Source: Pelagomonas calceolata
Taxonomy: Eukaryota
Reading direction: 5' to 3'
Assembly (NCBI GenBank): GCA_918797485.1
Contig: CAKKNE010000002.1
Coordinates: forward strand, 2,542,001-2,606,000
Length of the DNA: 64,000 nt
Shown here: positions 1 through 64,000 of the stretch, in pieces
Position numbering within the stretch: position 1 is the first letter of the stretch
How the letters are laid out: every line of letters starts with the position of its first letter
The notes under the pieces: generated by a model
The model's input: only the letters and a program-made list of their open reading frames with translations
What the model was told of the DNA's origin: nothing
Database searches by the model: none
Program-made: the position numbers and the translations under genes

Positions 1-487
1 GCACGGAGCTCATCGAGGCGTGCTTCCCGGACGACGCCAAGCGGCGGGTCGTCCTCGACCTCGTCCGCGGCTACGAGGAATTGATGGTGCTATATCGAAA
101 ACGAGAAGATCTCACGGACGTCGAGATTGCCAAAGCCGACGACCTCGCCCAGGAGACCTACCATCGGCTACTGACGGCTTTCACGGCGAAGGCCCTCACG
201 AACTACTTCCACATGATCGGCTCGGGCCACATTACTGCTTATTTGCGAAAGTACCGGAACTTGTACCGCTACTCGAACCAGGGGCAGGCGCGAACCGCGA
301 TCTTGATCGCCGCTTCCTCACGCGGACGCAGCGCGGCGGCCACTGCGGCCACGAGGCGACGCGGGCGACGCGCGTCGCCGCGCTGGGCAAGTGGATGCAG
401 CGGCGGATGATGTGGCTCACAGGCCTGGTCAAGCCCGGCGAGCTCAAGGTCATCGGCTGGAAGCAGAAGCGCGTGATAGACTGGTAA
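1..487 (+). pseudogene. 3' end of the element's DDE transposase (frameshifted copy)
   Basis: Encodes LTNYFHMIGSGH...RYSNQG and RFLTRTQRGGHCG...KRVIDW* in different frames. The FESVN segment, intact in the other copy, is scrambled near 280-310. Confidence 0.85.
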
Positions 488-495
488 ATTGTGAC

Positions 496-2133
496 TTACT
501 CTTCGTAGGCTGCGACGAGTGCATGGACTTCAGACGTTGGACGCGTGAGCGTCGGCACGTCCGCGCCGGCGACCGGGTAGGCCTCCCTAAACTCGCACGA
601 CGCCGCCGTCGCCGCCGTGATAGTGTAAACGACGCCGTCGAGCTCAAACGTTTCATCTGCAACTCCGCGACGACCGTCGCGGACGCGCGTCTTCGACGGG
701 CGCGGACGGGCTCGACGGCCGTCTCCGGCGGTGGCAACGGCGACGGCGCCGTCAGATTCGTCACGTTCGTGGCACCGGCCTCGGCGGGCGACTTGACCTC
801 GAAGCGGGCGTTGAGCTTCAATTCGCCGGTGTCGACGTTGTAAGTGCACGCCACCCGCACGAGCTTTGCTGAACTCGTCCAGCGTCGTCGGCACCCTCGT
901 CTCCTTGAAGCCGCCTTTTAGGGGTACTCGTAGACCGCGTCGCCGCGCCAAGATCCGGAACTCGCTCTCCAGGCGCACCACGTCATCGCCGCTAAGCGAG
1001 GTCCGCCGCCCGGTAGAACTGGAGGCGCGTCACGTCGGCGCCGCCTGGCCGCCCGCGCGCCACGACGCGCTTCGCCGTGAACTTCTCGATCCACATGCCC
1101 GACGAGCGAGAGGTAGGCCCAGTACAACTTCGAAACACACGTCGTAACGGTACCGCTTCTTCTTTTTCCCGCGGAGGAGCTCGCCTGACGGCATCAGCAA
1201 CGGCGACGCGCACGTTTAACAAGTCCCACAAGCCGCCATCGTCGACGGCCTGTCGTCGATCAGCGACGCGACGCGCCTGGAAGCGGTCGCAGCGCCGGCG
1301 ACGTACCATCAAACCACTGGTCGAGGGTGTAGACTCGCGCGAGGCCGTCGTAGGCACCACTTCTGGCCTTGTCCTGCGACACGACCCACACAGGCCCCAC
1401 GACGGAGGTCACCGAGACCTCTCTAGAAGTCGACGAGAGGACGACATCGCAGGTGGACGCAGTCGACCTGTTGATGTGTTTGGGCAACGCGTCGATCTTG
1501 TAGAGCTCCAAGACCTCGATCCTGAGGACGATTTGGGGCTGCAGGAAGACGACCATGCTGCCGTCCTTGAGCAACAACAGCGAGTCGCCCGAGAAGATGG
1601 GTCCGACCTTCGGGGCGAAGAACGGCGTCGTCGTCGCGCGGCGAGGACGTCCGGCGCGCTCGGGAGCGCGCGCCACCGTGACGGCGGTCTCCTCCTTCTT
1701 CACGACGAAGCGGTTCCGAGCCCTGCGCGAACGGCTGGACCTGCACAGTGTCGCCGACGACGGCAATGGCGGTGCCCTCGACGCGCTCGTCGTCGCAGGC
1801 GACGACGACGCTGTCCAGGGACTGCGGGGCGCGGTTTGTTATGGTCTGAAGGACCCGCGGCCGCGCCGCGCCGTCGCCGCGCGCGCTTCTGGGACGACGA
1901 GGGCGCTTTCCCCCGCCGTCCGCGGCGCCTCTTCAGCCCCTGTTTCTTGGGGGCGGGGTCCGGGGACGGCGGCGGCGCGCGGCGCGACCGCGCGGCGCGG
2001 GGCAGCAGCTCGGTGGGCTTTACCCAGCCGCGCGAGCGCGCCTCATCCTCGACGTACTTCTGAAGGTGGCCTGGTCCGGCGCGAGGCCCTCCAGGTACTT
2101 CAGCCTGCCCGGGGGCAGCGTATTTGCGGCCAT
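496..2133 (-). pseudogene. Second ORF of the transposon (frameshifted copy)
   Basis: Same peptide blocks as 11438-13088 (PFFAPKVGPIFSGDS..., TYNVDTGELKLNARFEVKSP, ...ALVAAYEE*) spread over several frames. Confidence 0.75.
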
Positions 2134-2448
2134 CGTCCAGTTAACTGATACCAGCAAACGACCAGTCTCTACATCTAATAAAGTCAACCAAACAAAAAGT
2201 CAACTTTGTCAAATCCCACTAGTCGGCCGTAGTGTCTAGCGTACATCGACACTAGCACTATGGAGCTTGAGCAAAAAGCTGTCTGAAGCGCGGCTGCAGT
2301 GGAAGGACACGTTACAGCGACGGGCGTCAACGCCAGAGTGCATTCACAGCGGCGGCAAACGAAACCGGTACCAGCGGCACGATTACTTTTGAGTTGGGAG
2401 AGCTGCAACAGAGCACTCTTTCACAAGCATCAGCGAGAGCAGCAAGCG

Positions 2449-3597
2449 ATGGAAAGCCTCCCCGAAGAATGCGTCGTGCACGCCCTGGGTTTCCTGGAGC
2501 TCGAGGATGTCATTGATTTCACGCGCACGACGAAAGACGCGTCCGCGTTCGTGACAAAGCACGACAAGAGCCTCTTCGAGCCCGCGCTGGAGCGGCTTCA
2601 CGCTTGGCGCCAGGGCGTCGGGCGCCTTGAAAACGAAGGACCTCCCCTCCACGAGCGCCGCGTCCTGGCGATGGACAACGTACCCTGGCGGGACCGCTAC
2701 CTCCGCGAGCGCGCCGACCTGACCAGGACCGCGATCACGCGAGATGACCTCGTCGCCCATTCTTGGCGCCTGCGCTTCCGCGAGCCGGGCGGGGGCGTGC
2801 AGGTGCGGGAGGTGCCCCCGAAGGGCTGCCGTTTCCTCTCGGACGGCATGTTTCGGCTGGAGGGCTTCCCGCCGATGGAGTGGAGCGTGGCGGAGGACGG
2901 CGACGCGGTCGTCATCTCGAACTTTCCGCCCCACCGCGTACAGCGGCGCGCGCACTACGACCACGGCTGGACGCTCGAGAACAAGAACGTGATCCTGTGG
3001 TCGGTCGACGAGATGTCCCCGCACTGGGCGCGCATGAGCAGTCGCCACGCGGCCGCCGCCGCGAAATTGTCCGGCAACCGCCACGCGCGTGAAGCTCGAG
3101 AGTTGCTCACGCGGGGCGGCGTCTTCGAGCGCGCGGGGCGGCACGACCGGGCGCGCATCGCCTTCATGGACGCCCTCGCCCACGCGGGCGGGACGCTCGC
3201 CCACCTTCCGCTCGGCGCGACGGGCTACCTGCCAGAGGACCCGCTTGCCGAGGACTTCGAGCGCTACCAAACCGACCCCGGCGCCATGGTCGTCGAACTG
3301 CAAGAATGCTACCAGCTGGAGACGCTCTGGCACGAGCGCAACAATAGGTTGTACGCGCTACTCTCGCTCGCCCGCGCCGCGCTCGAGACGGGCGAGGCGC
3401 GCCAGGCGCTGGACGCGGCCCGACGTGCCGCAATGAACGTCCTCCACCAGGGCGACTTTCACGGACGCGCGGAGTGCATCCGGGACGTCGAAGACCTGCG
3501 CGCGCGCGCGCTCCTGGCGTTGTCCGAGGAGCAGTCGGCGCCTCGGCCGCGGAGCGAGAGCCTCCTCGCCCAGGGGCTGGAGGGCCTCGGCGTCTAG
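2449..3597 (+). CDS. F-box-like protein with C-terminal helical/TPR-like region
   Basis: Starts MESLPEECVVHALGFLELEDV (F-box pattern LPxExxxxxxxFL); long open frame with typical GC3-rich codons. Confidence 0.65.
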   Translation: MESLPEECVVHALGFLELEDVIDFTRTTKDASAFVTKHDKSLFEPALERLHAWRQGVGRLENEGPPLHERRVLAMDNVPWRDRYLRERADLTRTAITRDDLVAHSWRLRFREPGGGVQVREVPPKGCRFLSDGMFRLEGFPPMEWSVAEDGDAVVISNFPPHRVQRRAHYDHGWTLENKNVILWSVDEMSPHWARMSSRHAAAAAKLSGNRHAREARELLTRGGVFERAGRHDRARIAFMDALAHAGGTLAHLPLGATGYLPEDPLAEDFERYQTDPGAMVVELQECYQLETLWHERNNRLYALLSLARAALETGEARQALDAARRAAMNVLHQGDFHGRAECIRDVEDLRARALLALSEEQSAPRPRSESLLAQGLEGLGV

Positions 3598-3723
3598 TCT
3601 AACTGTGCATTTTTTACCAGCCCTGGGGTAGGTCGTGCGGATGCACACGTTCTTGTCGCGCGGTTTCAAATTGGGCTAGGCTTGTGCCCGGCAGTATGTA
3701 CAGCGACGTCGGGAAGGGGAGTT

Positions 3724-5499
3724 TTACGACCGGCGGCTCAGCCGCAGCGCGGCGATGAGGCCGCGGTTCGGATTGACGGCGCCCGTCGCGTCCTCGCGAC
3801 ACTTCGGGCATTGGATTGCGCCGTCGGCCTTGCGGAGCGCGGCGACGCACGTCCGGCAGATTTCGTGCGCGCCCGAGCACGGCAGGACCATGGGCGCGTG
3901 GACGCTCGTGTCGTAGAGCTCGCAGCAGACGACGCACTCGAGGTCCAAGTCGTTCTCCTCGGCCTCATCGAGGTCGAGGGCGTCGAGGGACAGGGGCGGG
4001 CTCGGCGTCGGCGACGCCCGCCGCGGCGGCGAGGTCTGGAGGAGCTGCGCGACGGCGTCGGCGTCGGGCTCGAACGCCTCGAACGCGCGCATCGCCTCCT
4101 CCGCCGCGGAGACGTCCTTCGTTTCTTGCCAGGCGTTTGTGGTCTCGATGGACCGCGGCGATGGCGACGGCGCGGTCGCCACGGCGGACCACTCTTGCGC
4201 CGGGAGCGGCGCGCGCGCCGGCGGCGGCGGCATGAGCAACGGCGACGGCGGTAGATCTTGCGCGGCGGGCGCCGGCGCGCGCGGCGGCGGCGGTGGATCT
4301 TGCGCGGCGGGCGCCGGCGCGCGCGGCGGCGACGGCGGGGCGGCGCGCGCCGGCGGCGGCGGCATCGCGGGCCAGTCTTGCGGCGCGGGCGCCGGCGCCG
4401 CGGCCACGAACTCCGGCGGCGGGCGCGGCACGGCCGCGGCCGTCTCCTTTGCCAGCTGCGCCTGGACGGCGAGGCGCGCGCGGCGGCTCGCCGCGAGCGC
4501 GTCGGCCGCGAGGACCGACGGCGTCACCGAGGCGCACGCCAGCAGGTCCGGCGTCACCACCTCGATCACCGAGGCCTCCGTGCCGCGCTCTTGCCCGGGC
4601 GGCGGCGTGCCCGCGCGGACGCGCAGGCCGTGGCCCGCGCCGCGGCCGCGCACCGCGACCTTGAGCGCGAGCGACGGCGAGAGCCCGATGGCCTTGACGG
4701 ACGCCGCGTGGCGCGGGTGCGCGTCGAGGAACACCTCGGCCGATGATATGTCCAGGGACGGCTTGTCGCCCGCCGCGAGCCACGTCGCGAGGTCCGCCAG
4801 GAGGCTGTCCTGCGCGGCCGGGGCCCACTCCGTGTGCTCCCAGGGCGTGTCGTCATCCTCGTCCTCGACGTTGACGCCCTCGAAGCGCACGTCAATGGCC
4901 TTCGTGCGCTTGCGGTACTCCGTAAGGGCGAAGGACACGCGGTCGCCGCGGCGCGGCTCGAAGTCCACATCTACCAAATGCATGAAGACGTCCTCGGCGC
5001 CGGTCGTGTCGCGCCGGATGAAGCCGTAGGTCTGGCGGAGGAAGTGGATGAAGCCCGTGAAGCGCTCGCCCGTCGAGCCGTTCTGCGACGTGAGCTGGCG
5101 CCGGCGCCGGCCGCCGATCTTCGGCGCGGGCAGCCGCTCGGCGCGGCTCCGCCGGAGCTGGCGCAGGTACGCCGGCGTCTCGCCCGGCGGCACGGGCGAA
5201 GAGGGCGTGATGATCGGCGTTAATGTTATGGGCGTCCGCGGGCTCAGGTAGCCCGTCGCCGTCGACAGCGAGCCGGGCGACTCGTCGCCGTCGCCGATCT
5301 GGTACTCGTAGAACGACAGGCCCGAGTCCTGCCGCCCGTAGGAGTCCGCGCGCGTGTAGGAGTCCGCGCGTAAATAATTTCGGTTGCGCAGCGCCTGGAC
5401 CTGTTCTGCGGTGAGGCTTGCGGCTGCCGCGTCGCCAGGAAACGCCGGCGGGACGGGCGGGAGCTCGCCGGGCTGGTAGGGTTGCGACGAGGGGTTCAT
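3724..5499 (-). CDS. Cold-shock (OB-fold) domain + Pro/Ala-rich linker + C-terminal RING finger protein
   Basis: FTGFIHFLRQTYGFIRR...EDVFMHLVDV (CSD RNP1/RNP2-like) and CVVC...LPCSGAHEICRTC...CPKCRE (RING-HC). Confidence 0.75.
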   Translation of the reverse strand: MNPSSQPYQPGELPPVPPAFPGDAAAASLTAEQVQALRNRNYLRADSYTRADSYGRQDSGLSFYEYQIGDGDESPGSLSTATGYLSPRTPITLTPIITPSSPVPPGETPAYLRQLRRSRAERLPAPKIGGRRRRQLTSQNGSTGERFTGFIHFLRQTYGFIRRDTTGAEDVFMHLVDVDFEPRRGDRVSFALTEYRKRTKAIDVRFEGVNVEDEDDDTPWEHTEWAPAAQDSLLADLATWLAAGDKPSLDISSAEVFLDAHPRHAASVKAIGLSPSLALKVAVRGRGAGHGLRVRAGTPPPGQERGTEASVIEVVTPDLLACASVTPSVLAADALAASRRARLAVQAQLAKETAAAVPRPPPEFVAAAPAPAPQDWPAMPPPPARAAPPSPPRAPAPAAQDPPPPPRAPAPAAQDLPPSPLLMPPPPARAPLPAQEWSAVATAPSPSPRSIETTNAWQETKDVSAAEEAMRAFEAFEPDADAVAQLLQTSPPRRASPTPSPPLSLDALDLDEAEENDLDLECVVCCELYDTSVHAPMVLPCSGAHEICRTCVAALRKADGAIQCPKCREDATGAVNPNRGLIAALRLSRRS

Positions 5500-6065
5500 C
5501 GCAAGTGCTTGGGCGCTGATTTTTATCTTGGGCGGCGCCGCGGGGGCTCGGAGAGCCTTGGTCAGCTTTTCTCAGGTGTTGGATTTGGGCCACGGCGTGA
5601 AGTTTCGTAGCTTACGAGGCCCCCACCGTCTGTAGTAGTATCTGTGAGGCCTTGGCGCCGCCGATGGTGGGGATGCGCGTGCGCGAGCTCGACCAAATGG
5701 GCTGAGTGAAAGCAATTCCCATGAAATCGGCAAGCAAGTCCGTGACGCGTCTGAACTGCCGAGAGGGAGAGAGAGAAGTCGCTGGGTTGCTCTGATCAGC
5801 ACGAAAAATCGACCGCCGCGCCGCCGCGCGCGCCGCGCATCTCGCCGCGCAAGTTAAGGGGCAAACCCATGGAAGAAGGGTCGCCACTCGCCTGAATTTA
5901 CTCCGGCGGGACCACAAGGATCAACGCACGATACCAGCCGGAGCCTGGTCACAACATAGTAGGCTGTCGCTGCTCAGCTGGTGATGTTGGAGGCGACTGC
6001 CGCGCGCAGGCTCAATTCTACCCAACGCGGAGGCCGTGGTGCACGCTACCACGCGGAGGCGCAGC

Positions 6066-7296
6066 ATGGCACCGCACGCACAGGCTGCCCGCGGCGCCGC
6101 CCTCTACGCGCCGTGTGAGGACGAGCTCAACACTTGGCCGAGAGGCCGTCCGGCAGACGGCAGCGACGACGATTACGGATTGAAGGCCGACGGCGCTTTA
6201 TCGCAAAAAGCAGCCGAGCTCCTCGACGCGTGCGACGCGGAACCGGACGGCGACCGCCGCTTGGCCCTCGCGCGGCGCGCGTACGCCGCGGCCCCAACGG
6301 CCAAGAACGCGCGGCGCGCCTACGCCCTCGCGCTCGCGACGTCTAAAAGGTGGGGCCTCCTCGCCGACCTTTTAGAAAAGTGGGACATCTCCACAACGTT
6401 CGGCGACGGCGACGTCGCGTCGCGCGCCGCGGCGTGCGGCCTGCGCTTCGCGTCGCGCTACGGCGCCGCGGAGCTCGCCGCGCCCGCCGACGTGGCCCTG
6501 GGCGCGGCGCAGGCGGCCGCGAAGCGCGCTGGCGACGCTTTTTTTGCGGTCGGCCACTTCGCCGAGGCGGCCGAGGCGTACGGCCGCGGCGTCGGCGTCG
6601 CCGCACACCCGACGCTCTCCTGCGACCGCGCCGCCGCGCTCGTCGCCGCGGGCGACTTTCAAGGCGCGCTGGCGTCCTTCGACGCGGCCGTGGACGCGAA
6701 CCCGTCATGCTGGCGGTGCCGCTGGGCGCGGGCGCGGTGCGCGGGCGCCGTCGCGGTTCTTTTCGGCGTCCTGATCCATGCGAAGGCGCCAACCGATCGA
6801 CGACCGTACGCAGGCGCAAGGCCTCGCCCTCGACGATAACGACGACGACGAGCGCCGCGTCGAGACCGCGCGCGCGCGCGCCGAGGCCGCGGGCAAGGTC
6901 GCGTTGGAGGACCTCGCGCGGCTCCGGGGCGTCGACTTTTTCGCCGCCGTCGCGGCGTTACGCGCGGCCGCGACGGCCTCCGTCGCCGCGCTCCAAAAGC
7001 GGCGGCGCTCGGCGCAAACGCGCGCGCGGGCGCGTCGCCGGGAGGCGCGCACGACCTACGCTCGGACGGCGCCCGCCCGGACCGTCCGGTCGCACTACGA
7101 CGTCCTCGGAATTTCGAGAGACGCCGGCGCCGCCGCGGTGCGCCGGGCCTACCGGAAAAAGGCCCTAGCGACGCACCCGGACAAGACCAACGGCGAGTCC
7201 GAGGCCTTCCTCGCCGTCGGCGAGGCGTTCCGCGTCCTTTCCGACCGGGGCCTCCGGGAGGCGTACGACGCGGAGCTCGACCTTCTTTTGTCGTAA
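6066..7296 (+). CDS. TPR + DnaJ domain co-chaperone; one intron ending at 6813 (donor 6732 GC or 6750/6756 GT)
   Basis: TPR-like AKRAGDAFFAVGHFAEAAEAYGRG...DRAAALVAAGDFQGALASFDAAVDANP in the first frame; J-domain SHYDVLGI...RRAYRKKALATHPDK...REAYD in the second frame after ...cgcag. Confidence 0.75.
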
Positions 7297-7446
7297 CTGT
7301 GCTACGTATAGTGCCAACACTCGGGGCGACGGCGTATGAGGTTCGGGGGCCGGGCGTACGAGGCCTCGTCGGCTTCCGCTGCTAGGTGGCATAGCTCTTA
7401 GCAAAGCAAATCAGGCATCGAGGACGGAAGGACTGACACAAAACTT

Positions 7447-8034
7447 TCAAGTTACCGCGAGCGCCTCCATCGCTTGGGCGAGCTCCTTTTCCAGCTCGCC
7501 CCGGCGCGCGAGCTTCTCAGCCTGCTGCGCGTTGGGCTCGAGTCCCGCGGCGACGCGCGTCTCCAGCTCCGACACGGCCTTGAGCTTCTTCGTGAGGCCC
7601 TTGGCGCGCCGCCGCAGCTCGTCGCCGGCGTCCGCCGCGGGCGCCGGCGCCTCGGCCGCTTCCGCTGTCTCGGCGACGGGCGCGAGCGGCGCGGCCTCGC
7701 GTGCCCGCCGGCGCGCGGCGGCGCGACGCGCTGAGCGGCTCCCGGCCGGCGCCTCGCGCTTGAACAGCGGCGGCGGCAGCGGCGGGCCGGCGGCTGCTCC
7801 TGGCGGGTTCGCGGGCCGCCGCGCGCGCACCGCGTACTTCTTCACCTCGTCCTGCGGCACGAAGGACCGCCAGCTGCCGTCGGGCCGCTGCTCGGCGCGC
7901 ACTCTTAAATCTTTCCGTCGCGTGCCGTCCGGCCGCAGCGAGCCGGGGACGACCACGGACTTGTCGGCGTAGACGTCGCGGCCGTCCTGGTCCTTGCCCA
8001 CGATTTCTTGTGTTTTTGCTGTCATGGCGCTCAT
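7447..8034 (-). CDS. PYM1: Partner of Y14 and Mago (PYM/WIBG family)
   Basis: N-terminal SLRPDGTRRKDLRVR...FVPQDEV..Y and C-terminal LTKKLKAVSELE...NAQQAEKLARRGELEKEL. Confidence 0.8.
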   Translation of the reverse strand: MSAMTAKTQEIVGKDQDGRDVYADKSVVVPGSLRPDGTRRKDLRVRAEQRPDGSWRSFVPQDEVKKYAVRARRPANPPGAAAGPPLPPPLFKREAPAGSRSARRAAARRRAREAAPLAPVAETAEAAEAPAPAADAGDELRRRAKGLTKKLKAVSELETRVAAGLEPNAQQAEKLARRGELEKELAQAMEALAVT

Positions 8035-8284
8035 AATGCTCTCCCTGTTTATTTGCTGCAGAGCTCTGTAATACGTGCGTCACTTGGGCGCAGCTCGTTG
8101 TGCCTTGTGTGGCGAGTCTGTTGCAGATTCCACGCCTACTCAGGCACGAGAGGCGAGCAGTTCAGCGCATCCCATCTCATGAGCTGCTTGCTCTAGAGTG
8201 TCTTACCTGTACAGGCCGCTAGCACGAGCCGTGCGCTCAACATAACAGTCGACACGGGATTTCGCCAATATTAATACATTAAGA

Positions 8285-9046
8285 TTACTCACCGCCCATC
8301 GCCTTCGCCGCGTGCCCCGCGCCCCGCCGCCGCAGGCCGAGCCGCCGGTTCCGCAGCTGCACGAGGGGCGAGTACTCGCCGCGCTTCTCGTCGGAGACGT
8401 AGTAGCGCATCAAGCGCGGCGGCGGCCGCGCGCGCCGCGGCATTTGTTCAAATTTGTGCGGCTTCAGCAACGCCCGCAGCGCGAGGCGGTTGTAGTGCGC
8501 GCAGGTCACGGTGCCGCCCGCGTCCTCCACGGCTTTGATCGCCGACGCCGACGCGCGCGACACCTCGATGTGCACTGATGACGTGATCTCGCCCTCGCCC
8601 AACAACTTGACGCCGGCCGTGCTCCCCTTGAGGTTCACGAGGCCGCTCGTGTTCAGGTCGCGCATCGTCAGCATCTCTGTGTCAGAGGGCTCCAGCCTTC
8701 CATTCTCGATCCACTTCTGCAAACTCCCCACGTTCACGACGTCAAAGGCCTCTCTTCTAGACGTGAAGCCGACCTTCGGCAGGGCTTTGTGCAGTGGCGT
8801 CTGCCCGCCCGCGAACCCGGGCCGCACGGAGCCGCCCTGTCGCGCCTTCGTCCCCTTGTGGCCGCGGCCCGCCGTCTTGCCCTTGCCACTACCAATACCG
8901 CGGCCCACCCGGATCTTGGGGCGCTTGTTGGAGCCGGGGTTTGGTGCGAGGTCGTTGAGCGCCATCGGCGGCTCCGCCGACGAGAGCGCGCGAGCTGGTC
9001 GCGTCCGCAGCGCTGCGGCGCGTCCGGCGCGGGCGAATAGGTGCAT
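8285..9046 (-). CDS. MRPL15: Mitochondrial ribosomal protein uL15m
   Basis: RVGRGIGSGKGKTAGRGHKGTKARQGG...GFAGGQTPL, GVKLLGEG, ASASAIKAVEDAGG; Arg/Ala-rich N-terminal presequence. Confidence 0.9.
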   Translation of the reverse strand: MHLFARAGRAAALRTRPARALSSAEPPMALNDLAPNPGSNKRPKIRVGRGIGSGKGKTAGRGHKGTKARQGGSVRPGFAGGQTPLHKALPKVGFTSRREAFDVVNVGSLQKWIENGRLEPSDTEMLTMRDLNTSGLVNLKGSTAGVKLLGEGEITSSVHIEVSRASASAIKAVEDAGGTVTCAHYNRLALRALLKPHKFEQMPRRARPPPRLMRYYVSDEKRGEYSPLVQLRNRRLGLRRRGAGHAAKAMGGE

Positions 9047-9442
9047 GGTTTCTGCGGTCGCGTCGACGACGTAAGCGGCGGCGAGAGCAGCGCAGCGATT
9101 GTGCAAGGGCAGTGGAGCGGCCTAGGCGCAAATCACAGCTCACAGACCTCAACGTAGGCGTTGCGAGATGATAATCAGCAACCCTAGACTCGCAGAGAGG
9201 GGCTTATCGTGCTGCACGACCAGGTTTTGGGTGCGGCTGGGCTTGCTAGTGTCTTACAGGACGCTAGCTCCACTCTGTCGATCGCGGCAGTCGCTAGCCC
9301 GTCCGTCTGGCTGGTAAAACGAGCCCGCGGATACGTGCATTAGTCCTCTATACGTGTAACAAAACGACAAAGCATCAAACGCTGCGCTAGTCGTGTAGCT
9401 CTCACAGCGAGTCAGCACCTGCCCACAGCGAAGCGCAAAGCG

Positions 9443-10240
9443 ATGCTCCGCACCGCGCTGAACGCCCCGCGAAGGCTGGCCCGGCGCCTGCGCTTCTTCG
9501 CCGACGACGCCGACCCGACGGAACTGCCACAAAAACCGCCGCCCGTGTGCGTGCCCCGCGCGGCGCGGCGCGCGTACGCGGACAAGCTCGCCGAGCAGCG
9601 GCGCGGCTGGGTCGCCGCCGTCGAGCGCGAGCGGGCAGAGAAGCGAGCCGAGGAGACGGCCGCGCGCGAGCGCCGCGAGGCGGCGCGGCGCGACAAGAAG
9701 GCCGCGCGCGAGGCCCGGGCCGCGGCCGCGCGCGAGCGGCGCGAGGCCGAGAAGGCCGAGGCGTCCGTGAGGCGGCGCGACCGCATCGGGCGGGCGAGCG
9801 CGGCCCTCGACGGCCAGCGGGCCGAGCGCATCGAACGGCAGGAGCGCCTCGTCGACGCCCTCGAGGACGAGGCGAAACATTGGCTCGTGGACGACGCGAC
9901 GATCGACGCGAAGATCACGCCCGAACTTTTCTCGGGGCCGCCGGCGTCGACGGGCCTCGTGACGCGCGAGTCGCACGCGTGGTGGCGCTACGCTGCCCAG
10001 GTAGACGGCCGGCCCGACCTCTCCGCCGAGGACGAGCTCTTGCTGAATCGGGATGAGGAGGCGACGCGCGTCGCGACGACGACGGAGCGGCTCATTTGGA
10101 CGCAGGCCGCGCACCCGCGCGAGTTCCACCGCGTTTTAGATGATGGCGCGGCCATCGCGGAGGCCATCGCCGACCTGGACGTGCAGCACCTCAAGCCGCG
10201 AGTCTTCCGGCCGCGGGGGCCGCCCCCTTCTAAAAGTTAG
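9443..10240 (+). CDS. Coiled-coil protein with mitochondrial-type presequence (possibly mS26-like)
   Basis: MLRTALNAPRRLARRLRFF presequence, long E/R/A helix, LEDEAKHWL...IDAKI. The family assignment is weak. Confidence 0.5.
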   Translation: MLRTALNAPRRLARRLRFFADDADPTELPQKPPPVCVPRAARRAYADKLAEQRRGWVAAVERERAEKRAEETAARERREAARRDKKAAREARAAAARERREAEKAEASVRRRDRIGRASAALDGQRAERIERQERLVDALEDEAKHWLVDDATIDAKITPELFSGPPASTGLVTRESHAWWRYAAQVDGRPDLSAEDELLLNRDEEATRVATTTERLIWTQAAHPREFHRVLDDGAAIAEAIADLDVQHLKPRVFRPRGPPPSKS

Positions 10241-10274
10241 GTAGGTTTCTTTCTAGTTTCTTCTCTTCAACAAC

Positions 10275-10871
10275 TTACTGGACGTACGACTGCGCCCGGC
10301 AGAGCGGGCATAGCACGGCGGTGCCACGGCCGCGCGTCCGTCGGCTCGACGCCGCTGCTGCGAGCTCCTGCATGCAGGCGGCGTGGAACTGATGGCCGCA
10401 TGCGAGCGCCGGCGCGTCGTCGAGGTCCTCCAGGCAGATCGGGCACCTTCTGGTAGGCTCGGCCGTAGGCCGCAAAGTGGCTTGGGCCAGGGCTAGTTGA
10501 CGAGCTTGACGAGCTTGACGATCTATTTTCTTATAGCGGCACTTACATCGCAAGCTCTTGACAACATTCTTGCAGCTAAGGCTGCAGTAGTAATCCGTCA
10601 GACCCTCTCTCTTCAAAGAGGCGCTCACTTGCAAGAGGAAGGCCCTCTTCTGTGATTGGTCCGTCGTCAGCTCATTATTATTATTGCAGTCATCCAACGA
10701 TGCAAGTGAATTCTCTAGCATCTCACCCTTCACCAAGACAACGCCCGCGAAAAAAAACGCGCAGTTATTCATTTTATCTCGGCAACACGCGAGGTACGCT
10801 ACTTTCTTGAAGAAAAAAAAAGGAGCTTCATTTGATGAAAAGCCCCCGCAGTTGCGCCGCACCAAACTCAT
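10275..10871 (-). CDS. RING finger-containing ORF or terminal exon (5' part uncertain, AT-rich)
   Basis: CPICLEDLDDAPALACGHQFHAAC...CPLCR at the 3' end; the upstream ~400 bp has atypical composition. Confidence 0.45.
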   Translation of the reverse strand: MSLVRRNCGGFSSNEAPFFFFKKVAYLACCRDKMNNCAFFFAGVVLVKGEMLENSLASLDDCNNNNELTTDQSQKRAFLLQVSASLKREGLTDYYCSLSCKNVVKSLRCKCRYKKIDRQARQARQLALAQATLRPTAEPTRRCPICLEDLDDAPALACGHQFHAACMQELAAAASSRRTRGRGTAVLCPLCRAQSYVQ

Positions 10872-10925
10872 GGTCTACACAGCAGAGGGCCTTCCAGGCG
10901 CACCGCAGCTCCACATTTTCATAGC

Positions 10926-11249
10926 TTACCCGGCGGCCTTCGACGAGGACAGCTTCGAGCTCGACAGTTTCCCGCCGGACCGTTTGGACGACGAGACGTT
11001 GGCCTTCTTGGTCTCCGAGATCTTCGAGGACATCTTGTCCATGTACTCCTGCGTCATGCTCGCGATCTTCGACGTGTACCTCTTAATAGACCAGCGGAGG
11101 ACGGGGTAGAGGAAGAGCGCCGCGTAGAAGAGGTAGATGAGCATCTGGGCCTCGGCCTTCACCAAATTCTCGACGTCTATTTCCACTTCTTTGGCTGCCT
11201 TGACGGTGGGGAGGAGGCATGCTGCGACGAGGGCTTGGTGCGGGGCCAT
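10926..11249 (-). CDS. Small putative membrane protein or first exon
   Basis: Signal-like N-terminus plus hydrophobic MLIYLFYAALFLYPVL. The frame ends at G|GTAAGC, a good splice donor, so it may continue downstream. Confidence 0.4.
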   Translation of the reverse strand: MAPHQALVAACLLPTVKAAKEVEIDVENLVKAEAQMLIYLFYAALFLYPVLRWSIKRYTSKIASMTQEYMDKMSSKISETKKANVSSSKRSGGKLSSSKLSSSKAAG

Positions 11250-11437
11250 GGTGCCGCCTCTCTGCTTATGTCCGGCCCGGGTGCTGAGCCCGGGGCAGCC
11301 CTACGGCCGCGACGTCGCGTTACGCTGGAGCCACTCCACTACGGCCGACTAGTGGGATTTGACAAAGTTGACTTTTTGTTTGGTTGACTTTATTAGATGT
11401 AGAGACTGGTCGTTTGCTGGTATCAGTTAACTGGACG

Positions 11438-13088
11438 ATGGCCGCAAATACGCTGCCCCCGGGCAGGCTGAAGTACCTGGAGGGCCTCGCGCCGGACCAG
11501 GCCACCTTCCAGAAGTACGTCGAGGATGAGGCGCGCTCGCGCGGCTGGGTAAAGCCCACCGAGCTGCTGCCCCGCGCCGCGCGGTCGCGCCGCGCGCCGC
11601 CGCCGTCCCCGGACCCCGCCCCCAAGAAACAGGGGCTGAAGAGGCGCCGCGAGACGTGGGAAAAGCTGCCCTCGTCGTCCCAGAAGCGCTCGCGGCGCGG
11701 CGGCTGGCGCGGCGCGCCGCTGGTCCTTCAGACCATAACAAACCGCGCCCCGCAGTCCCTGGACAGCGTCGTCGTCGCCTGCGACGACGAGCGCGTCGAG
11801 GGCACCGCCATTGCCGTCGTCGGCGACACTGTGCAGGTCCAGCCGTTCGCGCAGGGCTCGGAACCGCTCGTCGTGAAGAAGGAGGAGACCGCCGTCACGG
11901 TGGCGCGCGCTCCCGAGGCGCTCGAGGACGTCCTCGCCGCGCGACGGACGCCGTTCTTCGCCCCGAAGGTCGGACCCATCTTCTCGGGCGACTCGCTGTT
12001 GCTCAAGGACGGCAGCATGGTCGTCTTCCTGCAGCCCTCGTCGTCCTCAAGGATCGAGGTCTTGGAGCTCTACAAGATCGACGCGTTGCCCAAACACATC
12101 AACAGGTCGACTGCGTCCACCTGCGATGTCGTCCTCTCGTCGACTTCTAGAGAGGTCTCGGTGACCTCCGTCGTGGGGCCTGTGTGGGTCGTGTCGCAGG
12201 ACAAGGCCAGAAGTGGTGCCTACGACGGCCTCGCGCGAGTCTACACCCTCGACCAGTGGTTTGATGGTACGTCGCCGGCGCTGCGACCGCTTCCAGAGCG
12301 CTGCGTCGCGTCGCTGATCGACGACAGGCCGTCGACGATGAGCGGCTTGTGGGACTTGTTAAACGTGCGCGTCGCCGTTGCTGATGCCGTCGGCGAGCTC
12401 CTCCGCGGGAAAAAAAAGAAGCGGCGGCCGTTACGACGTGTTTCGAAGTTGCGCTGGGCCTACCCTCGCGGCGTCGGGCATGTGGATCGAGAAGTTCACG
12501 GCGAAGCGCGTCGTGGCGCGCGGGCGGCCAGGCGGCGCCGACGTGACGCGCCTCCAGTTCTACCGTTTCGAGCGGTTCTCGCTTAGCGGCGATGACGTGG
12601 TGCGCCTGGAGAGCGAGTTCCGGATCTTGGCGCGGCGGCGACGCGGTCTACACGAGTAGCGCCCCTAAAAGGCGGCTTCAAGGAGACGAGGGTGCCGACG
12701 ACGCTGGACGAGTTCAACAAGCTCGTGCGGGTGACGTGCACTTACAACGTCGACACCGGCGAATTGAAGCTCAACGCCCGCTTCGAGGTCAAGTCGCCCG
12801 CCGAGGCCGGTGCCACGAACGTTTAATCTGACGGCGCCGTCGCCGTTGCCACCGCCGGAGACGGCCGTCGAGCCCGTCGCGCCCGTCGAAGACACGCTGT
12901 CCGCGACGGTCGTCGCGGAGTTGCAGATGAAACAGTTCGAGCTCGACGGCGTCGTTTACACTATCACGGCGGCGACGGCGGCGTCGTGCGAGTTTAGGGA
13001 GGCCTACCCGGTCGCCGGCGCGGACGTGCCGACGCTCACGCGTCCAACGTCTGAAGTCCATGCACTCGTCGCAGCCTACGAAGAGTAA
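11438..13088 (+). pseudogene. Element ORF2, ~550 codons, unknown function, frameshifted; convergent with the transposase
   Basis: ATG 11438 (MAANTLPPGRL...), blocks continue across frames to ...ALVAAYEE* at 13088; present in both copies. Confidence 0.7.
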
Positions 13089-13096
13089 GTCACAAT

Positions 13097-16000
13097 TTAC
13101 CAGTCTATCACGCGCTTCTGCTTCCAGCCGATGACCTTGAGCTCGCCGGGCTTGACCAGGCCTGTGAGCCACATCATCCGCCGCTGCATCCACTTGCCCA
13201 GCGCGGCGACGCGCGTCGCCCGCGTCGCCTCGTGGCCGCAGTGGCCGCCGCGCTGCGTCCGCGTGAGGAAGAAGCGCTTGATCAAGTGGTTCACGCTCTC
13301 GAAGCCCTGGTTCGAGTAGCGGTACAAGTTCCGGTACTTTCGCAAATAAGCAGTAATGTGGCCCGAGCCGATCATGTGGAAGTAGTTCGTGAGGGCCTTC
13401 GCCGTGAAAGCCGTCAGTAGCCGATGGTAGGTCTCCTGGGCGAGGTCGTCGGCTTTGGCAATCTCGACGTCCGTGAGATCTTCTCGTTTTCGATATAGCA
13501 CCATCAATTCCTCGTAGCCGCGGACGAGGTCGAGGACGACCCGCCGCTTGGCGTCGTCCGGGAAGCACGCCCCGATGAGCCGTGCCGACGTTAGCAAAGA
13601 TCTTCCGGGCGCGGCCGCAATTCAACGAGATCTTCTCGACGGAATCTTCGTCCTTGGAGAGCGGCGCCGTCCACTTGCCCTCGCGGCCGTTCGGGCAGCC
13701 AAGCCTTCGTTCTAATCACCCTCCAGCGGCCGCAGCTTCGCCAGGGCCACGCTCTTCTCGTAGATCAAATAAATTGTTGAGGATGAGCCGCAGCTGCTCG
13801 CGCGTCCGGTTTTCTAAATGCAAGACGCACGGGACCATATGCTCGACCAGGGAGATGAGCGCATCAGAATTTGGCGTGGCGTGTTCTAATTGCGCTTGAA
13901 GTTCGTAATATTGGTCAACCAAGCCAGGCGCTGCGTCAGCTGCTCGACGCGCGAACCGAGGTTGCCCGTCACCGCCAGGCCGAAATCAACAAGACAATCG
14001 TTCACGACCAGCGAAAATTGCGTTTTTGTGCTGGGGTCGCAGTTCGACAGTCGAACTTTGCGTAAAACCCGTTTTGGTTGGGGTTTTCCAATTCCAAGCA
14101 ATGCTGACCGCAATAAGCAGCGAAGCGCGCGTGCAAGTGGGCCGAGGTGCCGCCCGCATCGAGCCCAGCCTCCGCGGCGAGCTCGCGCAGCTGCGCCGCA
14201 CTTAAAGTCTTGGCCTCGCGCATGTAGCGGTAGGCTGGGGGCAGCTCCCCTCTGAGCTCCGTGAGCGCAGCGGCAGCCGTAGCGCGCCACTCGTCTACGG
14301 CAGCCGGCGTCGACATCTCCGCGTGGTAGCACACTAACCGACCCGCTGCTCTGCAGACGTCGCAAAGGTCGTCAACTACCTTGGGCGTCGTCATCTGCCT
14401 GTTGGTCTGCGCGCAACAATAACACGGCCGCGCGTTCTCCGACGTCCCAGTCGCGAAGCCCTTCTTCGACACCGTCTGGAGGTTGGCCATGTCGCCCGAG
14501 CAGACGTAATCAACGTGAACGGCGCGGCCCTCTGCCTCTGACTGGTAGACACCATCGGTTTGCGCCGTCGCCGCTGTACTGAAGTGATCCGTCACGTCGT
14601 CTAAAGCTTCGTACAGGGCATGGCTCTCGTGGCCAACGGCTAACGTAGTAATATGAACCCGATCAGGCGACTGGAAGTCGGTGATAGGCTTGCCAGTGAT
14701 CGGGTCGACCGCGCGGCTGTCGTTGACGTGGATCCCTTGCATCGTAAAGTCGTCGCTTTTCGTGATGTTGCTGCCGTCTTGCGTGCCTCTGATCCTCCGC
14801 GGATCCGCGGGACTGCGTCCAGTCTCAAGGAGCCCATACTGCTTTCCGATGACGTCGAGGACCGCGCCCGTCGCAATGCCGACCGCCTCGTAAGTGCCGT
14901 CGCCCGCGGACGTTTCCGTAACCGAAACCTTGTGGCCATCAGCAACTCTCTCGACCAGCTTGGCTGTTTCCTGGAGCGCACTGTGGGGAATAACAGCATC
15001 ACGTGCTTGCCCAACGTCTCCCCTGAGCGCAACGAGCCGCCCGCTCTCTGGCCCGCATGGCGCTCGCAGCGTAGTTCCCCGTCATCTCCACGTCCCGGTC
15101 TTCAGTAGTTCGGCTGGAGAGAAAATCTCCTGGAGGCGCCGGTACTCCGCGCACGCAAAGTGAGCTCGCACGAGGCCAATCTCCCCCCGCCCGCGAGAGT
15201 GTTGACACCACGCGTAGTCGGCTAGGAGACGCAGACACTTCTGTTGCTTTCTTTTGAGCGTACCACCACAAATTCTACTGAGAAAGTCGCCGACGGCGTG
15301 GACCACGGGCCACAACGACTCGCCTTCGAAGTCCGAATCCGGCGGCGGCTCCTCCGGTAAATACGCAACACGAGAACCCAGCCAGGCGCCTCGAAGCCGT
15401 CGAAGGCCATAAAGCTCGAGGTTGAGCTGGCTTTGTTGTTTTTTCAAATCGGCGACTTCAGTTTTTCTGCGCGTCGAGTTGCCGCTGCAACTCGCGCGTG
15501 TTTGTCCGGAACCCCTCCTCCAATCGCCGCCGCTCCTCGTCTAGCCCGCCGCCCGCGCGTCGCTCACAGTCTATTTTCCCGCGTTCTTTCTCTTGTGAAA
15601 ATTTGGCTCTAAGGCGATCAACGTCGCGCCGTCGTGCCGCTCTCTCCGCGGAGAGCGCGTTCGCCTCGCGGTCCAGAGAGAAGCCGTCTTGCCGAGTCGG
15701 TGGCGCTCCTCGCGCCACTGCGTCCTGTCTGTCGCGTAGCTCGCGCGTGGGCGCGACGGCCGCGGCGCGCGCGGCTTCCGCGCGGTCGCACGCCGCGAGC
15801 GCGTCTTCGGCGCGCTGCTCTAGGGCCATTAAATCTCGTCGTGTCACGGGCCGTGGTACTGGCGCGACTTCGTCGAGGTCGACCACGTCTTCGTCCGGCA
15901 CGAGCAGCTCAGCATCATCAACCGGATCCACGCGCGTGACCTTCTCGCCGGGCGTCGTGTACATCCTAGGCCGCGGGACGTCGGGCGCTTCTCGCCGGAC

Positions 16001-16388
16001 CGCGCCGTCGTCTTCGGCGGCTTGCGCGGCGCTCGGGCGGCTGCTTCCTCTTGCACTGGAACTTCTCCTCTGGTCGCGGGAACGGCGGCTCGACGCCATC
16101 GGGGTACTCCTCGAGCGCGCGCGCGCGGTTCTGCACGGCTGGCAAGAAGTAGATGCACCGCGGCTCCTTATCAATTTCGTACGACTTCCGCCAGTACCGA
16201 CCCTCGGCATCAAAGGTCACCCTTGTCCTCGCGGTGGGACCGAGCGCCGCGTTGAGCGCGGCGCGCGTCGCCACGCCGTCCATCTCCATGAGGAGCTCGT
16301 CGTCGCTGAGGAAGACGTCCCCCTCCGGCATTGGCAGGGCGTCGAAGATGTGCTGATCGTCCGCCGCGGGCTTCCACACCCGCGGCAT
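13097..16388 (-). pseudogene. DDE transposase, ~1,090 codons, several frameshifts; RAG1/Transib/Chapaev-like core
   Basis: Ordered motifs: IRGTQDGSN (D 14776-78), VCSGDMANL (D 14491-93), CYCC (14413-24), PCVLHLENR (H 13818-20), LTNYFHMIGSGH (H 13376-78, H 13358-60), SNQGFESVNHLIKRF (E 13298-300). Confidence 0.82.
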
Positions 16389-16843
16389 CGTGGCAGCACC
16401 AACGTTCTCGGGCTGTGAACAAGTTATTAAAACTTGATTAGAGTATGCTGCGCAGCAGCTGCGTGTGGGCTGCCTCCCCCAATCAAGTTTTAATGCGATG
16501 CAGCTGGACCGAGATCGCAGCGCTTTTAGCAGCGCCGCTGGGCGCTCAGCTACCCCCTGGTTTTCCTACAAGTTACTGCAATACATAATGTAACTAGGGG
16601 GGCTTGGTATCCTACCAGTAGGCCGTAGTGCTGCGGCTCCGCAGCAGAGCTACCCGCACGCTGCGACGTTGGACCGCAGGCGCCTTCGCACACGCTAGAC
16701 GCCTGCGGTGATATCTCGGACCAAGCCTGGGGCCCGCCGTCGACCTATAGCTTCGTCTGTTGGTTTGCCCGGCGGAGCAGGACAAAACGGGCAGCCCATA
16801 CGCGCCGCTCCCGCGGTTTGCTGGGGCACAAACGACTCGCATC

Positions 16844-17761
16844 ATGACGCCGGAGGAGCACTGGACGGAGCACGCGCCGCGGCCGCGCCGGCCACGCCTC
16901 GGCCCCATCCTGCACCGCGTGGCCGCGGAGCTGCCGCACATCAGCGAGGCCAAGGGCATGCGCATGGAGGGCGGCACACGCCTGGCCTTCCTGTCCTTCT
17001 ACGGCGTCCAGAACGCGAGGACGTTGGTGGTTCACGCCGCCGAGCCCACGTCGAAGAGCGTGTCGCTGCTCGCGCTCGACGAGGCGTTTCTGCGGGCGGC
17101 CGTCGCGGCCGCGGGGTGGACGCGCGGACCTGTGCAGCACGACCAGGTGGACGCCGCGGGACCGCTCGCGCGCTGGCTCGGCCCGCGCGGGTCGTCGGTC
17201 GCCTGCAAGCGGCGGCTCTCGCGGTCGCAATGGGCCGAGACACTCGGCTGGCTCGTGTCCAAATTGCGGCTCGTGGGCGACAAAGATTCGTTGACTGTAT
17301 GTGTCGAACCGGTCCAGGCCGTGCCGCCGACGCCAATCGTGGAAGCGGAGCCGGAGATGGTGGAGGACGAGGACGACGGCGACCTCGCGGATTTGGGGCT
17401 GGACGCATTCGCGGAGGCGTATTATGGGCGATTGCGGGAGGCCGCGGGCGCGCCGGGGTCGCCGTCGGTCGCTTCCGTCGTGCCCGTGTCGCTCCCGCCC
17501 TCGCCGGCCGAGGAGGAGTCGTACCCCCTGTCGCCGCCCGAGGTCATCTCCGATGTTTATGGAGGCGCGCGCGAGGCCGCGCTCAACGCGATCGATTTCG
17601 AGGAGGTGCGGCTGCGGACGCGGCGGCCGCTGCCCAACCCGCGGCCGCACGCGCAGCATCTGGTGCTCGGCGCGCGCATCGACAACATCGAGCGATTGAT
17701 CAATGAGAAGCTTGACCAGGCCGATGAACTATCGGTCGGCGGCGTCGGGCTGGCTTGCTAA
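16844..17761 (+). CDS. Hypothetical protein
   Basis: ~305-codon ORF with host-like codon usage and an acidic central tract; no family recognised. Confidence 0.55.
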   Translation: MTPEEHWTEHAPRPRRPRLGPILHRVAAELPHISEAKGMRMEGGTRLAFLSFYGVQNARTLVVHAAEPTSKSVSLLALDEAFLRAAVAAAGWTRGPVQHDQVDAAGPLARWLGPRGSSVACKRRLSRSQWAETLGWLVSKLRLVGDKDSLTVCVEPVQAVPPTPIVEAEPEMVEDEDDGDLADLGLDAFAEAYYGRLREAAGAPGSPSVASVVPVSLPPSPAEEESYPLSPPEVISDVYGGAREAALNAIDFEEVRLRTRRPLPNPRPHAQHLVLGARIDNIERLINEKLDQADELSVGGVGLAC

Positions 17762-17856
17762 GAAAATTAGTACACACTACATCATCGCCGTCGTCCACGG
17801 GGCACGACGCCTCGAGGCCCCGGCCCGGCCGTCGCTTTCCTGGAACCGCGCTTTCT

Positions 17857-18777
17857 TTACAAAACCGGGAAGCGGCACTCGTGGTCGATCGCACAGACGC
17901 CGACCGAGGGCACTTTGCAGCAGGCCCAGTCCTTCCGCAGCCTCCGGTAGAAGTAGGGCGACGCCGCCTTGAGCCACTCGTAGCGCACGGACTTGTAGTT
18001 CGACTTGCAGTTGAACTCGGGCGGCAGCGCCATGATCCTCGCGTCAGAACGGAGTGCTGCTTCGTTGAAGAGCCGCTGGTCCGTCGTCGGCGCCTTTTGG
18101 GCTTCGTACGTCCGCAGCCAGTCTAGAAACACTTTCCGCGTGCGGTGGTGGCCGTTGAAGGCGATGACGCCGGCGTTGAGCCAGTGGAGCGCATGCGCGT
18201 AGCCGCGCCGCATGGACGAGTGCGTGGCCATGACGTCGTACCGTTCTAATGCGGGAGATAATTCCGCGTGCAGCCACTGGAACGAGGCACAGGGGAACGC
18301 GTCCGCATCAATATACAAGGACTTGTCGTACGGCGTCGCGGTGAAGGCCCACAATTTTGCAGCTCTAAACCCGAACGTCGTCGACGCGTTCGCGACGGCG
18401 CAGCGCAAGCCCGCGAGTCGGTCTTTGTAATTGCGCCGGTGCTGGCGTCTCAGCGAAGCGCAGGCCTTGGCGCCCGCGGCATCGGAGAAGAGCGTCGCAT
18501 TGAAGCCGTCCCCTAGCGCGACAGCACTTCGAAAAGCCCGCTCGACGAAGGGCCCGTTCGCCGCGTAGATGATCCCAAAAGAGCCGCCTCGGTCGGGATA
18601 CGTCGGCTCGTAGGTCTGGTCGGGCGTCTTCGGGTGCGCCGCGTGTGCGGCGCTGTCCGTTAATGAGGCGTCAAAGTTCAGCAGCAGGAGAATTACTGTG
18701 ATTGCGACGAGGGCGGCGCCGGCCAGGCGTCGACGCTTGTCGGTCGATGTGTTCGCCTTGCTGCGCGGCGCCGCCAT
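17857..18777 (-). CDS. Type II membrane GT-A glycosyltransferase (nucleotide-diphospho-sugar transferase-like)
   Basis: N-terminal TM anchor, KLWAFTATPYDKSLYIDADAFPC (DxD), NAGVIAF, DQRLF, LPPEFNCK. Confidence 0.75.
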   Translation of the reverse strand: MAAPRSKANTSTDKRRRLAGAALVAITVILLLLNFDASLTDSAAHAAHPKTPDQTYEPTYPDRGGSFGIIYAANGPFVERAFRSAVALGDGFNATLFSDAAGAKACASLRRQHRRNYKDRLAGLRCAVANASTTFGFRAAKLWAFTATPYDKSLYIDADAFPCASFQWLHAELSPALERYDVMATHSSMRRGYAHALHWLNAGVIAFNGHHRTRKVFLDWLRTYEAQKAPTTDQRLFNEAALRSDARIMALPPEFNCKSNYKSVRYEWLKAASPYFYRRLRKDWACCKVPSVGVCAIDHECRFPVL

Positions 18778-19076
18778 GGGGGCGGCGGCACCTAGTTGCT
18801 TGTTGCTATTTGCGCGGCGCGTGTTGAATGGCACGCGGCTGGCGTGCGTCGAGGACTCGCGTGCGTCGAGAAATATACTGTTCACGTGTGACTGCGAGCG
18901 CTTTCGCCGCGGCGGCCGCACAGCTAGCTAGCGGCATGTAAGACACTAGCCGGGGTCATTTGTCGCGCAAAGAGCATGGCGCGAATGCTGGCGCTCTTGA
19001 GATTGATCCTGGTCGTCTGGCAGACACGCATCTCTCCCCGGCGGGAAAATATAAGTTCACAGTAGTAGTTAAGACT

Positions 19077-20672
19077 TCAGCGAGACGACGACGACGACGT
19101 ACGATACCGCAGCCCGCCCGCGCGGTTCGCGGGCAGGAGCTCGCGGGCGGCCCCGCCCGCGGACACGGCGAACCGCAACACGAAGAAGCCGCACAAACAC
19201 GCCCAGGCGCTCGTCACGAGCGGCCTCGCCGAGAGCAGCGCCACGGTCGCGAAGGACGCGACGAGCGCGTTGACGAGCGTCGCGCCCGCGAGGTAGCGGT
19301 AGCGGCCCGCGCCGAGCAGCACGGCCTCGCAGAGCGCGTTCGGCCAGACGAGTGGGACTGATAGCGCCGCCCAGCGGAAGATAGTTTTCGTGGACTTGGC
19401 GGCTGCCGTATCCGTGGGAAAGAACGCATATGATATGGGCCCCGCGGCGGCCGCTAAAGCCGCGGCCGTAATCAGTCCGATCGTGACCGTCGCTTTACCA
19501 AGCCGCTTCACGACTCTTGCGGCGCGCGCCTGTGTGGAATCAATGAGTCGCGTGCCACGTCGCGTCGATGGTGTGAAGGTGAGAAATTTGATGTCAGCAC
19601 GGGCGCGCGCTCGCCGGCCCGTCGCCAGGTAGCCCGCCGAGATGACCTGGCCCGCGACGGCCGGCGCCTCGGCGGCCAGGACGAACAACAACCACACCTT
19701 CAATACGACGCCGTGGGCGGCGATGGCGCGCGCGCCCAACCGTCGAGACACCTGGGACGCGACGAAGACCCAGGTGCCCAGCTGGCACGTCGACCGCAGC
19801 AGCAACGCCAGAGACGTCCCCAAAAGCTTGGTCTCTGTCTTCGCGGCCGGCACATCAATCGTCGACGGTGCTCGATTGCCGCGCTTGCCGTTGAGCTCTA
19901 TTAACAACAATGCGCAAGCACAAGCCTGCGAGATCGCCGTCGCCGCGGCGGCCCCGGCCACGTTCCAGCCGCATCTGAACATGAGGACGGGATCCAATAC
20001 CACATTCATCAACCCGGCGAGCAGCGCCGCCCGTAACGGCGGCTTCGTGTCCCCGAGGCCGCGGCACACTCCTTCCGCAGCGAACTGCGCCACCGCGCAC
20101 GGCAGCGCGAGCGCCCGGATCCGCGCGTACGTGAGCGCGTCGGCATGCAGGGGGCTTCCGCGCGGGCATCCCAATAAACCGACGGCGCCCGGCCCGCCGG
20201 GGCCCAGCAGTATTAACGTAAGTAACGCACCGACGCCAAAAGCGGTCAGCAGCGTCTTCGCGCCGTGGGCCTCGGCCTCCCGCCAGCGGCCCTGCGCCGT
20301 AAGCCGCGCGATCGTCGACGACGCCGCTTCTCGGAGCGCAAGTGACACCGCTATGACCAGTGTGAAGATTTCGGAACTTGCTGCGACGGCGCCCAGCGCC
20401 GTCGTCCCGAGCCGCGAGACCCAGGCCGTGTCCACGACCGACAGCAGCGGGTCGGCGAGCGTGCCGAGCAGCGCCGGGCCCGCGATCGCCTTGATCTTCG
20501 CGTCGTCGTCGTTCTTGTTCGCAGCTGTTGCTGCTGCAGCTATCGATGTGGCGGCGTCTGCTGCATCCGATGCGGCAGCGCTGCGGCGCGACGCAGGCGA
20601 CGGGCGAATGCCGACCAGCGCTGCTGTTTGCGGCAGCAACCATGCGGCAATAAAGAGGTGGGAGAGATGCAT
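19077..20672 (-). CDS. MATE/DinF-family transporter with signal peptide; 81-nt introner-type intron 19530-19610
   Basis: IAGPALLGTLADPLLSVVDTAWVSRLG, YARIRALALP, GVCRGLGDTKPPL, NVVLDPVLMF..GWNVAGAAAATAISQ. Confidence 0.85.
   Translation of the reverse strand: MHLSHLFIAAWLLPQTAALVGIRPSPASRRSAAASDAADAATSIAAAATAANKNDDDAKIKAIAGPALLGTLADPLLSVVDTAWVSRLGTTALGAVAASSEIFTLVIAVSLALREAASSTIARLTAQGRWREAEAHGAKTLLTAFGVGALLTLILLGPGGPGAVGLLGCPRGSPLHADALTYARIRALALPCAVAQFAAEGVCRGLGDTKPPLRAALLAGLMNVVLDPVLMFRCGWNVAGAAAATAISQACACALLLIELNGKRGNRAPSTIDVPAAKTETKLLGTSLALLLRSTCQLGTWVFVASQVSRRLGARAIAAHGVVLKVWLLFVLAAEAPAVAGQVISAGYLATGRRARARADIKFLTFTPSTRRGTRLIDSTQARAARVVKRLGKATVTIGLITAAALAAAAGPISYAFFPTDTAAAKSTKTIFRWAALSVPLVWPNALCEAVLLGAGRYRYLAGATLVNALVASFATVALLSARPLVTSAWACLCGFFVLRFAVSAGGAARELLPANRAGGLRYRTSSSSSR
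19530..19610 (-). mobile_element. Introner-like intron: element 19530-19602 with perfect 8-bp TSD GCGCGCGC
   Basis: TSD at 19522-19529 and 19603-19610. Ends (minus strand) CCGTGCTGACATCAA...TTGATTCCACACAG. GC donor at the TSD start, AG acceptor at the TIR end. Confidence 0.82.
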
Positions 20673-21086
20673 CACTACGCGTCGTGTTGCACACCTTCGC
20701 GTCGTGTTGTTGCACCCTGAGACAAAGCACTCTGTGTTGCCAGTGTTGGGCACTCGGCGCTCTCTTCAAGCGCTTTTCGCGGCACGACAGCGAACCGGTG
20801 CGAATAATGCACGCCTGAAACAATCAATCTATGCAACGCACGCCTGCTCGACGGCGCCACCAACCTGGGAGTGAGTGGCAGACTTGATTGATGCTGCGAG
20901 GAGCGTCGACCCACCGTGAGAACCGGTCGAGCGGTGCGCCAGATCGTTCTATGATCCCGCGAAGCGTAGGAATGACATGCCCACTAAGTGCGGGTTCCCC
21001 CTCATTAATTCTCGTTTGCTGGGCAGGGCGTGCTAAACATGCCTCAAACGCTGCCCATCGACGAAAACACGAACCCAAAACCAAAA

Positions 21087-22643
21087 ATGGCCGAGCCCGA
21101 CGCGCGCGAAGCGCTCCGGCAGAAGCTGGCGGAGCGCGACAGGGCAAGGGCAGCCTTGGTCGAGGTGGTCCAGGAGGAGGACCAACGCATAGCGCAGCTC
21201 CGCGAGAAGCGCGCACAAGATCGGGAAATGAGGCGCAAGGAGCACGAAGCAGCACAAACACAGCCACCACCGGCCCAACCACCGAAGCCGCGGCGGCGGC
21301 GCCGCAAACCCGTTTCTGATGTGGAAGACGCTAGACGGCAAGAAAAGGAGCGCACGGCGGCGGAGGAAGCGGAAAAGGCGCCGCCGCCGGACCCGCGCGA
21401 CGCGGAACGACGGGAGCTCTGGAAGGAGCTGGGCGCGTACGGCGATTCCCTGAGGGAACGAGTAGATTTCCCGGAGAATTACGACGAAGTGGTGCAACTC
21501 ATGTCCCGGAACGATCTCACACAAAAGGAGGAGACGTGGTCCGAGGCCGCACTAGCCGGCGGCGACTTCTCGAAGTACGCGAATTTGTTCGCAGACGACG
21601 AGAACGACAGAAAGCTGCGGGCCGGCCTGGCCACGATCGAACGATTGGACCGGGAGCTCGCGAAGGTCCACGCGAAAGCTAGAGCTGTCAGGGACATGGG
21701 GCAACTGCCGCCACCACCTCTTCAAAGACCGTCGTCCGCCGATAGTACGTCAACGAATCGCACGGGGCCGTTCATCACGCAGAAGCGGCTGCACAAGCGC
21801 GTGCAGCCCCGAGATGACGTTTCGGCCATGTCCGAGGCGACCGTTGTCCAGGGCACGGACTTTGTCCTCAACAACAAAGTACAAGGCGGCGACAAGTCGC
21901 TGCTGACGATCGAACAGCAGGATAGAGCGTACCAGCTCGAGCTCGGCGAGGACGAGAACGATGAGGTCTTGAGGGGTTTGTCTGAATATGTTGTGGACGA
22001 TGAGCGACTAAGGGAAATAGATGCCGAACTAGCGGCATTGGGCCGCGAGACGGACGAGGTGCTGCGCGACGCGGAAGCGCGAGCCGCCGCCGTCGCCGCG
22101 AGTGCGAAGGAGGGCGAGGTCGGCGCGTCCGACCACGAAAAGGCGCGGAACTTCCTCCAGCTCGCGCGCGAGGCGCGCGCGCTCAAAGCTAGACAGAGTG
22201 ACGTGGACGCGCAGCTGGCCGAGGTGCGCGCGCGGCCCCTCGTTTTAGCTGAGGACGAGGACTCCGAGGGTGTGAAAGCGTCGGACGTGAAGAAATTGGT
22301 CGAGGAATATAGGGACGCGCCTCCGGTCCCGCGCGAGCGGCTCGACGATCTTCTAAAATCGCTGCGCGCCACCGAGGCGCCGTCGCAGCTCGCTCTGGCG
22401 TTGAAGGACGCGGAGATGATCCGGGACGAGAAGCGGCGCGTCGACGAGCGGGCGACGCCGCGCCGCGACTACCAAACGTTCGGCGACGAGATCCACGCCG
22501 TTATGGAACGGCGGAGCGAGGAGAATCCCTTCGCACGAGACGACGATCGGCTCGAGGACGCGCTCCTCGAGGCGTCGCTGCGGGCCGAGCAGGCGCTCCG
22601 GAATTCTGACGCAGTGTTGGCGCGGTCCTCGGTAGCGGAGTAG
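21087..22643 (+). CDS. Coiled-coil protein, possibly FSIP1-like
   Basis: Long E/R/K/A-rich ORF. KLRAGLATIERLDREL, DFVLNNK and RLREIDAEL recall FSIP1 blocks (weak). Confidence 0.6.
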   Translation: MAEPDAREALRQKLAERDRARAALVEVVQEEDQRIAQLREKRAQDREMRRKEHEAAQTQPPPAQPPKPRRRRRKPVSDVEDARRQEKERTAAEEAEKAPPPDPRDAERRELWKELGAYGDSLRERVDFPENYDEVVQLMSRNDLTQKEETWSEAALAGGDFSKYANLFADDENDRKLRAGLATIERLDRELAKVHAKARAVRDMGQLPPPPLQRPSSADSTSTNRTGPFITQKRLHKRVQPRDDVSAMSEATVVQGTDFVLNNKVQGGDKSLLTIEQQDRAYQLELGEDENDEVLRGLSEYVVDDERLREIDAELAALGRETDEVLRDAEARAAAVAASAKEGEVGASDHEKARNFLQLAREARALKARQSDVDAQLAEVRARPLVLAEDEDSEGVKASDVKKLVEEYRDAPPVPRERLDDLLKSLRATEAPSQLALALKDAEMIRDEKRRVDERATPRRDYQTFGDEIHAVMERRSEENPFARDDDRLEDALLEASLRAEQALRNSDAVLARSSVAE

Positions 22644-22652
22644 TAAAACTTT

Positions 22653-23540
22653 CTAAAACTTACCACAACGGACGACGGGGCTGTCGAGCTCGACGAGCGC
22701 GAGGTAGTCCCTTACATCTGAATGCCACGCGAGCGCGGCGGCCAGAACACAAAGGTGCCAGAGCTGGTGCGACGCGCCGACGATGCAGAACTTGCCCGGC
22801 CACCGCGACTCCGGCCACTTTGTCGAGAAGAAGAAGAAGCCTAACCCATAAAAGAAGAACATGAGCATGAGCTTCGGCACGAACTGCCGGATCTCCTCCG
22901 CCGTGCCGTGCATAGCGAAGTCCGCCGTCGGCAGGAGCCCGATGGCTACGAGTGACGCGAAGGCCTTGGCGCTGTGGCGCTTCGGGAAGCACTCGAGCGC
23001 GAGCATCGCGCCGACGATGAGCAGTATCAACGCCTGGGCCATCCACACCAATCTCGCTCGTGGCCGGCAGCGAAACCCGAGCCATATGCCCGGTATGTAG
23101 CTGCCAGCAATCATCAGCGAGATCCCGAGCTTGTCGGCGCGCAGCCAGAGCCGCATCGCCCGCGGCGAGATCGCCCCGAAGGTGTGGTAGCCCGCCGACG
23201 ACGCGAAGAGGTTCAGGCAGATCAACCGGAAAATGAGTATCGTAGACGCGTCCCATGTGGATGTAGAGCTGTCCACACGTATCAGGTACGCGAACCAGAG
23301 CGCGCCGAGCCAGTGCGTCCAAATATTAATGGTTTCGTTGTGCACCTCAAAGATAGAGGTTATACATCCACACGAATCGTAGCCGACCCGATAACCACTC
23401 TGCACGAAGGGCATCGTCTCGTAGCCGTCCGGGACGTCCTGAGCTCTTACGACCTTCTTTTTCGTGGCCCAACCGGCGCCGGGCGTGTCGAGTGTTTGTG
23501 GTGGCGGGGGCGACGTGCGCCTCGTGGGGAGCAGGCTCAT
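22653..23540 (-). CDS. PAQR/AdipoR (HlyIII) family membrane protein
   Basis: SGYR...SIFEVHNETINIWTH, SSAGYHTF, DKLGISLMIAGS, PESRWPGKFCIVGASHQLWH. Confidence 0.92.
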   Translation of the reverse strand: MSLLPTRRTSPPPPQTLDTPGAGWATKKKVVRAQDVPDGYETMPFVQSGYRVGYDSCGCITSIFEVHNETINIWTHWLGALWFAYLIRVDSSTSTWDASTILIFRLICLNLFASSAGYHTFGAISPRAMRLWLRADKLGISLMIAGSYIPGIWLGFRCRPRARLVWMAQALILLIVGAMLALECFPKRHSAKAFASLVAIGLLPTADFAMHGTAEEIRQFVPKLMLMFFFYGLGFFFFSTKWPESRWPGKFCIVGASHQLWHLCVLAAALAWHSDVRDYLALVELDSPVVRCGKF

Positions 23541-24307
23541 AATTGCGGTTCCGCCTGTCTACCACCGCACTGTAGTGCACCTCACAAACGCGTTTTTGAT
23601 AGATGCGGTCCAGCACTGATGCCACAGCAGGGAGTGTGCTCCCACACAAACGCGTTTCAAGAGAGAAAGATGGTCACCGACGAAAGCTGGCATAAATGGG
23701 GACCCCGACGAGACAACGAGACGGCAGCTATTACGTGTACGATGGCACAGAGCGGCAGAGCATGGGCCGTGCCCACCGGCCCGGCTAGTAGGTTCGATAG
23801 CCCGGAGTAACACCCGCACTCAGTTTTTTTAGGGTTTTTAGCCAGTAGCTCGACGCGCAGGCAACCGCGTGCAACAAACTCACTGACAAAGAAAGGCCAT
23901 AATAGCCTATCGACACGCGGCAAAAGACGCGGCAGCGATTGGGCTGCGTCTCGCAGAGAAAACGGCCAAAAACCATGAAAAATGACACTCGACAGCCTTT
24001 GGCTGCCCCGTATCGCGCCGATCGGGCCACCGCAGCGTCGGGTATCGTAGTCCGTATGGCCGTCGACGATCTGAGACAAAAATCAGCGGCAGCGGCCCAT
24101 GGGATGTCGGTCTATGTGTGGTCCGCATTCTCGACGTGAACGCGCGTCGGGCCGAAAACGCCACCAATAAAGGCGAGATTTGGCTCGGGCATTCCCAGCC
24201 ACCGTGTCGGGCATCTCAGACGGTCCCGGGGGATTTAGCCGCCCGGGCGCCCCAAACGAGCGTATCGGGGCAGCCTAGAGGGAATACACCGATTTTTGTC
24301 AATAATG

Positions 24308-24388
24308 GGCGGCTGCCTCCTCTAAGTGGCTTAATCGACGCGTCTTGACATTCTCTTTCGATTAAGCCGCTTAGAGGAGGCAGCCGCC
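24308..24388. repeat. 31-bp near-perfect inverted repeat with 19-nt loop
   Basis: GGCGGCTGCCTCCTCTAAGTGGCTTAATCGA (24308-24338) / TCGATTAAGCCGCTTAGAGGAGGCAGCCGCC (24358-24388); one mismatch. Confidence 0.92.
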
Positions 24389-24697
24389 TGACATTGACTG
24401 AGATAGCAGCGCGAAATGGGGTCCACAAAACCCGAAAAGCCGTGCGGGTTGGGGCTGTCGAACCTACTAGCCAGGCCGGTGGGTGTGCAGCGCTTTTGCT
24501 ACCCGTAGGAAGAGCGGCGAATGTACTCCCGCATGCGTCCGTTGGCTTGGGCGAGACGTCCGTGAGGCGCCCGCGACCAAAGCACGTTTTTTCGTTTCGT
24601 GCGGGAATTTCACCTGACCTCTGACTTGGAGCTGCTCCAGACTGATGAATGACAATGATACAGTCTTCCACGGCCAGATGACCTACAACAAACAAGC

Positions 24698-26818
24698 ATG
24701 AGGTCCCTCCTCGCCTTCGGGTGCCTGGCAGCATGCGCCGGCATGTCGGCCCCGGTCTCGCGGCGGCCCAATGCCTTTTCAGCCAAAACCAGCCCAGCGG
24801 CCCCCCGCCGCGGGCCAGCGCTGGCGCCGCCGGCCGGCCGCGACCGCCGGCCACGCCGGCGCCCCCTCACCCTCGAAACGGCGAGACACCTGCTGAACAA
24901 GGGCGCGCTCTCGCACGACGACGCCGTCGCCGCGGTGCGGAGCGCGACGCGGCTGGCCCAGTCCCCGGCGCCGCGGCACAAGACGCGGCCCACACGAAAC
25001 GACGTCGACGCGTTCGTGCGTGATGTGTTAAATGCCCCTTCTAGAAGCTGGGAGCCGACGGAGCGCCTCTGTGCGGTGGCATTGGACGCGCACGCCAGGG
25101 ACGGCGACGTCAAGGCGACGCGTCAGCTGATCCGAGCGGCGCGGAGTCTAGGCGGCGTCCAGCCGGGCCCCGTCTCCTTTTGTATTTTGATCAAGGCTGT
25201 CGGTCGAAGGGGCGAAAAACTCCCGAGCGGCCGCGAAAAGAGGACGCTGACCAAATCCGTCGACGAGGCCATCAAGGGCTGCGCCCGCAATAGTGTACCG
25301 GACGCTGTATTATTAAACGCGGCGGTCGACGCCTACGCGCGACTCGGCGCGGTCGACGACGCTTTGCACTTAGTCGGCTCCTTCGGGGACTACGGCGTGC
25401 AGGCCGACGCGCGCGCCTACAACGCCGCCCTCAAAGCGTTAGTTAGAAGACCGCGCGACGCCTTGGCTTTACGGAGACGCATGCGGGCCGCCAACGTAAA
25501 ACCGACGGCGGTCACGAACGCAACATTAATAAACACGATCGCGCTCCACAACCCCGCGCGAGCGCAGCGGCTGCTGCCTACGCTGGTGCGCGACGACTTC
25601 GCGCGGGACCGCGACGCGTTGAACGCGGCGACGGCCGCGTACACGTCGGTCGTCGGCGCCTTCGCGTCACAAGGCGCGGAGCGGGCGGCCTATGACGTGG
25701 CCGGTCTCATGCGACGGCGTTCCGTCCCTCTGAACGCGGTGACCTTCGCGGAGTTATTCAGAGCGGCGTCTACCGCGACGAAAGGCTCCAAACGGGCGAG
25801 GCGCATCCGAGGCTTGTGGCGGCGCCTCACGAAAGATAGGATCCGCCCGACGCGCGGGTGTTATGATGTCGCTATTGCATCTTTAATTGGAGACGTCCCA
25901 GACCCGGCGTGTCTGCGGCTAGCTCTGGACCTGTCGGCGACGATGCGGGCCGACGTGGGCTGGTCCACGACGACTCTGAATCTGATACTGGCCGCGTTGT
26001 ACGCGAGCGACGCGCGCGCTAAGGAGGCTCGTTCGACGTACGACGCGCCGGTCGCGAGCGATCGCAATGCGAAATTAAGAGCTGCGGAAAGATTGTTCGA
26101 TCGCGCGGAGCGGGACCCGAGGACGTGCGCGCCGCCCGATTGTGCTACGTACACCATCGCTCTACGAGCGAGAGCTCGGCGCGGCGACCTCGATGGGTGT
26201 AGGCAAGCGTTCCGCTCATTGCGGGACTCGCCGACCTTATCCGTCGACAACGTGGCGGCGACGTCCATGCTCGTCGCCCTCGCGCGGGCCGGTGCGCTGT
26301 CGGAGATGTGGCGGCTCCTCGAGGACATGCGCAACGTCGAGATGTGCGAGGACCTGCCGACGCCCGACGCGGACGCTGTTGAAGTTGTGGTCAGGGCGTT
26401 AGCTCGGGCTCGCAGCGGTGTCGCCGCCGACAAAGCGATCGCGCTTTATGAGAGGCACTTTGGCACGCGCGGCGACCTCGGTGCGCCCTCGGAGGCCTGC
26501 GTGCAGGCCGTGCTCTTGGCGTGCGCGCGCAAGGCGCCGCCGCCGAAGGGTCTCTTCGATCTGAAGCGGTCCGTGCGCGACGACGTCAAGGCCGCACGGG
26601 AGGTGCTCGACGGCCTCGAGGGGCGGCTTCCATCTGATACGGTGCGCGACCTGCGCCAGTACGCGCGCGAGACGCTCGCCCAGTGCGAGACGGAGACGTG
26701 GCGCGACGGCGCGGGCCAGCGGCCCGGAGGGCGGTGGACGGAGCCCGAGTCGGCCTCGGATCGGCTCTTCTCGCAGAAGGGCTGGAACTCCGTGGATTCG
26801 GGGTTCAAGCTCTTCTGA
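24698..26818 (+). CDS. Pentatricopeptide repeat (PPR) protein, probably plastid-targeted
   Basis: Signal peptide; repeats PDAVLLNAAVDAYARLG, ADARAYNAALKAL, PTAVTNATLINTIA, PDCATYTIALRARARRGD, DNVAATSMLVALARAG. Confidence 0.85.
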   Translation: MRSLLAFGCLAACAGMSAPVSRRPNAFSAKTSPAAPRRGPALAPPAGRDRRPRRRPLTLETARHLLNKGALSHDDAVAAVRSATRLAQSPAPRHKTRPTRNDVDAFVRDVLNAPSRSWEPTERLCAVALDAHARDGDVKATRQLIRAARSLGGVQPGPVSFCILIKAVGRRGEKLPSGREKRTLTKSVDEAIKGCARNSVPDAVLLNAAVDAYARLGAVDDALHLVGSFGDYGVQADARAYNAALKALVRRPRDALALRRRMRAANVKPTAVTNATLINTIALHNPARAQRLLPTLVRDDFARDRDALNAATAAYTSVVGAFASQGAERAAYDVAGLMRRRSVPLNAVTFAELFRAASTATKGSKRARRIRGLWRRLTKDRIRPTRGCYDVAIASLIGDVPDPACLRLALDLSATMRADVGWSTTTLNLILAALYASDARAKEARSTYDAPVASDRNAKLRAAERLFDRAERDPRTCAPPDCATYTIALRARARRGDLDGCRQAFRSLRDSPTLSVDNVAATSMLVALARAGALSEMWRLLEDMRNVEMCEDLPTPDADAVEVVVRALARARSGVAADKAIALYERHFGTRGDLGAPSEACVQAVLLACARKAPPPKGLFDLKRSVRDDVKAAREVLDGLEGRLPSDTVRDLRQYARETLAQCETETWRDGAGQRPGGRWTEPESASDRLFSQKGWNSVDSGFKLF

Positions 26819-26838
26819 GTAACGGTTATTATGTATCT

Positions 26839-27544
26839 CTAGTCCTCCGCGGTGAGGTCGACGACGGCGTCCTTCTTGGTGCGCTTTTCTTGCGGCGGGA
26901 GGAAGCCCGGCGAGTCCAGGTACTGCGTGTCGGGCTCCTCGGCCTTCCGCTTTGTCGGCGATGGCGTGCGGCCGAGAAGCGCATTCACGAGGGCGACGTT
27001 CTCGTGGTCTTCTTCCGAAGCTTCGAGAACTTGGTCGAAGCGTTCGCCCTTGCCGATGGGTTTCTGGCGATTCTTGAGCATGCCGACGAGGCCCGCGACC
27101 TTGCTCGGGTTGTTGAGATCGCCGTCGTGCTCGCCTCTGGAGGCGCGAGCCTTGGCGCGCTCGATGCACGTAGACACGTCCGCCGTGAACCGTAACGCGA
27201 CGACCTCGACGTTGCAGCGCTTCGCGATCTTCACCCAGTGCGAGCGCTGCTTCGGGTCGAGATCGGTACGATCCACCTGTGTGGAAATCAAACGTCGAGC
27301 GTCCCGCTCAGGTCCCGCGCCAATGCGGCGCCATCGACACGACTTCGTTAATTTCCACACTGCGACGTGCGTAGGCCACCTTGCCCGCTCGCACGGTCTC
27401 CTCGACGAGCGCCTCGACCTTCTCGCGCCGTTTTAAGAGATCTTGACAGCAGCGGACGGCGTCGGGAAGAAACTTCTCGTGGAAGCGCGACTTGCCGGCG
27501 CCGGGCAGGCCGACGGCGACAATTACCAGGCCTTTGCTTTCCAT
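26839..27544 (-). CDS. P-loop kinase (AAA_33/polynucleotide-kinase-like), exons 27544-27371 and 27276-26839
   Basis: IVAVGLPGAGKS Walker A; splicing restores KVAY|VDRTDLDPKQRSHW...CIERAKAR in frame (203 aa). Confidence 0.85.
27277..27370 (-). mobile_element. Introner-like GC-AG intron (94 nt) with 15-bp TIRs
   Basis: Minus strand GCACGTCG + CAGTGTGGAAATTAA...TTGATTTCCACACAG; removal is needed to join the two kinase frames. Confidence 0.85.
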
Positions 27545-27829
27545 GATTCTTCGGCGGTCTCGCGCGTGATTATAGGCGCCCGGCGCGCGGCGACCAGTAA
27601 TATGAGATATGATCTATCCGCAGGACTGGACAGGCAAGCGCGCACGTTGGTTGACCAACCAATGAGGCGACGGCCGTCCAATAAAAACCCACGAACAACC
27701 CCGCTCGCGCTAGGGGCGCGTAACCAAGCCCAATACGTCGAGCTAGCGGCCTGTAAGACACTAGCAAGCCGCAGAGGTCGCAGATTTGGACCTAATTAGT
27801 GGTTATACATTGCATCTCTGCGCGCAAGC

Positions 27830-29800
27830 ATGGCCCCACAGCTGCCAGCATCCGCGCTCGCAGCGATATCTGGCTACATTGATCGGGAAGAGCCAGCTGA
27901 GCCACCAGCCCCAGCAAGGCCCGCGGCAGCCGCGGCCGCCGCTGCGCCTCCACAGCTGCCGGCAAGTGCTCTCGCAGCGATTTCGGGATACATCGACCGC
28001 GAGGAGCCGGCTGCACCACCGCTGCCGCCGCCCGCACCGGCTGCGCCGCCACCGGCGCGCGACCGCGAGGAACAAACACTCAGAGAAATCGAGCCGCTCG
28101 ACGCCTCCGCCGTCTTCGCGCTGCTGCACCCGGACGGGCCCGGCTACGCGGTCGTCGACGGCGTGTTGGGACAAGAAACGGCGCGGAGGGCGGCCCGCGC
28201 GGCGGCCGCCGCACGAACACAATTGAAGCGCGCGCGCGTCGGCCGCGGCGACGCGCGGCGCCTCTCCGACGAGCGCACGGACGAGGCCGCGTTTTTGGAT
28301 GAGAGGAGCCAGCACCCCGATTTGCAAGTGCTCTGTCACGCGCTGCGGAAACTGCGGTCCTCGCTTTGTGTAGGAGGCGCCTGGGACGACAAGGCCGCCG
28401 AGTTACGTTTGGATGCAACAACAACCTCGACGCAGCTCGCCTGTTATCAGCCGGGCGGGCGCTACCGGCGCCACGCGGACGCGTTGTCCGATGACGACGC
28501 GCGGCAGCGCGACGCGCTGCGCGGCAAGCCTCTGTTAACGCGCAATCGCCGGATCACGGCGGTCTATTACTTAAATGAAAACTGGAATCGTGAAGATGGC
28601 GGCGCGCTCCGCATCTATGCCGATACATGGACGCCCGACGCCCAACCTTTTGATGTTTTACCTCGATTGGACCGCCTCGTTTTGTTTAGGAGCACTCTAC
28701 AACATGAGGTCCTCGTGACGCGCAGGGAGCGCCTCGCGCTGACGCAGTGGTGGTACGGCCGCATCGACGATGATAACGAGCGCGTGCCGTGGCGGCTGCC
28801 GGCGCCGGGTAGAGCCCTCTCTGGTTTATCGACCGAGGGGCGAATTTTTGTTTCCGTGGCCGCGTACCGAGATCCGGAGACGGAGCGGACGCTGCAGCAC
28901 TTGTTCGCCACCGCGAAGAACCCGAAGCGCGTCCGTGTGGTGGTCGTGCAGCAGTACGACTGTCTGGAGGGGAGCGATGATGATCTGGTAGGAAGGCTAT
29001 ATAACCACGAGGCGGAGGCGCGCGTGACGCGGATACGCGTCGATTTTCGCGACGCGAACGGCCCGTGTCCCGCAAGGGCGTGCGCGCTGCGTCGCTTGAC
29101 TGATGAAGACGACTTCGTCCTCCAGATCGACAGCCACACGCGCTTCCGCAGCCACTGGGACGCGTATCTGATCGATCAATTAGCCAAGTGTGATAGTAAG
29201 GAGCCCGTGCTGACCGCCTACCCCGCGGACTACGACAAGGATTCAGCTGCCCTACCTTCCGACGTGCGGCCAACTCTGTTAGTCCCCTCGGGCTTCGACA
29301 AGGACGGCGTGCTGCGGATCAAGGGCCGGCGGCTCGCGCGGGTTCACGAGGAACCGATCCCGTCGCCGCTCTGGTGCGCCGGGTTCTCCTTCTGTCGAGC
29401 TAAAGTGTGGCGCCGCGTCACATACGAGCCGCTTCCCCATTTATTTTTTGGCGAGGAGCTACTGCACGCCGCTCGATTGTTTTGTAGTGGCTGCGACTTC
29501 TTCGCGCCGCCCGAGCAGGTGATCTTCCACCGCTGGTCGCGGAGCGGACGGCGGACGCTCGCCGAGGACCAGCCTCGTCGAAACGCGGCGGCCGCGCGCG
29601 GCCGCGCCTTCGAGCTGCTCGAAACAATTGAAGGGCCGCGGTCGCTCGCCGCGTTCGAAGCAAGGGCGGGCGTTGATTTGAAAAAGCGCGTCTTATTGCC
29701 CGGCGCCGACCGGGGCGGCCTGTCCCCTGAAGCGTTCGCCGACGGCGCGTCGTCCTCCGCGGGCGCGCAGGTCGCGGCGCTGCTGGGGCTGAAGCTTTGA
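27830..29800 (+). CDS. Fusion of 2OG-Fe(II) prolyl-4-hydroxylase (PhyA/EGLN-like) and GT60 GlcNAc-transferase (Gnt1-like)
   Basis: YRRHAD (28472), RRITAVYYLNENW..DGGALRI, PRLDRLVLFRS..HEVL..RLALTQW; then IFVSVAAYRDPE, GPCPARA, LQIDSHTRF..WD (29129), VLTAYP, WCAGFSF, LFFGEE. Confidence 0.88.
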   Translation: MAPQLPASALAAISGYIDREEPAEPPAPARPAAAAAAAAPPQLPASALAAISGYIDREEPAAPPLPPPAPAAPPPARDREEQTLREIEPLDASAVFALLHPDGPGYAVVDGVLGQETARRAARAAAAARTQLKRARVGRGDARRLSDERTDEAAFLDERSQHPDLQVLCHALRKLRSSLCVGGAWDDKAAELRLDATTTSTQLACYQPGGRYRRHADALSDDDARQRDALRGKPLLTRNRRITAVYYLNENWNREDGGALRIYADTWTPDAQPFDVLPRLDRLVLFRSTLQHEVLVTRRERLALTQWWYGRIDDDNERVPWRLPAPGRALSGLSTEGRIFVSVAAYRDPETERTLQHLFATAKNPKRVRVVVVQQYDCLEGSDDDLVGRLYNHEAEARVTRIRVDFRDANGPCPARACALRRLTDEDDFVLQIDSHTRFRSHWDAYLIDQLAKCDSKEPVLTAYPADYDKDSAALPSDVRPTLLVPSGFDKDGVLRIKGRRLARVHEEPIPSPLWCAGFSFCRAKVWRRVTYEPLPHLFFGEELLHAARLFCSGCDFFAPPEQVIFHRWSRSGRRTLAEDQPRRNAAAARGRAFELLETIEGPRSLAAFEARAGVDLKKRVLLPGADRGGLSPEAFADGASSSAGAQVAALLGLKL

Positions 29801-30036
29801 TTTATTATAACGTTGTGTTTTCTGTTCCGTTGTGGATGCCTGGTTGGAATTCGTCCAGGAAAGCTAGTGTAGTGACACACTAGTAATAGGCGCCGCACTG
29901 AACCACCGCGCATCGCGCACAGTCGTCGTGCGCACGGCCGTTTAGCGGCAAATACACCGCCGCAAAGGCAGTCACACGCTGCGACGCCGCCAGCGCGGCG
30001 CACGGAAGAGCCCTGTGATTCACTGCTAAGCTGCTT

Positions 30037-32121
30037 ATGGTACAAACGCACGCGTACTTGAGGGGCGCGGCCACGCTGGCCTTCCAGGCCTACCAGTACC
30101 AGCGACGCCTGGACGAGGGCGACGACTCCCTGAATTTGGATTTTAACACGGGGTCGAAAGCCGGCGACGCCGTCCTCACTTGGTTCCTTGTATTTGTGAT
30201 GGTCTTCCTGTCGGCCATGTTTTCTGGTCTTACCTTAGGGTTGTTGGGACTGGACAAGACGGGGCTGGAGATCGTCATGGGCGGCGGTTCGCCGCAGGAG
30301 CGCGCGGACGCGAAGGTCATCTATCCCATCCGCGAAGACGGTAATAGATTGCTGTGTACCTTATTGTTGGGCAATGTGGCCGTCAACGCTTTGTTGAGTA
30401 TCACTCTAGCGGACATCGCGTCGTCGTTGATAGGCTTCTTCGCCTCCACAGCACTGATTGTCATCTTTGGCGAGATCCTGCCTCAAGCACTTTGTAGTAG
30501 ATACGCGCTCCGAGTCGGGGCGTCGTCCATGCCTCTCGTGAAGTTCTTCCTCATCATATTAGCGCCGGTCGCGGTACCCTTAGCAAAGGTCCTGGACTAT
30601 TTTCTCGAGGAAGACGTGGGAACAGTGCATACAAAAAATGAGATGATGCACTACTTGAAGCTCCACGCTAAAAGGGGCGGCCTGGACAACGAGTCCGGTT
30701 TAGTGATGCGCGGCGCGTTGGAGATGAAGGAAAAAAGAGTCAGAGAGGTGATGACGCCGCTCGAGGACGTGTACATGTTACCGGAGTCGACACGCCTGTC
30801 GTTCAAGGTCGTCAGGGAGATCTTCGAGCAGGGGTTTAGTCGGGTCCCGGTCTTTCGGGGAGAACGGCAAAGAATAGTAGGATTGCTCTTCGTGAAGGAC
30901 CTGATTTTTGTGGATCCCGAGGACGAGACCGCATTGACGTCGTTGTTAGGTATCTTCGCAAGAGGTTTGCAGATCGTGGACGAGACCGATAGTCTGGATG
31001 ATGTCTTGAGGATCTTCAAGGCCGGCCATGGGCATCTCGCGTTGGTGAGGCGAGGCGAAGTAACGAAGAAATTAACAGCGATCCAAGAAGACAGTAACGA
31101 GTCCAAGGAAGTGGAATTAACAGAAATGGGCGCGCCGCCCGTACCTGATCAAGCACCGTCGGTTTTCGTTGGGATAGTCACTCTAGAAGATATCGTCGAG
31201 GAAATTCTCGGCGACGAGATCATCGACGAGACGGACGTCTTTGTGGACGTGGACAACCACGTGAAAGTTGCTGGAAGATCTGATTTTGATTTTACCAAAC
31301 TAAGAAGGCTGGACGCGGAGTTTGTTGATGAACGCTTGAGTCCGGAGGAGGTGCAAGCGGTCACTAGTCATCTACTCACGAACGTGAAGGCTTTGCGACG
31401 TTCGACAACTCTGGATCGGGACGAGATGGCGCAATTAGTACGAAGATCAAGAGTTGTGGAGATAAGACGCAAGTCCAAGAACCCGCATTCCGACAAGATT
31501 CACGCGCAGGATCGGATCTATGTCCGGGGCGAGGCCGCTTCTTATGCTACGCTCGTGTTGAACGGCAAGCTCAGTGTCCTAGCGGGTGTTGATGGGTTCA
31601 GAGCCGAGGCCGGGCCCTGGACTGTGCTCGGGGCTGACGCCCTTGTGTCGGATGAAGGGTCATTTGTTCCTGATTTCAGCGCCCACGTGGCTACGGATAG
31701 CGTGCGCTGCGTCCATGTCACTAGAGCCGAATACGAGCGGGCCATTACGGGTCGAAGAAGGAGAGGGAGGCGAGGCATGGGGACGGACGGCGAAGAGTCC
31801 GATACTGGTAGGAGGGCGCGGCTCGGCCGGCGCGGCGAGATGGCCGAGAAGCGCCGACGTTTAGCAAGGATGGCCGGTCAAAATAGGGGCGCGCGCGCCG
31901 GCCGCGCGGCGCTGGACCAGTTCCGGGGCGAGCAGACCGGCGCGATGTCCGACGGCGAGCGGCCTTTGGCGGCGGCCCGCGGCGAGGAGAGCGGCGCGTC
32001 GTCCCAGGCGTTGGATGCGCTGGACGTGGGCTACGCCTCGGACCCACAACTCGGGTCGTCTCGCGAGGACCTGCTGGCGAATGCCACGAGCGGGAACGAG
32101 AGCGGGAGCGACGTGGACTGA
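30037..32121 (+). CDS. CNNM/CorB-type metal transporter (DUF21 + CBS pair + cNMP-like domain)
   Basis: SAMFSGLTLGLLGLD, LLCTLLLGNVAVN, IFGEILPQALC, GFSRVPVF, GIVTLEDIVEEILGDEIIDETD. Confidence 0.93.
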   Translation: MVQTHAYLRGAATLAFQAYQYQRRLDEGDDSLNLDFNTGSKAGDAVLTWFLVFVMVFLSAMFSGLTLGLLGLDKTGLEIVMGGGSPQERADAKVIYPIREDGNRLLCTLLLGNVAVNALLSITLADIASSLIGFFASTALIVIFGEILPQALCSRYALRVGASSMPLVKFFLIILAPVAVPLAKVLDYFLEEDVGTVHTKNEMMHYLKLHAKRGGLDNESGLVMRGALEMKEKRVREVMTPLEDVYMLPESTRLSFKVVREIFEQGFSRVPVFRGERQRIVGLLFVKDLIFVDPEDETALTSLLGIFARGLQIVDETDSLDDVLRIFKAGHGHLALVRRGEVTKKLTAIQEDSNESKEVELTEMGAPPVPDQAPSVFVGIVTLEDIVEEILGDEIIDETDVFVDVDNHVKVAGRSDFDFTKLRRLDAEFVDERLSPEEVQAVTSHLLTNVKALRRSTTLDRDEMAQLVRRSRVVEIRRKSKNPHSDKIHAQDRIYVRGEAASYATLVLNGKLSVLAGVDGFRAEAGPWTVLGADALVSDEGSFVPDFSAHVATDSVRCVHVTRAEYERAITGRRRRGRRGMGTDGEESDTGRRARLGRRGEMAEKRRRLARMAGQNRGARAGRAALDQFRGEQTGAMSDGERPLAAARGEESGASSQALDALDVGYASDPQLGSSREDLLANATSGNESGSDVD

Positions 32122-32833
32122 TCTGATGTGTGTTTGGTTTGGGGTGGTGCCTGCCCTGGTAATCGAACTTTCTGTTGAATTTTACTAGCCTTTGGGTGGT
32201 CGGGCCTCGCGCGCCGCCGCCGCAGTGGCCCGGAAGCGCTTTTTGAGGTAGCTAAGTGTGCTTTGGGGCGGAGAGGGACTGGTGGCGTCCACTTGCATCC
32301 CCGGGGCGAGAGATTCGCATCCTCGTAAAAAACTACTAGGGCGGTTTCTCCACGAAAATCCCAGCTGCGGCCGGCGGAGGCCTTCCGAGGCCCCCGGGGC
32401 GTGCTTAAGAGTCCTCAGGCGCCGTGGCGACCGGAATTGCGGCCGCCACGAGGAGGAGGCGAGCTGTTGCGGCGCAAGAGCTCGCGTCGTCTTGTGCGCG
32501 CCGTCGAGCCGGAGAGCAGCGGCGTAGTGGGTGGTCAGGGTCCTCAGCCAAGCCGCTGAGCCCAGCAGCACGCCCGACGCGCTCCGTAATACGAGCAAGA
32601 ACCCGAGAGTGCTCTCCCAGCACTTCAGGGGCTTCGTACGTCGCGCTACCCCCCTTTGGGGCCGCCGCGACCGGTCCCAGACCTTGCGGCCGACCTAGAG
32701 TCGAAAAAGGCCAGCCTAGACCACCAGAAAGCTAGCGCTCCGGCCGCCGCGGCCTCGAGCAGCGCGAAACCCCGAAGAAGCCAGCGCTCCGGCCGCCGCG
32801 GGCCGCCGGAGCACCATCGGCAACCCGTTCAGC

Positions 32834-34366
32834 ATGCCGCGCCGCGCGGCGGCCGGCAAGCCGCCGACCTATTCCTTTGTGGAGGTGCCCGACGCGGCCA
32901 AGCGGCCGCCGCTCGGCGACTCCATGGTCGAGGTGCCCGCGACGCGCCAGCGCTGGCTGGGCATGAAGGACGAGCTCAAGGGGCTGTGTGATGAGGCTGT
33001 TAGAAGACGAGCGCTGAAACTCCTCAGTCGAGGCGCAAGGCCGAGGACCGCCTTGGCGTCGGCCGGCGCGCCTTTATACGAAGCCTACATCGCCGATAGA
33101 TTAGATCTCGACGACCCCTTGGACGGTTTAGTAGTCCGCCACCGCGTCACGGGCTGGCTCCAGGGCTTTGTCACGAGGACGACGTTCACGACGTGGACCC
33201 CGCACTTCATGTGGGACAGCCGCCACCACGCGGCGGGCCTCAAGGGCCTGGTCGGGAGCGGGCGCAAGCTCGACAGCGGCGTGGCGCGGGGGCGGAGCGG
33301 CGGCGGCGCGCTGCCGCCGCCGCCGCGCGCCGGCGGCGCCGGCGCCGACCGGAAGCGCGCCTGCAAGGTCACGGCGCCGCCGACGAACGACCCCCACTTG
33401 CTGCCCGGTGAGTCTCTGGCGGAAGCGTTAGAACGGCAACCGAGAGAAGGAGACTGGCGGACGACGGGCATCGTCTGGCCGCAAGTTGCGGAAGTGTCGT
33501 TGTTAGCTGCTTTAGGATGTGGCGACTGGCTGCTCGGTGTGATCCTTGAAGAGTTATCAAGGGACCCGCGCTACGAGTTTTGTGTGGTGGCTTCTACTCC
33601 TGGTGCTGCGACGTTTTATGAGCGCCATGGCTTCGTAAGGGTGGGTGCCATTGCGCGCTACCTCGATCCGGAAGTGGATGATGTTGAGTCCACCGCAGCA
33701 CCAGCAAAACCCTGGCAGGCTTATAGACATTGGGCCTGGGGCGACGAGCGGCGCGAATCTTTGCGCGACAACCACGGCGAACCGTCGTACATGATGGCGC
33801 GGCGGGTGAGACCGAGAACCGGTGATGATTTAAGGGCAGCCAACGCCGTCTTGCGCCAGCGCGACGAGCGCATGTCGCGGCCGCGGCCGCGCGTGCAGCC
33901 CTCGCAAAACCCGGCGCCGGCGCCGTCGTACAGCTCGCCGGACTACTTCGTGCCGCCGCCCACGTCCTACCAGGCGCCGCGGTCGCCGTCGCCTTCGCCG
34001 CCGCCGCCGCCCGCGCGCAAGCCGGCAGCCAAACCCGCGGCGCGGAAGCCGAATCCTCCTCGCGCCGCGAAGCCGTCGTCGAAACCTGTACAACCGCCGC
34101 GCGCGGCCAAGCCCGCTTCCTATAAGCCGGCGGCGAAGCCCGCAGCGAAGCCCGCAGCCTACAAGCCCGCGGCGAAGCCGTCGGCGAAGCCGGCCGCGAA
34201 ACCATCGGCAAAACCGGCGAAGCGCAAGACCCCGGCCGCGAAGCCGTCGGCACCGCTAAAGAAGAAGCCGCGCGCGAAAGTAAGCAACGCAAAGCCGCCG
34301 CGGCGGCAGGCCGCGCTCGCCGCCAAGGACGCGCTCCTCGACGACGCCCGGCGGGGCAAGACGTAG
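32834..34366 (+). CDS. Putative GNAT-fold protein with histone-H1-like KPAA-repeat C-terminal tail
   Basis: EVSLLAALGCGDWLL...FCVVASTPGAATFYERHGF (GNAT motif A/B-like); tail KPAAKPAAKPAAYKPAAKPSAK. Confidence 0.65.
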   Translation: MPRRAAAGKPPTYSFVEVPDAAKRPPLGDSMVEVPATRQRWLGMKDELKGLCDEAVRRRALKLLSRGARPRTALASAGAPLYEAYIADRLDLDDPLDGLVVRHRVTGWLQGFVTRTTFTTWTPHFMWDSRHHAAGLKGLVGSGRKLDSGVARGRSGGGALPPPPRAGGAGADRKRACKVTAPPTNDPHLLPGESLAEALERQPREGDWRTTGIVWPQVAEVSLLAALGCGDWLLGVILEELSRDPRYEFCVVASTPGAATFYERHGFVRVGAIARYLDPEVDDVESTAAPAKPWQAYRHWAWGDERRESLRDNHGEPSYMMARRVRPRTGDDLRAANAVLRQRDERMSRPRPRVQPSQNPAPAPSYSSPDYFVPPPTSYQAPRSPSPSPPPPPARKPAAKPAARKPNPPRAAKPSSKPVQPPRAAKPASYKPAAKPAAKPAAYKPAAKPSAKPAAKPSAKPAKRKTPAAKPSAPLKKKPRAKVSNAKPPRRQAALAAKDALLDDARRGKT

Positions 34367-34838
34367 CGTATGTGTGCCGCGTCTTTTTTTATTTCGTTGC
34401 GTCGAGAAGACGAGACCGAGATACTTCTTTCCCCAAGTGACCGACTCTGAACAGACCAAGCCCCCGGCGCCCTACTTACAAGCCGGCGTTCGGGCGGCGA
34501 TCCGATCGACGAAGCCTACACACCGCGCGTTCCGCCGTACTCCCGGTCCGTTTCTCACCGCCTCCGCCCGCGCAGGCACATCCAACTTCCCTCTAAACAA
34601 GTCCGGCCCGCGCGCGCGCCGCTCGCGCGCGGCCAATCGCGGAGGCGCACCTGGCCCCTCCGCGCCGCAATCATGAATGCTGCGTGTATCTAGTATGCGG
34701 ACATAACATTATCGCACCGAGTTTGTTCTCCTAGTCGCGTGGCGTCGCGTCGATGGCGTGAAGTGGCGTGGCCGCGTGGAGTGAAGTGTGCCATTGGAGT
34801 GCTAGTGGCGTACTAGACAGATTAGACAGGGTACGAAC

Positions 34839-36545
34839 TTAAGCCACGACAACAGTCTTCTCGCGCGCCCAGCGCGACGCTTGCCCGTCGCCGTCCGCGA
34901 GCGCGGCGACGACCTCGGCGAGATTGTCGCACGCGGCGCACGTCTGCTCGAGCTCCGCGGGGGTGACGTCCTGCGACGCCCGGGAGTCCCAGGCTTGCCA
35001 GAAGGCGCCCATTTCGAGCGCGTCCATTTGTCGCCGCAACACGTAGTGCTCAACCATCTGGCGGGCCTCGGTGCGTTGTACGTAGCCGAGCCGTAGCCGC
35101 ACGTCGACGCGGCCCGGCCGCACGAGGGCCGGGTCGAGCCGCTCCGGGTGGTTCGTCGTCATAATTAAGATTCTGTCCGGCGTATCCACAACACCATCGA
35201 GCACGTTGAGGATTCCCGACAAGTCGAGCCGGTCGCGGGTCGGCTTTAACGCGCCCGTTAACGCCATCGTGGGGCCGGAGATTGCCTTGTCGTCGCCATT
35301 GAAGAGGCACTCGAGCAAAGCCTTGATCGGGTCGCCGTCTTTCTCCATGGGCGCTGGCGCCGGCGCAGGCACCGGCTCGGGCGTCGAACCCGACCGCTTA
35401 AGCACGACCGACGACGCCGCGTCGACGTCTTCCAGCACGAACACGGTCTGCTTGAAAGTTAATCGAACGGGCACGTCGGCGTCGGCCACGCCGTACTTCA
35501 TGTCGAAGACCGCGTCGAAGAGCTCCTGGTTCGTCTTGATGCGGCCCAGCGGGATCGAGACGATAGAACGGTCCAACCGCGCCGCCAGGGCCTTGATCAG
35601 CGACGTCTTGCCCGTGCCGGGCGGGCCGTGCAGCAACACGCCGAGCTTCTTCGGCGAGCCCTTGACGGCAAATCGCCCGGCACCGGCGTGGAACGCGTCT
35701 AGGAGCGACAGCAACTCGTCCTTCTCCGGGAAGAAGAGCGAGTCGAACGTCTTCGACGCCGCGAGGCGGTAGCGCTTGTACGTCGCCGCGCCGGATCCGT
35801 CGTCCGAGTCGTCGTCCTTGGCGCCGCCGCCGCCGCCCGCGCGGACGTAGAGGTGCCGGCCGCCGGCCTCCTCCTTCGCCGTCTGCTCGACGTACGCGTC
35901 GAAGGCCGTCTCCAGGAACGCCTCGATGGGCGAGAGCTCGTCGCACGCCAGGCGGAAATCGATGGACGTCGTCGAGTTGTCCTTGCCCTCCTCCTTGTCC
36001 TCCTGGCCGTCGTCGACGGCGCGCATCACCTTCAGGTCGCCGGGGGCGCCCGGTACCGACACCCACACGTCATCGGGCACGGCGGACACGACGTCGTACT
36101 GCCTGAGGAGCGCCGACGTCGTCCCGAAGGACTTGTTCCAGCGGTGCCTGCCCGCGCCCTTCTCGGAGGCGCCGCGCGCCAGCAACCGGAGCTTCGCGTC
36201 GTCGGCGCCGTCGAGCGCGCCGCACCGGACTAGATGCCAGGCGATCGCCTTCTGGAGCACCTCGTTCTTCGCCTCGGGCTCGATCTTGGAGCCGCGGCCC
36301 CAGCGCGTCGGGCGCCGCTCGACGCGGACGATGCGCTCGAAGCGCTTCTTGCGTCGCAAGCCGGTGCCGGCCGCAGAGCGGATCACGTCCCGCAGCCGCT
36401 CCGACGACGTCGCGACGAGCGCAATGAGCGTCGGGAGGAACGCCACCACGAAGAGGTCGACGTTTCTGTTGCCCGTGCGCAGGGCGTTCATGAGCCCGAG
36501 CTCCAGCGCGCCCGTGCCTCCTCGGTTGTCGCCGCCGCCCGCCAT
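34839..36545 (-). CDS. BCS1-like AAA ATPase
   Basis: KTFDSLFFPEK, GVLLHGPPGTGKTS, FVLEDVD, LDLSGILNVLDGVVDTPDRILIMTTNHPERLDPALVRPGRVD. Confidence 0.9.
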   Translation of the reverse strand: MAGGGDNRGGTGALELGLMNALRTGNRNVDLFVVAFLPTLIALVATSSERLRDVIRSAAGTGLRRKKRFERIVRVERRPTRWGRGSKIEPEAKNEVLQKAIAWHLVRCGALDGADDAKLRLLARGASEKGAGRHRWNKSFGTTSALLRQYDVVSAVPDDVWVSVPGAPGDLKVMRAVDDGQEDKEEGKDNSTTSIDFRLACDELSPIEAFLETAFDAYVEQTAKEEAGGRHLYVRAGGGGGAKDDDSDDGSGAATYKRYRLAASKTFDSLFFPEKDELLSLLDAFHAGAGRFAVKGSPKKLGVLLHGPPGTGKTSLIKALAARLDRSIVSIPLGRIKTNQELFDAVFDMKYGVADADVPVRLTFKQTVFVLEDVDAASSVVLKRSGSTPEPVPAPAPAPMEKDGDPIKALLECLFNGDDKAISGPTMALTGALKPTRDRLDLSGILNVLDGVVDTPDRILIMTTNHPERLDPALVRPGRVDVRLRLGYVQRTEARQMVEHYVLRRQMDALEMGAFWQAWDSRASQDVTPAELEQTCAACDNLAEVVAALADGDGQASRWAREKTVVVA

Positions 36546-36953
36546 TCCTATATTGTGTCGTTATGCAAGAGATTACTTTGTTTGCGCGTTTTTTGTTTGG
36601 CTGCCCCAACTCTGGCAGAGCGCGCTTTTGGAGAGTGTTCCTCAATATATCCTTCGGAATGACGCGGCACCATTACGGGGCGTCTAGGGACGAGTCTAAG
36701 GACGGATCTATGCTTCCGCTTGGAACTCCTAGAAGCAAGTTCCTGGGCCAAGGAGCATCGCTCCCAGAGGCTGCCCAAATCACGTCAACCGTCGCATAGA
36801 ACGCGACCACGACGCTGCAATTTGTGCAAAAGACACCAGCAACCACGTCTCCAGCAACCGCATCCAGAGGCGTGCCGTGGCGACGGCGGCGGGGACGACG
36901 GAAGCTGCAGACACAGCAAAACACTCGCTACACACAGCAAAACACTCGCTGCA

Positions 36954-38654
36954 ATGTCGCACAACGCGACTCACACTATGGACAAGGAGCACGGGGCCAC
37001 GGCGTCGTCGCTCTGGACGATCCTCGCGGCCGTGGCGCTGCCGCTCATCTTCAACGCGCTGCTCGAGCAGTCGCAGAGCGCGCTCGTGAACTACGTCAAC
37101 GCCTGGGGCAATTGGCTCGCGGGCCTCGTGGACGGCGAGCAAGTCTCGCGCGTCGTCGAGCGCGTCGAGGTCTTCGACCGCAACGGGTACGGCTGCGGAG
37201 GCGGCGCCGACGACGAGGACCGCAACGAGATCCTCATCACGGCCGTCCTCGCCTACGCGTCGGCGCATCCCGTTAAGGGTGAATTGACGGCGCGCGTGAG
37301 CTTGCTGCCGCAGGATGTCACGCACTCAAACGACGACTCGGACTCGGACGCCGACGAGCCCTACTCCGCGGCCGGCGAGCTGCGGAAATTAAGGGTCACG
37401 ACGCGGCCGGCGCCGGACGTCGACGTGACCGTGGCCGAGGCGTCGGCCACGCGGCCGCGCGTGCGCCTCCGCCTCACGCGCGCCTCGAAGACGAAGAAGG
37501 CCGACGAGAAGGCCGCGTCGGCGGCCTCGGGGCAGACGACCGTCACGACGACGCTGCGCCTGGCGGCCTGCGGCGCCAAGGCCGAGGAGGCCATCGACGA
37601 GTTCGTGGACCGAGCCTTCGCGTTCCACGCGGCGCGTTTGAAGCGAGCGGAGGACGCGCAGGGCCGCTACATGTTCACGCCCATCCCGGACTCTGACGCC
37701 TCCTGGAAGAAGTACCGGCTCTCGGACGAGAAGACCTTCGACTCGTTGTTCTTCGCTGAAAAGGCTCGCGTGCTGTCTTCGCTAGACGCCTTCGAGGCCA
37801 AGACGGGCAAGTACGAGATCCCCGGCTTCCCGCACAAATTGGGATTGCTGCTCTGGGGCCCGCCCGGCACGGGCAAGACGTCGTTGATCAAGGCGATCGC
37901 CAACAAGACGCGGCGCCACGTCGTCAACATCAAGCTGTCCCAGGTCGGCACGAACCAGAAGCTCGCCGACTGGCTCTTCGACGAGCGGTACCACGTCGAC
38001 GGCGAGGCGACGAAGGTCGCGGTGAACGAGTGCATCTTCGTCTTCGAGGACGTCGACTGCGTCTCTGACGTCGTGCTCTCGCGCGAGGCCAAGGGCGCCG
38101 ACGCGGCGCCGGCGGGTTCGGATGATCGGTTGTCGCTCGCGGGGCTCCTGAACGTGTTAGATGGGGTGGTGGATTCTCCCGGTAGAATCGTGATCATGAC
38201 GTCGAATCACCCGGAGAAGCTGGATCCGGCGTTGGTTCGTCCAGGACGAATTAATTTGGCGCTCTACCTCGGCTTCGTCACGGCGGATTCGGCCAGCGCG
38301 ATGGTCAAGCACTACTTCGGCGACGACGGCTCGGCCGTCGGCGTCGCCGTCGATGCGCTATCGCGTTTCGACCGGCGCTTCTCGCCGGCCCAGCTCGAGC
38401 ATTTGTGCGCGACGCACGCCTCGGCCGCGTTACTGGCGCAGTCCCTCGCCGCGATCCTCGACCGCGCTCGCGCGGACGCAGACGTCCATGAGGTCCAAGC
38501 TGTCCTCGACGACGTCGTTGCGGCCGTCGTGGCGCGTGCAGACAGCAAGGAGGAGGCGCCCCTCGTTGCGCGCGTTTCGTCGGAGTCGCTCGCGGATCTG
38601 GAGAAGAAGGCCCCGTGCCTACGGCGATCCGTCTCCGAGGCCGGGGCGCCCTAG
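36954..38654 (+). CDS. BCS1-like AAA ATPase (paralog, divergent orientation)
   Basis: N-terminal TM, KTFDSLFFAEK, GLLLWGPPGTGKTS, FVFEDVD, LSLAGLLNVLDGVVDSPGRIVIMTSNHPEKLDPALVRPGRI. Confidence 0.9.
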   Translation: MSHNATHTMDKEHGATASSLWTILAAVALPLIFNALLEQSQSALVNYVNAWGNWLAGLVDGEQVSRVVERVEVFDRNGYGCGGGADDEDRNEILITAVLAYASAHPVKGELTARVSLLPQDVTHSNDDSDSDADEPYSAAGELRKLRVTTRPAPDVDVTVAEASATRPRVRLRLTRASKTKKADEKAASAASGQTTVTTTLRLAACGAKAEEAIDEFVDRAFAFHAARLKRAEDAQGRYMFTPIPDSDASWKKYRLSDEKTFDSLFFAEKARVLSSLDAFEAKTGKYEIPGFPHKLGLLLWGPPGTGKTSLIKAIANKTRRHVVNIKLSQVGTNQKLADWLFDERYHVDGEATKVAVNECIFVFEDVDCVSDVVLSREAKGADAAPAGSDDRLSLAGLLNVLDGVVDSPGRIVIMTSNHPEKLDPALVRPGRINLALYLGFVTADSASAMVKHYFGDDGSAVGVAVDALSRFDRRFSPAQLEHLCATHASAALLAQSLAAILDRARADADVHEVQAVLDDVVAAVVARADSKEEAPLVARVSSESLADLEKKAPCLRRSVSEAGAP

Positions 38655-38673
38655 TTTAGTTGTGTGATCAAGT

Positions 38674-40092
38674 TTAAGATACAAAACTATTAAGCACGTC
38701 CCCGACAGCCTCGAGCGCCGCCTTCGGTCGGTCCTCGCTGGACATCGCGTCGAGGGCCGCGTCGCTCGCTTCGAGGGCGTCGAGCGCGCTCCTGAGCATT
38801 TCCGATTCGTCTCCAACATTGATGTCGACGGTCCGGACGGGGACCTCCACAAGCGGCGGTTCTTCCAGTCCGATCCCGTCGTGGTACTCCAGTACGAGAG
38901 CGACCGCCTTTTCGGGCAATTTTCGAGGCAATACCAGGCGCACGGCGGCCTCGTAGTCGTCGCGCGCGGCCTCGGCCATGAGTTTCGCGCCTAATTCATT
39001 ATCTCCTACATCAAAGGCGCGCTCGGCGGTCTCGACTCTCGCCTCGGGCAGCTTCTGAGCACATGCGTAGGCGAGCAGGAAATCAGAAAGTCTATCATCA
39101 TATTCCACGACCAGCCCCTCGAGAAACAACCCCGCCAAGTCAAAGCACGCCGACGCGAGGCCCATGAGCGCCGCCTTCCGCAGCAACAAATAGCCCCGCG
39201 TCCTCGCGCACGTCGCTCTTGCCAACGCCGCCTCGGGCCCGTCCGGGTCCGCGCGCGTCCCGGACGTCAACTCCCTCAATTCGCGCGAAAGCACGTTGCG
39301 CCTGGCTTTAAAACTCTCGATATCCGTCAGCGTCTCGTCCTCCTCGTCCACGGCGCGCCGCGCGCGCTCGACGGCCTCGTAGAGGTCGATCAGCTTCTCG
39401 CCGGCCGCGAACGTCTCGCCGTCGCCCGAGCGGTACTCCCACCAGGACCAGTCGTAGACGGCGCGCGCGTCGTCTCCTTTCAATGCCGCGTCCTGGAGCC
39501 GCATCAGCTGCGCGTAGGCGTCGTCACGATACACGCCCGAACACACGGGGCACTCCTGATTCGGCGCCGCCTCGAGGCACCGTCGACAACACATCTTGCC
39601 GCAGCAGGGCGACCGGTGCCGATGTTCCAGGCGACACCGCCGGTTCAAATCGACGCGGCACACACTACATAATTCTCGGATCGAATTCGATGGCAGCGGC
39701 CACTGGGGAAAGTTCGCCGGCGCGAGCGGGTCCAGGTCCACGTCCTCCTTCATTTGTACGACGTCGGCCTCCGCGGGGATCGTGTCCTCGAGCCACGGCT
39801 GCACCGGCGGCGGCGGCGCCTTGGGCCTCGAGTCGTCGACCCAGAAGTCGTCCGGCTCCGTATTCTCGTCGTCATCGGCTAGCTCCTGCATGACGCTGGT
39901 TCTGTAGGCGACGTTGCCGCGCGCGCGGGCCGCGGCGGCGCCAAGGCGCGCGACGGCGCCGAGGCCGAGCTTCGGCTTGATTGTTTCGCGCACCGGGCGG
40001 TGCTTCGTCTTCGGCGTCGGCGCCGCCCGCCGCGGCAGGTCGCGCTGGCGCCTGGTGGTTTTGGGTGCTGAGTTCCTTGGTGCGAAGGCCAT
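38674..40092 (-). CDS. RING-like zinc finger + Sel1-like repeat protein
   Basis: CSVC...PCCGKMCCRRC...CPVC followed by AALKGDDARAVYD and AALMGLASACFDLAGLFLEG. Confidence 0.6.
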   Translation of the reverse strand: MAFAPRNSAPKTTRRQRDLPRRAAPTPKTKHRPVRETIKPKLGLGAVARLGAAAARARGNVAYRTSVMQELADDDENTEPDDFWVDDSRPKAPPPPVQPWLEDTIPAEADVVQMKEDVDLDPLAPANFPQWPLPSNSIRELCSVCRVDLNRRCRLEHRHRSPCCGKMCCRRCLEAAPNQECPVCSGVYRDDAYAQLMRLQDAALKGDDARAVYDWSWWEYRSGDGETFAAGEKLIDLYEAVERARRAVDEEDETLTDIESFKARRNVLSRELRELTSGTRADPDGPEAALARATCARTRGYLLLRKAALMGLASACFDLAGLFLEGLVVEYDDRLSDFLLAYACAQKLPEARVETAERAFDVGDNELGAKLMAEAARDDYEAAVRLVLPRKLPEKAVALVLEYHDGIGLEEPPLVEVPVRTVDINVGDESEMLRSALDALEASDAALDAMSSEDRPKAALEAVGDVLNSFVS

Positions 40093-40344
40093 TATCGGTG
40101 CTCAAAAGGCTGCCCTGGCTCGGCGGTTGGTGGTGCAAGGCGGCTTTTTTATTGTGGCGAGTGGATTAAGGCTGCATCGCAATTATATTGCCCTGCTCTC
40201 ATCGTGTTCAAACTTTCTAGTGGGGGGTCACGCTAGCCATCGAACCGGTCCGGGAAGAATGGCCACGAAAAGAAGGGGGAAGAAGCGGCGCAAAGCTGCC
40301 GCCAGGCCCTTGTTCACAACGAATTTCGTGCGGGTACTTACGCG

Positions 40345-40902
40345 TCAGTTGTCGCGCAGCCCCGCGATGTCCTTCTGCAGCCCGCCGAGCTCCTCGGTGG
40401 CGGCGCGGATGATGCGCTCGAGTTTTGATGCTCGATCCTCCAACGCCTTGATGCGCGCGGGGTCGACCGCCGGCGGCCGCGGCGGCGGGATGGCATAATA
40501 CAGGTCCGGCTCCGCCTTCGGGGGCGTCTTCTTTGGAGCTGGCTTCGGCTTTGTCGCCGGCGCCGCTGTCCGCGCGCCGCGGGACGGTGGCCGCCGCGCC
40601 GGCTTCTCCGCGGTACAACTCCGCTGGTGTATCGCGAGGCGGTCGGGCGCGAAGGTCCGGCCGCAGTGCTCGCACGTGGCCATGTTCGCCTCGAGCGCGG
40701 CGTAGGCCATGTCGTTGTACTGGTCCGGCGTCATTCCTTCCGTCGATGCTGTGGGCGCGGTGGGCGGCGGTCTCCGCTCGCTCGGCGGTAGTAGTGCTTG
40801 TCTTTGGTTGTAGAGTTCCAAGCACTGCTCGAGATGAATAGGCATGCTGTCTTTAAAGTACTGACGCCCGCAGATGTGGCACACGAGCCCTTGCGGTGCC
40901 AT
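40345..40902 (-). CDS. C2HC zinc-finger protein (zf-C2HC_2, ZNF474/ZC2HC1-like)
   Basis: CHICGRQY...SMPIHLEQC and CEHCGRTFAPDRLAIHQRSC. Confidence 0.8.
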   Translation of the reverse strand: MAPQGLVCHICGRQYFKDSMPIHLEQCLELYNQRQALLPPSERRPPPTAPTASTEGMTPDQYNDMAYAALEANMATCEHCGRTFAPDRLAIHQRSCTAEKPARRPPSRGARTAAPATKPKPAPKKTPPKAEPDLYYAIPPPRPPAVDPARIKALEDRASKLERIIRAATEELGGLQKDIAGLRDN

Positions 40903-41242
40903 TGGGGTGTCTAAGGAAGCAGCAGGGCTGCCCTGGAAGCGGGAAACGACCATGGAGCGTGGCGGCTGCCACTATTTGTTCAACGAGAACGACTCTTCAG
41001 GCTCGGGCAGCTCGTGTGGCGTCAGGCTCGTATGGCGGCGCGTAACAGGTGAGAATGTTATGGTATACCTAGGTATGTATGGTATGTGGCCGAAGGGGGG
41101 GTATCTTTTTATCGCGATCGGCGCTTGCGTGCCCCAGCGATTTGAACGGCAGCGGGTGCCAAAAGTGCAGCCACAGCTTGCAGAACCTGCGCAAGCACCC
41201 TCGCTTGCAAACAAAAATAGTGCTTGCAAGTCCTCCAGCGAT

Positions 41243-43108
41243 ATGGCGGCCCACATCATCGGCTCCATAGGAGGCACGCAAGCCGACAGCGTGCCGATCA
41301 AAAGAGCGCTCCTCTCGGTGAGCGACAAGACCGGCCTCGTGGAGCTGGGCAAGGCCCTCGCGGCGAAGAATGTCGAGTTGTTAAGTACCGGTGGCACCGC
41401 AAAAGCACTAAGAGCCGCAGGCTTGACAGTGCAGGACGTCGCGGACTACACGGGCTTCCCCGAGATGTTGGGCGGCCGCGTGAAGACGCTCCACCCCAAG
41501 GTACACGGCGGCATCATGTACGTGCGGGGCAACGCCGAGCACGAGGCCTCGGTCAAGGAGGCGGGCATCAAGGGCATCGATCTGGTGGTGTTGAATTTAT
41601 ATGCCTTCGAAGCCACGGTAGCCAAAGGCTCGGACTTCGAGACCTGCGTCGAGAATGTTGATATTGGTGGGCCGTCAATGCTGCGGTCGTCAGCTAAAAA
41701 TCATCGGTACGTGACCATCGCGACCGCGCCCTCCCAGTACGCCGAGTTGATCTCCGCACTAAACAAGGACGGCTGCACACCTTACTCGTTGAGAAAGAAG
41801 TTCGCCGCCGCGGCCTTTGCCCATTCTGCTCGTTACGACGCGACGATCGCCTCGTGGTTCGCGGGCCAATTGGCCAACGAACCGGACGCGGCGCCTGCAC
41901 TTTTAACGCGGTCCTGCGAACTCTCTCGCCCCTTAAAGTACGGCAACAACCCCCACCAGAAGCCCGCGGCGTTGTACCGGCCGCTCGGAAGCACGGAGCC
42001 GTTCCGGGTCCGCAACGGCGCGCCGGGCTACATCAATATGCTGGATGCGTTCAACGCCTTCCAACTGGTTCGAGAGCTAAGGAAGGCCCTGGACCTGCCG
42101 GCGGCGGCGTCGTTCAAGCACGTGAGCCCGGCGGGCGCCGGCCTCGGCGTTGCATTGAATGCGTCGGAGTGCAAGGCCTACGACATCGCGGACCCGGCCT
42201 CGTTGACACCGCTCGCGACGGCCTACGTGCGCGCGCGCCAGGCCGATCCCCTCTGCAGTTTTGGCGACTTTGCCGCTTTGTCTGACGTCGTCGACGAGAA
42301 CACGGCCTTGGTCCTCAAGAAGGAAGTCTCCGACGGTATCATTGCTCCGGGCTTCGAGCCGAAGGCCTTGGAGATCCTGTCAGCTAAAAAGGGCGGCAAG
42401 TTTGTCTGCGTCGAGGTCGATCCCGACTACACGCCTCCAACCCTAGAGTACCGAGAAGTGTATGGCGTGGGCTTCGCGCAGAAGCGGAACGACCGGGAGA
42501 TCACGTTGGATGACGTGAAGACCGACGAAGTGAAGAAGGGGCCCATGCCGCCGGACGCGCAGCGCGATCTTGTTTTAGCGGCGATCACGGCGAAATACAC
42601 GCAGTCGAATTCCATCTGCTTCGCGCGGGGCGGCCAGGTCGTCGGGGTCGGGGCGGGCCAACAGTCGCGCGTCGATTGTGTCAAGCTCGCCGGCAAGAAG
42701 GTCGCGACGTGGTGGCTCAGGCAGTCGGAGGACGTATTAGCGTTGCCCTTCGTCGCTGGGCTCAAGAGACAGCAAAAAGTGAACGCTCGGGTCCAGTACC
42801 TGGAGGGCGGTTTCGATTCGTACGCTCCCCAAGAAAAGGCGGCCTTCGACAAACTGTTTGCTTCTGGGACGTGCCCTCCGGAGCTGACGTCTTCGAGACG
42901 CGCTGAGTTGCTTGGCCAATTAACGGGCGTGTCGCTCGCCTCGGACGCGTTCTTCCCCTTCCCGGACAACATGGACGTCGCCGCCAAGTTCGGCGTCAAG
43001 TACGTCGTCCAGGCCGGCGGCTCGGTCCAGGACGAGGCCGTGCTGGCCTGCGCGCGGGGCCACGGCATGGCCATGGCCATGAACGGCATCCGCCTCTTCC
43101 ACCACTAG
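41243..43108 (+). CDS. purH: Bifunctional AICAR transformylase / IMP cyclohydrolase
   Basis: RALLSVSDKTGL, STGGTAKAL, GGRVKTLHP, ENVDIGGPSMLRSSAKNH, LKYGNNPHQ, SFKHVSPAG, KYTQSNS, ASDAFFPF, RLFHH. Confidence 0.97.
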   Translation: MAAHIIGSIGGTQADSVPIKRALLSVSDKTGLVELGKALAAKNVELLSTGGTAKALRAAGLTVQDVADYTGFPEMLGGRVKTLHPKVHGGIMYVRGNAEHEASVKEAGIKGIDLVVLNLYAFEATVAKGSDFETCVENVDIGGPSMLRSSAKNHRYVTIATAPSQYAELISALNKDGCTPYSLRKKFAAAAFAHSARYDATIASWFAGQLANEPDAAPALLTRSCELSRPLKYGNNPHQKPAALYRPLGSTEPFRVRNGAPGYINMLDAFNAFQLVRELRKALDLPAAASFKHVSPAGAGLGVALNASECKAYDIADPASLTPLATAYVRARQADPLCSFGDFAALSDVVDENTALVLKKEVSDGIIAPGFEPKALEILSAKKGGKFVCVEVDPDYTPPTLEYREVYGVGFAQKRNDREITLDDVKTDEVKKGPMPPDAQRDLVLAAITAKYTQSNSICFARGGQVVGVGAGQQSRVDCVKLAGKKVATWWLRQSEDVLALPFVAGLKRQQKVNARVQYLEGGFDSYAPQEKAAFDKLFASGTCPPELTSSRRAELLGQLTGVSLASDAFFPFPDNMDVAAKFGVKYVVQAGGSVQDEAVLACARGHGMAMAMNGIRLFHH

Positions 43109-43427
43109 GCAGTGGTGTCTGATTTCTGACCGGGGGCTTGCTAAGGATCCCGGAGAGACTCCCGCAAAAAGCGACTAGGGGGTCGCGCGCCGTGTAAAAC
43201 CCGAACCCGAACCCGATGCGAAAAAAGTAGCACACAGCCACACAAGCAGCGCCGCCGTCGGCTCGGGCGCGCTCCGCACGCTGTCACATCGTGGCCACGA
43301 CGAGGCAGCCTCGTCTGCGCCCACTGGTACGCCACCGAGCAGCAAGTGAGCCGAATCATCGGGCTGCCCATCTACGCGACAGCCCATACTCACGAACACG
43401 TAGACGCCCTCGACGCAACAGTAAGCC

Positions 43428-43622
43428 ATGGGGCAGCCCATCTACGCGACGCCGACCAAGCCGTTCCTGACGAATACTTATCTTGAGCTCTACGTCATTA
43501 TCGGGATCACGATCTTCAGCAGCACGGTCCTGTTCTGCATTTTTAAAGACGTGAAGCGACGGGACGCGATCCGGAGGACGCTGTCCGGCGCGCGGCTCTG
43601 CGGCATGGACAAGGTGGCCTAA
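43428..43622 (+). CDS. Small single-TM protein (uncertain)
   Basis: 64-aa ORF with hydrophobic YLELYVIIGITIFSSTVLFCIF followed by basic residues. Confidence 0.35.
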   Translation: MGQPIYATPTKPFLTNTYLELYVIIGITIFSSTVLFCIFKDVKRRDAIRRTLSGARLCGMDKVA

Positions 43623-43623
43623 G

Positions 43624-44898
43624 ATGCGCATTCTGCTCCTCGCGGCGGTCGCGGCGTACGACCCCGAGAACCGGGCGACGTACCTACCGACAAGATACGA
43701 CGAGAAGGCCGATGACCTCGCGGCGCACGCGCAGCACCTCTTCGACCGGGCGGCGCGAGCTGCGTCGACGGCCCGGTGCCGGGCGCCCGTCGCGGGACAC
43801 AAGCGGTCGGGCTTCGGCTCTTATTTAAGGATCCTCGCGCACGAGGCCGAGGATTTGTTGATACGAGGCCGCGCGCCGACGCCCTTACTGCAGCACGCTT
43901 TATTAGAAAAAGGCGTCGGTAGTGTTGGAGACGGCCGGCCCTGCGCGAAGAAGCAGCTCTCGAGCTGCGTCTTCCACGACGCCTTCGTCGAGGCCAAGTC
44001 GTTGCCCATATGCCCTTGCGCGAATCCCAACCCCGTGAATTGCCGGGGCGAGCGCCACCGCGCCCTCCCCTACAAGGACGGCGAGGCGAAAAGAGCGGTC
44101 GAGGACTGGCGGCGCTTCGCCGAGACGTACCCGTTCTGGGCGTCCTCGGCCCTCTTTTCCGCTGTCTTACGACCGCAGAAGCGCCTCCGGGCGGCGATCG
44201 CCGACGCTACTACGAAGCTCGGCGACGCGCCACGGCCGTGGGTCGCGGCCCACTTGAGGAGAGGCGACGCCTGCCGCGACGGCGCTTACATGGGCCGCAC
44301 GTGTAGCAGCGGCGACGACTACGCCCGGGCGTGCTGCGACGCGGGGCGGAAGTACGGCTTCGGCACGCTGATCGTCGCGACGGACTCGAGTAGCGCCTTG
44401 GCGGAACTGACGGCGGCGCTCGCCGAGAGGAGGTGCCCCTTCACCGTCAAGGCGACCTCGGACACGTCCGTCGACGACAAGACGCGGGAGTCGGCGCGCG
44501 TCGAGGATTTGCTCGAGTCCAACGTCCTCGACTCCGCGAAAGAGTTCGCCGGCGTCCTGGTGGACGTCTTCCTGCTCGCGTCCGGCGACGTCTATATCGG
44601 CAAGTTCACGTCGAATCTGGATCGCCTGGCCTACGCTTTACTCGTCGCCCGGAAGGGCGTCGCGGCGCCCTACGTATCGTTGGATACGGCCTGGTCGAAA
44701 GATACACCCGCGTTGTTTGATGCAGCAACACACCGACCGCTCCAAAAGCTCCTCAACGAGACGCTCCACAAGAGCCAGTTGCGCAACATCACGCGCAAAA
44801 AATTGCGGGTCGACGAGTGCCGCGCGCCGCGCGCGGTCGCGGGCTGGTCCGAGACGGGGAGTCGGTGGTGGTGCCCCGCGACTACTACTAGCGCGTAA
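43624..44898 (+). CDS. GT23 alpha-1,6-fucosyltransferase-like protein (FUT8/NodZ family)
   Basis: Signal peptide, SGFGS, WVAAHLRRGDAC, LIVATDS, DVFLLASGDVYIGKFTSNLDRLAYAL. Confidence 0.82.
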   Translation: MRILLLAAVAAYDPENRATYLPTRYDEKADDLAAHAQHLFDRAARAASTARCRAPVAGHKRSGFGSYLRILAHEAEDLLIRGRAPTPLLQHALLEKGVGSVGDGRPCAKKQLSSCVFHDAFVEAKSLPICPCANPNPVNCRGERHRALPYKDGEAKRAVEDWRRFAETYPFWASSALFSAVLRPQKRLRAAIADATTKLGDAPRPWVAAHLRRGDACRDGAYMGRTCSSGDDYARACCDAGRKYGFGTLIVATDSSSALAELTAALAERRCPFTVKATSDTSVDDKTRESARVEDLLESNVLDSAKEFAGVLVDVFLLASGDVYIGKFTSNLDRLAYALLVARKGVAAPYVSLDTAWSKDTPALFDAATHRPLQKLLNETLHKSQLRNITRKKLRVDECRAPRAVAGWSETGSRWWCPATTTSA

Positions 44899-45180
44899 GG
44901 GTGGTCTGTACTCCGGCGTTCGGAGGTTGCGCGCACGCTTTTCGATGCTGGTATCTCCTCAGGCAAAAACGTGCCCTTGGGCAGCCCTTTGGGTAGCACT
45001 CCATGTACATGCGTCAACCGAGCGATAGTAGGAAACTAATCGTTATGTTAACGACTTCACTCGTCGCGGGCGGCGGAATTACGGGCGGGCCAGGCATCAT
45101 GACGTACTACTATGTTAAACGTTGGGGACACGTACGTAGCGGACGACGAGGGGGAGGGAAAGAGGGACACGACGACGACG

Positions 45181-46497
45181 TCAGGACGTGCGGCGCCGGC
45201 GCGCCGGCGGCTCGCGCGGCGACGGGACGTCGACGAAGTCGTCGTCCTCCATGGCGATGCCGCCGGGCGCGCCGGGGAACGGGGGCAGGTTCGCGGGCCC
45301 GCCGCCGCCGATGACGACCTGGAACGGGAGCATGCCGCCGGGGAAGCCCAGGGGCGGCGCCTGGCGCGCACCGCCGCGGTTGGCGTCGCGCACGTTGCGG
45401 CGGACGCCGTCGAAGAGCGCGCGGAGAAACGCGGGCGGCTCGCCGGCGCCGCCGGTGGAGAAGAACGGGCCAGGCGGGAAGCCCATCATCGGGCGCGGGG
45501 CGCTGCGGCCGCCTGGAGAAGCGGGCGAGCGGGGACCACCCGTCGCGCGGCCGCGGGGCGCTGCCGCGCCGCGGCCGCGCGGCGAGGCGCCGCCGCGGCG
45601 GCGCGCGGGCGCCGGCGCCGGCGCGGCGGCGCGTCCGCGGCGCCGAGGCGCCGCGGGCGCGCGGCGCGGCGTACCTTGGCCAGAGGGCCCGCCGAAGGGC
45701 GACCCCGCCCCGAACAAAAACGGCGGCAAACCAGCCTCGCGCGCCGCGTCCGCGAAGGCTCGAGCGGCCCCCGGCGGCGGCGGCGGCACGGCGCCCACGA
45801 AGATGGGCACGGCGCCCGGCGGCGGCAGGCGCTTCCGGCGCTCGTCGTCGCGCTCGGCCTCGTCCTTGAGCAAGGCCACAAGCTCCTTCTTCTCGACGAC
45901 GCCCTTCGTGGGCACATCTCTTTCTTCACATCTTTTGCGCAGCTCGGCGATGGGCAGCTTCGCGTAGTCGCGCTTTTTCTTCTTCGGCGCGTCTTGCAAA
46001 GGCGCTCTGCAGGTAGGACACTTGTCCGACTCCTTCGTGAGCCACTTGATCGCACAGGCCCGGTGGAAGCGCTGGCCGCAGCAGGGCATCCTCAAACAGT
46101 CGCAGCCCGGGTCCCGCGTCTCGATACATATGGGACAGTTGATCTTGTCCTTGACGTCTTCCAGATCGAACTTGCGCTTCGCGAGTCGCGACCGGCCGGC
46201 CCGCGTCGTCGTGACGACGGCTTCTTCCACAATTTCATCTGGTTGTGGTTCCGAGTAGGCGTGCTCGTCCAACAAGTGATCTAATCGCTTCCGGTCGGCC
46301 GGTCTGGCCCTTCTCATTCCTTGGGCCTGGGCAAACGCTTCAATGCCGCCAAAACTCCTAGGAAGAATAGAAGCTAACAATTGTTCGACGTCCACGGGCA
46401 TCTCGTCGTCGTCGTCGCCGCCGGGCGACGGCGGACCCCCAAAAAGCATCTCGAGGCCGCCGGGCGGCGGGCCGAAACCCCAGGGGGGCAGGTCCAT
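45181..46497 (-). CDS. RING finger + SAP/LEM-like helical domain protein
   Basis: CPIC...MPCCGQRFHRACAIKWL...CPTCR then KLPIAELRKRCEERDVPTKGVVEKKELVALL. Confidence 0.75.
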   Translation of the reverse strand: MDLPPWGFGPPPGGLEMLFGGPPSPGGDDDDEMPVDVEQLLASILPRSFGGIEAFAQAQGMRRARPADRKRLDHLLDEHAYSEPQPDEIVEEAVVTTTRAGRSRLAKRKFDLEDVKDKINCPICIETRDPGCDCLRMPCCGQRFHRACAIKWLTKESDKCPTCRAPLQDAPKKKKRDYAKLPIAELRKRCEERDVPTKGVVEKKELVALLKDEAERDDERRKRLPPPGAVPIFVGAVPPPPPGAARAFADAAREAGLPPFLFGAGSPFGGPSGQGTPRRAPAAPRRRGRAAAPAPAPARRRGGASPRGRGAAAPRGRATGGPRSPASPGGRSAPRPMMGFPPGPFFSTGGAGEPPAFLRALFDGVRRNVRDANRGGARQAPPLGFPGGMLPFQVVIGGGGPANLPPFPGAPGGIAMEDDDFVDVPSPREPPARRRRTS

Positions 46498-46911
46498 GGT
46501 CGTTTTTGGGCGCGGGGGCGTGCGCGGCACGGGTGCGCCGCGGGGATTTATTTGGCTTGCACTGGTGGTTCACTGCCGCTGGCCGCTGCGCCCGCGTGGG
46601 CCCCAGGCGTGGCTCTGGCGTGAGCGAAGGCGCTTGGCGGCGCGCTGCGGTAGCGAGCGGGCACTCGTTTTGGTTTGGGCGTTTTGCGCCGAGTGAGCGT
46701 CGTTCGACTGCGGTCGATGGCACTGGACAAGCTTCGTCTACTAGCCCACCCACCTAGACGCCTAGGCCGCCCCGACTACTCGTGACGGTACCATGGACGG
46801 TGACCACACAGGCAGAAGACTCCTGGGTGCGTTCATAAGGGCAAACTAGCGGAGCTTGCGTTTGGACTTGGATGTGTAACGAGGTCAGTGCGCCGAACAT
46901 TGGCGTCCACG

Positions 46912-49561
46912 ATGGAAGCCGCTATTAGAGGTGGCTTGACATGTAGAGTAGCCAACGCCCACAGCGGCGCCATCCACGAAATATCAGTCCCCGTAGACAG
47001 CGGAGACGACGCCTACGAGGCGCTGAGCCGCGCGGTCGAGAACGCGCTGGGCGGCGAGAAGATCGTCCTCTACGGCCCGCCCTGGCGGAGCCTCGACGCC
47101 GCCGGCGCGCGCGCGGCGCTCGAGGACGCCCGGACGGCGTCGGGGGCCGCGCCGCCGCGGGTCGTCGCGTTCGACCCGGCTCAAATACGGGGCGAGGCGA
47201 CGCACGCGAGCTACGAGGCCGACGCGGCGGCGGGGCGCGCCGTCGAGGCGGGCGTGCGCGTGCCGCGGACGCTGGCCGAGGCCAAGGGCTGGGGTTTGGT
47301 GCGGCGCGAGTCGTCGGCCGACGCCGAGGCGGGCTCGTCGCCGGGCTCGGGGCCGCTGCAGCGCGCGCTCGGCGACTTCGCGACGCAGTTTCGGTTAAGA
47401 CGCGCCCAGGGCACGACGCGGCGTCGACGACGTTTTGGGCGCCTTCAAACGCATCGACGCGCCCCTCGATGGCGTATATGTTGCGCGTCGATGGCGTAGA
47501 GGGAGACGCCAAACCTACGCAGGTGAAGCCTACGAGCGCGCCGCGGCGGCGCGCGCGCACGCGTGCGCGGGCCTCCGCCAGCGCGCGGCGGTCCGCGACC
47601 TCGGCGTCCGGGCCGCGCTCGCGACGCTCGTGGACCACGCGGCGGCGCTGACCGAGGCGCACGACGCCGTGCGGCGGCGCGGCGCGCGCCACGGCGCCGC
47701 GCAGCGCGACGCGCTCGAGCGCTTCGAGGACGACCTCGACGTGCGCGCGCGGCGTCCGGTATCATTACGCCATCGATAGCGTATATTTCTCGCGTCGATG
47801 GCGTGGAGGGAATCCTCCCATCTGACGCGACGCATCGCCAGAGATCGGAAAAATCAACGCGCTGACGCGCAACACCGCGAGAGAAGAAAAAAAACAAGAA
47901 CAAAAACACAGGCCCTCGACGGCGCGCCCCTGCACCCATCATTAGCCAAGGCCCTGGACGAGACGGCCGGCACGCAAACCGACGCGAAGACGCTCGCGGC
48001 GTGCGTGCCGCGCGACCGCGTGCGCAAGTGGGCGGAACACTGCGCGCGCGCGCTCGCCCAGTTCGAGGCCGACGGCGATAGAATAAGGGCCGTGGTCGGC
48101 GACGTCGCCCAACGCGTCGGCACGAGAGTGGGCGCGGCCGCGGCTCAAGCACGCGCGGACGCTTTGGACGCCGTCGAGGCCGACGCGGCGGTGTGTGCGG
48201 CACTAGCGCAGCGCCAGGCGGCCCTGGTCGAAGCTCTAGGTAGGGACGAGCGCGACGCTTCTGACTTGGTGGCGAAGCACTGCGTCGACGACCCGAGCGT
48301 CGGGGACCTCGCGGACGACCCTACTTCATCGCCGCGGGCGCAGTTCGACCTCGACCTGAGCGGCGACAACGTGCTCAAAGGAAGCTTGTTGGACGACGAC
48401 GACGACGAGGCCGATGATACTTTTGGGACGCCCACCAAGTCCTCGGCCGTCGCGCTGGACGCGTGTCGAGAGTTGCAGGCGCGCTGGGAGCGGCGGGAAC
48501 GCTTGCTGCCCATCATCAAGGCCACGGAGCGTAGTATAGCGCAGTGCGCTCGAAGCTGCGCGTCCCGAGCCGACGCCTTAGCGACGCGATCCCTGGAGGA
48601 ACTACGAGGTGTCGGCGAGCTCCAGACCACGATCCACGACGCCCAGGCGAACCACCTCGAGACGCATAGTGATGCGTTGGAGGCGAAGGCTCGCGCATTT
48701 GCCCAATTGGACACGGTGCGCGCTTTACCTAGAGTGCACGCCGCATTATGTCTGGAAGTGGCGCGGCGCCGTTCCTACGGCACGGCCGCCGCGGCCGTCG
48801 TGCAAAAGGCGACGGAGGACGTGGCGCGGCTCCGGGAGGTGGAGACGAAGCGTCGAGCCAAGTTCAGCCGCCTCCACGGCGCGCGGCTGCCGCGGCCTTT
48901 GTTGAGAGCCGTGCCGGGTTTGGTCGACCCGCCGGCGCCCTTTACGCCGACCTTCGCGCCGGACGAGCGCGAGCTGCCGTGCATCAGCGTCGAGGATTTG
49001 AGAGAGGACGGCGCGCCGCGGCCGCGCGCCGATTCCTCTGATTCGGCCTTGGCGCCGCCGAACCAAGCGTCATCACATCATTCTTCCGATGTGGCCATGG
49101 AGGAGAAGGAGGGCTCGAGCTCGTCGGACGACGACCACGACGACGACGACGAGCAGGCGCTGCGCGCGAAGTGCGCGCGCCTCGAGTGCGAGCTCGCGGC
49201 GCTGCGCGCGGAGGCCTGCGAAGAGAAGCCGCGCGCCGTGTCCGCCGAGGACGTCTCCGAGGCCGAGGAGGGGCCGCCGCAGATTTCGTTCCGGCGCTTC
49301 GAGCTCGGCGACGTGGCGCTCTTCCTGCCGACGGGCGCCGGCGACGGGCGCAAGTCGTACCTGGCCTTCCACCACGGCTGCCCGCACCGCTACCTCGCTC
49401 CGTCGAGCGTCGAGGCGATCCGGGCGGCGCACCAGCGCTACCCGGACTTCATCCTTGGCCGCGTGACGCGGTGCGACGCGCGCGAGGCCTCGGACGCGGA
49501 CAACCCGTTCCGCCTGCCGCCCGGCACGGCGTTCCACGTGCTGACCGTCGAGAGCCTCTGA
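46912..49561 (+). CDS. ATG11: Autophagy scaffold ATG11/RB1CC1-like; introns 47411-47522 (GC-AG) and 47741-47911 (GT-AG)
   Basis: C-terminal claw ISFRRFELGDVALFLPT..SYLAFHHGCPHRYL..FILGRV..NPFRLPPGTAFHVLTVE; LEVARRRSY...EVETKRRAKF; both introns restore one continuous frame. Confidence 0.85.
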
Positions 49562-49647
49562 CCCTTGCTGCCCTACCCTTGTCTCTAGATTTAAAGTTAC
49601 TCGTAATACTACCACAATACAATACGTTTCCGTCGTGTTTCTCTCGT

Positions 49648-50343
49648 CTAGTAGGGCGGCACGCAGTCGAGGCCCGGCTCCTCGCTCTCCTTGTCGACGC
49701 ACATGGCGTAGAGGAAATCTGTCGTCTCGCCGCCGCCGAAGCCCTCGCTCGTGGGCGGCAGGACGTCGACGCCTCCGCCGGCGAAGACGCGGAACCGGTC
49801 GACGCTGTCGTAGTCGAGGTCGCTCCAGCAAGCCCGACACCGCCCGGTGTCGCAGCCGAGCGCTCGCCGCAGCTTCGGAATGCGGCAGTGTTCCCAAGCT
49901 ATCAGGACCGCTGGCGACTGGCAGTCGTCCGTCGCGGCGAGGCTTCGAGCCGTCCGCATCGCGTCGGCGGCGAGGGCCTCGGTCTCGAAGGCGCCGAACG
50001 ACACGTTTATGTGTATGCCGAGCGCCTGTGCCAGCGGCGCCACCGTCTCGTACTCCCGCCGCACGAACGGCGGCGCGCTCGGCGACGTCGCGTAGACCGC
50101 GGCGAACCGTGGCCAGTCGCCGCTCGTCACGAGGCGTTCCAAGTTCTGTGCGCGGTCGACGCCGGCCGGCGACAGGTCGAGGTCGAGGGTCCGCGACGCA
50201 TTCGCGGCCTTTTCGCCGTGGCGGATGATCCAGATCTCTGAGGACGGGCGGCAGCGCAGCTGTGTCGTTGTCTTTCGTTGCGTGACGAGGACTGATAACG
50301 CGGATAGGAGCAGTGCTGCGGCTGCAGCCACTGCTCTTTGCAT
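49648..50343 (-). CDS. Histidine phosphatase superfamily protein with N-terminal signal/anchor
   Basis: IWIIRHGEK, LSPAGVDRA, REYETVAPLA, VLIAWEH. Confidence 0.82.
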   Translation of the reverse strand: MQRAVAAAAALLLSALSVLVTQRKTTTQLRCRPSSEIWIIRHGEKAANASRTLDLDLSPAGVDRAQNLERLVTSGDWPRFAAVYATSPSAPPFVRREYETVAPLAQALGIHINVSFGAFETEALAADAMRTARSLAATDDCQSPAVLIAWEHCRIPKLRRALGCDTGRCRACWSDLDYDSVDRFRVFAGGGVDVLPPTSEGFGGGETTDFLYAMCVDKESEEPGLDCVPPY

Positions 50344-50501
50344 GACTGCTGCTGTTATGTATTCAATCTTCTTCTTCGCGGCAGTATGCAGATAGGTGCG
50401 AGCTTTCTTGGCTCACTACCGTGACCTTACCCTCGGCTTGTGCGCTTACAATCGGTGAGGAAAACCCGTGCACAACCACAAAACCAATATTTACTCCCGA
50501 G

Positions 50502-51170
50502 TCAGACCGTCGGCAGGCTCGCCTGGACCGGATCCAACACCTCGGGGCACGGGCTAAACAGCGTGTTCTTGCAGCACTGCACGACGCACCACCGCCCCTT
50601 CGGCACGTAGGACGCGCTGTACCAGACCGCGCAGAAGAGCTCCACGGCGAGCATGAGGAGCACGATGAAGACCGCGACGTGCAACAAAGCCAGCACGAGT
50701 ACCAATACGAGCGACACGAGGTACATGGCCGTCGCGCCGCGCCGCGTCGAGTTCCACATCTTCTTGCACATGAGCTTCGGCCCGACCCAGAAGGCCGTCG
50801 CCATGATCGCGATCAAATTGCCGCACACGTACAGCACCGAGAACTTGCGGATGTTCCGGGCCGTCGGCCCGCCGATGAGTGTAAGCGTACCGCAGATCTC
50901 GAGGATGTACCCGAGCACGCAGCAGCAAATTAAGGCAATGAGACGCTGCTTGAACGTCATCGTCGGGCACATCTCGCAGACCTGCTCCTCGATGGTCTGT
51001 TCCTCGACCGGGACCTGCATGCCGACCGCCCGCCGCGCGCTGATCGACGCGGTCCGCGCTGCGCCCGCGACGGAATTCGCGGCTTGGGTCAGTGGGTTCT
51101 CCGCATCGTTGTTTCCGCCGAGGTCCATGTAGCTCTGCTCCTTCTCCTCGAGTCCGAGCCAGGCCTTCAT
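50502..51170 (-). CDS. SFT2: Vesicle transport protein SFT2/Got1 family
   Basis: MTFKQRLI..., FSVLYVCGNLIAIMATAFWVGP..CKKMWNSTRR.AT, WYSASYVPKGR. Confidence 0.88.
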   Translation of the reverse strand: MKAWLGLEEKEQSYMDLGGNNDAENPLTQAANSVAGAARTASISARRAVGMQVPVEEQTIEEQVCEMCPTMTFKQRLIALICCCVLGYILEICGTLTLIGGPTARNIRKFSVLYVCGNLIAIMATAFWVGPKLMCKKMWNSTRRGATAMYLVSLVLVLVLALLHVAVFIVLLMLAVELFCAVWYSASYVPKGRWCVVQCCKNTLFSPCPEVLDPVQASLPTV

Positions 51171-52263
51171 TGTGCGTTGTTTTGATGATGTCTATGGGCA
51201 AAGGATTGGTTGTTTTTCGGGTCTCGAGCCGAGGCCTTTTCTTTTGAGGGGCTCGCAGTACTGGTCGCGTGTGCTGCTGGAGGCACCACTGCAGCGCTGG
51301 CGCTATCAGTGGTGTACAGAACCGCCTAAGTTGTGTGTTTTGCGGTGCTTTCTAAGGCAGGAGCAAACTCGAGGAGACATCCTAGTGTGTGTGTGTTGTT
51401 ATAGCCTAACCCCCTCGCCCGCTAACGAGCGGTTGCGAAAGACGAGACTTGCTGCCCCTCACAGCCCCAGGAGAACTCCAACGGGAAGCTTCCGTCGATC
51501 TTGATCGGAGGGCGGTTCTTCCGTTCCCCCGTCGGCCGACGTGCCTAATCACCCGCCGCTGCACCCACCGACTGACAGAAACCTCGGGACTGTGACTAAT
51601 AAAGACGCGAGTCATCGTTCGTCATGGCGCTATGAAGCAAACTCTATATCAGAACCCGATTACTGACCAGTACGATGGGGGCTCATGCCCGAGTGTCCGC
51701 ACCAAGGAAGAGCAACTGGGACAGATAGGTCACGATGAGTCGATCACCAGTCCCAGAGCCGGCTCCAAGGCAGTGACTATTAAACTTTGGGTAACTTGGT
51801 CAGAACACCGTCGTTCATGAGCAACGCCTGCGAGACAAAACAGAAAGAAGAGAAAACGCACCGTGTCAACGCGGCCTTCGTGCCGAACCAGGAGATCGTC
51901 GAGCGGAGGGCCCGGCCGCCGCGAAAAAGGGTGCCGGAGAGCATGACCCAAGGTGAAGTCTGTTCTCAGCGGGCGTAGCCGCGTTCGCTGCCGGGCCGGC
52001 CTTCCCGGGACCGCCAGGGGGTAAGCTACGAGCTGCACGCAGCCTCCCAGTGTGCGGCGCGGCCGGGGGCGCGCACGCGCACAACGCAGAGGTTAGTGCC
52101 TAGTGCCTTACAGAACGCTAGCTCTGCTTTGGGCAAAGGACTCGCATCGCTGCGCGTAAGCTCGCTAGCAGCAGCAGTCTACCACAAAAGCATCGCTGCG
52201 ACCATCGCTACGCCTATTTCGACAGATTCGGCAAAATACGTACTGAGCAGTGAAAACCCAGCG

Positions 52264-54123
52264 ATGGCAGCCAAGGTCCGAATCGGCGCCGAGCTCTTCT
52301 GCGCCGCAGACTTGCGGCAAGCCCTCGACGCCGCCCGGCAGGACGGCCTGGACTTCGCGTGCTCGCCCCTGTCGCACCCGCGGAACGCGCGCGACGCGCG
52401 GGGCGTCAGCGAGCGGCGCGCGGCGCCGGAGACGCGGTCGGACCTCGCGCTCACGTGCGGCGAGTGGTCGCGGCTCATCGTCGGCACGGCGAGCGCGTGG
52501 CCCCGCCTCGACGCAAGTTGCGCGCAGCAGCGGCGCGACGGCGAGGCGGCGCTGACGCGCGAGCTCGAGTGGGCCTCGCACCTGTCGCTGGCGGCCGTGC
52601 TGCTGCCGCCGCTGCCGGCCGACGTCTATCCGGTGGCGCGCCGGCTCCAGGAGACTTTTCAGAGAGCGACGTCGTGGCAGGCGTGGGTGCGCTGCCGCCT
52701 CGTGTCGCGCGAGGAGGAGGCGAGGCGGCGCGAGGACCCAAGTTCAACTGGAGACGTCGCCGACCCGTGGCTGCGCTGGGACCGCGTGCGGCGGCTCTGC
52801 GACCACTCGGCGGCGCTCTGCGTCGCCCTCGAGCTGACGGAGACGCTCCCGTCCGTGGACGCGGCGCGGCGCTGGCGCGGCGAGCCGCTGAAGTGCGTGC
52901 TCGTGCCGTACGCCTTGTTTAGGACGAACGAGGCGGGTTTCCCTGTGCTACCGAAGGCGCACCAGGACCTGCTCGCGTCACTAGCAAAGCTCGAGCCGCA
53001 GCTCTGCCTGACTGGGGTTCCTACACATCCACGTCAAAGTTACGTTTCCTACCTGCGCCACCTCATAGCGAGTAGGGCGCCGGTCATGGACGAGGCGGCC
53101 ATCGCCGAGCGGCCGTACCGCGACTACCTGCAGGCGCCGCTCCAGCCCTTGGCCGACAATTTGGAGGCCAACACCTACGAGACCTTTGAGCGGGACCCCG
53201 TGAAGTACGCGCGCTACGAGGAGGCGGTCAAGAAGTTTCTCGGAGAGAGGACGAGCGCGGTCGTCGTCGTCGCGGGCGCGGGCCGCGGGCCCCTCGTCGC
53301 GGCTGTGTTAAGAGCCGCCTCGGATCGATGTAATGTGAAGGTGCACGCCGTCGAGAAGAACGCCAACGCCATCGTGACGCTGCGGCACCGCGCCTCGACG
53401 GAAGACGCGTGGCGCGGCCGCGTCGAGGTGCACCAGTCGGACATGCGGCGCTGGGCACCGCCCTGTCCCATCGACTGCGTCGTGTCCGAACTCTTAGGGT
53501 CCTTCGGCGACAACGAGCTCTCGCCGGAATGCTTGGAGCCTGTGGAAAGGTGGACGTCCACGTCGATCCCGCAGAACTACGAGTCTTTTTTACAACCTAT
53601 ATCATGTGCAAGACTCTGGTTCGACGCGCGGCGCGCGAACACGGGCCTGCCCGCCGGGCCGCCGGCCGTGGGCGCCTGCATCGGCGCGCCGCCCCCAGAT
53701 AGAGGCCTCGAGACGCCGTTCGTCGTCAAGCTCCACAACTTCGCGCCCCTGTCGGCCGTGCAGCCGGCCTTCCGCTTCGACCACCCGGCCTCGGAGAAGT
53801 CGCTCGAAAGGTACTGCGCGCTGGAGTTCCCTGTAGCGGTGGACTGCACGGTGCACGGCCTCGCGGGGTACTTCGAGTCGGAGCTCTACGACGGCGTCAT
53901 GATCTCGATCAACCCGGCGACGTTCTCGACGGGCATGTTCTCGTGGTTCCCGCTGTTCTTACCCTTCTCGCGGCCGGTCTTCGTGGCCGCGGGGTCGAGC
54001 CTCGAGGTGCGGCTCTGGCGGCGGCGCGAGGGCGACCGCGTCTGGTACGAGTGGGCCGTCGTGGGGCCCGACGTGCTGCCCGTGCACAACCCGGGCGGGC
54101 GGAGCTGCGCGATGCGGCTGTAG
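52264..54123 (+). CDS. PRMT5: Protein arginine N-methyltransferase 5
   Basis: DYLQAPLQPLADNLEANTYETFERDPVKY, GAGRGPLV, AVEKN, VSELLGSFGDNELSPECL, GMFSWFP. Confidence 0.96.
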   Translation: MAAKVRIGAELFCAADLRQALDAARQDGLDFACSPLSHPRNARDARGVSERRAAPETRSDLALTCGEWSRLIVGTASAWPRLDASCAQQRRDGEAALTRELEWASHLSLAAVLLPPLPADVYPVARRLQETFQRATSWQAWVRCRLVSREEEARRREDPSSTGDVADPWLRWDRVRRLCDHSAALCVALELTETLPSVDAARRWRGEPLKCVLVPYALFRTNEAGFPVLPKAHQDLLASLAKLEPQLCLTGVPTHPRQSYVSYLRHLIASRAPVMDEAAIAERPYRDYLQAPLQPLADNLEANTYETFERDPVKYARYEEAVKKFLGERTSAVVVVAGAGRGPLVAAVLRAASDRCNVKVHAVEKNANAIVTLRHRASTEDAWRGRVEVHQSDMRRWAPPCPIDCVVSELLGSFGDNELSPECLEPVERWTSTSIPQNYESFLQPISCARLWFDARRANTGLPAGPPAVGACIGAPPPDRGLETPFVVKLHNFAPLSAVQPAFRFDHPASEKSLERYCALEFPVAVDCTVHGLAGYFESELYDGVMISINPATFSTGMFSWFPLFLPFSRPVFVAAGSSLEVRLWRRREGDRVWYEWAVVGPDVLPVHNPGGRSCAMRL

Positions 54124-54229
54124 TGGTAACTGGTTCAAGTCTTTTTCAACTTGGCAAGTTCTAACTCCGGACGTTTTTAAACAACACACTATGGTAGGGC
54201 CAGGCCCCCGAGCGCCACATACAGCGCCG

Positions 54230-54880
54230 CTAACGCGTGGCCTGAACCCACTCGGGATAGGTCCACGAGAGGTAGGTCTGCGACACGGTCCCCGGTAGCA
54301 AAGCCCGGGCTGCCGCGACACCGTCTTCGCAGTAAGCTCTCCGGACTGCATCGCGCTCACGGTCGAGCTGGGCGCGCTGCTCGGGCGTGGGCATGCGGCG
54401 CAGACTCGCGGGCCGATTCGGCGCCTGGGCCAGGACTTCCCGCAGGGCACGGGTGGCTTCGACGAATTCCCTAAGCTCGGGCGCGGGGGCCTCGCCCCGG
54501 ATCTCGGCCAGGGCCGCATCGACGAGCCAGTCTCCCGAAACTGCCTCGAGCGGCTTGGCAAAGCCTGGTCGCGGATCGAGCAGGGCCAAAAAGCTTGCCC
54601 AGACGGTCTCCACCCACCAAGGGCCCCGAATCAGGTCGGTGATCAGCGCCTCGTCGAGCACTCGTAGGCTCAGCAGACAGGCGTAGTGCCACTGAAGCGG
54701 CGCGATCCGCAAGCTCGGGTAGTCGCGCAGCGCCCCGACGCAGTCCCGGCCGAGCTCTAGCTGGCGCGCAACGAAGCGCCGCGCCCCGCGAGCATTATAC
54801 AGGGGCGTGAAGCGACCTTGCGTGACGCAACCCTGCTTGACGAGGTAGACCAGGTCGTCGTAATAGTAGGTCGGCGCCAA
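54230..54880 (-). CDS. Hypothetical protein or gene fragment (no ATG start in frame)
   Basis: 216-codon stop-free frame; no recognised family. Confidence 0.35.
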   Translation of the reverse strand: MAPTYYYDDLVYLVKQGCVTQGRFTPLYNARGARRFVARQLELGRDCVGALRDYPSLRIAPLQWHYACLLSLRVLDEALITDLIRGPWWVETVWASFLALLDPRPGFAKPLEAVSGDWLVDAALAEIRGEAPAPELREFVEATRALREVLAQAPNRPASLRRMPTPEQRAQLDRERDAVRRAYCEDGVAAARALLPGTVSQTYLSWTYPEWVQATR

Positions 54881-55007
54881 GCTAGATCCGAAGCGCGATG
54901 TTAGTATGTCGATTACGCTAGCTCCGACTGCCGCCTCGATGCCGGAAAACGCCTTCGAAGCATATGATTAGAGTGTCAAAGTCCTTACACTCGTGAGGCC
55001 TAGAGAC

Positions 55008-57379
55008 CTAGAAGCCGGCGCCGAAGCCGCGCAGGCAGATCCACTTGCCGCCCGGCCGCGTCTCGCAGGCGAGGTCCTTCTTCGCCTGGAACTCCTTCTT
55101 CTTCTTGTTCGCGTCGTCGCGCGCGTCGCGCGCGGCCTTCTCGGCGACCTTGGCGTCCTGGTCGTACTGCTTGAAGACATCGTTCGCCGCCTTGGCAGAC
55201 GCGTCGCGGTCCTCCTGGGGCACGAGGAGCTCGGGCCGGTCCTTGTACTTCTCCTCGAGGCCCTGGTCCTTGGGGATGTCGAAGCTGGCGCGCGGCGAGT
55301 CGAAGCTGGATGGCGCCGAGAACGAGGGCGCGGACGGCGCCGAGATCTTCGGCATCGACGGAGCGCTGAACGACGGCATGGAGGGCGCGTCCATTTTAGG
55401 GGCCTGTCCGCAAATCAACCAGTGAGTGCCGCGCGCGAAAATTTGTTTCATGCACTGTCACTCGCGGAGAACGATGGCATATCCATCTTCGGCGCGGCGG
55501 GCGCGTCGAATTTGGGAATATCTGTGTGGAAATCAAATTTCGGGCAACTCACGCCATCGACGCGACGTAAACGTAACTAACGTAACTCGCTGGTTGATTT
55601 CTACGCAGGCACGCGCCGAACTTCGGCGTATCCATCTTCGGAGCGTCCGGCATTTTAAATGAAGGAGCATCCACCTTGGGGACCTGTGCGCCAGCATCAG
55701 CGAGTACCGCCACGCCGTCGAGCTGGCGTCGCGTCGATGGCGTGGAGGCCAGATTCCGCAGGGGCGGAGACGCGCCGCGACAATTTGATTGAGGCTCTGG
55801 GACTAACGTCGGGCATCTTGAAGTCCATCTTAGGAGCCTGTTCAAATCAACCAGTGAGTCTGGTGCACCGCGAAAATTTGTTTCATGCACTGTCACTCGC
55901 GGAGAACGATGGCATATCCATCTTCGGCGCGGCGGGCGCGTCGAATTTGGGAATATCTGTGTGGAAATCAAATTTCGGGCAACTCACGCCATCGACGCGA
56001 CGTAAACGTAACTAACGTAACTCGCTGGTTGATTTCTACGCAGGCACGCGCCGAACTTCGGCGTATCCATCTTCGGAGCGTCCGGCATTTTAAATGAAGG
56101 AGCATCTGTGTGGAAATCAAATTTCGGGCAACTCACGCCATCGACGCGACGCAAACGTAACTCGCTGGTTGATTTCTACGCAGGCACTTGCCGAACTTCG
56201 GCATATCCATCTTCGGAGCGTCCGGCATTTTAAATGAAGGAGCATCTGTGTGGAAATCAAATTTCGGGCAACTCACGCCATCGACGCGACGTAAACGTAA
56301 CTAACGTAACTCGCTGGTTGATTTCTACGCAGGCACGCGCCGAACTTCGGCATATCCATCTTCGGAGCGGCGGGCGCGTCGGGCATCTTAAAATCCATCT
56401 TAGGAGCCTGTCAGCAAATCAACCAGTGAGTCCGTTGCGCCCGATAGGAGACGACAATGTGTTTTATGCACTGGTGACTCGCAGAGAACGATGGCATATC
56501 CATCTTCGGAGCGTCTGGCAGCTTCGGTGCGTCCGGCATCTTAAAGGATGGCGCCTCCGGGGCCTGCGCGCACATCGATCGGTGAGTGAGACACGCCGCG
56601 ACAATTTGATTCATGCGCAGGGACTCGCGTCGAATTTCGGCATCGAGAACGACGGCATGGAGGGGGCGTCGAGCTTGGGAGCCTGCGCGCAAAGCAATAA
56701 GTGAGTCGAGTGCACCAAGCCGGCGTCGCGTCGCGTCGACGGCGCCGCGACGATTTACGCGCGGGGGGCTCGCCGAGAACGACGGCATCGACGGCATTTC
56801 CACCTTCGGCGCGTCGAAGGTCGGCAGCGACGGCGCGCTGCTGAAGGAGTCGGGGGGCTTGAAGGCCGGCGCCGCGTCCTCCTTCTTCGCCGCAGCGGCC
56901 GTCGCGGCCTTGGCCTTCGCGAGGGCCGCGTCCTTCTTGGCCTGGGCCTCGTCCTCGCGCTTCTTGGCGGCGTCGCGGAGCTCCTGCTGCTGCTTGGCGC
57001 GCGCCTCGCGCGCGGCCTCGCGCTCGGCGGCCTTGGCCGCGGCGTCGGCCTCCTTCGCGGCGGCGGCGTCGGCGGCCTTCTTCTTGTCGGCCGCGGCGGT
57101 GTCGGGCGCGTCGTCGCCGCCGCCGAAGCTCGGCATCTCGAACTTGATGGACGAGCCCTTGGAGCCCGTCGCGCTCATGCCGTAGATCGCATCATAATCA
57201 TCGGCGGACAGCGCGAGCGAGGACAGCGGCAGCGTCGACGCGCCGGCAAGCACGGCCGCCGCCATACCAGCGGCGACCTTTTTCGCGGCCTTGCTTTGCA
57301 CGGCGCGCGGCGGCGGGGGCACTGGCCGCAAGGCCAGCGCAACAGTGGCACAGCTGAGCAGTGCGACACGTTTCATCAT
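55008..57379 (-). CDS. Putative thylakoid-lumen protein (~506 aa) with P/K/M/D/F repeats; 11 exons
   Basis: Signal + transit + second hydrophobic stretch ending SLA. Introns 56683-56773, 56564-56628, 56408-56482, 56246-56340, 56106-56191, 55957-56051, 55838-55900, 55684-55807, 55522-55616 and 55404-55465 give a single 1,521-nt frame ending CETRPGGKWICLRGFGAGF*. Confidence 0.8.
55404..56482 (-). repeat. Tandemly duplicated exon-intron units
   Basis: Four near-identical 86-95-nt introns (55522, 55957, 56106, 56246) and three related 62-75-nt introns (55404, 55838, 56408) alternate with near-identical 30-67-nt exons. Confidence 0.9.
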
Positions 57380-57733
57380 GGTGCACCGCTCTCGGGCCGT
57401 CCTCTGGCTGCCTTCAATGCTGCGAGTCTCCGCCTCGTTGCAGGCGGGGCGTCAGGGCTCGCGCTATGCACAGCTCGCGGTGTGCAAGAGCCAAAAGCTT
57501 TGCATCTGAGGCTGGGGGTCTGGGGCTGGGAGAGGGGCCGAGCCGTGCCCAAGAGAACGCGGGCCAGTGGGGGCTAGGCATGGCGGGACGGCTCCGCCAA
57601 AAAAATTGATTTTGGGACCACCGCGCGCGCCGCGCTACCCAGGGCTCCGCCCACTAGTCCTAGCACCGTAACAAAAGTCCGCCAGTGTCCTAGGAAGTCC
57701 TTACCTACCCCCCCACAAAACGGCGTGGACCCA

Positions 57734-58684
57734 CTACTTCTTCGGGAACGCCGACCCGCTCCAGGCGACGCGCTCGAACGTGTCCGTGACCCGCCGCGGG
57801 GGCATGACCTTCGGCGCGCCCATCATGGGCCCCGCCCAGGTCCGCGCGACCCACTTCTGGTACTCCGGCGAGTCGCCGTATTTTTCGAGCTGCTTCTTCT
57901 CGAGGCCGGCCGCCGCCTCGCCCGCGAGCACACCAAAAATGCCGAAGGCGCCCAGGGCGCTGCACGCAAGAGCGGGCACGTGCTTCGAGACGGGCGCCGC
58001 CGCCGAGATCGCCGCCGCGAAGGAGAGGAGCCAGCCGAGCACCTCGAACGTGTAGTTGGGATGGCGGAAGAAAAAAAAGGGCCCGCCCGTCACGAGGTGG
58101 TCCTTGCCGTTCAGCTGCTTGGCCACGTACTTCCACGCGTCGGCGACGGCCGCGACGCCGAAGGACGCGAACGACGCCTTCACCAGCAGCTTAACGGCGT
58201 CGGTCGCCTGGCCGGCCGCCGTGACCCGCAGCGGCGCCGCTAGGAAGGCGTACAGCGCTGCGCAACCCGACAAGAGGGGCAGGCGCTTGAGGCGGTCCGG
58301 GACTGACGCGGACTTGGCCTTGATGGGCCGCATCTCGGTCGTGGCACCTCTCAGCAGCAAATAAGCGCAGAGGCGCACGCCGTAGAACGCGAGCGCCGTC
58401 GCGTGGAGCTTCGCCACGCCGCTGGTCTTCTGGAGGTAGAGGTACGCCGAGGCGGCGATGGCGCCGCCGTAGCCGTAACTAACCGCGAAGCCCGTGCGCC
58501 AGAGGCCCAGTGCGGTGGGCACGCCCGCCGCGAGCGCGAGCTCGGGCACGGTCGGGAGCAATACTGGTGCGGCCTTGGCCACCGTGGCCTTGGCTGCAGC
58601 GGGCGTGCGCGCTGCACGCAGCGGTGGGACGGCGAAGCCGTGCGCGAGCGCAGAAATTGTTGCGAGCGTAGCAAGGCGCAACAT
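57734..58684 (-). CDS. DUF1295 / steroid 5-alpha-reductase-like membrane protein, probably plastid-targeted
   Basis: Signal ..AHG|FAVP, FAVSYGYG, YGVRL, AVADAWK, LVTGGPFFFFRHPNYTFE. Confidence 0.82.
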   Translation of the reverse strand: MLRLATLATISALAHGFAVPPLRAARTPAAAKATVAKAAPVLLPTVPELALAAGVPTALGLWRTGFAVSYGYGGAIAASAYLYLQKTSGVAKLHATALAFYGVRLCAYLLLRGATTEMRPIKAKSASVPDRLKRLPLLSGCAALYAFLAAPLRVTAAGQATDAVKLLVKASFASFGVAAVADAWKYVAKQLNGKDHLVTGGPFFFFRHPNYTFEVLGWLLSFAAAISAAAPVSKHVPALACSALGAFGIFGVLAGEAAAGLEKKQLEKYGDSPEYQKWVARTWAGPMMGAPKVMPPRRVTDTFERVAWSGSAFPKK

Positions 58685-58969
58685 GATCGACCTCTTATTT
58701 GCAACGAGGACCGCAGGACAGTGAGCACGCAGGCATGCACGCGCCTTCAAATTTGGTTGCCAATGCTAGCGTGACAAGAGCTCTAGCTTTTTACGTGTGA
58801 GACGCGTGTGCCAGCCAAAGAGCTTCGCCACACAGCCAATTGGTGTCTGTCGCGAAGGAAACAGACCGTGGCTGCCCCACGGACGCAACGGCAGCCCCCA
58901 CCCCTGGAACAAAATAATTGCTCCCCAGAGGATCCAGCCCCGCCGAAGGATTCCACGCAGCCGCAAAGG

Positions 58970-59655
58970 ATGGCGGACGACGGCGTCTACAGTGCGGCGG
59001 ATCGCGAAGCGGCGCGCCGCGCGGAGCTCCTACGAAGGCAGCGCGAGGACGCTAGGCGGCGCGACGTGAATTCCAGCGCCGAAAGCTCCACGCCATCGAC
59101 GCATCATCCATCGAAAGCGAGAGCTCCACGCCATCGACGCATCCATCGCAGGCCCAATCCCGCGAGCGCACCTTCGTCGATTCGATCATCGAGACGGTCA
59201 CCGTGGCCTTCGCCGACTCGTCGGGGCGAACACCCCAAATGGGCCGGCCGATGACGTACGACGAGGTCATGCGCCGCAGTGCGCCACAGCGCAGCGCATG
59301 TGAGTTCGATTCGTTATCAGACGAGGCGGACGACTCGGACTCGGGCGACGAGCGCGCCGTCGAGCCGCGCCGCGTGTCGCCGCCGCCCTCCCCAAAAACC
59401 TACGACGAGGCGCTGCGCCCGCCGGCCGTGGCGCGCATCGTCGACGACCACGAGGACGCGTCGACCTTCGCGTCGACCTTGTCCGACGACGCCTCGGAGA
59501 CGACCGAGGAGGACCCGTACCACGTGGCGGCGCCGTCGCCGCGACGGAAGCCGTCGGCGCTCCCCGAGAACGGGGTCCTGCCCCCGGCTTTGTTGCCCTC
59601 TGTTTTGCGGGACGAGGGCGAGGCCGCGCGGCCGCGGGCGGCCGCACCGTCGTGA
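58970..59655 (+). CDS. Hypothetical disordered protein; intron 59066-59151
   Basis: MADDGVYSAADREAARR...RRD|AQSRERTFVDSIIE joined by a GT-AG intron that restores the frame. Confidence 0.6.
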
Positions 59656-59913
59656 CTTGGAATATAGTATACCCTTTTTATGTGCATCTATCTGTCAACG
59701 CCGCCCGAGGGAGTACTGTCTGCGTGCCCCGGGCATCGTTTTTGGATCGTTGCTGTGCCGCTTTGGAGATCCACTTTAGGTGCCAGCAAGCGGCACCAGA
59801 GTGTCCTAGTAGTGCTGCTAAGGATGGATACGCCTCTACAGGCGCTCGCGTCGACCCGTCGCTCGCGCTGTCGACGGCTTTGCCATCTTGGAGATTAAGC
59901 AGCAACAAAAACC

Positions 59914-61038
59914 ATGTGCGCTACGGAGTAATCTATTGTTGGCCTTCAATTATCGAGCAGCCGTCGCCTGGCGAGACGCCAGAGCAGCTTGCTTTGTGCG
60001 GCGGCACGGTGGTTGCGGAGATAGTTTTTCAGGATATCTGCTACCCATTGCTTGATTTCGCCGCGCGGCGAGGCAGCGATGGTCGCGGAGCTGTCTCTGC
60101 GACGCACGCGTGCTAGCTGGACGGCTGCGGGCGCCAAAGCTGTGAAGTGAGACCCTGGCCAGACGCGCTCGTTTTCGAAGCGCTCTGCTGCTGCGGCCTC
60201 TGGTTGAGAGCGCGCGCCGGACCAGAGGATAGCTTCGCTGGACGAGGCCCGCGCTCACCGCACCCCTCCGATTCGCAGGCAGAAGATCGTCGCCGCCCTC
60301 GCGCTCTCCGGCGCCGCGGCGTACGTCGCGCCCGTCGCGCCGAAGGCGACGACGGCGCTCAACTCCAAGGCGGAGCTCGAGGCGCTCGCCATGTCGAACA
60401 CGGACGCGCTCGGCCAGTCCATGGGCTTCTGGGACCCGCTCGGCCTCGCCGACGGCGACTTCTGGGGCCTCGGCAACGAGGGCACGATCGGCTACCTCCG
60501 CCACGCGGAGATCAAGCACGGCCGCGTCGCCATGGCCGGCTTCCTCGGCTTCATCGCCCAGTGCACGCCCCTCGTGAACGGCGAGCACGCGGCCGCGCCC
60601 TACCGGGGCTACGTCGCGGGCGTCACGCCCCAGGAGCAGTGGGACAACATCCCCCAGGCGGGCAAGCTGCAGATCATCGCCTTCGTCGGCATGCTCGAGT
60701 CCTACGGCGAGGGCGCGGGCAACCCGGACGGCTACACGCACTACACCAAGGGCGGCCTCCCGGGCTTCTACCCGTCCATCAAGGGCAAGGGCGCCGGCCA
60801 GATCACCTTCGACCTCTACAAGCCGTTCCCGATCTTCCCGGAGCAGTCCGAGGCCCAGAAGGAGCGCGGGCGCCGCGTCGAGGTCAACAACGGCCGCGCG
60901 GCCATGCTCGGCCTCATGTCGCTCCTCTCGGCGTCCGCGGTCCCCGGCTCCGTGCCGGCGCTGTCGGGCATCGAGGGCTTCCCGCAGTACTCGGGCAACG
61001 TGATGATCCCGTTCGAGGGCGACTTCACGCTCTTCTAA
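59914..61038 (+). CDS. Light-harvesting complex protein (fucoxanthin chlorophyll a/c-binding); main exon 60279-61038
   Basis: GFWDPLGL, LRHAEIKHGRVAMAGFLG, EQWDNIP, RRVEVNNGRAAMLG. The signal peptide QKIVAALALSGAAAY lacks an adjacent ATG; proposed AT(59914-15)|intron|G. Confidence 0.9.
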
Positions 61039-61381
61039 ATCCCGTCCCGCGCCGTGGGACCATTGTTGACGAAGAATACCGCGCCTTTTTGTTAGGGGGT
61101 AAGGCGTTTGCTGGTTGATACTTTTCTACGTGCACGTGCTGCTGTTTGTTTGCGGTCGTTGACTTGTCGGTGGAGTTGTCGGCGACAGTCGCGGCTCGCG
61201 CGGACCCGCGGCAAGGTCGTTTTGCAATCAGATTCCGTTTTTCTCAGTAAGATGCGTCTGCTGGTCGACGAACGCATCTGCTGTCCCGTTTGAAGACAAC
61301 CCACTAGGCGAACTCTGAGAGGCAGTTCAGGCCCTCTGTCGTGGCTGCCTGGTCGGACACATAAATCACTTATTTGCAACG

Positions 61382-62106
61382 ATGAACCGTGTGATTGCAG
61401 TACTGGCTACCTTTGCCGCGCTGGGCAATGCGTTTGCACCGGTGGCTTCGCCGAGAGCAGCCGTGCGCGTGCAGGTGGGCGTCCCTCGCATTGATCTGCC
61501 GGCACAAGTCGTCCACATCCAGCGTCCATAACATGCGCACCGTTGCGCGTAGCGCCGCGCACTGCGTGTGCAATAATGAGGTGCATTTGTGCAAAATTCA
61601 AATCACCGCGGGAACGCGTCTCTCGTCTCGCAACGAGCGATTTCCGTTGTCGCAAATTCATGCACACACCCCACGCGCAGTCCGACGGCATCAAGTCCGT
61701 CGACCTCAAGTCGCCCAACGAGCTCACGGAGGAGGAGTCACTCGCCGCGTCCCGTATTCGCCCAAGCTTTTCCATTTTGAGACATTGACGCTGGCCTCGT
61801 GTCGACACCGCACGAGCTCGACGCCATCGCGCAGATGACGTCGCGTCGATGGCGTCGTGTTACTTAATCGCGACGACGGCGCGCAGGTACAACTCCTACA
61901 GCGGCGCGGCCATCGGCGGCACGTTATTGATGCTGATCCCCGTGGCCTACTACGACGGCCTGCTCTTCGAGTTCGCCAAGTCCTTCGCGATCTCGGCGCT
62001 CCTGGGCGGCGGCCTCGGCGCCTACCTGTCGCTCCGCAAGGACGGCGTCGGCGAGAAGGCGGGCGAGTTCGGCTCGGCCGTGGTCAACAAGGTCAAGGAG
62101 ATCTAA
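61382..62106 (+). CDS. Small plastid-targeted two-TM protein (~122 aa); introns 61475-61680 and 61737-61886
   Basis: MNRVIAVLATFAALGNA|FAP bipartite presequence; GT-AG junctions restore ...VQ|SDGIKS...EEE|YNSYSGAAIGG...AYLSLRKD. Confidence 0.7.
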
Positions 62107-62138
62107 ATTAACTATCTTACACACTTGGGGCACATAGC

Positions 62139-62660
62139 TCAGAAGTCGTCGTCGTCGAACTCCTGGTCGCTCTCGGACTCGGCCTCGCCCGTGACGAGGG
62201 ACCGCGCCTCGTCCGTCGTCCGCGCCATGATGTCGAAGACGCCCGTGAAGACCTCGCGCACGTGCTCCTTCGCGTGCGTGTAGGCCATCTTGCTGTACGG
62301 CGTCGCGTTCGACGGGAACCACGACAGGAAGAACAACTTGTTCGCCGGCCGGCCGTCGTACGTCTTGTAGGCGTGGTCGAAGATGGCGTAGCGCGAGTCG
62401 GCGTCCGGTAATGCTCTCAACAAAGCGTCGAGGTCCGCGTCCCTTTCACCAATGGTCTCGACGACGACGGCTTCCGTCTCCGGGTCGATCTTGTACACGA
62501 CGTACCGGTGCTTCCTCCGGATCTTAAGCTGCGTGAAGACCTCCTTGCACCGGGGGTCGACGGAGCCGGCGGTCGCCTTGTTCGCGTACGTGATCTGCTC
62601 GCCGCCCGTCTTCAGGTGGTTCTCCGTGCCGTCCTCGAGCTTGGCGACGTGCTGCGACAT
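62139..62660 (-). CDS. Actin-depolymerizing factor / cofilin
   Basis: CKEVFTQLKIRRKHRYVVYKI, LPDADSRYAIFD, KLFFLSWFPSNATPYSKMAY. Confidence 0.9.
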   Translation of the reverse strand: MSQHVAKLEDGTENHLKTGGEQITYANKATAGSVDPRCKEVFTQLKIRRKHRYVVYKIDPETEAVVVETIGERDADLDALLRALPDADSRYAIFDHAYKTYDGRPANKLFFLSWFPSNATPYSKMAYTHAKEHVREVFTGVFDIMARTTDEARSLVTGEAESESDQEFDDDDF

Positions 62661-62984
62661 CGTTCCGCGCGCTCGTTTAGAGGGAGTGCTGTTTTTTGGC
62701 AGCCTCTTGTGGCAGCGTCGCGGGTCGGTGGCGGGCTGGGTTTCGTTGGTTCTCAATCGTCTCGAGCACGCTGTCAAACGAAACGTGCGCTTTGGTTGAG
62801 CTAGCGCCGCGTCGGCGCGCAGTGCTGCCGAGCAAAGCCTGGGCAGGCAGGCAGGCTTGGCAAGCAGTGCAGGAGCTGCGCAAAGCGCCGCCGGTGCACG
62901 ACACATTTGTGTGCGTCACACGCGGTTCGTGCAGAACCGCTGCGGCGCACGCGGCCGAACCGCTGCGCGCGCGCCGACACCACA

Positions 62985-63818
62985 ATGCGGAGCACCATGC
63001 TCACGACCGCCGGCCTCCTCGTCGCCGCGGGCCTGAGGCCGACCACGCGGCTCTCCGCCAAGAGCATTTTTAGGGGCCCGGAGACGCCGACGCGCGAGGC
63101 GCGGGCGGCGAACGCCGCGCTCGCCGAGGCCGGCGAGTTGCTCAACGGCGGCGACGGCGAGGCGGCGGTCCACGCGCTGGTCATGCACGCCGACGCGCTG
63201 TTGGCGTGCGACGGCGCGACGCTCTCCGCGCTCTGTGGCGACGACGCCGCCCTCGCCGAGTTAACGAGCGACGTCCTCGAGGCGGTGTCGGAGGAGGCCC
63301 TCGATTTGGATCATGAGCGCAAAACACTGCTCAAGAAGCTCATCCAGGCGGCCCAGACGTCTGAGGAAGAGGTAGATCAAGTGCTCGAGGAGGCCGGCGA
63401 TCTATTGATCGAGACGGCCTTCGTCGACTATTTGGACGGCGAGGCGCAGCGCCTCGCCGCGGCGTCGGACGCGGAGGCGCGACTGCTCGAGTTGTTGGAT
63501 GCGCTGCGGTTCCGCGTGATCCAGGCCCTGGGCATGCAGATCTTCGGCGCGGGCGCGGAGGCCCTAAAACGCGTCCTGAGCATCGAAGACGCCGCGATGC
63601 GGGAGGAGGCGTTCCGGAACGCGCTGGAGTCCTGCGACGTGGACGCGCAGTGCGACTCGGCGGGCATCTTGGCCGCGCTGGACGAGACGCTGCGCGACGT
63701 CACGCTGCGTGGCGACGCGCACGAGGACCTCGTGGAGGCGCTGCAGAGCCTCGCGGAGATCGCGGCCGAGTACGACTTCGGCTACTCCGAGCCCGCCGAC
63801 GACGACGAGTCCCGATGA
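62985..63818 (+). CDS. Hypothetical helical protein with signal/transit-like N-terminus
   Basis: 277-codon acidic helical ORF beginning MRSTMLTTAGLLVAAG|LRP. Confidence 0.65.
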   Translation: MRSTMLTTAGLLVAAGLRPTTRLSAKSIFRGPETPTREARAANAALAEAGELLNGGDGEAAVHALVMHADALLACDGATLSALCGDDAALAELTSDVLEAVSEEALDLDHERKTLLKKLIQAAQTSEEEVDQVLEEAGDLLIETAFVDYLDGEAQRLAAASDAEARLLELLDALRFRVIQALGMQIFGAGAEALKRVLSIEDAAMREEAFRNALESCDVDAQCDSAGILAALDETLRDVTLRGDAHEDLVEALQSLAEIAAEYDFGYSEPADDDESR

Positions 63819-64000
63819 CGGGGTTTGCACGCACTGTCCGGTGTCACTGTACTGGACAATGTCTTTTTAACTAATCTTATGACGTATACTAGTCTCGAAT
63901 ACACCCGGTATTCTACACACAGCCAGCGTCGACGTCGTCTCCGATGCCGTAGCGCACTCGCGTCGTCTCCAATGCCCACATCACAAGACTAAGACGCCTC

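Follow-up and report, generated by a model that had tools for sequence, protein, structure and literature searches.

Structure, copy number and insertion site of the element

Analysis of a 64,000-nucleotide stretch of Pelagomonas calceolata DNA (contig CAKKNE010000002.1, hereafter the window) showed a DNA transposon with CACTACGG inverted ends of 22 bp and two convergent genes (Table 1). The two terminal inverted repeats (TIRs) are identical at 19 of 22 positions, and the TIR pattern was matched three times in the window and not once in 100 shuffles. The preliminary description had proposed 22-bp imperfect TIRs starting CACTACG and tail-to-tail ORFs with stop codons 8 bp apart; both were confirmed, the former by unitig borders lying exactly at the two ends and the latter by the stop coordinates.

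Table 1. Coordinates of the features of the element within the window.
Feature	Position	Strand	Details
TIR, partner-gene end	11337..11358	+	CACTACGGCCGACTAGTGGGAT; X1, X2 and X5 unitigs start exactly here
TIR, transposase end	16609..16630	-	reverse complement CACTACGGCCTACTGGTAGGAT; unitig ends exactly here
Partner gene	11438..13088	+	ATG 11438, stop 13086-13088; 547 aa intact (P0161)
BAH-like segment of partner (weak, inferred from relatives)	11960..12292	+	alignment with relatives
DDE transposase gene	13097..16388	-	ATG 16388, stop 13097-13099; 1,106 aa intact (P0158); RAG1-like predicted fold
H1014-x5-H1020 and catalytic E1040 (NYFH...GH...QGFE)	13298..13378	-	spacing 5/20/26 in 62/62
Weak SAP-like insert within insertion domain	14134..14211	-	Pfam SAP E 0.02, below cut-off
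CxxC C661/C664 (predicted zinc ligands with the H-x5-H pair)	14413..14424	-	62/62
Second catalytic Asp D638 (SGDM)	14491..14493	-	D in 62/62 aligned members
First catalytic Asp D543 (TQDG)	14776..14778	-	D in 62/62 aligned members
Abundant polyA antisense RNA over transposase	14108..15000	+	5' ends about 14108-14116; no long ATG ORF near start
Second antisense polyA RNA (transposase 5' part and promoter)	15788..16580	+	stranded reads
Second copy, inverted, cut by window edge	1..2234	-	partner gene and transposase 3' end; blastn 95.9% over 2,271 columns

In the window copy, both ORFs are broken by frameshifts. However, the short-read contigs (one unitig each in X1 and X2, together with X5) differ from the window by 33 substitutions and 56 gap positions, the RNA reads show the same differences at the listed positions, and the intact 1,106-aa and 547-aa proteins are present in the database. 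The frameshifts are therefore assembly errors. A degenerate pseudogene was rejected because the reads restore both frames.

The element is a young multi-copy family of P. calceolata, since in X1 and X2 a single 5,316-nt unitig covers it end to end, TIRs included, at approximately 8-14 times the depth of the flanks, depth in the short-read contigs being a rough guide only (X2: element 208, flanks 14.6-17.6; X5: 88.5 and about 10; X1: 43.7 and 5.4). The NCBI gene models of the element are located on two chromosome-size contigs. The identity of the copies suggests that the element is likely still active. The second copy differs from the main one mostly through small indels. This second copy, which the preliminary description did not mention, terminates in the third TIR match (2213-2234, minus strand). 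Viral and prokaryotic contigs gave no matches to the TIR pattern and no relative of the transposase family, and a scan of metagenomes found relatives, with no Pelagomonas copy among them.

The junctions read CACTC|element|CTGCG, and contigs of X2 and X11 agree with both at every position. There was no target duplication (TSD) of 2-5 bp at the one site examined, where recombination or misassembly could have left mismatched flanks (CACTC/CTGCG). The earlier caveat that no clean TSD was visible thus holds at contig-confirmed junctions, and the 5-bp TSD expected of Transib and RAG is absent at this site. A 1-bp TSD (C) is compatible with the site; however, of the flanks in X2, approximately four on the right begin with C and a single one on the left finishes with C. 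No empty-site joint was identified in the two sets of reads and contigs examined, which yielded too few distinct flanks for pairing. None of the relatives proved complete, with two ends and a TSD, and the partner end of one relative (L012) begins CATTACGG, which is suggestive only. For the CMCT clade (CACTA, Mirage, Chapaev, Transib), TSDs of 2-5 bp are reported (PMC12730594), and TSD length is variable within Transib (bioRxiv 10.64898/2026.08.26.747230).

The transposase and its relatives

All of the motifs previously listed for the transposase were located in the intact protein P0158, including H863 of the LH motif, and the proposed 26 residues between the first H and E were found there. At E ≤ 1e-3, the transposase family numbers 837 representatives, some of them from diatoms and pelagophytes; those named are from Pelagophyceae CCMP2097, Fragilaria crotonensis and Seminavis robusta. 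The CMCT clade is defined by CxxC and H-x-H motifs and by CA..TG ends, and 5'-CA..TG-3' termini occur in most of its members (PMC12730594). Here, D543, D638, C661-xx-C664, H1014/H1020 and E1040 are invariant in 62/62 aligned members, and the ends read CAC..GTG. A second CxxC (C681/C684), downstream of C661/C664, is also invariant. The H spacing of 5 is one beyond the published H(3-4)H signature (PMC12730594). The members of a sister clade (clade B) read NEGxEAFNK, and their ends start with C(A/G)TATG, not CAC. SAP was absent at E ≤ 0.02 from the 49 family proteins scanned.

At the sequence level, the transposase did not match the RAG1, Transib, CACTA or Plavaka profiles. A PDB search with HMMER (E ≤ 10), using the protein and an 89-sequence family profile, returned no RAG1, BbRAG1L or HzTransib chain, so that the transposase could not be aligned by sequence to the RAG1/Transib cores at this threshold. 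A search of the ESM Atlas with protein P0005 gave no match.

The AlphaFold2 model of the transposase (pLDDT 91) is predicted to adopt a RAG1-type fold. Foldseek on this model returned RAG1 (E 6.5e-9) and HzTransib (4.5e-8), with BbRAG1L also far above Hermes (0.09), while a search of a viral fold library returned nothing at E ≤ 0.001. By VIA Z score of the predicted model, RAG1 was the best match (20.2; rmsd 4.0, 440 aligned), followed by BbRAG1L (19.4), HzTransib (13.2), the P element (10.7) and ISCth4 (8.3). The PDB is not known to hold a CACTA, Chapaev, Plavaka or ESTA transposase, and RAG1 would therefore rank first by default. The original assignment to the RAG/Transib/CMC radiation, as a DDE transposon of an alga, was supported, and so were the RAG1-like predicted fold, the convergent two-gene layout and a partner without kelch. 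A particular affinity to RAG1, Transib or ProtoRAG was not upheld, with no RAG1, BbRAG1L or HzTransib chain matched by the family profile and 10-14% identity in the structural alignments to RAG1/Transib-type proteins.

A true RAGL or Transib transposon near the ancestry of V(D)J, carrying a degenerate RAG2, could be argued from the rank of RAG1 ahead of HzTransib in the model comparison, from the CAC ends and convergent genes, from the clade-B NEGxEAFNK, close to the RAG1 motif quoted in the preliminary description, and from the RAGL element of the related alga Aureococcus (PMC9435367). We consider this highly improbable and largely refuted already: there was no HMMER match to RAG1, BbRAG1L or HzTransib, the structural identity of 10-14% compares with an average of 26% across RAG1L and Transib cores (PMC9435367), and no partner matched kelch. 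Furthermore, the site examined has no 5-bp TSD, no RSS-like heptamer (CACA(G/A)TG-like) and no bipartite TIR, the ends reading CACTACG.

CACTA elements have a CACTAC terminus, a DxxH motif and an accessory protein, TnpA, whose gene is co-transcribed. The element could be a divergent member of a CMCT lineage that is catalogued already (EnSpm/CACTA, Lanisha, ESTA or Chapaev), with the partner in a TnpA-like role, which we regard as rather unlikely. Its ends read CACTAC, its flanks CTC/CTG would form a 3-bp TSD with one mismatch, and the C of 'PCxLH' is replaced by D in 4/62 members. However, Pfam transposase families, which may miss divergent non-plant EnSpm, were matched neither by 49 members (E ≤ 0.02) nor by 13 more (E ≤ 1), and H-x5-H is present in 62/62. 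Moreover, the genes are convergent, no subterminal repeat arrays are among the repeats listed for the element, and the clade-B ends are not those of CACTA. The element apparently represents an unnamed lineage of the CMCT clade, and not a RAG-like transposon. A search of the published literature, with Repbase, Repbase Reports and the member list of the CMCT tree outside its scope, found no description of the transposon family.

The partner gene and transcription of the element

Of 77 metagenomic loci, 39 extend 1 kb or more downstream, and every one of these has a convergent partner (20 of type A, 19 of type B); the remaining 38 were too short for the count. The profiles behind the count were built from 24 of the same 39 loci, and many loci are near-duplicates. 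Among the other 15 loci, one partner match was weak (L041, E 0.009). Absence of the second ORF from most members, which was to have told against the preliminary description, was thus not observed. The partner type tracks the transposase tree, in which the split received 100/100 and Pelagomonas falls on the A side (tree without outgroup).

The clade-A partners are approximately 400-550 aa with a weak BAH-like N-terminus, and pelagophyte and diatom-like members of this conserved family share 13-25% identity. The Pelagomonas partner is homologous to this family (hhalign 93.5%, E 2.3e-7), and matched the clade-A HMM with an E of 7e-8, compared with 1.7 for the best of 500 shuffles. Pfam BAH was matched by 2/11 aligned segments (best E 3.4e-4, 20.9 bits versus a cut-off of 30.8); the Pelagomonas partner searched alone showed no BAH match, and a PDB search for the type-A partner no BAH structure. 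The clade-B partner carries an HxD...H domain, with HxD and the distal H invariant in 13/13 type-B-like domains. Its motifs suggest a dioxygenase-like protein, and this domain had no Pfam or PDB match. Profile searches of the PDB with the partner families gave no meaningful match. Domain searches agreed with the earlier remark that the partner has no kelch repeats, as neither kelch nor PHD was matched in any partner searched. The single-sequence fold of the partner had a pLDDT of 37, and the predicted transposase-partner complex of relative L017 scored 0.00 (made without alignments, the partner fold being uncertain), which speaks neither for nor against an interaction.

In stranded raw reads from one sample (X21 and X24), transcription of the partner was strong, with RNA 3' ends at about 13100-13103, and that of the transposase was weak, with antisense RNA lying over the gene. 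Short sense 3' ends occur near 13276. The peaks in X21 were ~1,590 for partner sense, 2-97 for transposase sense and ~1,750 for antisense RNA. These data bear on whether the partner is an obligatory subunit of a two-protein transposase, a separately evolved analogue of RAG2. We judge this unlikely. Its tail-to-tail presence in 39/39 testable loci, the conservation of the type-A family and a layout as in ProtoRAG (PMC9435367) are consistent with such a role; however, the sister clade has retained the catalytic core but has a dioxygenase-like protein, unrelated to the partner, in its place, and in X21 the RNA peak of the partner is ~16 times the transposase sense peak.

Interpretation and comparison with known systems

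We consider it probable that the element is a young, multi-copy DNA transposon of P. calceolata, likely active and likely moving by cut-and-paste, with a predicted RAG1/Transib fold and a convergent partner that likely acts on chromatin and is not of the RAG2 type, and that it belongs to a large, apparently unnamed CMCT lineage of ochrophytes. The transposase would bind both 22-bp ends, cut them through nicks and flank-side hairpins, by analogy with RAG and Transib, and insert the element elsewhere. The far more abundant partner may read or alter chromatin through its BAH-like domain, and so keep the copies unsilenced or guide insertion; in the sister clade, the dioxygenase-like protein would perform the same job. 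The antisense RNA may hold the output of the transposase low.

A bolder reading, which we put forward only tentatively, is that of a RAG-fold lineage of superfamily rank that is common among ochrophyte algae and remains active in a eukaryote ranking with the most abundant of the ocean. It would have arrived independently at a tail-to-tail design of the ProtoRAG type, with epigenetic partners that can be exchanged (either a BAH-like reader or an eraser resembling 2OG-Fe(II) dioxygenases), and may insert without target duplication.

On the probable reading given above, the clade from which RAG1 arose gains a large branch, apparently unnamed, whose copies in an alga that can be cultured are intact and probably active. 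The element also shows that a RAG-fold transposase can occur in a convergent gene pair whose second member is unrelated to RAG2, and the question of why RAG-fold enzymes recruit second proteins becomes testable. The BAH-like/dioxygenase-like swap suggests that algal transposons encode their own control over silencing by the host, and the intact element could become a genetic tool for pelagophytes and diatoms.

Among known systems, EnSpm/CACTA shares with the element the CACTAC terminus, the CMCT motif order and an accessory protein; the element differs in having no Pfam CACTA-domain match, a convergent accessory gene, H-x5-H and no clean 3-bp TSD. Kolobok (Kol0 with KolX) is likewise a two-protein DDE transposon, also found in diatoms, but has RR..YY ends, a TTAA TSD, a C/DxxH signature and, in KolX, a Cys-rich ballast fold (PMC9587614). 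Kolobok was rejected on the CAC..GTG ends and the lack of TTAA flanks. TET/JBP dioxygenases have been captured by CMCT elements, and the fungal ones (EnSpm, ESTA, PlavakaB; PMC12730594) resemble the dioxygenase-like cargo in clade B and at locus L021; however, their hosts differ, the algal domain has no Pfam or PDB match, and the Pelagomonas element has a BAH-like partner.

Transib (HzTransib) is similar in its fold, D-D-E and CxxC/HH zinc site, and CAC start; however, it is a single gene, and the element has a larger core, a second invariant CxxC, H-x5-H and no RSS-like heptamer. ProtoRAG and RAGL (BbeRAG1L-RAG2L; AanRAGL) share the predicted RAG1-type catalytic fold, CAC ends and a second gene inside, but the element has a partner without kelch or PHD signal, a transposase without sequence similarity, a simple 22-bp TIR and no 5-bp TSD at the site. 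The genes are convergent as in ProtoRAG and unlike those of AanRAGL (PMC9435367). RAG-like genes had been noted in Aureococcus, and a RAGL element does exist there; however, it differs from the present element, with RAG2L upstream in the same direction, ends reading CACACCC and a TSD of 5 bp (PMC9435367). Of the ProtoRAG-like architecture first proposed, the convergent two-gene layout stands. Since no special closeness of the transposase to RAG1 or Transib was supported, the 5-bp TSD is absent at this site and the Aureococcus RAGL differs, the tail-to-tail layout most likely parallels that of ProtoRAG, the partner being unrelated.

Element anatomy, copies and insertion site

The coordinates, 22-bp inverted repeats and two ORFs proposed in the preliminary description were borne out by the sequence. 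The end pattern of the element matched three times in the window, versus none in 100 shuffles; the third of these matches belongs to another copy, in inverted orientation. This copy, 9 kb from the element and with a left flank of ...GCTAGA, fits local hopping, and the inverted pair could permit inversion of 2235-11336. The genes flanking the element were ordinary eukaryotic algal genes, and the proteins closest to its own were Pelagomonas calceolata models.

Coordinates of the element and of other features in the window
Feature	Position	Strand	Details
Terminal inverted repeat, partner-gene end	11337-11358		22 bp; 19/22 identical to other end
Terminal inverted repeat, transposase end	16609-16630		22 bp; 19/22 identical to other end
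Partner ORF	ATG 11438 to stop 13088	plus
Transposase ORF	ATG 16388 to stop 13097	minus
Second, inverted copy	1-2234
Imperfect inverted repeat	16426-16494		29 bp; just upstream of transposase ATG, within antisense RNA
GlcNAc-transferase domain fused to 2OG-Fe(II) oxygenase	27800-29797
Two AAA-ATPase genes	34842-38651	divergent	common inverted 180-bp segment
Degenerate direct repeats	55368-56706		150-430 bp; clustered

The AAA-ATPase gene pair is probably an old duplication. The oxygenase/GlcNAc-transferase fusion resembles the Skp1 hydroxylation-glycosylation enzymes.

A 5,316-nt unitig covering exactly 11337 to 16630 was present once each in the short-read contigs of sequencing runs X1 and X2, and both differed from the window by an identical set of 33 substitutions and 56 gap positions. 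The same differences were observed in the contigs of run X5 over 11337-16293, and the RNA reads concurred where listed. Intact transposase (P0158; 1,106 aa) and partner (P0161; 547 aa) proteins were present in the database. The ORF breaks in the window are assembly errors; the published assembly, built from Nanopore data and polished with short reads (10.1101/2021.10.25.465678), agrees with errors inside repeats. The parts of that article examined do not describe the element. Element depth was ~8-14x flank depth in X1, X2, X5 and run X11, a rough figure, as depth is a rough guide by this method. Since many copies fall into one unitig, they are near-identical; the family is young, and recent spread is suggested.

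No duplication of 2-5 bp was found at the window site (CACTC/CTGCG), the one site inspected. Contigs of X2 and X11 bear out both junctions; as these contigs do not span the element, the flanks could have been mismatched by recombination with the inverted copy or by a misjoin. The flanks at this single site form a short inverted repeat (GGAGCC-4 bp/4 bp-GGCTCC). Target site duplication (TSD) length varies even within Transib (bioRxiv 10.64898/2026.08.26.747230).

Transposase conservation, predicted fold and transcription

A search of 1.84 billion representatives returned 837 transposase relatives at E ≤ 1e-3, the best 150 of which were listed. Scans of viral and prokaryotic contigs turned up no relative. 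Among 30 clusters looked up, those named to species besides the element's own were Pelagophyceae CCMP2097, Fragilaria crotonensis and Seminavis robusta. D543, D638, C661/C664, C681/C684, H863, H1014, H1020 and E1040 were invariant in 62/62 long members of the family, as were the H-x5-H motif and the 26-residue spacing between its first H and the E. General background or the preliminary description supplied the motifs of CACTA and Chapaev and the RAG1 residue numbers besides E962. No Pfam transposase family matched the 62 family proteins scanned.

AlphaFold2 modelled the 698 C-terminal residues with a pLDDT of 91, and the Foldseek matches listed at E ≤ 1e-3 were all RAG1, BbRAG1L or HzTransib. 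Z scores against 48,161 chains were 20.2 for RAG1, 19.4 for BbRAG1L, 13.2 for HzTransib, 10.7 for P element, 8.3 for ISCth4 and 7.6 for Hermes. The model points to a RAG1-type fold. The earlier RAG1/Transib-like assignment is supported for the predicted fold but not for a close RAG link: identity to RAG1/Transib chains in structural alignments was 10-14%, and searches with the protein and with an 89-sequence profile retrieved no RAG1 or Transib chain at E ≤ 10. No transposase structure is known to have been solved for CACTA, Chapaev, Plavaka or ESTA; any member of the CMCT clade (CACTA, Mirage, Chapaev, Transib) would therefore be expected to match RAG1 best. ESTA was likewise recognised through likeness to RAG1 (PMC12730594). 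By analogy to RAG and HzTransib, transposition would be cut-and-paste with flank hairpins (PMC10629977).

In two stranded polyA RNA runs from one sample, the partner was strongly transcribed (peak ~1,590 in run X21), with RNA ends at 13100-13103, and transposase sense coverage was 2-97. Antisense RNA lay over the transposase at ~14108-15000 (peak ~1,750) and again at 15788-16580 (peak ~730), with no long ATG ORF near the start of either; it may dampen the transposase. Transposase sense reads fell at ~13276 (13257-13300), ~180 nt before the stop, where 10 molecules begin in X21, at low counts. This may be premature polyadenylation, removing the conserved RTQRGG tail. For the gene next to the element on the minus strand, whose ATG lies near 11248, RNA began at ~11319-11335 (within 11319-11336), right at the inverted repeat, so the element may lie in, or supply, its promoter.

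Partner gene families

A metagenome scan for transposase relatives yielded 77 loci. Absence of the second ORF from most family members, which would have counted against the preliminary description, was not observed: a convergent gene belonging to either of two families, type A or type B, followed the transposase in 39/39 loci that extend 1 kb or more past its stop. Of these loci, 24 had gone into building the partner profiles, leaving 15 independent matches, of which one is weak; near-duplicates are frequent among the loci. The other 38 loci were too short for this comparison, and six still matched a partner profile.

At 20 loci the partner was of type A, a protein of 400-500 aa with its stop codon often 7-102 bp from that of the transposase. 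Similarity places the Pelagomonas partner in this family (hhalign 93.5%, E 2.3e-7; type A HMM E 7e-8, versus a best E of 1.7 among 500 shuffles). The type A N-terminal part matched Pfam BAH in 2/11 segments (best E 3.4e-4, nearly the whole model, under the cut-off). Consistent with the kelch repeats not seen earlier, no kelch model matched the partner proteins.

The type B partner (19 loci) is long, of low complexity, and ends in a conserved domain in which an HxD and a distal H are invariant, the pattern of 2OG-Fe(II) dioxygenases; the domain had no match in Pfam or PDB. One locus carried a type A partner and a co-oriented dioxygenase-like gene (L021:3397-4614). This transposon-borne HxD...H family was also seen at L070:4527-5600, L052, L057, L069, L071 and other clade-B loci, and is a candidate DNA or histone demethylase. 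Given the BAH hint, the dioxygenase-like protein that takes the partner's place at type B loci, and the precedent of fungal TET-carrying CMCT elements, the partner may have a chromatin-reading or anti-silencing role.

A transposase C-terminus tree of 43 rows (L030, L067 and L075 left out; no outgroup) placed types A and B on opposite sides of one branch (100/100), with Pelagomonas on the A side. Elements of the corresponding clade B begin C(A/G)TATG with a sharp boundary in 11 loci, the termini reading C(A/G)TATG.AA.ACT amid varied flanks (L025:89, L027:116, L060:314, L062:107, L065:110, L071:122, L073:133, L076:356 and three more); locus L012 begins CATTACGG. An intron or stop interrupts many clade-B transposase ORFs at about their midpoint.

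Comparison with known systems

No description of the transposase family was found in the literature searched; Repbase, the Lanisha report and bioRxiv supplements, outside that search, may name it. Pelagomonas, Fragilaria, Seminavis and Thalassiosira are not named in the PMC9435367 supplement. Further comparison literature comprised parts of PMC9587614, PMC4411706, 10.1101/2021.09.26.461848 and 10.1101/2024.10.30.620910.

In AanRAGL, the RAG-like transposon (RAGL) of Aureococcus, the genes are co-oriented, the ends read CACACCC and the TSDs are 5 bp long (PMC9435367), whereas the genes here are convergent and the window site lacks such a duplication. Membership of RAGL was rejected on partner, sequence and, at the one site inspected, TSD, and Kolobok membership was also rejected. 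The element is real and belongs to an apparently new lineage of a known kind, behaving like a CMCT/RAG-fold transposon, yet outside both of these groups.

Follow-up and report, generated by a model that had tools for sequence, protein, structure and literature searches.

A transcribed single-exon fusion of a PhyA-type prolyl hydroxylase and a GT60 glycosyltransferase in a marine alga: a probable two-step modifier of Skp1 with a doubled N-terminal motif

The window analysed here, a 64,000-nucleotide stretch of Pelagomonas calceolata DNA, carries on its forward strand a single-exon open reading frame whose product (P0001) joins a prolyl hydroxylase to a glycosyltransferase. The gene and its parts are as follows:

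27830-29800, forward strand: single-exon ORF of 656 aa encoding P0001, the PhyA-Gnt1 fusion (ORF call, Pfam, reads)
27836-27898, forward strand: N-terminal repeat copy 1, aa 3-23, with the motif at aa 5-17 (sequence; predicted helix at 7-14, low pLDDT)
27950-28012, forward strand: N-terminal repeat copy 2, aa 41-61, with the motif at aa 43-55 (sequence; predicted helix at 45-55, pLDDT about 60-77)
28085-28762, forward strand: PHD/PhyA-type 2OG-Fe(II) prolyl 4-hydroxylase domain, aa 86-311 (Pfam, PDB match, fold, conserved residues H215, D217, H292, R301 and Y247)
28763-28840, forward strand: inter-domain linker, aa 312-337, with low pLDDT at 325-334 (AlphaFold2 model)
28841-29698, forward strand: GT60 (PF11397) GlcNAc-transferase domain of GT-A fold, aa 338-623, with D434-S-H436, E542, E543 and H567 (Pfam, fold, conserved residues)

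The frame has no internal stop, is unspliced and is transcribed. In 300 base shuffles of positions 27001-31000, the longest stop-free frame averaged 192 aa and reached at most 310 aa, as compared to the 656 aa observed. One contig of run X5, which is labelled RNA by an automatic guess, spans 27978-29817 and includes both domains, with 0 differences and 0 gaps relative to the window. Sense-strand reads from X21 (144 reads) and X23 (98 reads), both stranded polyA raw reads from one sample, cross the domain junction with no joints. The depth of these raw reads is 0 at 27805-27905, and the 5' end is carried by contigs of X5 (27779-27985) and X11 (27910-28053). No in-frame ATG was found upstream of the P0001 start. 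Judged by hydropathy only, P0001 has no leader or membrane stretch; the highest Kyte-Doolittle value for any 19-residue stretch is 1.2 and falls in an alanine run at residues 33-51. ORF call, Pfam, residues and hydropathy thus agree with the first-pass annotation, which had described a stop-free 656-aa ORF with an HxD...H...R dioxygenase, a following GT60 domain with its DSH motif, and no signal peptide.

The direct neighbours of the gene encode a PPR protein and a CNNM transporter, and a Pfam scan of 47 of the 97 ORFs of at least 200 aa in the window gave no match to Skp1, to an F-box protein or to a gene acting later in the pathway; the fusion gene therefore does not lie in a pathway cluster. 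The window is rich in genes and in GC, and these features and the relatives suggest a stramenopile alga, probably a pelagophyte. The window holds four copies of a 22-base element that begins and ends with CTAG (27743-27764, 9246-9267, 18928-18949 and 52100-52121; 0 in 100 shuffles), the first of these copies being located 66 bases upstream of the fusion ATG. Since reads and contigs at 27738-27774 fit partially and then continue into different sequences, the element is probably a dispersed repeat found in many transcripts. Further along the window, two ORFs for AAA ATPases, alike in their Pfam profiles, are arranged head-to-head, at 34842-36560 on the reverse strand and 36663-38651 on the forward strand.

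The hydroxylase domain was recognized by Pfam as 2OG-FeII_Oxy_3 (aa 202-308, E 3.7e-18), and the top PDB sequence match of P0001 is Dictyostelium PhyA (6T8M, E 3.9e-13). In this alignment H215, D217, Y247, H292 and R301 fall onto H191, D193, Y212, H266 and R276, the reported metal and 2OG ligands of the Dictyostelium enzyme (PMC7864055). Among 65 full-length fusions, hand-picked for alignment out of about 100, H215, D217, H292 and R301 are invariant and Y247 is conserved in 64 (one Y247F). The AlphaFold2 model of P0001 has a mean pLDDT of 85.7, and the predicted structure contains the double-stranded beta-helix fold of the PHD type, with residues 83-320 matching PHD-type hydroxylases. Superposition on 6t8m gave Z 23.4 and an rmsd of 2.9 over 196 aligned residues, tied with 4iw3 and 6f0w; Pseudomonas PPHD scored Z 24.2, Trichoplax PHD 24.0 and PhyA 23.4, and Foldseek placed Pseudomonas PPHD first. 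As enzymes acting on EF-Tu, HIF and Skp1 tie in this comparison, the substrate cannot be read from the fold. Animal PHD2/EGLN1 and Pseudomonas PPHD share the fold and the HxD...H...R chemistry with P0001, but their substrates are HIF-alpha and EF-Tu and they have no transferase domain; animal PHDs, unlike P0001, begin with a MYND finger. Neither this finger nor the 120-aa upstream domain of PhyB gave a Pfam match in P0001 at E up to 10, and group A1 PhyA proteins are defined as lacking both (PMC6437050). In a P4H tree of 47 sequences, a set containing no validated PhyA, backbone supports ranged from 23 to 57 and the clade of P0001 was not joined to the oomycetes.

The match of the second domain to the GT60 family (PF11397, GlcNAc) is strong (E 2.5e-54), and D434, H436, E542, E543 and H567 are invariant in all 65 hand-picked fusions. 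We take D434/H436, E542/E543 and H567 to have the catalytic roles familiar from GT-A enzymes. The modelled residues 329-623 match polypeptide GalNAc-transferases (8v9q: Z 21.8, rmsd 3.3, 269 aligned). In the GT60 tree the domain forms a clade with the Phytophthora, Aphanomyces and Laminaria fusions (FastTree 0.95 with 151 sequences; SH-aLRT 96.8 with 50 sequences), this tree and that of the P4H domain being built on sets without Dictyostelium, Toxoplasma or Pythium sequences and without any known Golgi GT60.

The 85 residues preceding the hydroxylase domain are Pro/Ala-rich, with two short predicted helices. The two repeat copies found there are identical over 21 residues, and 11 of their 21 codons differ (13 bases) with 0 replacements; as all of these differences are silent, they point to selection on the repeat peptide. 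A 13-residue pattern for the motif, composed after the data were seen, matches 19 of 81 fusions within their N-terminal 45 residues, compared to a mean of 1.0 and a maximum of 5 in 1000 shuffles; it was matched by 4 of 1021 internal stretches and by 0 of 58 non-fusion proteins. In the 35 picked sequences, the motif columns show Leu (33), then Pro (31), Leu/Ala/Val at position 5, Ile at 9 (29), Leu at 10 (23) and Phe/Leu at 12. The N-terminus is extended in 49 fusions; 25 of these, selected by eye, score as positive with a leave-one-out matrix, as do 2 of the 24 held out, so that about half of the extended fusions (27 of 49) carry the motif; one large fusion clade is mostly devoid of it. The copies in P0001 are divergent. 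They are the two best-scoring stretches of the protein under a matrix built without its own clade, a score equalled by 44 of 2000 shuffles. By eye, the motif is also present in 10 of the 19 rows that represent group A1 in the first block of Fig. S2 of PMC6437050, including the unfused Dictyostelium PhyA (LPPHIRQQILGLI), and is absent from the Toxoplasma, animal PHD and PhyB rows of that block; it carries no label in the text examined. The oomycete rows display one copy, as opposed to two in P0001.

The same domain order, P4H followed by GT60, was found in 94 of the best 150 representatives by a profile search, and in 89 of 150 at a stricter single-sequence setting; named carriers are Laminaria, Scenedesmus, Coccomyxa, Phytophthora, Aphanomyces and three chytrids, and the profile search with an alignment yielded no further named reference sequences. 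P0001 is 34% identical to a Phytophthora member (P0245/P0097) across both domains (590 aligned columns, E 1e-90). The 90% cluster of that member includes XP_008901361.1, which is assigned to group A1 in Table S2 and runs into gnt1 in Fig. S2 of PMC6437050. The 2019 tabulation in that paper comprises nine phyA-gnt1 fusions, including those of Ectocarpus and Emiliania; they resemble P0001 in their order of domains, their catalytic residues and the lack of a signal anchor, and differ in that the lineage of P0001 is not listed in that table. The title of van der Wel 2019 (PMID 31281925) describes the Skp1 prolyl 4-hydroxylase/GlcNAc-transferase of Pythium ultimum as dual-function, and a review describes the fusion of two pathway enzymes as frequent (PMC8724618). 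The PhyA-Gnt1 fusion is thus not new, as the first-pass annotation had cautioned it might not be; it is known from oomycetes and other algae, and P0001 adds one more marine alga. Among titles and abstract openings, with few subscription journals covered, no paper on the pathway in pelagophytes was found.

Several homologues depart from this arrangement. The reverse order, GT60 followed by P4H, is apparently present in 5 (single-sequence) to 6 (profile) of the best 150 representatives; five such proteins (P0183, P0198, P0204, P0226 and P0228) form one clade with a support of 1.00, which could stem from a rearrangement or from the two domains having fused a second time, and one reverse-order fusion comes from the dinoflagellate Biecheleria. 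P0084-P0086 and about 30 others lack a hydroxylase; these long proteins carry two to five GT60 domains in tandem, and almost all of them fall into a clade apart. The Scenedesmus fusion P0015 continues into an alpha/beta hydrolase and is possibly a merged gene model. In P0006 the hydroxylase half is almost that of P0001 and the transferase half almost that of P0007; this protein is likely an assembly chimera, a recombination being the other explanation.

The presence of the target proline in Skp1 was examined in a metagenome scan, which identified 62 Skp1-like loci. Four runs of the organism holding the fusion gene (X21, X1, X5 and X9) share 32 to 33 differences relative to one of these, L009, over about 500 bases; 5305 reads of X21 align to this locus, together with contigs of X1, X5 and X9, and the fixed differences number 33. 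Read by codon, all are silent except for one, Glu to Asp. Positions 800-843 of L009 show 0 differences in the organism's reads and include a Pro codon at 824-826, which is covered about 1,400-fold in X21. This proline aligns with human Glu147, the equivalent of Dictyostelium position 143. The first-pass annotation had asked for exactly this residue and had named its absence as a refutation; it is present in the organism's RNA, in one Skp1 transcript. Upstream of position 383 the organism's transcript departs from L009. In L009 itself (101-874), an apparently ubiquitin-like stretch ending in Gly-Gly lies upstream of the Skp1 frame and in frame with it. Human Skp1 carrying E147P is reported to be a substrate of both validated PhyAs (PMC7864055).

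One transcribed ORF thus carries both sets of active-site residues, in an organism whose Skp1 has the target proline. We consider it very probable that this ORF encodes an intact fusion of a PhyA-type hydroxylase and a GT60 transferase, a likely orthologue of the PhyA-Gnt1 fusion known from other protists, which hydroxylates the conserved C-terminal proline of cytosolic Skp1 in an O2-dependent manner and then adds the first GlcNAc. The PhyA-Gnt1 identity proposed in the first-pass annotation is borne out by the best match to 6T8M, the aligned ligand residues, the group A1 relative in Phytophthora and the GT60 clade, and its cytosolic placement is consistent with a hydropathy profile lacking leader and membrane stretch. 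By analogy with Dictyostelium and Toxoplasma, the hydroxylase would use Fe(II), 2OG and O2 to act on the proline of free Skp1; GlcNAc would be moved from UDP-GlcNAc to the hydroxylated Skp1; and other glycosyltransferases would then lengthen the glycan. The result would be a weakened Skp1 homodimer and an altered repertoire of F-box proteins, as a weaker homodimer and a changed F-box loading are reported for modified Skp1 in these two organisms (PMC12101541, PMC3515798). O2 sensing in this alga may be expected on the same grounds. P0001 shares with Dictyostelium PhyA/Gnt1 and Toxoplasma PHYa/GNT1 the metal and 2OG ligands and the target proline in Skp1, and differs in that their hydroxylase and transferase are encoded by separate genes.

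The most likely effect of the fusion is to ensure co-expression and co-location of two steps, and channelling need not be assumed. One alternative is that the same enzyme is truly channelling, hydroxylated Skp1 reaching the transferase site without release. The retention of the fusion over many lineages, apparently also in reversed order, would fit this scenario, as would the wording of the above review, 'possibly supporting processive processing' (PMC8724618). We nevertheless regard it as unlikely: phyA and gnt1 are separate genes in Dictyostelium, Toxoplasma and others, and the linker in P0001 is short and poorly predicted. The study of the Pythium dual enzyme, moreover, reportedly found no kinetic evidence for processivity. 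An additional (and somewhat less probable) scenario is that the fusion modifies another cytosolic protein, besides or in place of Skp1. Enzymes of close fold do modify EF-Tu and HIF, and the backbone of the P4H tree lacks resolution; however, the target proline is retained in Skp1, the homologues belong to the published Skp1 clade, and the N-terminal motif is common to P0001 and the validated Dictyostelium PhyA. That two adjacent genes or an assembly artefact were read as one ORF, or that the glycosyltransferase is secretory, is very improbable and largely refuted, for in spite of the low raw-read depth at the 5' end and the apparently chimeric homologue P0006 in the databases, there is neither a stop nor a joint, a single contig covers both domains, the architecture is identical in 94 of 150 representatives, and a hydrophobic leader is absent.

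The Skp1-modifying fusion favoured here would simply add a further marine alga to the range of a pathway already known from protists. The fusion also offers a compact handle, being one gene whose expression is seen both in cultures and in metatranscriptomes from the ocean; its loss would be expected to abolish the whole Skp1 glycan, a test of the relevance of O2 sensing through Skp1 in a photosynthetic cell.

A new lead from this analysis is the doubled N-terminal helix. The motif resembles helix 1 of the F-box (PF12937, PF00646) in its Leu-Pro start and hydrophobic spacing. Each copy in P0001 consists of one helix followed by a low-complexity linker, as opposed to the three helices of an F-box of about 45 residues, and does not qualify as an F-box; genuine F-box domains bind Skp1 at the surface of its helices 5-7. 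Among 39 proteins scanned, P0225 gave the sole F-box-like Pfam match (positions 2-23 of 47, E 0.14), the other 38, P0001 included, having no Pfam F-box; the P0001 N-terminus alone, used as a query, retrieved no F-box from the PDB or the Atlas.

One tentative explanation, which we hold to be possible rather than probable, is that an N-terminal helix of PhyA enzymes, whether fused or single, mimics an F-box and holds free Skp1 at its F-box site, thereby selecting or opening F-box-free dimers for hydroxylation and glycosylation, and that its doubling in this algal lineage would allow one enzyme to hold both halves of a dimer. The helix might then dock the enzyme on Skp1. In line with this, the probable substrate is Skp1 and one weak F-box-like match was seen among the 39 proteins; recognition of Skp1 by PhyA is, in addition, considered to draw on determinants beyond the active site (PMC7864055), the question that this lead touches. 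The Skp1-modifying enzymes are also reported to be inhibited when Skp1 is bound by an F-box protein (PMC12101541). Arguing against docking are the single helix and the lack of an F-box match in P0001, and also the motif-less Toxoplasma PhyA, whose apparent Km for its Skp1 (202 uM) is lower than that of Dictyostelium PhyA (350 uM) (PMC7864055). The helix could instead lie against its own enzyme or have a binding partner other than Skp1. Among titles and abstract openings, with few subscription journals covered, no paper describes the motif as an F-box mimic. The crystallised Dictyostelium PhyA construct starts at residue 60, and that structure therefore lacks the motif. A strong N-terminal motif was also observed in three fusions from chytrid fungi (P0181, P0225 and P0229), two of which are annotated 'Egl nine 3'.

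What the first reader, a model, noticed from the sequence alone, without database searches (positions are those of the whole stretch)
27836..28012. Twin F-box-like peptides at the N-terminus of the PhyA-Gnt1 fusion: possible built-in Skp1 tether
Seen: PQLPASALAAISGYIDREEPA occurs twice (27836-27898, 27950-28012), identical in all 21 residues although 11 codons differ synonymously (including TCC vs AGT Ser), separated by Pro/Ala linkers. This points to strong protein-level selection. Established: the F-box core that binds Skp1 reads L-P-x-E-x-L-x-x-I-x-x-Y/F-L-D. Inference: LPASALAAISGYID fits that hydrophobic pattern, so the enzyme may recruit Skp1 by F-box mimicry, perhaps both protomers of a Skp1 dimer. 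I am not aware of this being described. The motif covers only the first part of an F-box.
Basis: partly seen in the sequence, partly recalled or inferred. Interest (0 to 1): 0.8.

Follow-up and report, generated by a model that had tools for sequence, protein, structure and literature searches.

The report
F-box mimic on Skp1-modifying oxygen sensor
An algal oxygen-sensing enzyme of the kind that modifies the ubiquitin-ligase adaptor Skp1 starts with two copies of a short helix that its relatives from slime moulds to fungi carry once; the helix resembles the first part of an F-box and likely lets the enzyme grip Skp1 where F-box proteins normally bind.

Summary
The gene is a PhyA-Gnt1 fusion (Skp1 prolyl hydroxylase plus GlcNAc transferase), a known enzyme type. 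It scores in 22 of 85 held-out fusions against 12 of 1670 control blocks, in stramenopiles, a green alga, chytrid fungi, a discoban, and in stand-alone Dictyostelium PhyA, in the segment cut from the crystal construct. It is a lone predicted helix on a flexible linker; two relatives match the first half of Pfam F-box models, below threshold. Best reading (0.65): a one-helix F-box mimic docks on Skp1 helices 5-7 and leaves the tail with the target proline free. Binding is untested. The 'both protomers of a dimer' idea is weak: the Skp1 dimer hides that site, most relatives have one copy, and 5 of 13 near-identical proteins lost copy 2. I found no description in print, but five key papers were not readable.

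The parts
27830..29800 (+). ORF, 656 aa, PhyA-Gnt1 fusion (P0001)
27836..27898 (+). Repeat copy 1 (residues 3-23); conserved 14-residue core is residues 5-18 (27842-27883), predicted helix 7-14
27899..27949 (+). Pro/Ala linker between the copies, low model confidence, variable among close relatives
27950..28012 (+). Repeat copy 2 (residues 41-61); core residues 43-56 (27956-27997), predicted helix 45-52; absent in 5 of 13 listed cluster members
28013..28093 (+). Pro/Ala-rich linker to the hydroxylase domain, low model confidence
28094..28765 (+). PhyA/PHD-type 2-oxoglutarate Fe(II) prolyl hydroxylase domain (about residues 89-312); H215, D217, H292 and R301 invariant in 37 of 37 aligned fusions
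28841..29704 (+). Gnt1-type GlcNAc transferase domain, PF11397 (about residues 338-625); D434 and H436 invariant in 37 of 37

Best explanation
The repeated peptide contains a conserved N-terminal motif of PhyA-type prolyl hydroxylases, predicted to form one amphipathic helix that likely docks on the F-box-binding face of Skp1 and so would hold the substrate near the enzyme. Steps: (1, shown) the gene encodes a PhyA-like domain fused to a Gnt1-like domain with catalytic residues intact; (2, shown) the pattern L-P-x-x-hydrophobic-x-x-x-I-hydrophobic-x-[F/L/Y]-[L/V/I] recurs at the N-terminus of relatives across several eukaryotic supergroups; (3, predicted) it is a lone helix on a flexible linker; (4, inferred) it corresponds to F-box helix 1 plus the loop before it and binds Skp1 helices 5-7 (subsite 1); (5, inferred) lacking helices 2-3 it would not fold Skp1 helix 8, so the tail with the target proline stays free to enter the hydroxylase and then the transferase site; (6, inferred) it would compete with Skp1 self-dimers and true F-box proteins, restricting modification to free Skp1; (7, weakest) the second copy in this clade is an optional booster of capture or rebinding, not a clamp for a dimer.
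For: Held-out test: a matrix trained on 14 motif copies hits scored 8 bits or more within the first 30 start positions in 22 of 85 independent fusions versus 12 of 1670 downstream blocks, 0 of 42 transferase-only proteins, 0 of 5 reverse-order fusions and 0 of 120 Skp1 N-termini. Two stand-alone Dictyostelium PhyA orthologues (P0378 matches 6T8M at E 6e-137 from residue 57 on) carry it at residues 6-19, 13.0 and 10.6 bits, shuffle p 0.001 each. Named carriers: Laminaria, Scenedesmus, Chrysoparadoxa, Pelagophyceae CCMP2097, three chytrids, Apiculatamorpha. Pfam: P0207 residues 3-23 match PF00646 positions 3-23 of 43 (E 0.072) and P0206 residues 7-28 match PF12937 positions 2-23 of 47 (E 0.14), exactly the first half and in register. 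AlphaFold2: helices 7-14 and 45-52 in P0001, helix 8-18 then a low-confidence linker 19-44 in D. firmibasis PhyA. Literature: most F-box-Skp1 contacts come from helix 1 and the loop before it, and cowpox CP77 binds Skp1 with only that helix (review PMC4353913); subsite 1 suffices for binding (PMC12101541); Skp1 peptides are poor PhyA substrates and the P143A mutant inhibits, pointing to recognition outside the active site (PMC7864055); F-box proteins, AgtA and GAT1, which covers helices 5-6, make Skp1 resistant to hydroxylation (PMC13278062). Pelagophyte Skp1 keeps the target proline.
Against: No member passes an F-box cut-off: 35 of 37 hand-picked motif carriers, P0001 included, gave no F-box hit at all, and the two hits are at 13.5 and 12.4 bits against cut-offs of 20.5 and 24.3. 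The copy in this window is a divergent one: Ala and Ser stand at two positions that are hydrophobic in 28 of 37 relatives. 63 of 85 held-out fusions score under 8 bits, among them a large unnamed clade that mostly lacks the motif, so it is not required family-wide (some may be mis-called starts). Full-length Dictyostelium PhyA has an apparent Km for Skp1 of about 350 uM, so any tether is weak or short-lived. The blocking by F-box proteins and GAT1 is also explained by steric cover of the tail. ESM Atlas searches of two N-terminal segments gave no named match.
Confidence: 0.65

Rival explanations
1. The helix binds something other than Skp1's F-box face: it packs back on the enzyme's own catalytic domain, mediates self-association, or recruits another pathway partner; the F-box likeness is that of any L-P-capped amphipathic helix.
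For: F-box matches are below threshold and limited to 2 of 37. Copy 2 reaches pLDDT about 71 at residues 41-50 in the single-chain model, which could reflect weak packing; contacts could not be inspected.
Against: The helix sits 31 to 84 residues (median 50) before the first strand of the catalytic core with a variable low-confidence linker; the Dictyostelium catalytic domain crystallised without residues 1-59; it is found with the PhyA domain whether or not Gnt1 is fused, and its one known protein substrate has a site for this pattern.
Confidence: 0.2
2. The motif acts as a true minimal F-box that loads the enzyme into an SCF ligase, for feedback self-ubiquitylation and turnover or to modify Skp1 inside SCF, rather than as a fleeting substrate tether.
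For: One-helix and two-helix viral F-boxes bind Skp1, some also Cul1; another 2-oxoglutarate oxygenase, JcdI/FBXO13, is an F-box protein in Dictyostelium and Toxoplasma.
Against: High apparent Km. In Toxoplasma co-IPs GAT1 was the only glycosyltransferase seen. A word search of the Dictyostelium interactome supplement found no 'P4H1' or 'prolyl', but no 'agtA' either, so it is inconclusive.
Confidence: 0.1
3. The two copies evolved to grip both subunits of an intact Skp1 homodimer.
For: Two copies mark one clade of 6 proteins (support 0.999), both are under purifying selection here, and free Skp1 is a dimer in other protists.
Against: The dimer interface overlaps subsite 1, so both sites are buried in the intact dimer; copy 2 is missing in 5 of 13 listed members of P0001's cluster; single copies are the rule elsewhere. 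Holding two released monomers remains possible.
Confidence: 0.08
4. The motif is a localisation or stability signal (for example a Leu-rich export signal or N-terminal degron) with no role in Skp1 recognition.
For: It always lies near the N-terminus: the motif Pro is within the first 21 residues in all 33 single-copy proteins of alignment A2.
Against: The near-invariant L-P start (34 and 32 of 37) and the invariant aliphatic residue eight places on (37 of 37) fit the F-box register; export-signal spacing, recalled and not tested, fits less well.
Confidence: 0.05

Closest known systems
PhyA-Gnt1 dual-function Skp1 prolyl 4-hydroxylase/GlcNAc transferase of Pythium (van der Wel 2019, seen only as a reference in PMC8724618; the name PhgA is recalled)
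   Same: [quoted passage not shown]
   Different: No N-terminal F-box-like helix is mentioned in any passage I could read; the paper itself was not held. Activity of this protein is untested.
Dictyostelium PhyA (P4H1), PDB 6T8M
   Same: Best PDB sequence match; orthologues from two Dictyostelium species carry the same N-terminal motif once.
   Different: Stand-alone, one copy; the structure lacks residues 1-59 and so lacks the motif.
Canonical F-box (PF00646, PF12937)
   Same: L-P start and hydrophobic spacing of helix 1; register match over model positions 2-23 in two relatives; N-terminal position.
   Different: No helices 2 and 3; below cut-off; attached to an enzyme that modifies Skp1 rather than to a substrate-receptor domain.
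Truncated poxvirus PRANC/F-boxes, e.g. CP77
   Same: One or two helices are enough to bind Skp1 (review passages).
   Different: C-terminal, viral, used to hijack SCF ligases; not a docking arm for an enzyme whose substrate is Skp1.
Toxoplasma GAT1 and Dictyostelium AgtA (terminal Skp1 glycosyltransferases)
   Same: Pathway enzymes that bind Skp1 away from their active site and compete with F-box proteins and the homodimer.
   Different: They use a folded surface or a WD40 domain, not an F-box-like linear motif, and act last rather than first.

Membership tests
PhyA-Gnt1 fusion | PHD-type 2OG oxygenase domain with HxD...H and the 2OG-binding Arg | tested here: met
   H215, D217, H292, R301 invariant in 37 of 37; best PDB hit 6T8M; fold matches PHD/PPHD/PhyA
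PhyA-Gnt1 fusion | C-terminal PF11397 GlcNAc transferase domain with DxH motif | tested here: met
   E 2.5e-54; D434 and H436 invariant
PhyA-Gnt1 fusion | Host Skp1 has the target proline | tested here: inconclusive
   All 39 Skp1 rows of A4, pelagophyte ones included, keep it, but the query came from a motif scan that requires it, and this organism's own Skp1 was not identified (no genome held)
PhyA-Gnt1 fusion | Hydroxylates and GlcNAcylates Skp1 | not testable with these tools
   Needs an enzyme assay
F-box (PF00646/PF12937) | Score above the Pfam gathering cut-off | tested here: not met
   0 of 37; best 13.5 bits against 20.5
F-box (PF00646/PF12937) | Three helices over about 40-45 residues | tested here: not met
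   One helix followed by low-confidence linker; conservation ends at motif position 14
F-box (PF00646/PF12937) | L-P start and helix-1 hydrophobic pattern | tested here: met
   In 37 proteins picked for the motif: L 34, P 32, I/V/L at position 9 in 37, hydrophobic at positions 12 and 13 in 32 and 30; in-register weak Pfam matches in 2. The consensus itself is recalled.
F-box (PF00646/PF12937) | Binds Skp1 subsite 1 | not testable with these tools
   Needs a binding assay
F-box protein (SCF substrate receptor) | Assembles with Cul1 and carries a substrate-receptor domain | not tested
   No WD40, LRR or similar domain in Pfam scans; Cul1 association not examined

The most novel reading that the evidence does not exclude
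Since early in eukaryote evolution, the Skp1 prolyl hydroxylase has recognised its substrate with a one-helix F-box mimic that prises Skp1 out of its homodimer, excludes F-box-loaded Skp1 and presents the unfolded tail to the active site. This undescribed arm answers how PhyA selects Skp1, distinguishes it from HIF-type PHDs, and in one algal clade was doubled to keep hold of the substrate through two successive reactions.
Probability: 0.4. Interest if true: 0.8.

Novelty: new variant of a known kind. Interest (0 to 1): 0.68.

Why it matters
How PhyA selects folded Skp1 is open: peptides are poor substrates, recognition lies outside the active site, and no complex structure exists (PMC7864055, Discussion). 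The motif gives a 14-residue candidate, lying in the very segment removed for crystallography, that can be tested with existing Dictyostelium reagents. If right, the first enzyme of protist oxygen sensing competes for the same Skp1 surface as F-box proteins, the homodimer and GAT1, and a partial F-box serves enzyme-substrate docking rather than ligase assembly. It would also give a sequence marker for Skp1-directed hydroxylases, which here extends the pathway's candidates to chytrid fungi.

Tried and rejected
Complex prediction of pelagophyte Skp1 (P0258 114-275) with P0001 36-66 gave no answer: scores 0.27 and 0.26 against a mark of 0.34, alignments not used, controls not folded, peptides untested for this tool; it is evidence neither way. 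Pfam scans found no F-box hit for P0001 whole or residues 1-81, for 10 close homologues or for the two Dictyostelium proteins. A whole-alignment PDB search returned no F-box chain among 53 hits; a motif-only profile search or profile-profile comparison against F-boxes was not done, so the statistical weight of the F-box match stays open. A search for F-box sequences in viral records searched 1 of 5 handles and found none. ESM Atlas: no usable hit for P0009 1-30, only unnamed hits under 0.8 for P0207 1-40. No genome is held, so this organism's own Skp1 was not found. The 5' end of the transcript was not mapped beyond. Rfam found nothing in 27500-28100. Assembly or recent-duplication artefact: rejected, since copies differ at 13 silent positions and the doubling recurs in a clade of diverged proteins. 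A likeness to the HIF LxxLAP degron (recalled) was considered and dropped: the motif has no proline at that place. Earlier findings of this scan: none by sequence or words. Near-miss control: bacterial-type P0381 scored 7.3 bits, shuffle p 0.01, inside its catalytic domain. A second matrix trained on A2 gave weak extra hits in P0084 and P0221 (about 10 bits) that are not tandem repeats.

Full report
1. Observation. The two 63-base stretches give the same 21 residues with 11 differing codons and 13 silent differences; chance retention was 0 of 200000 in a neutral simulation. They open a 656-aa ORF at 27830-29800 whose only Met is residue 1. RNA reads of one sample cover the region thinly, in the gene's orientation, with no listed joint in the raw-read runs. 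No genome is held.

2. The gene. Pfam gives a 2OG-Fe(II) oxygenase and a PF11397 GlcNAc transferase. The best PDB sequence match is Dictyostelium PhyA; the AlphaFold2 model (mean pLDDT 84.6) matches PPHD, PhyA and PHD2. Metal and 2OG ligands and the DxH motif are invariant in 37 aligned fusions. Such fusions are known (PMC8724618, passages).

3. The motif is conserved. Of 15 hits, two tandem copies occur in P0002, P0003, P0004, P0007, P0008 and one copy in P0009-P0013 and P0015; P0005 is a fragment, P0006 looks chimeric, P0014 and P0016 lack it. A profile search returned 150 representatives: 149 new, of which 107 have both domains and 42 the transferase only. I dropped 22 of the 107 (5 in reverse order, 17 with the hydroxylase match starting late; one of these, P0193, has the motif). 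In the remaining 85, a matrix trained only on 14 copies proteins scored 8 bits or more near the N-terminus in 22, against 12 of 1670 downstream blocks; at 14 bits, 7 of 85 against 0 of 1670. Caveat: the search profile included the motif columns, a small part of scores above 350 bits. Controls: 0 of 42, 0 of 5 and 0 of 120. A search for shorter relatives gave 6 hits: the two Dictyostelium PhyA orthologues have the motif at 6-19, the other four score under 8 bits. P0378 aligns to 6T8M from residue 57; the crystal construct is 60-284. Named carriers span stramenopiles, a green alga, chytrid fungi, a discoban and Amoebozoa. In a FastTree of 96 catalytic regions, midpoint-rooted, carriers are spread over the tree, the six two-copy proteins form one clade (0.999), and one large unnamed clade mostly lacks the motif; deep nodes are weak, so 'ancestral, lost in places' is inference.

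4. Copy number. Among 13 further listed members of P0001's 90% cluster (15 of 18 listed), 8 have two copies and 5 have one, keeping copy 1 and only the acidic tail of copy 2; 8 of 9 further members of the P0002 cluster and 12 of 14 of the P0007 cluster have two, the rest being N-terminally cut. So copy 2 is maintained by selection here yet dispensable in close kin. In P0001, P0007 and P0008 the two copies within a protein are more alike (14, 10, 11 of 14) than copies between these proteins (5 to 10 of 14), which fits concerted change or repeated duplication.

5. What it resembles. In 37 proteins picked for the motif, the pattern is L-P-x-x-hydrophobic-x-x-x-I-hydrophobic-x-[F/L/Y]-[L/V/I], with nothing conserved after it (these counts are circular by selection). 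Pfam F-box models match 2 of 37, at model positions 2-23, below cut-off. Both models show a lone helix on a low-confidence linker. It fails membership as an F-box; it may still work like the first helix of one. The copy in this window is among the less F-box-like.

6. Mechanism. From papers: Skp1 helices 5-7 form subsite 1 and helix 8 subsite 2, and the target proline is at the start of helix 8, disordered in free Skp1 (10.64898/2026.06.11.731712, Introduction; PMC12101541, passages and Discussion part 1). Helix 1 and its loop supply most contacts and can suffice (PMC4353913, passages). PhyA needs determinants outside its active site (PMC7864055, passages and Discussion) and is blocked when F-box proteins, AgtA or GAT1 hold Skp1 (PMC13278062, passages). 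Inference: a helix-1-only arm would occupy subsite 1, leave the tail free and, with 31 to 84 residues of spacer, reach the active site. Because the homodimer buries subsite 1 (10.1101/764126, passages), the arm would compete with the dimer rather than bridge it. Against: Km of about 350 uM for full-length Dictyostelium PhyA, loss in one large clade, and sub-threshold F-box scores. Whether Toxoplasma PhyA has the motif was not tested.

7. Novelty. Nine full-text searches and the passages read showed no mention of an F-box-like segment in PhyA. The 'F-box-like' passages shown for PMC9485057 (also section 5 and a supplement word search) and PMC11570480 concern interactors and JcdI. Not readable: PMC6774341, PMC3408163, PMC3192012, PMC2873859, PMC4623824 and the supplement of PMC7864055; van der Wel 2005 was not tried. 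These carry PhyA alignments and may note the segment, so I put the chance that it is already described at about one in five. PMC6332867 was seen as passages only.

8. Verdict. Real feature; known enzyme; probably undescribed conserved motif with a specific, cheap test. Best explanation 0.65, new variant of a known kind, interest 0.68.

Noticed in passing
P0251, P0252, P0258, P0272 and cluster members: Pelagophyte Skp1 is often encoded as a ubiquitin-Skp1 fusion (named: Pelagophyceae CCMP2097, Aureoumbra), some with two ubiquitin units. A paper on algal ubiquitin fusions (PMC6332867) has no occurrence of 'SKP' in its main text.
   Followed up: partly
P0197, P0206, P0221, P0382: PhyA-Gnt1 fusions with the motif in chytrid fungi (Spizellomyces, Rhizophlyctis, Nowakowskiella), although papers describe Skp1 glycosylation as confined to protists; a paper search for this found nothing.
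   Followed up: partly
P0075-P0082, P0087, P0088 and others: Long proteins with 3 to 6 matched PF11397-like stretches and no hydroxylase domain.
   Followed up: no
P0137, P0148, P0155, P0162, P0192: Reverse-order fusions, transferase first and 2OG oxygenase second; none has the motif.
   Followed up: partly
window 27732-27780: A short element upstream of the gene draws reads and contigs from many other loci; its core recurs at about 9272 (minus strand, 30 of 32) and 18923 (26 of 32) in the window; no Rfam match. Likely a dispersed repeat or promoter element.
   Followed up: partly
L001-L011, L013-L016: 15 of 16 viral-collection loci hit by the motif scan encode Skp1-like proteins with the target proline, many in giant-virus records; L013 has Skp1 fused to a long C-terminal part.
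   Followed up: no
window 26839-27544 (-), 24659-26818 (+), 30019-32121 (+): Neighbours: a divergently transcribed, apparently spliced AAA_33 P-loop gene, a PPR protein and a CNNM metal transporter; no link to the finding seen.
   Followed up: partly
P0098, P0104, P0107, P0167, P0215: Early branches of the clade that mostly lacks the motif appear by eye to keep its second half; only P0098 scores above 8 bits. May show stepwise decay.
   Followed up: no
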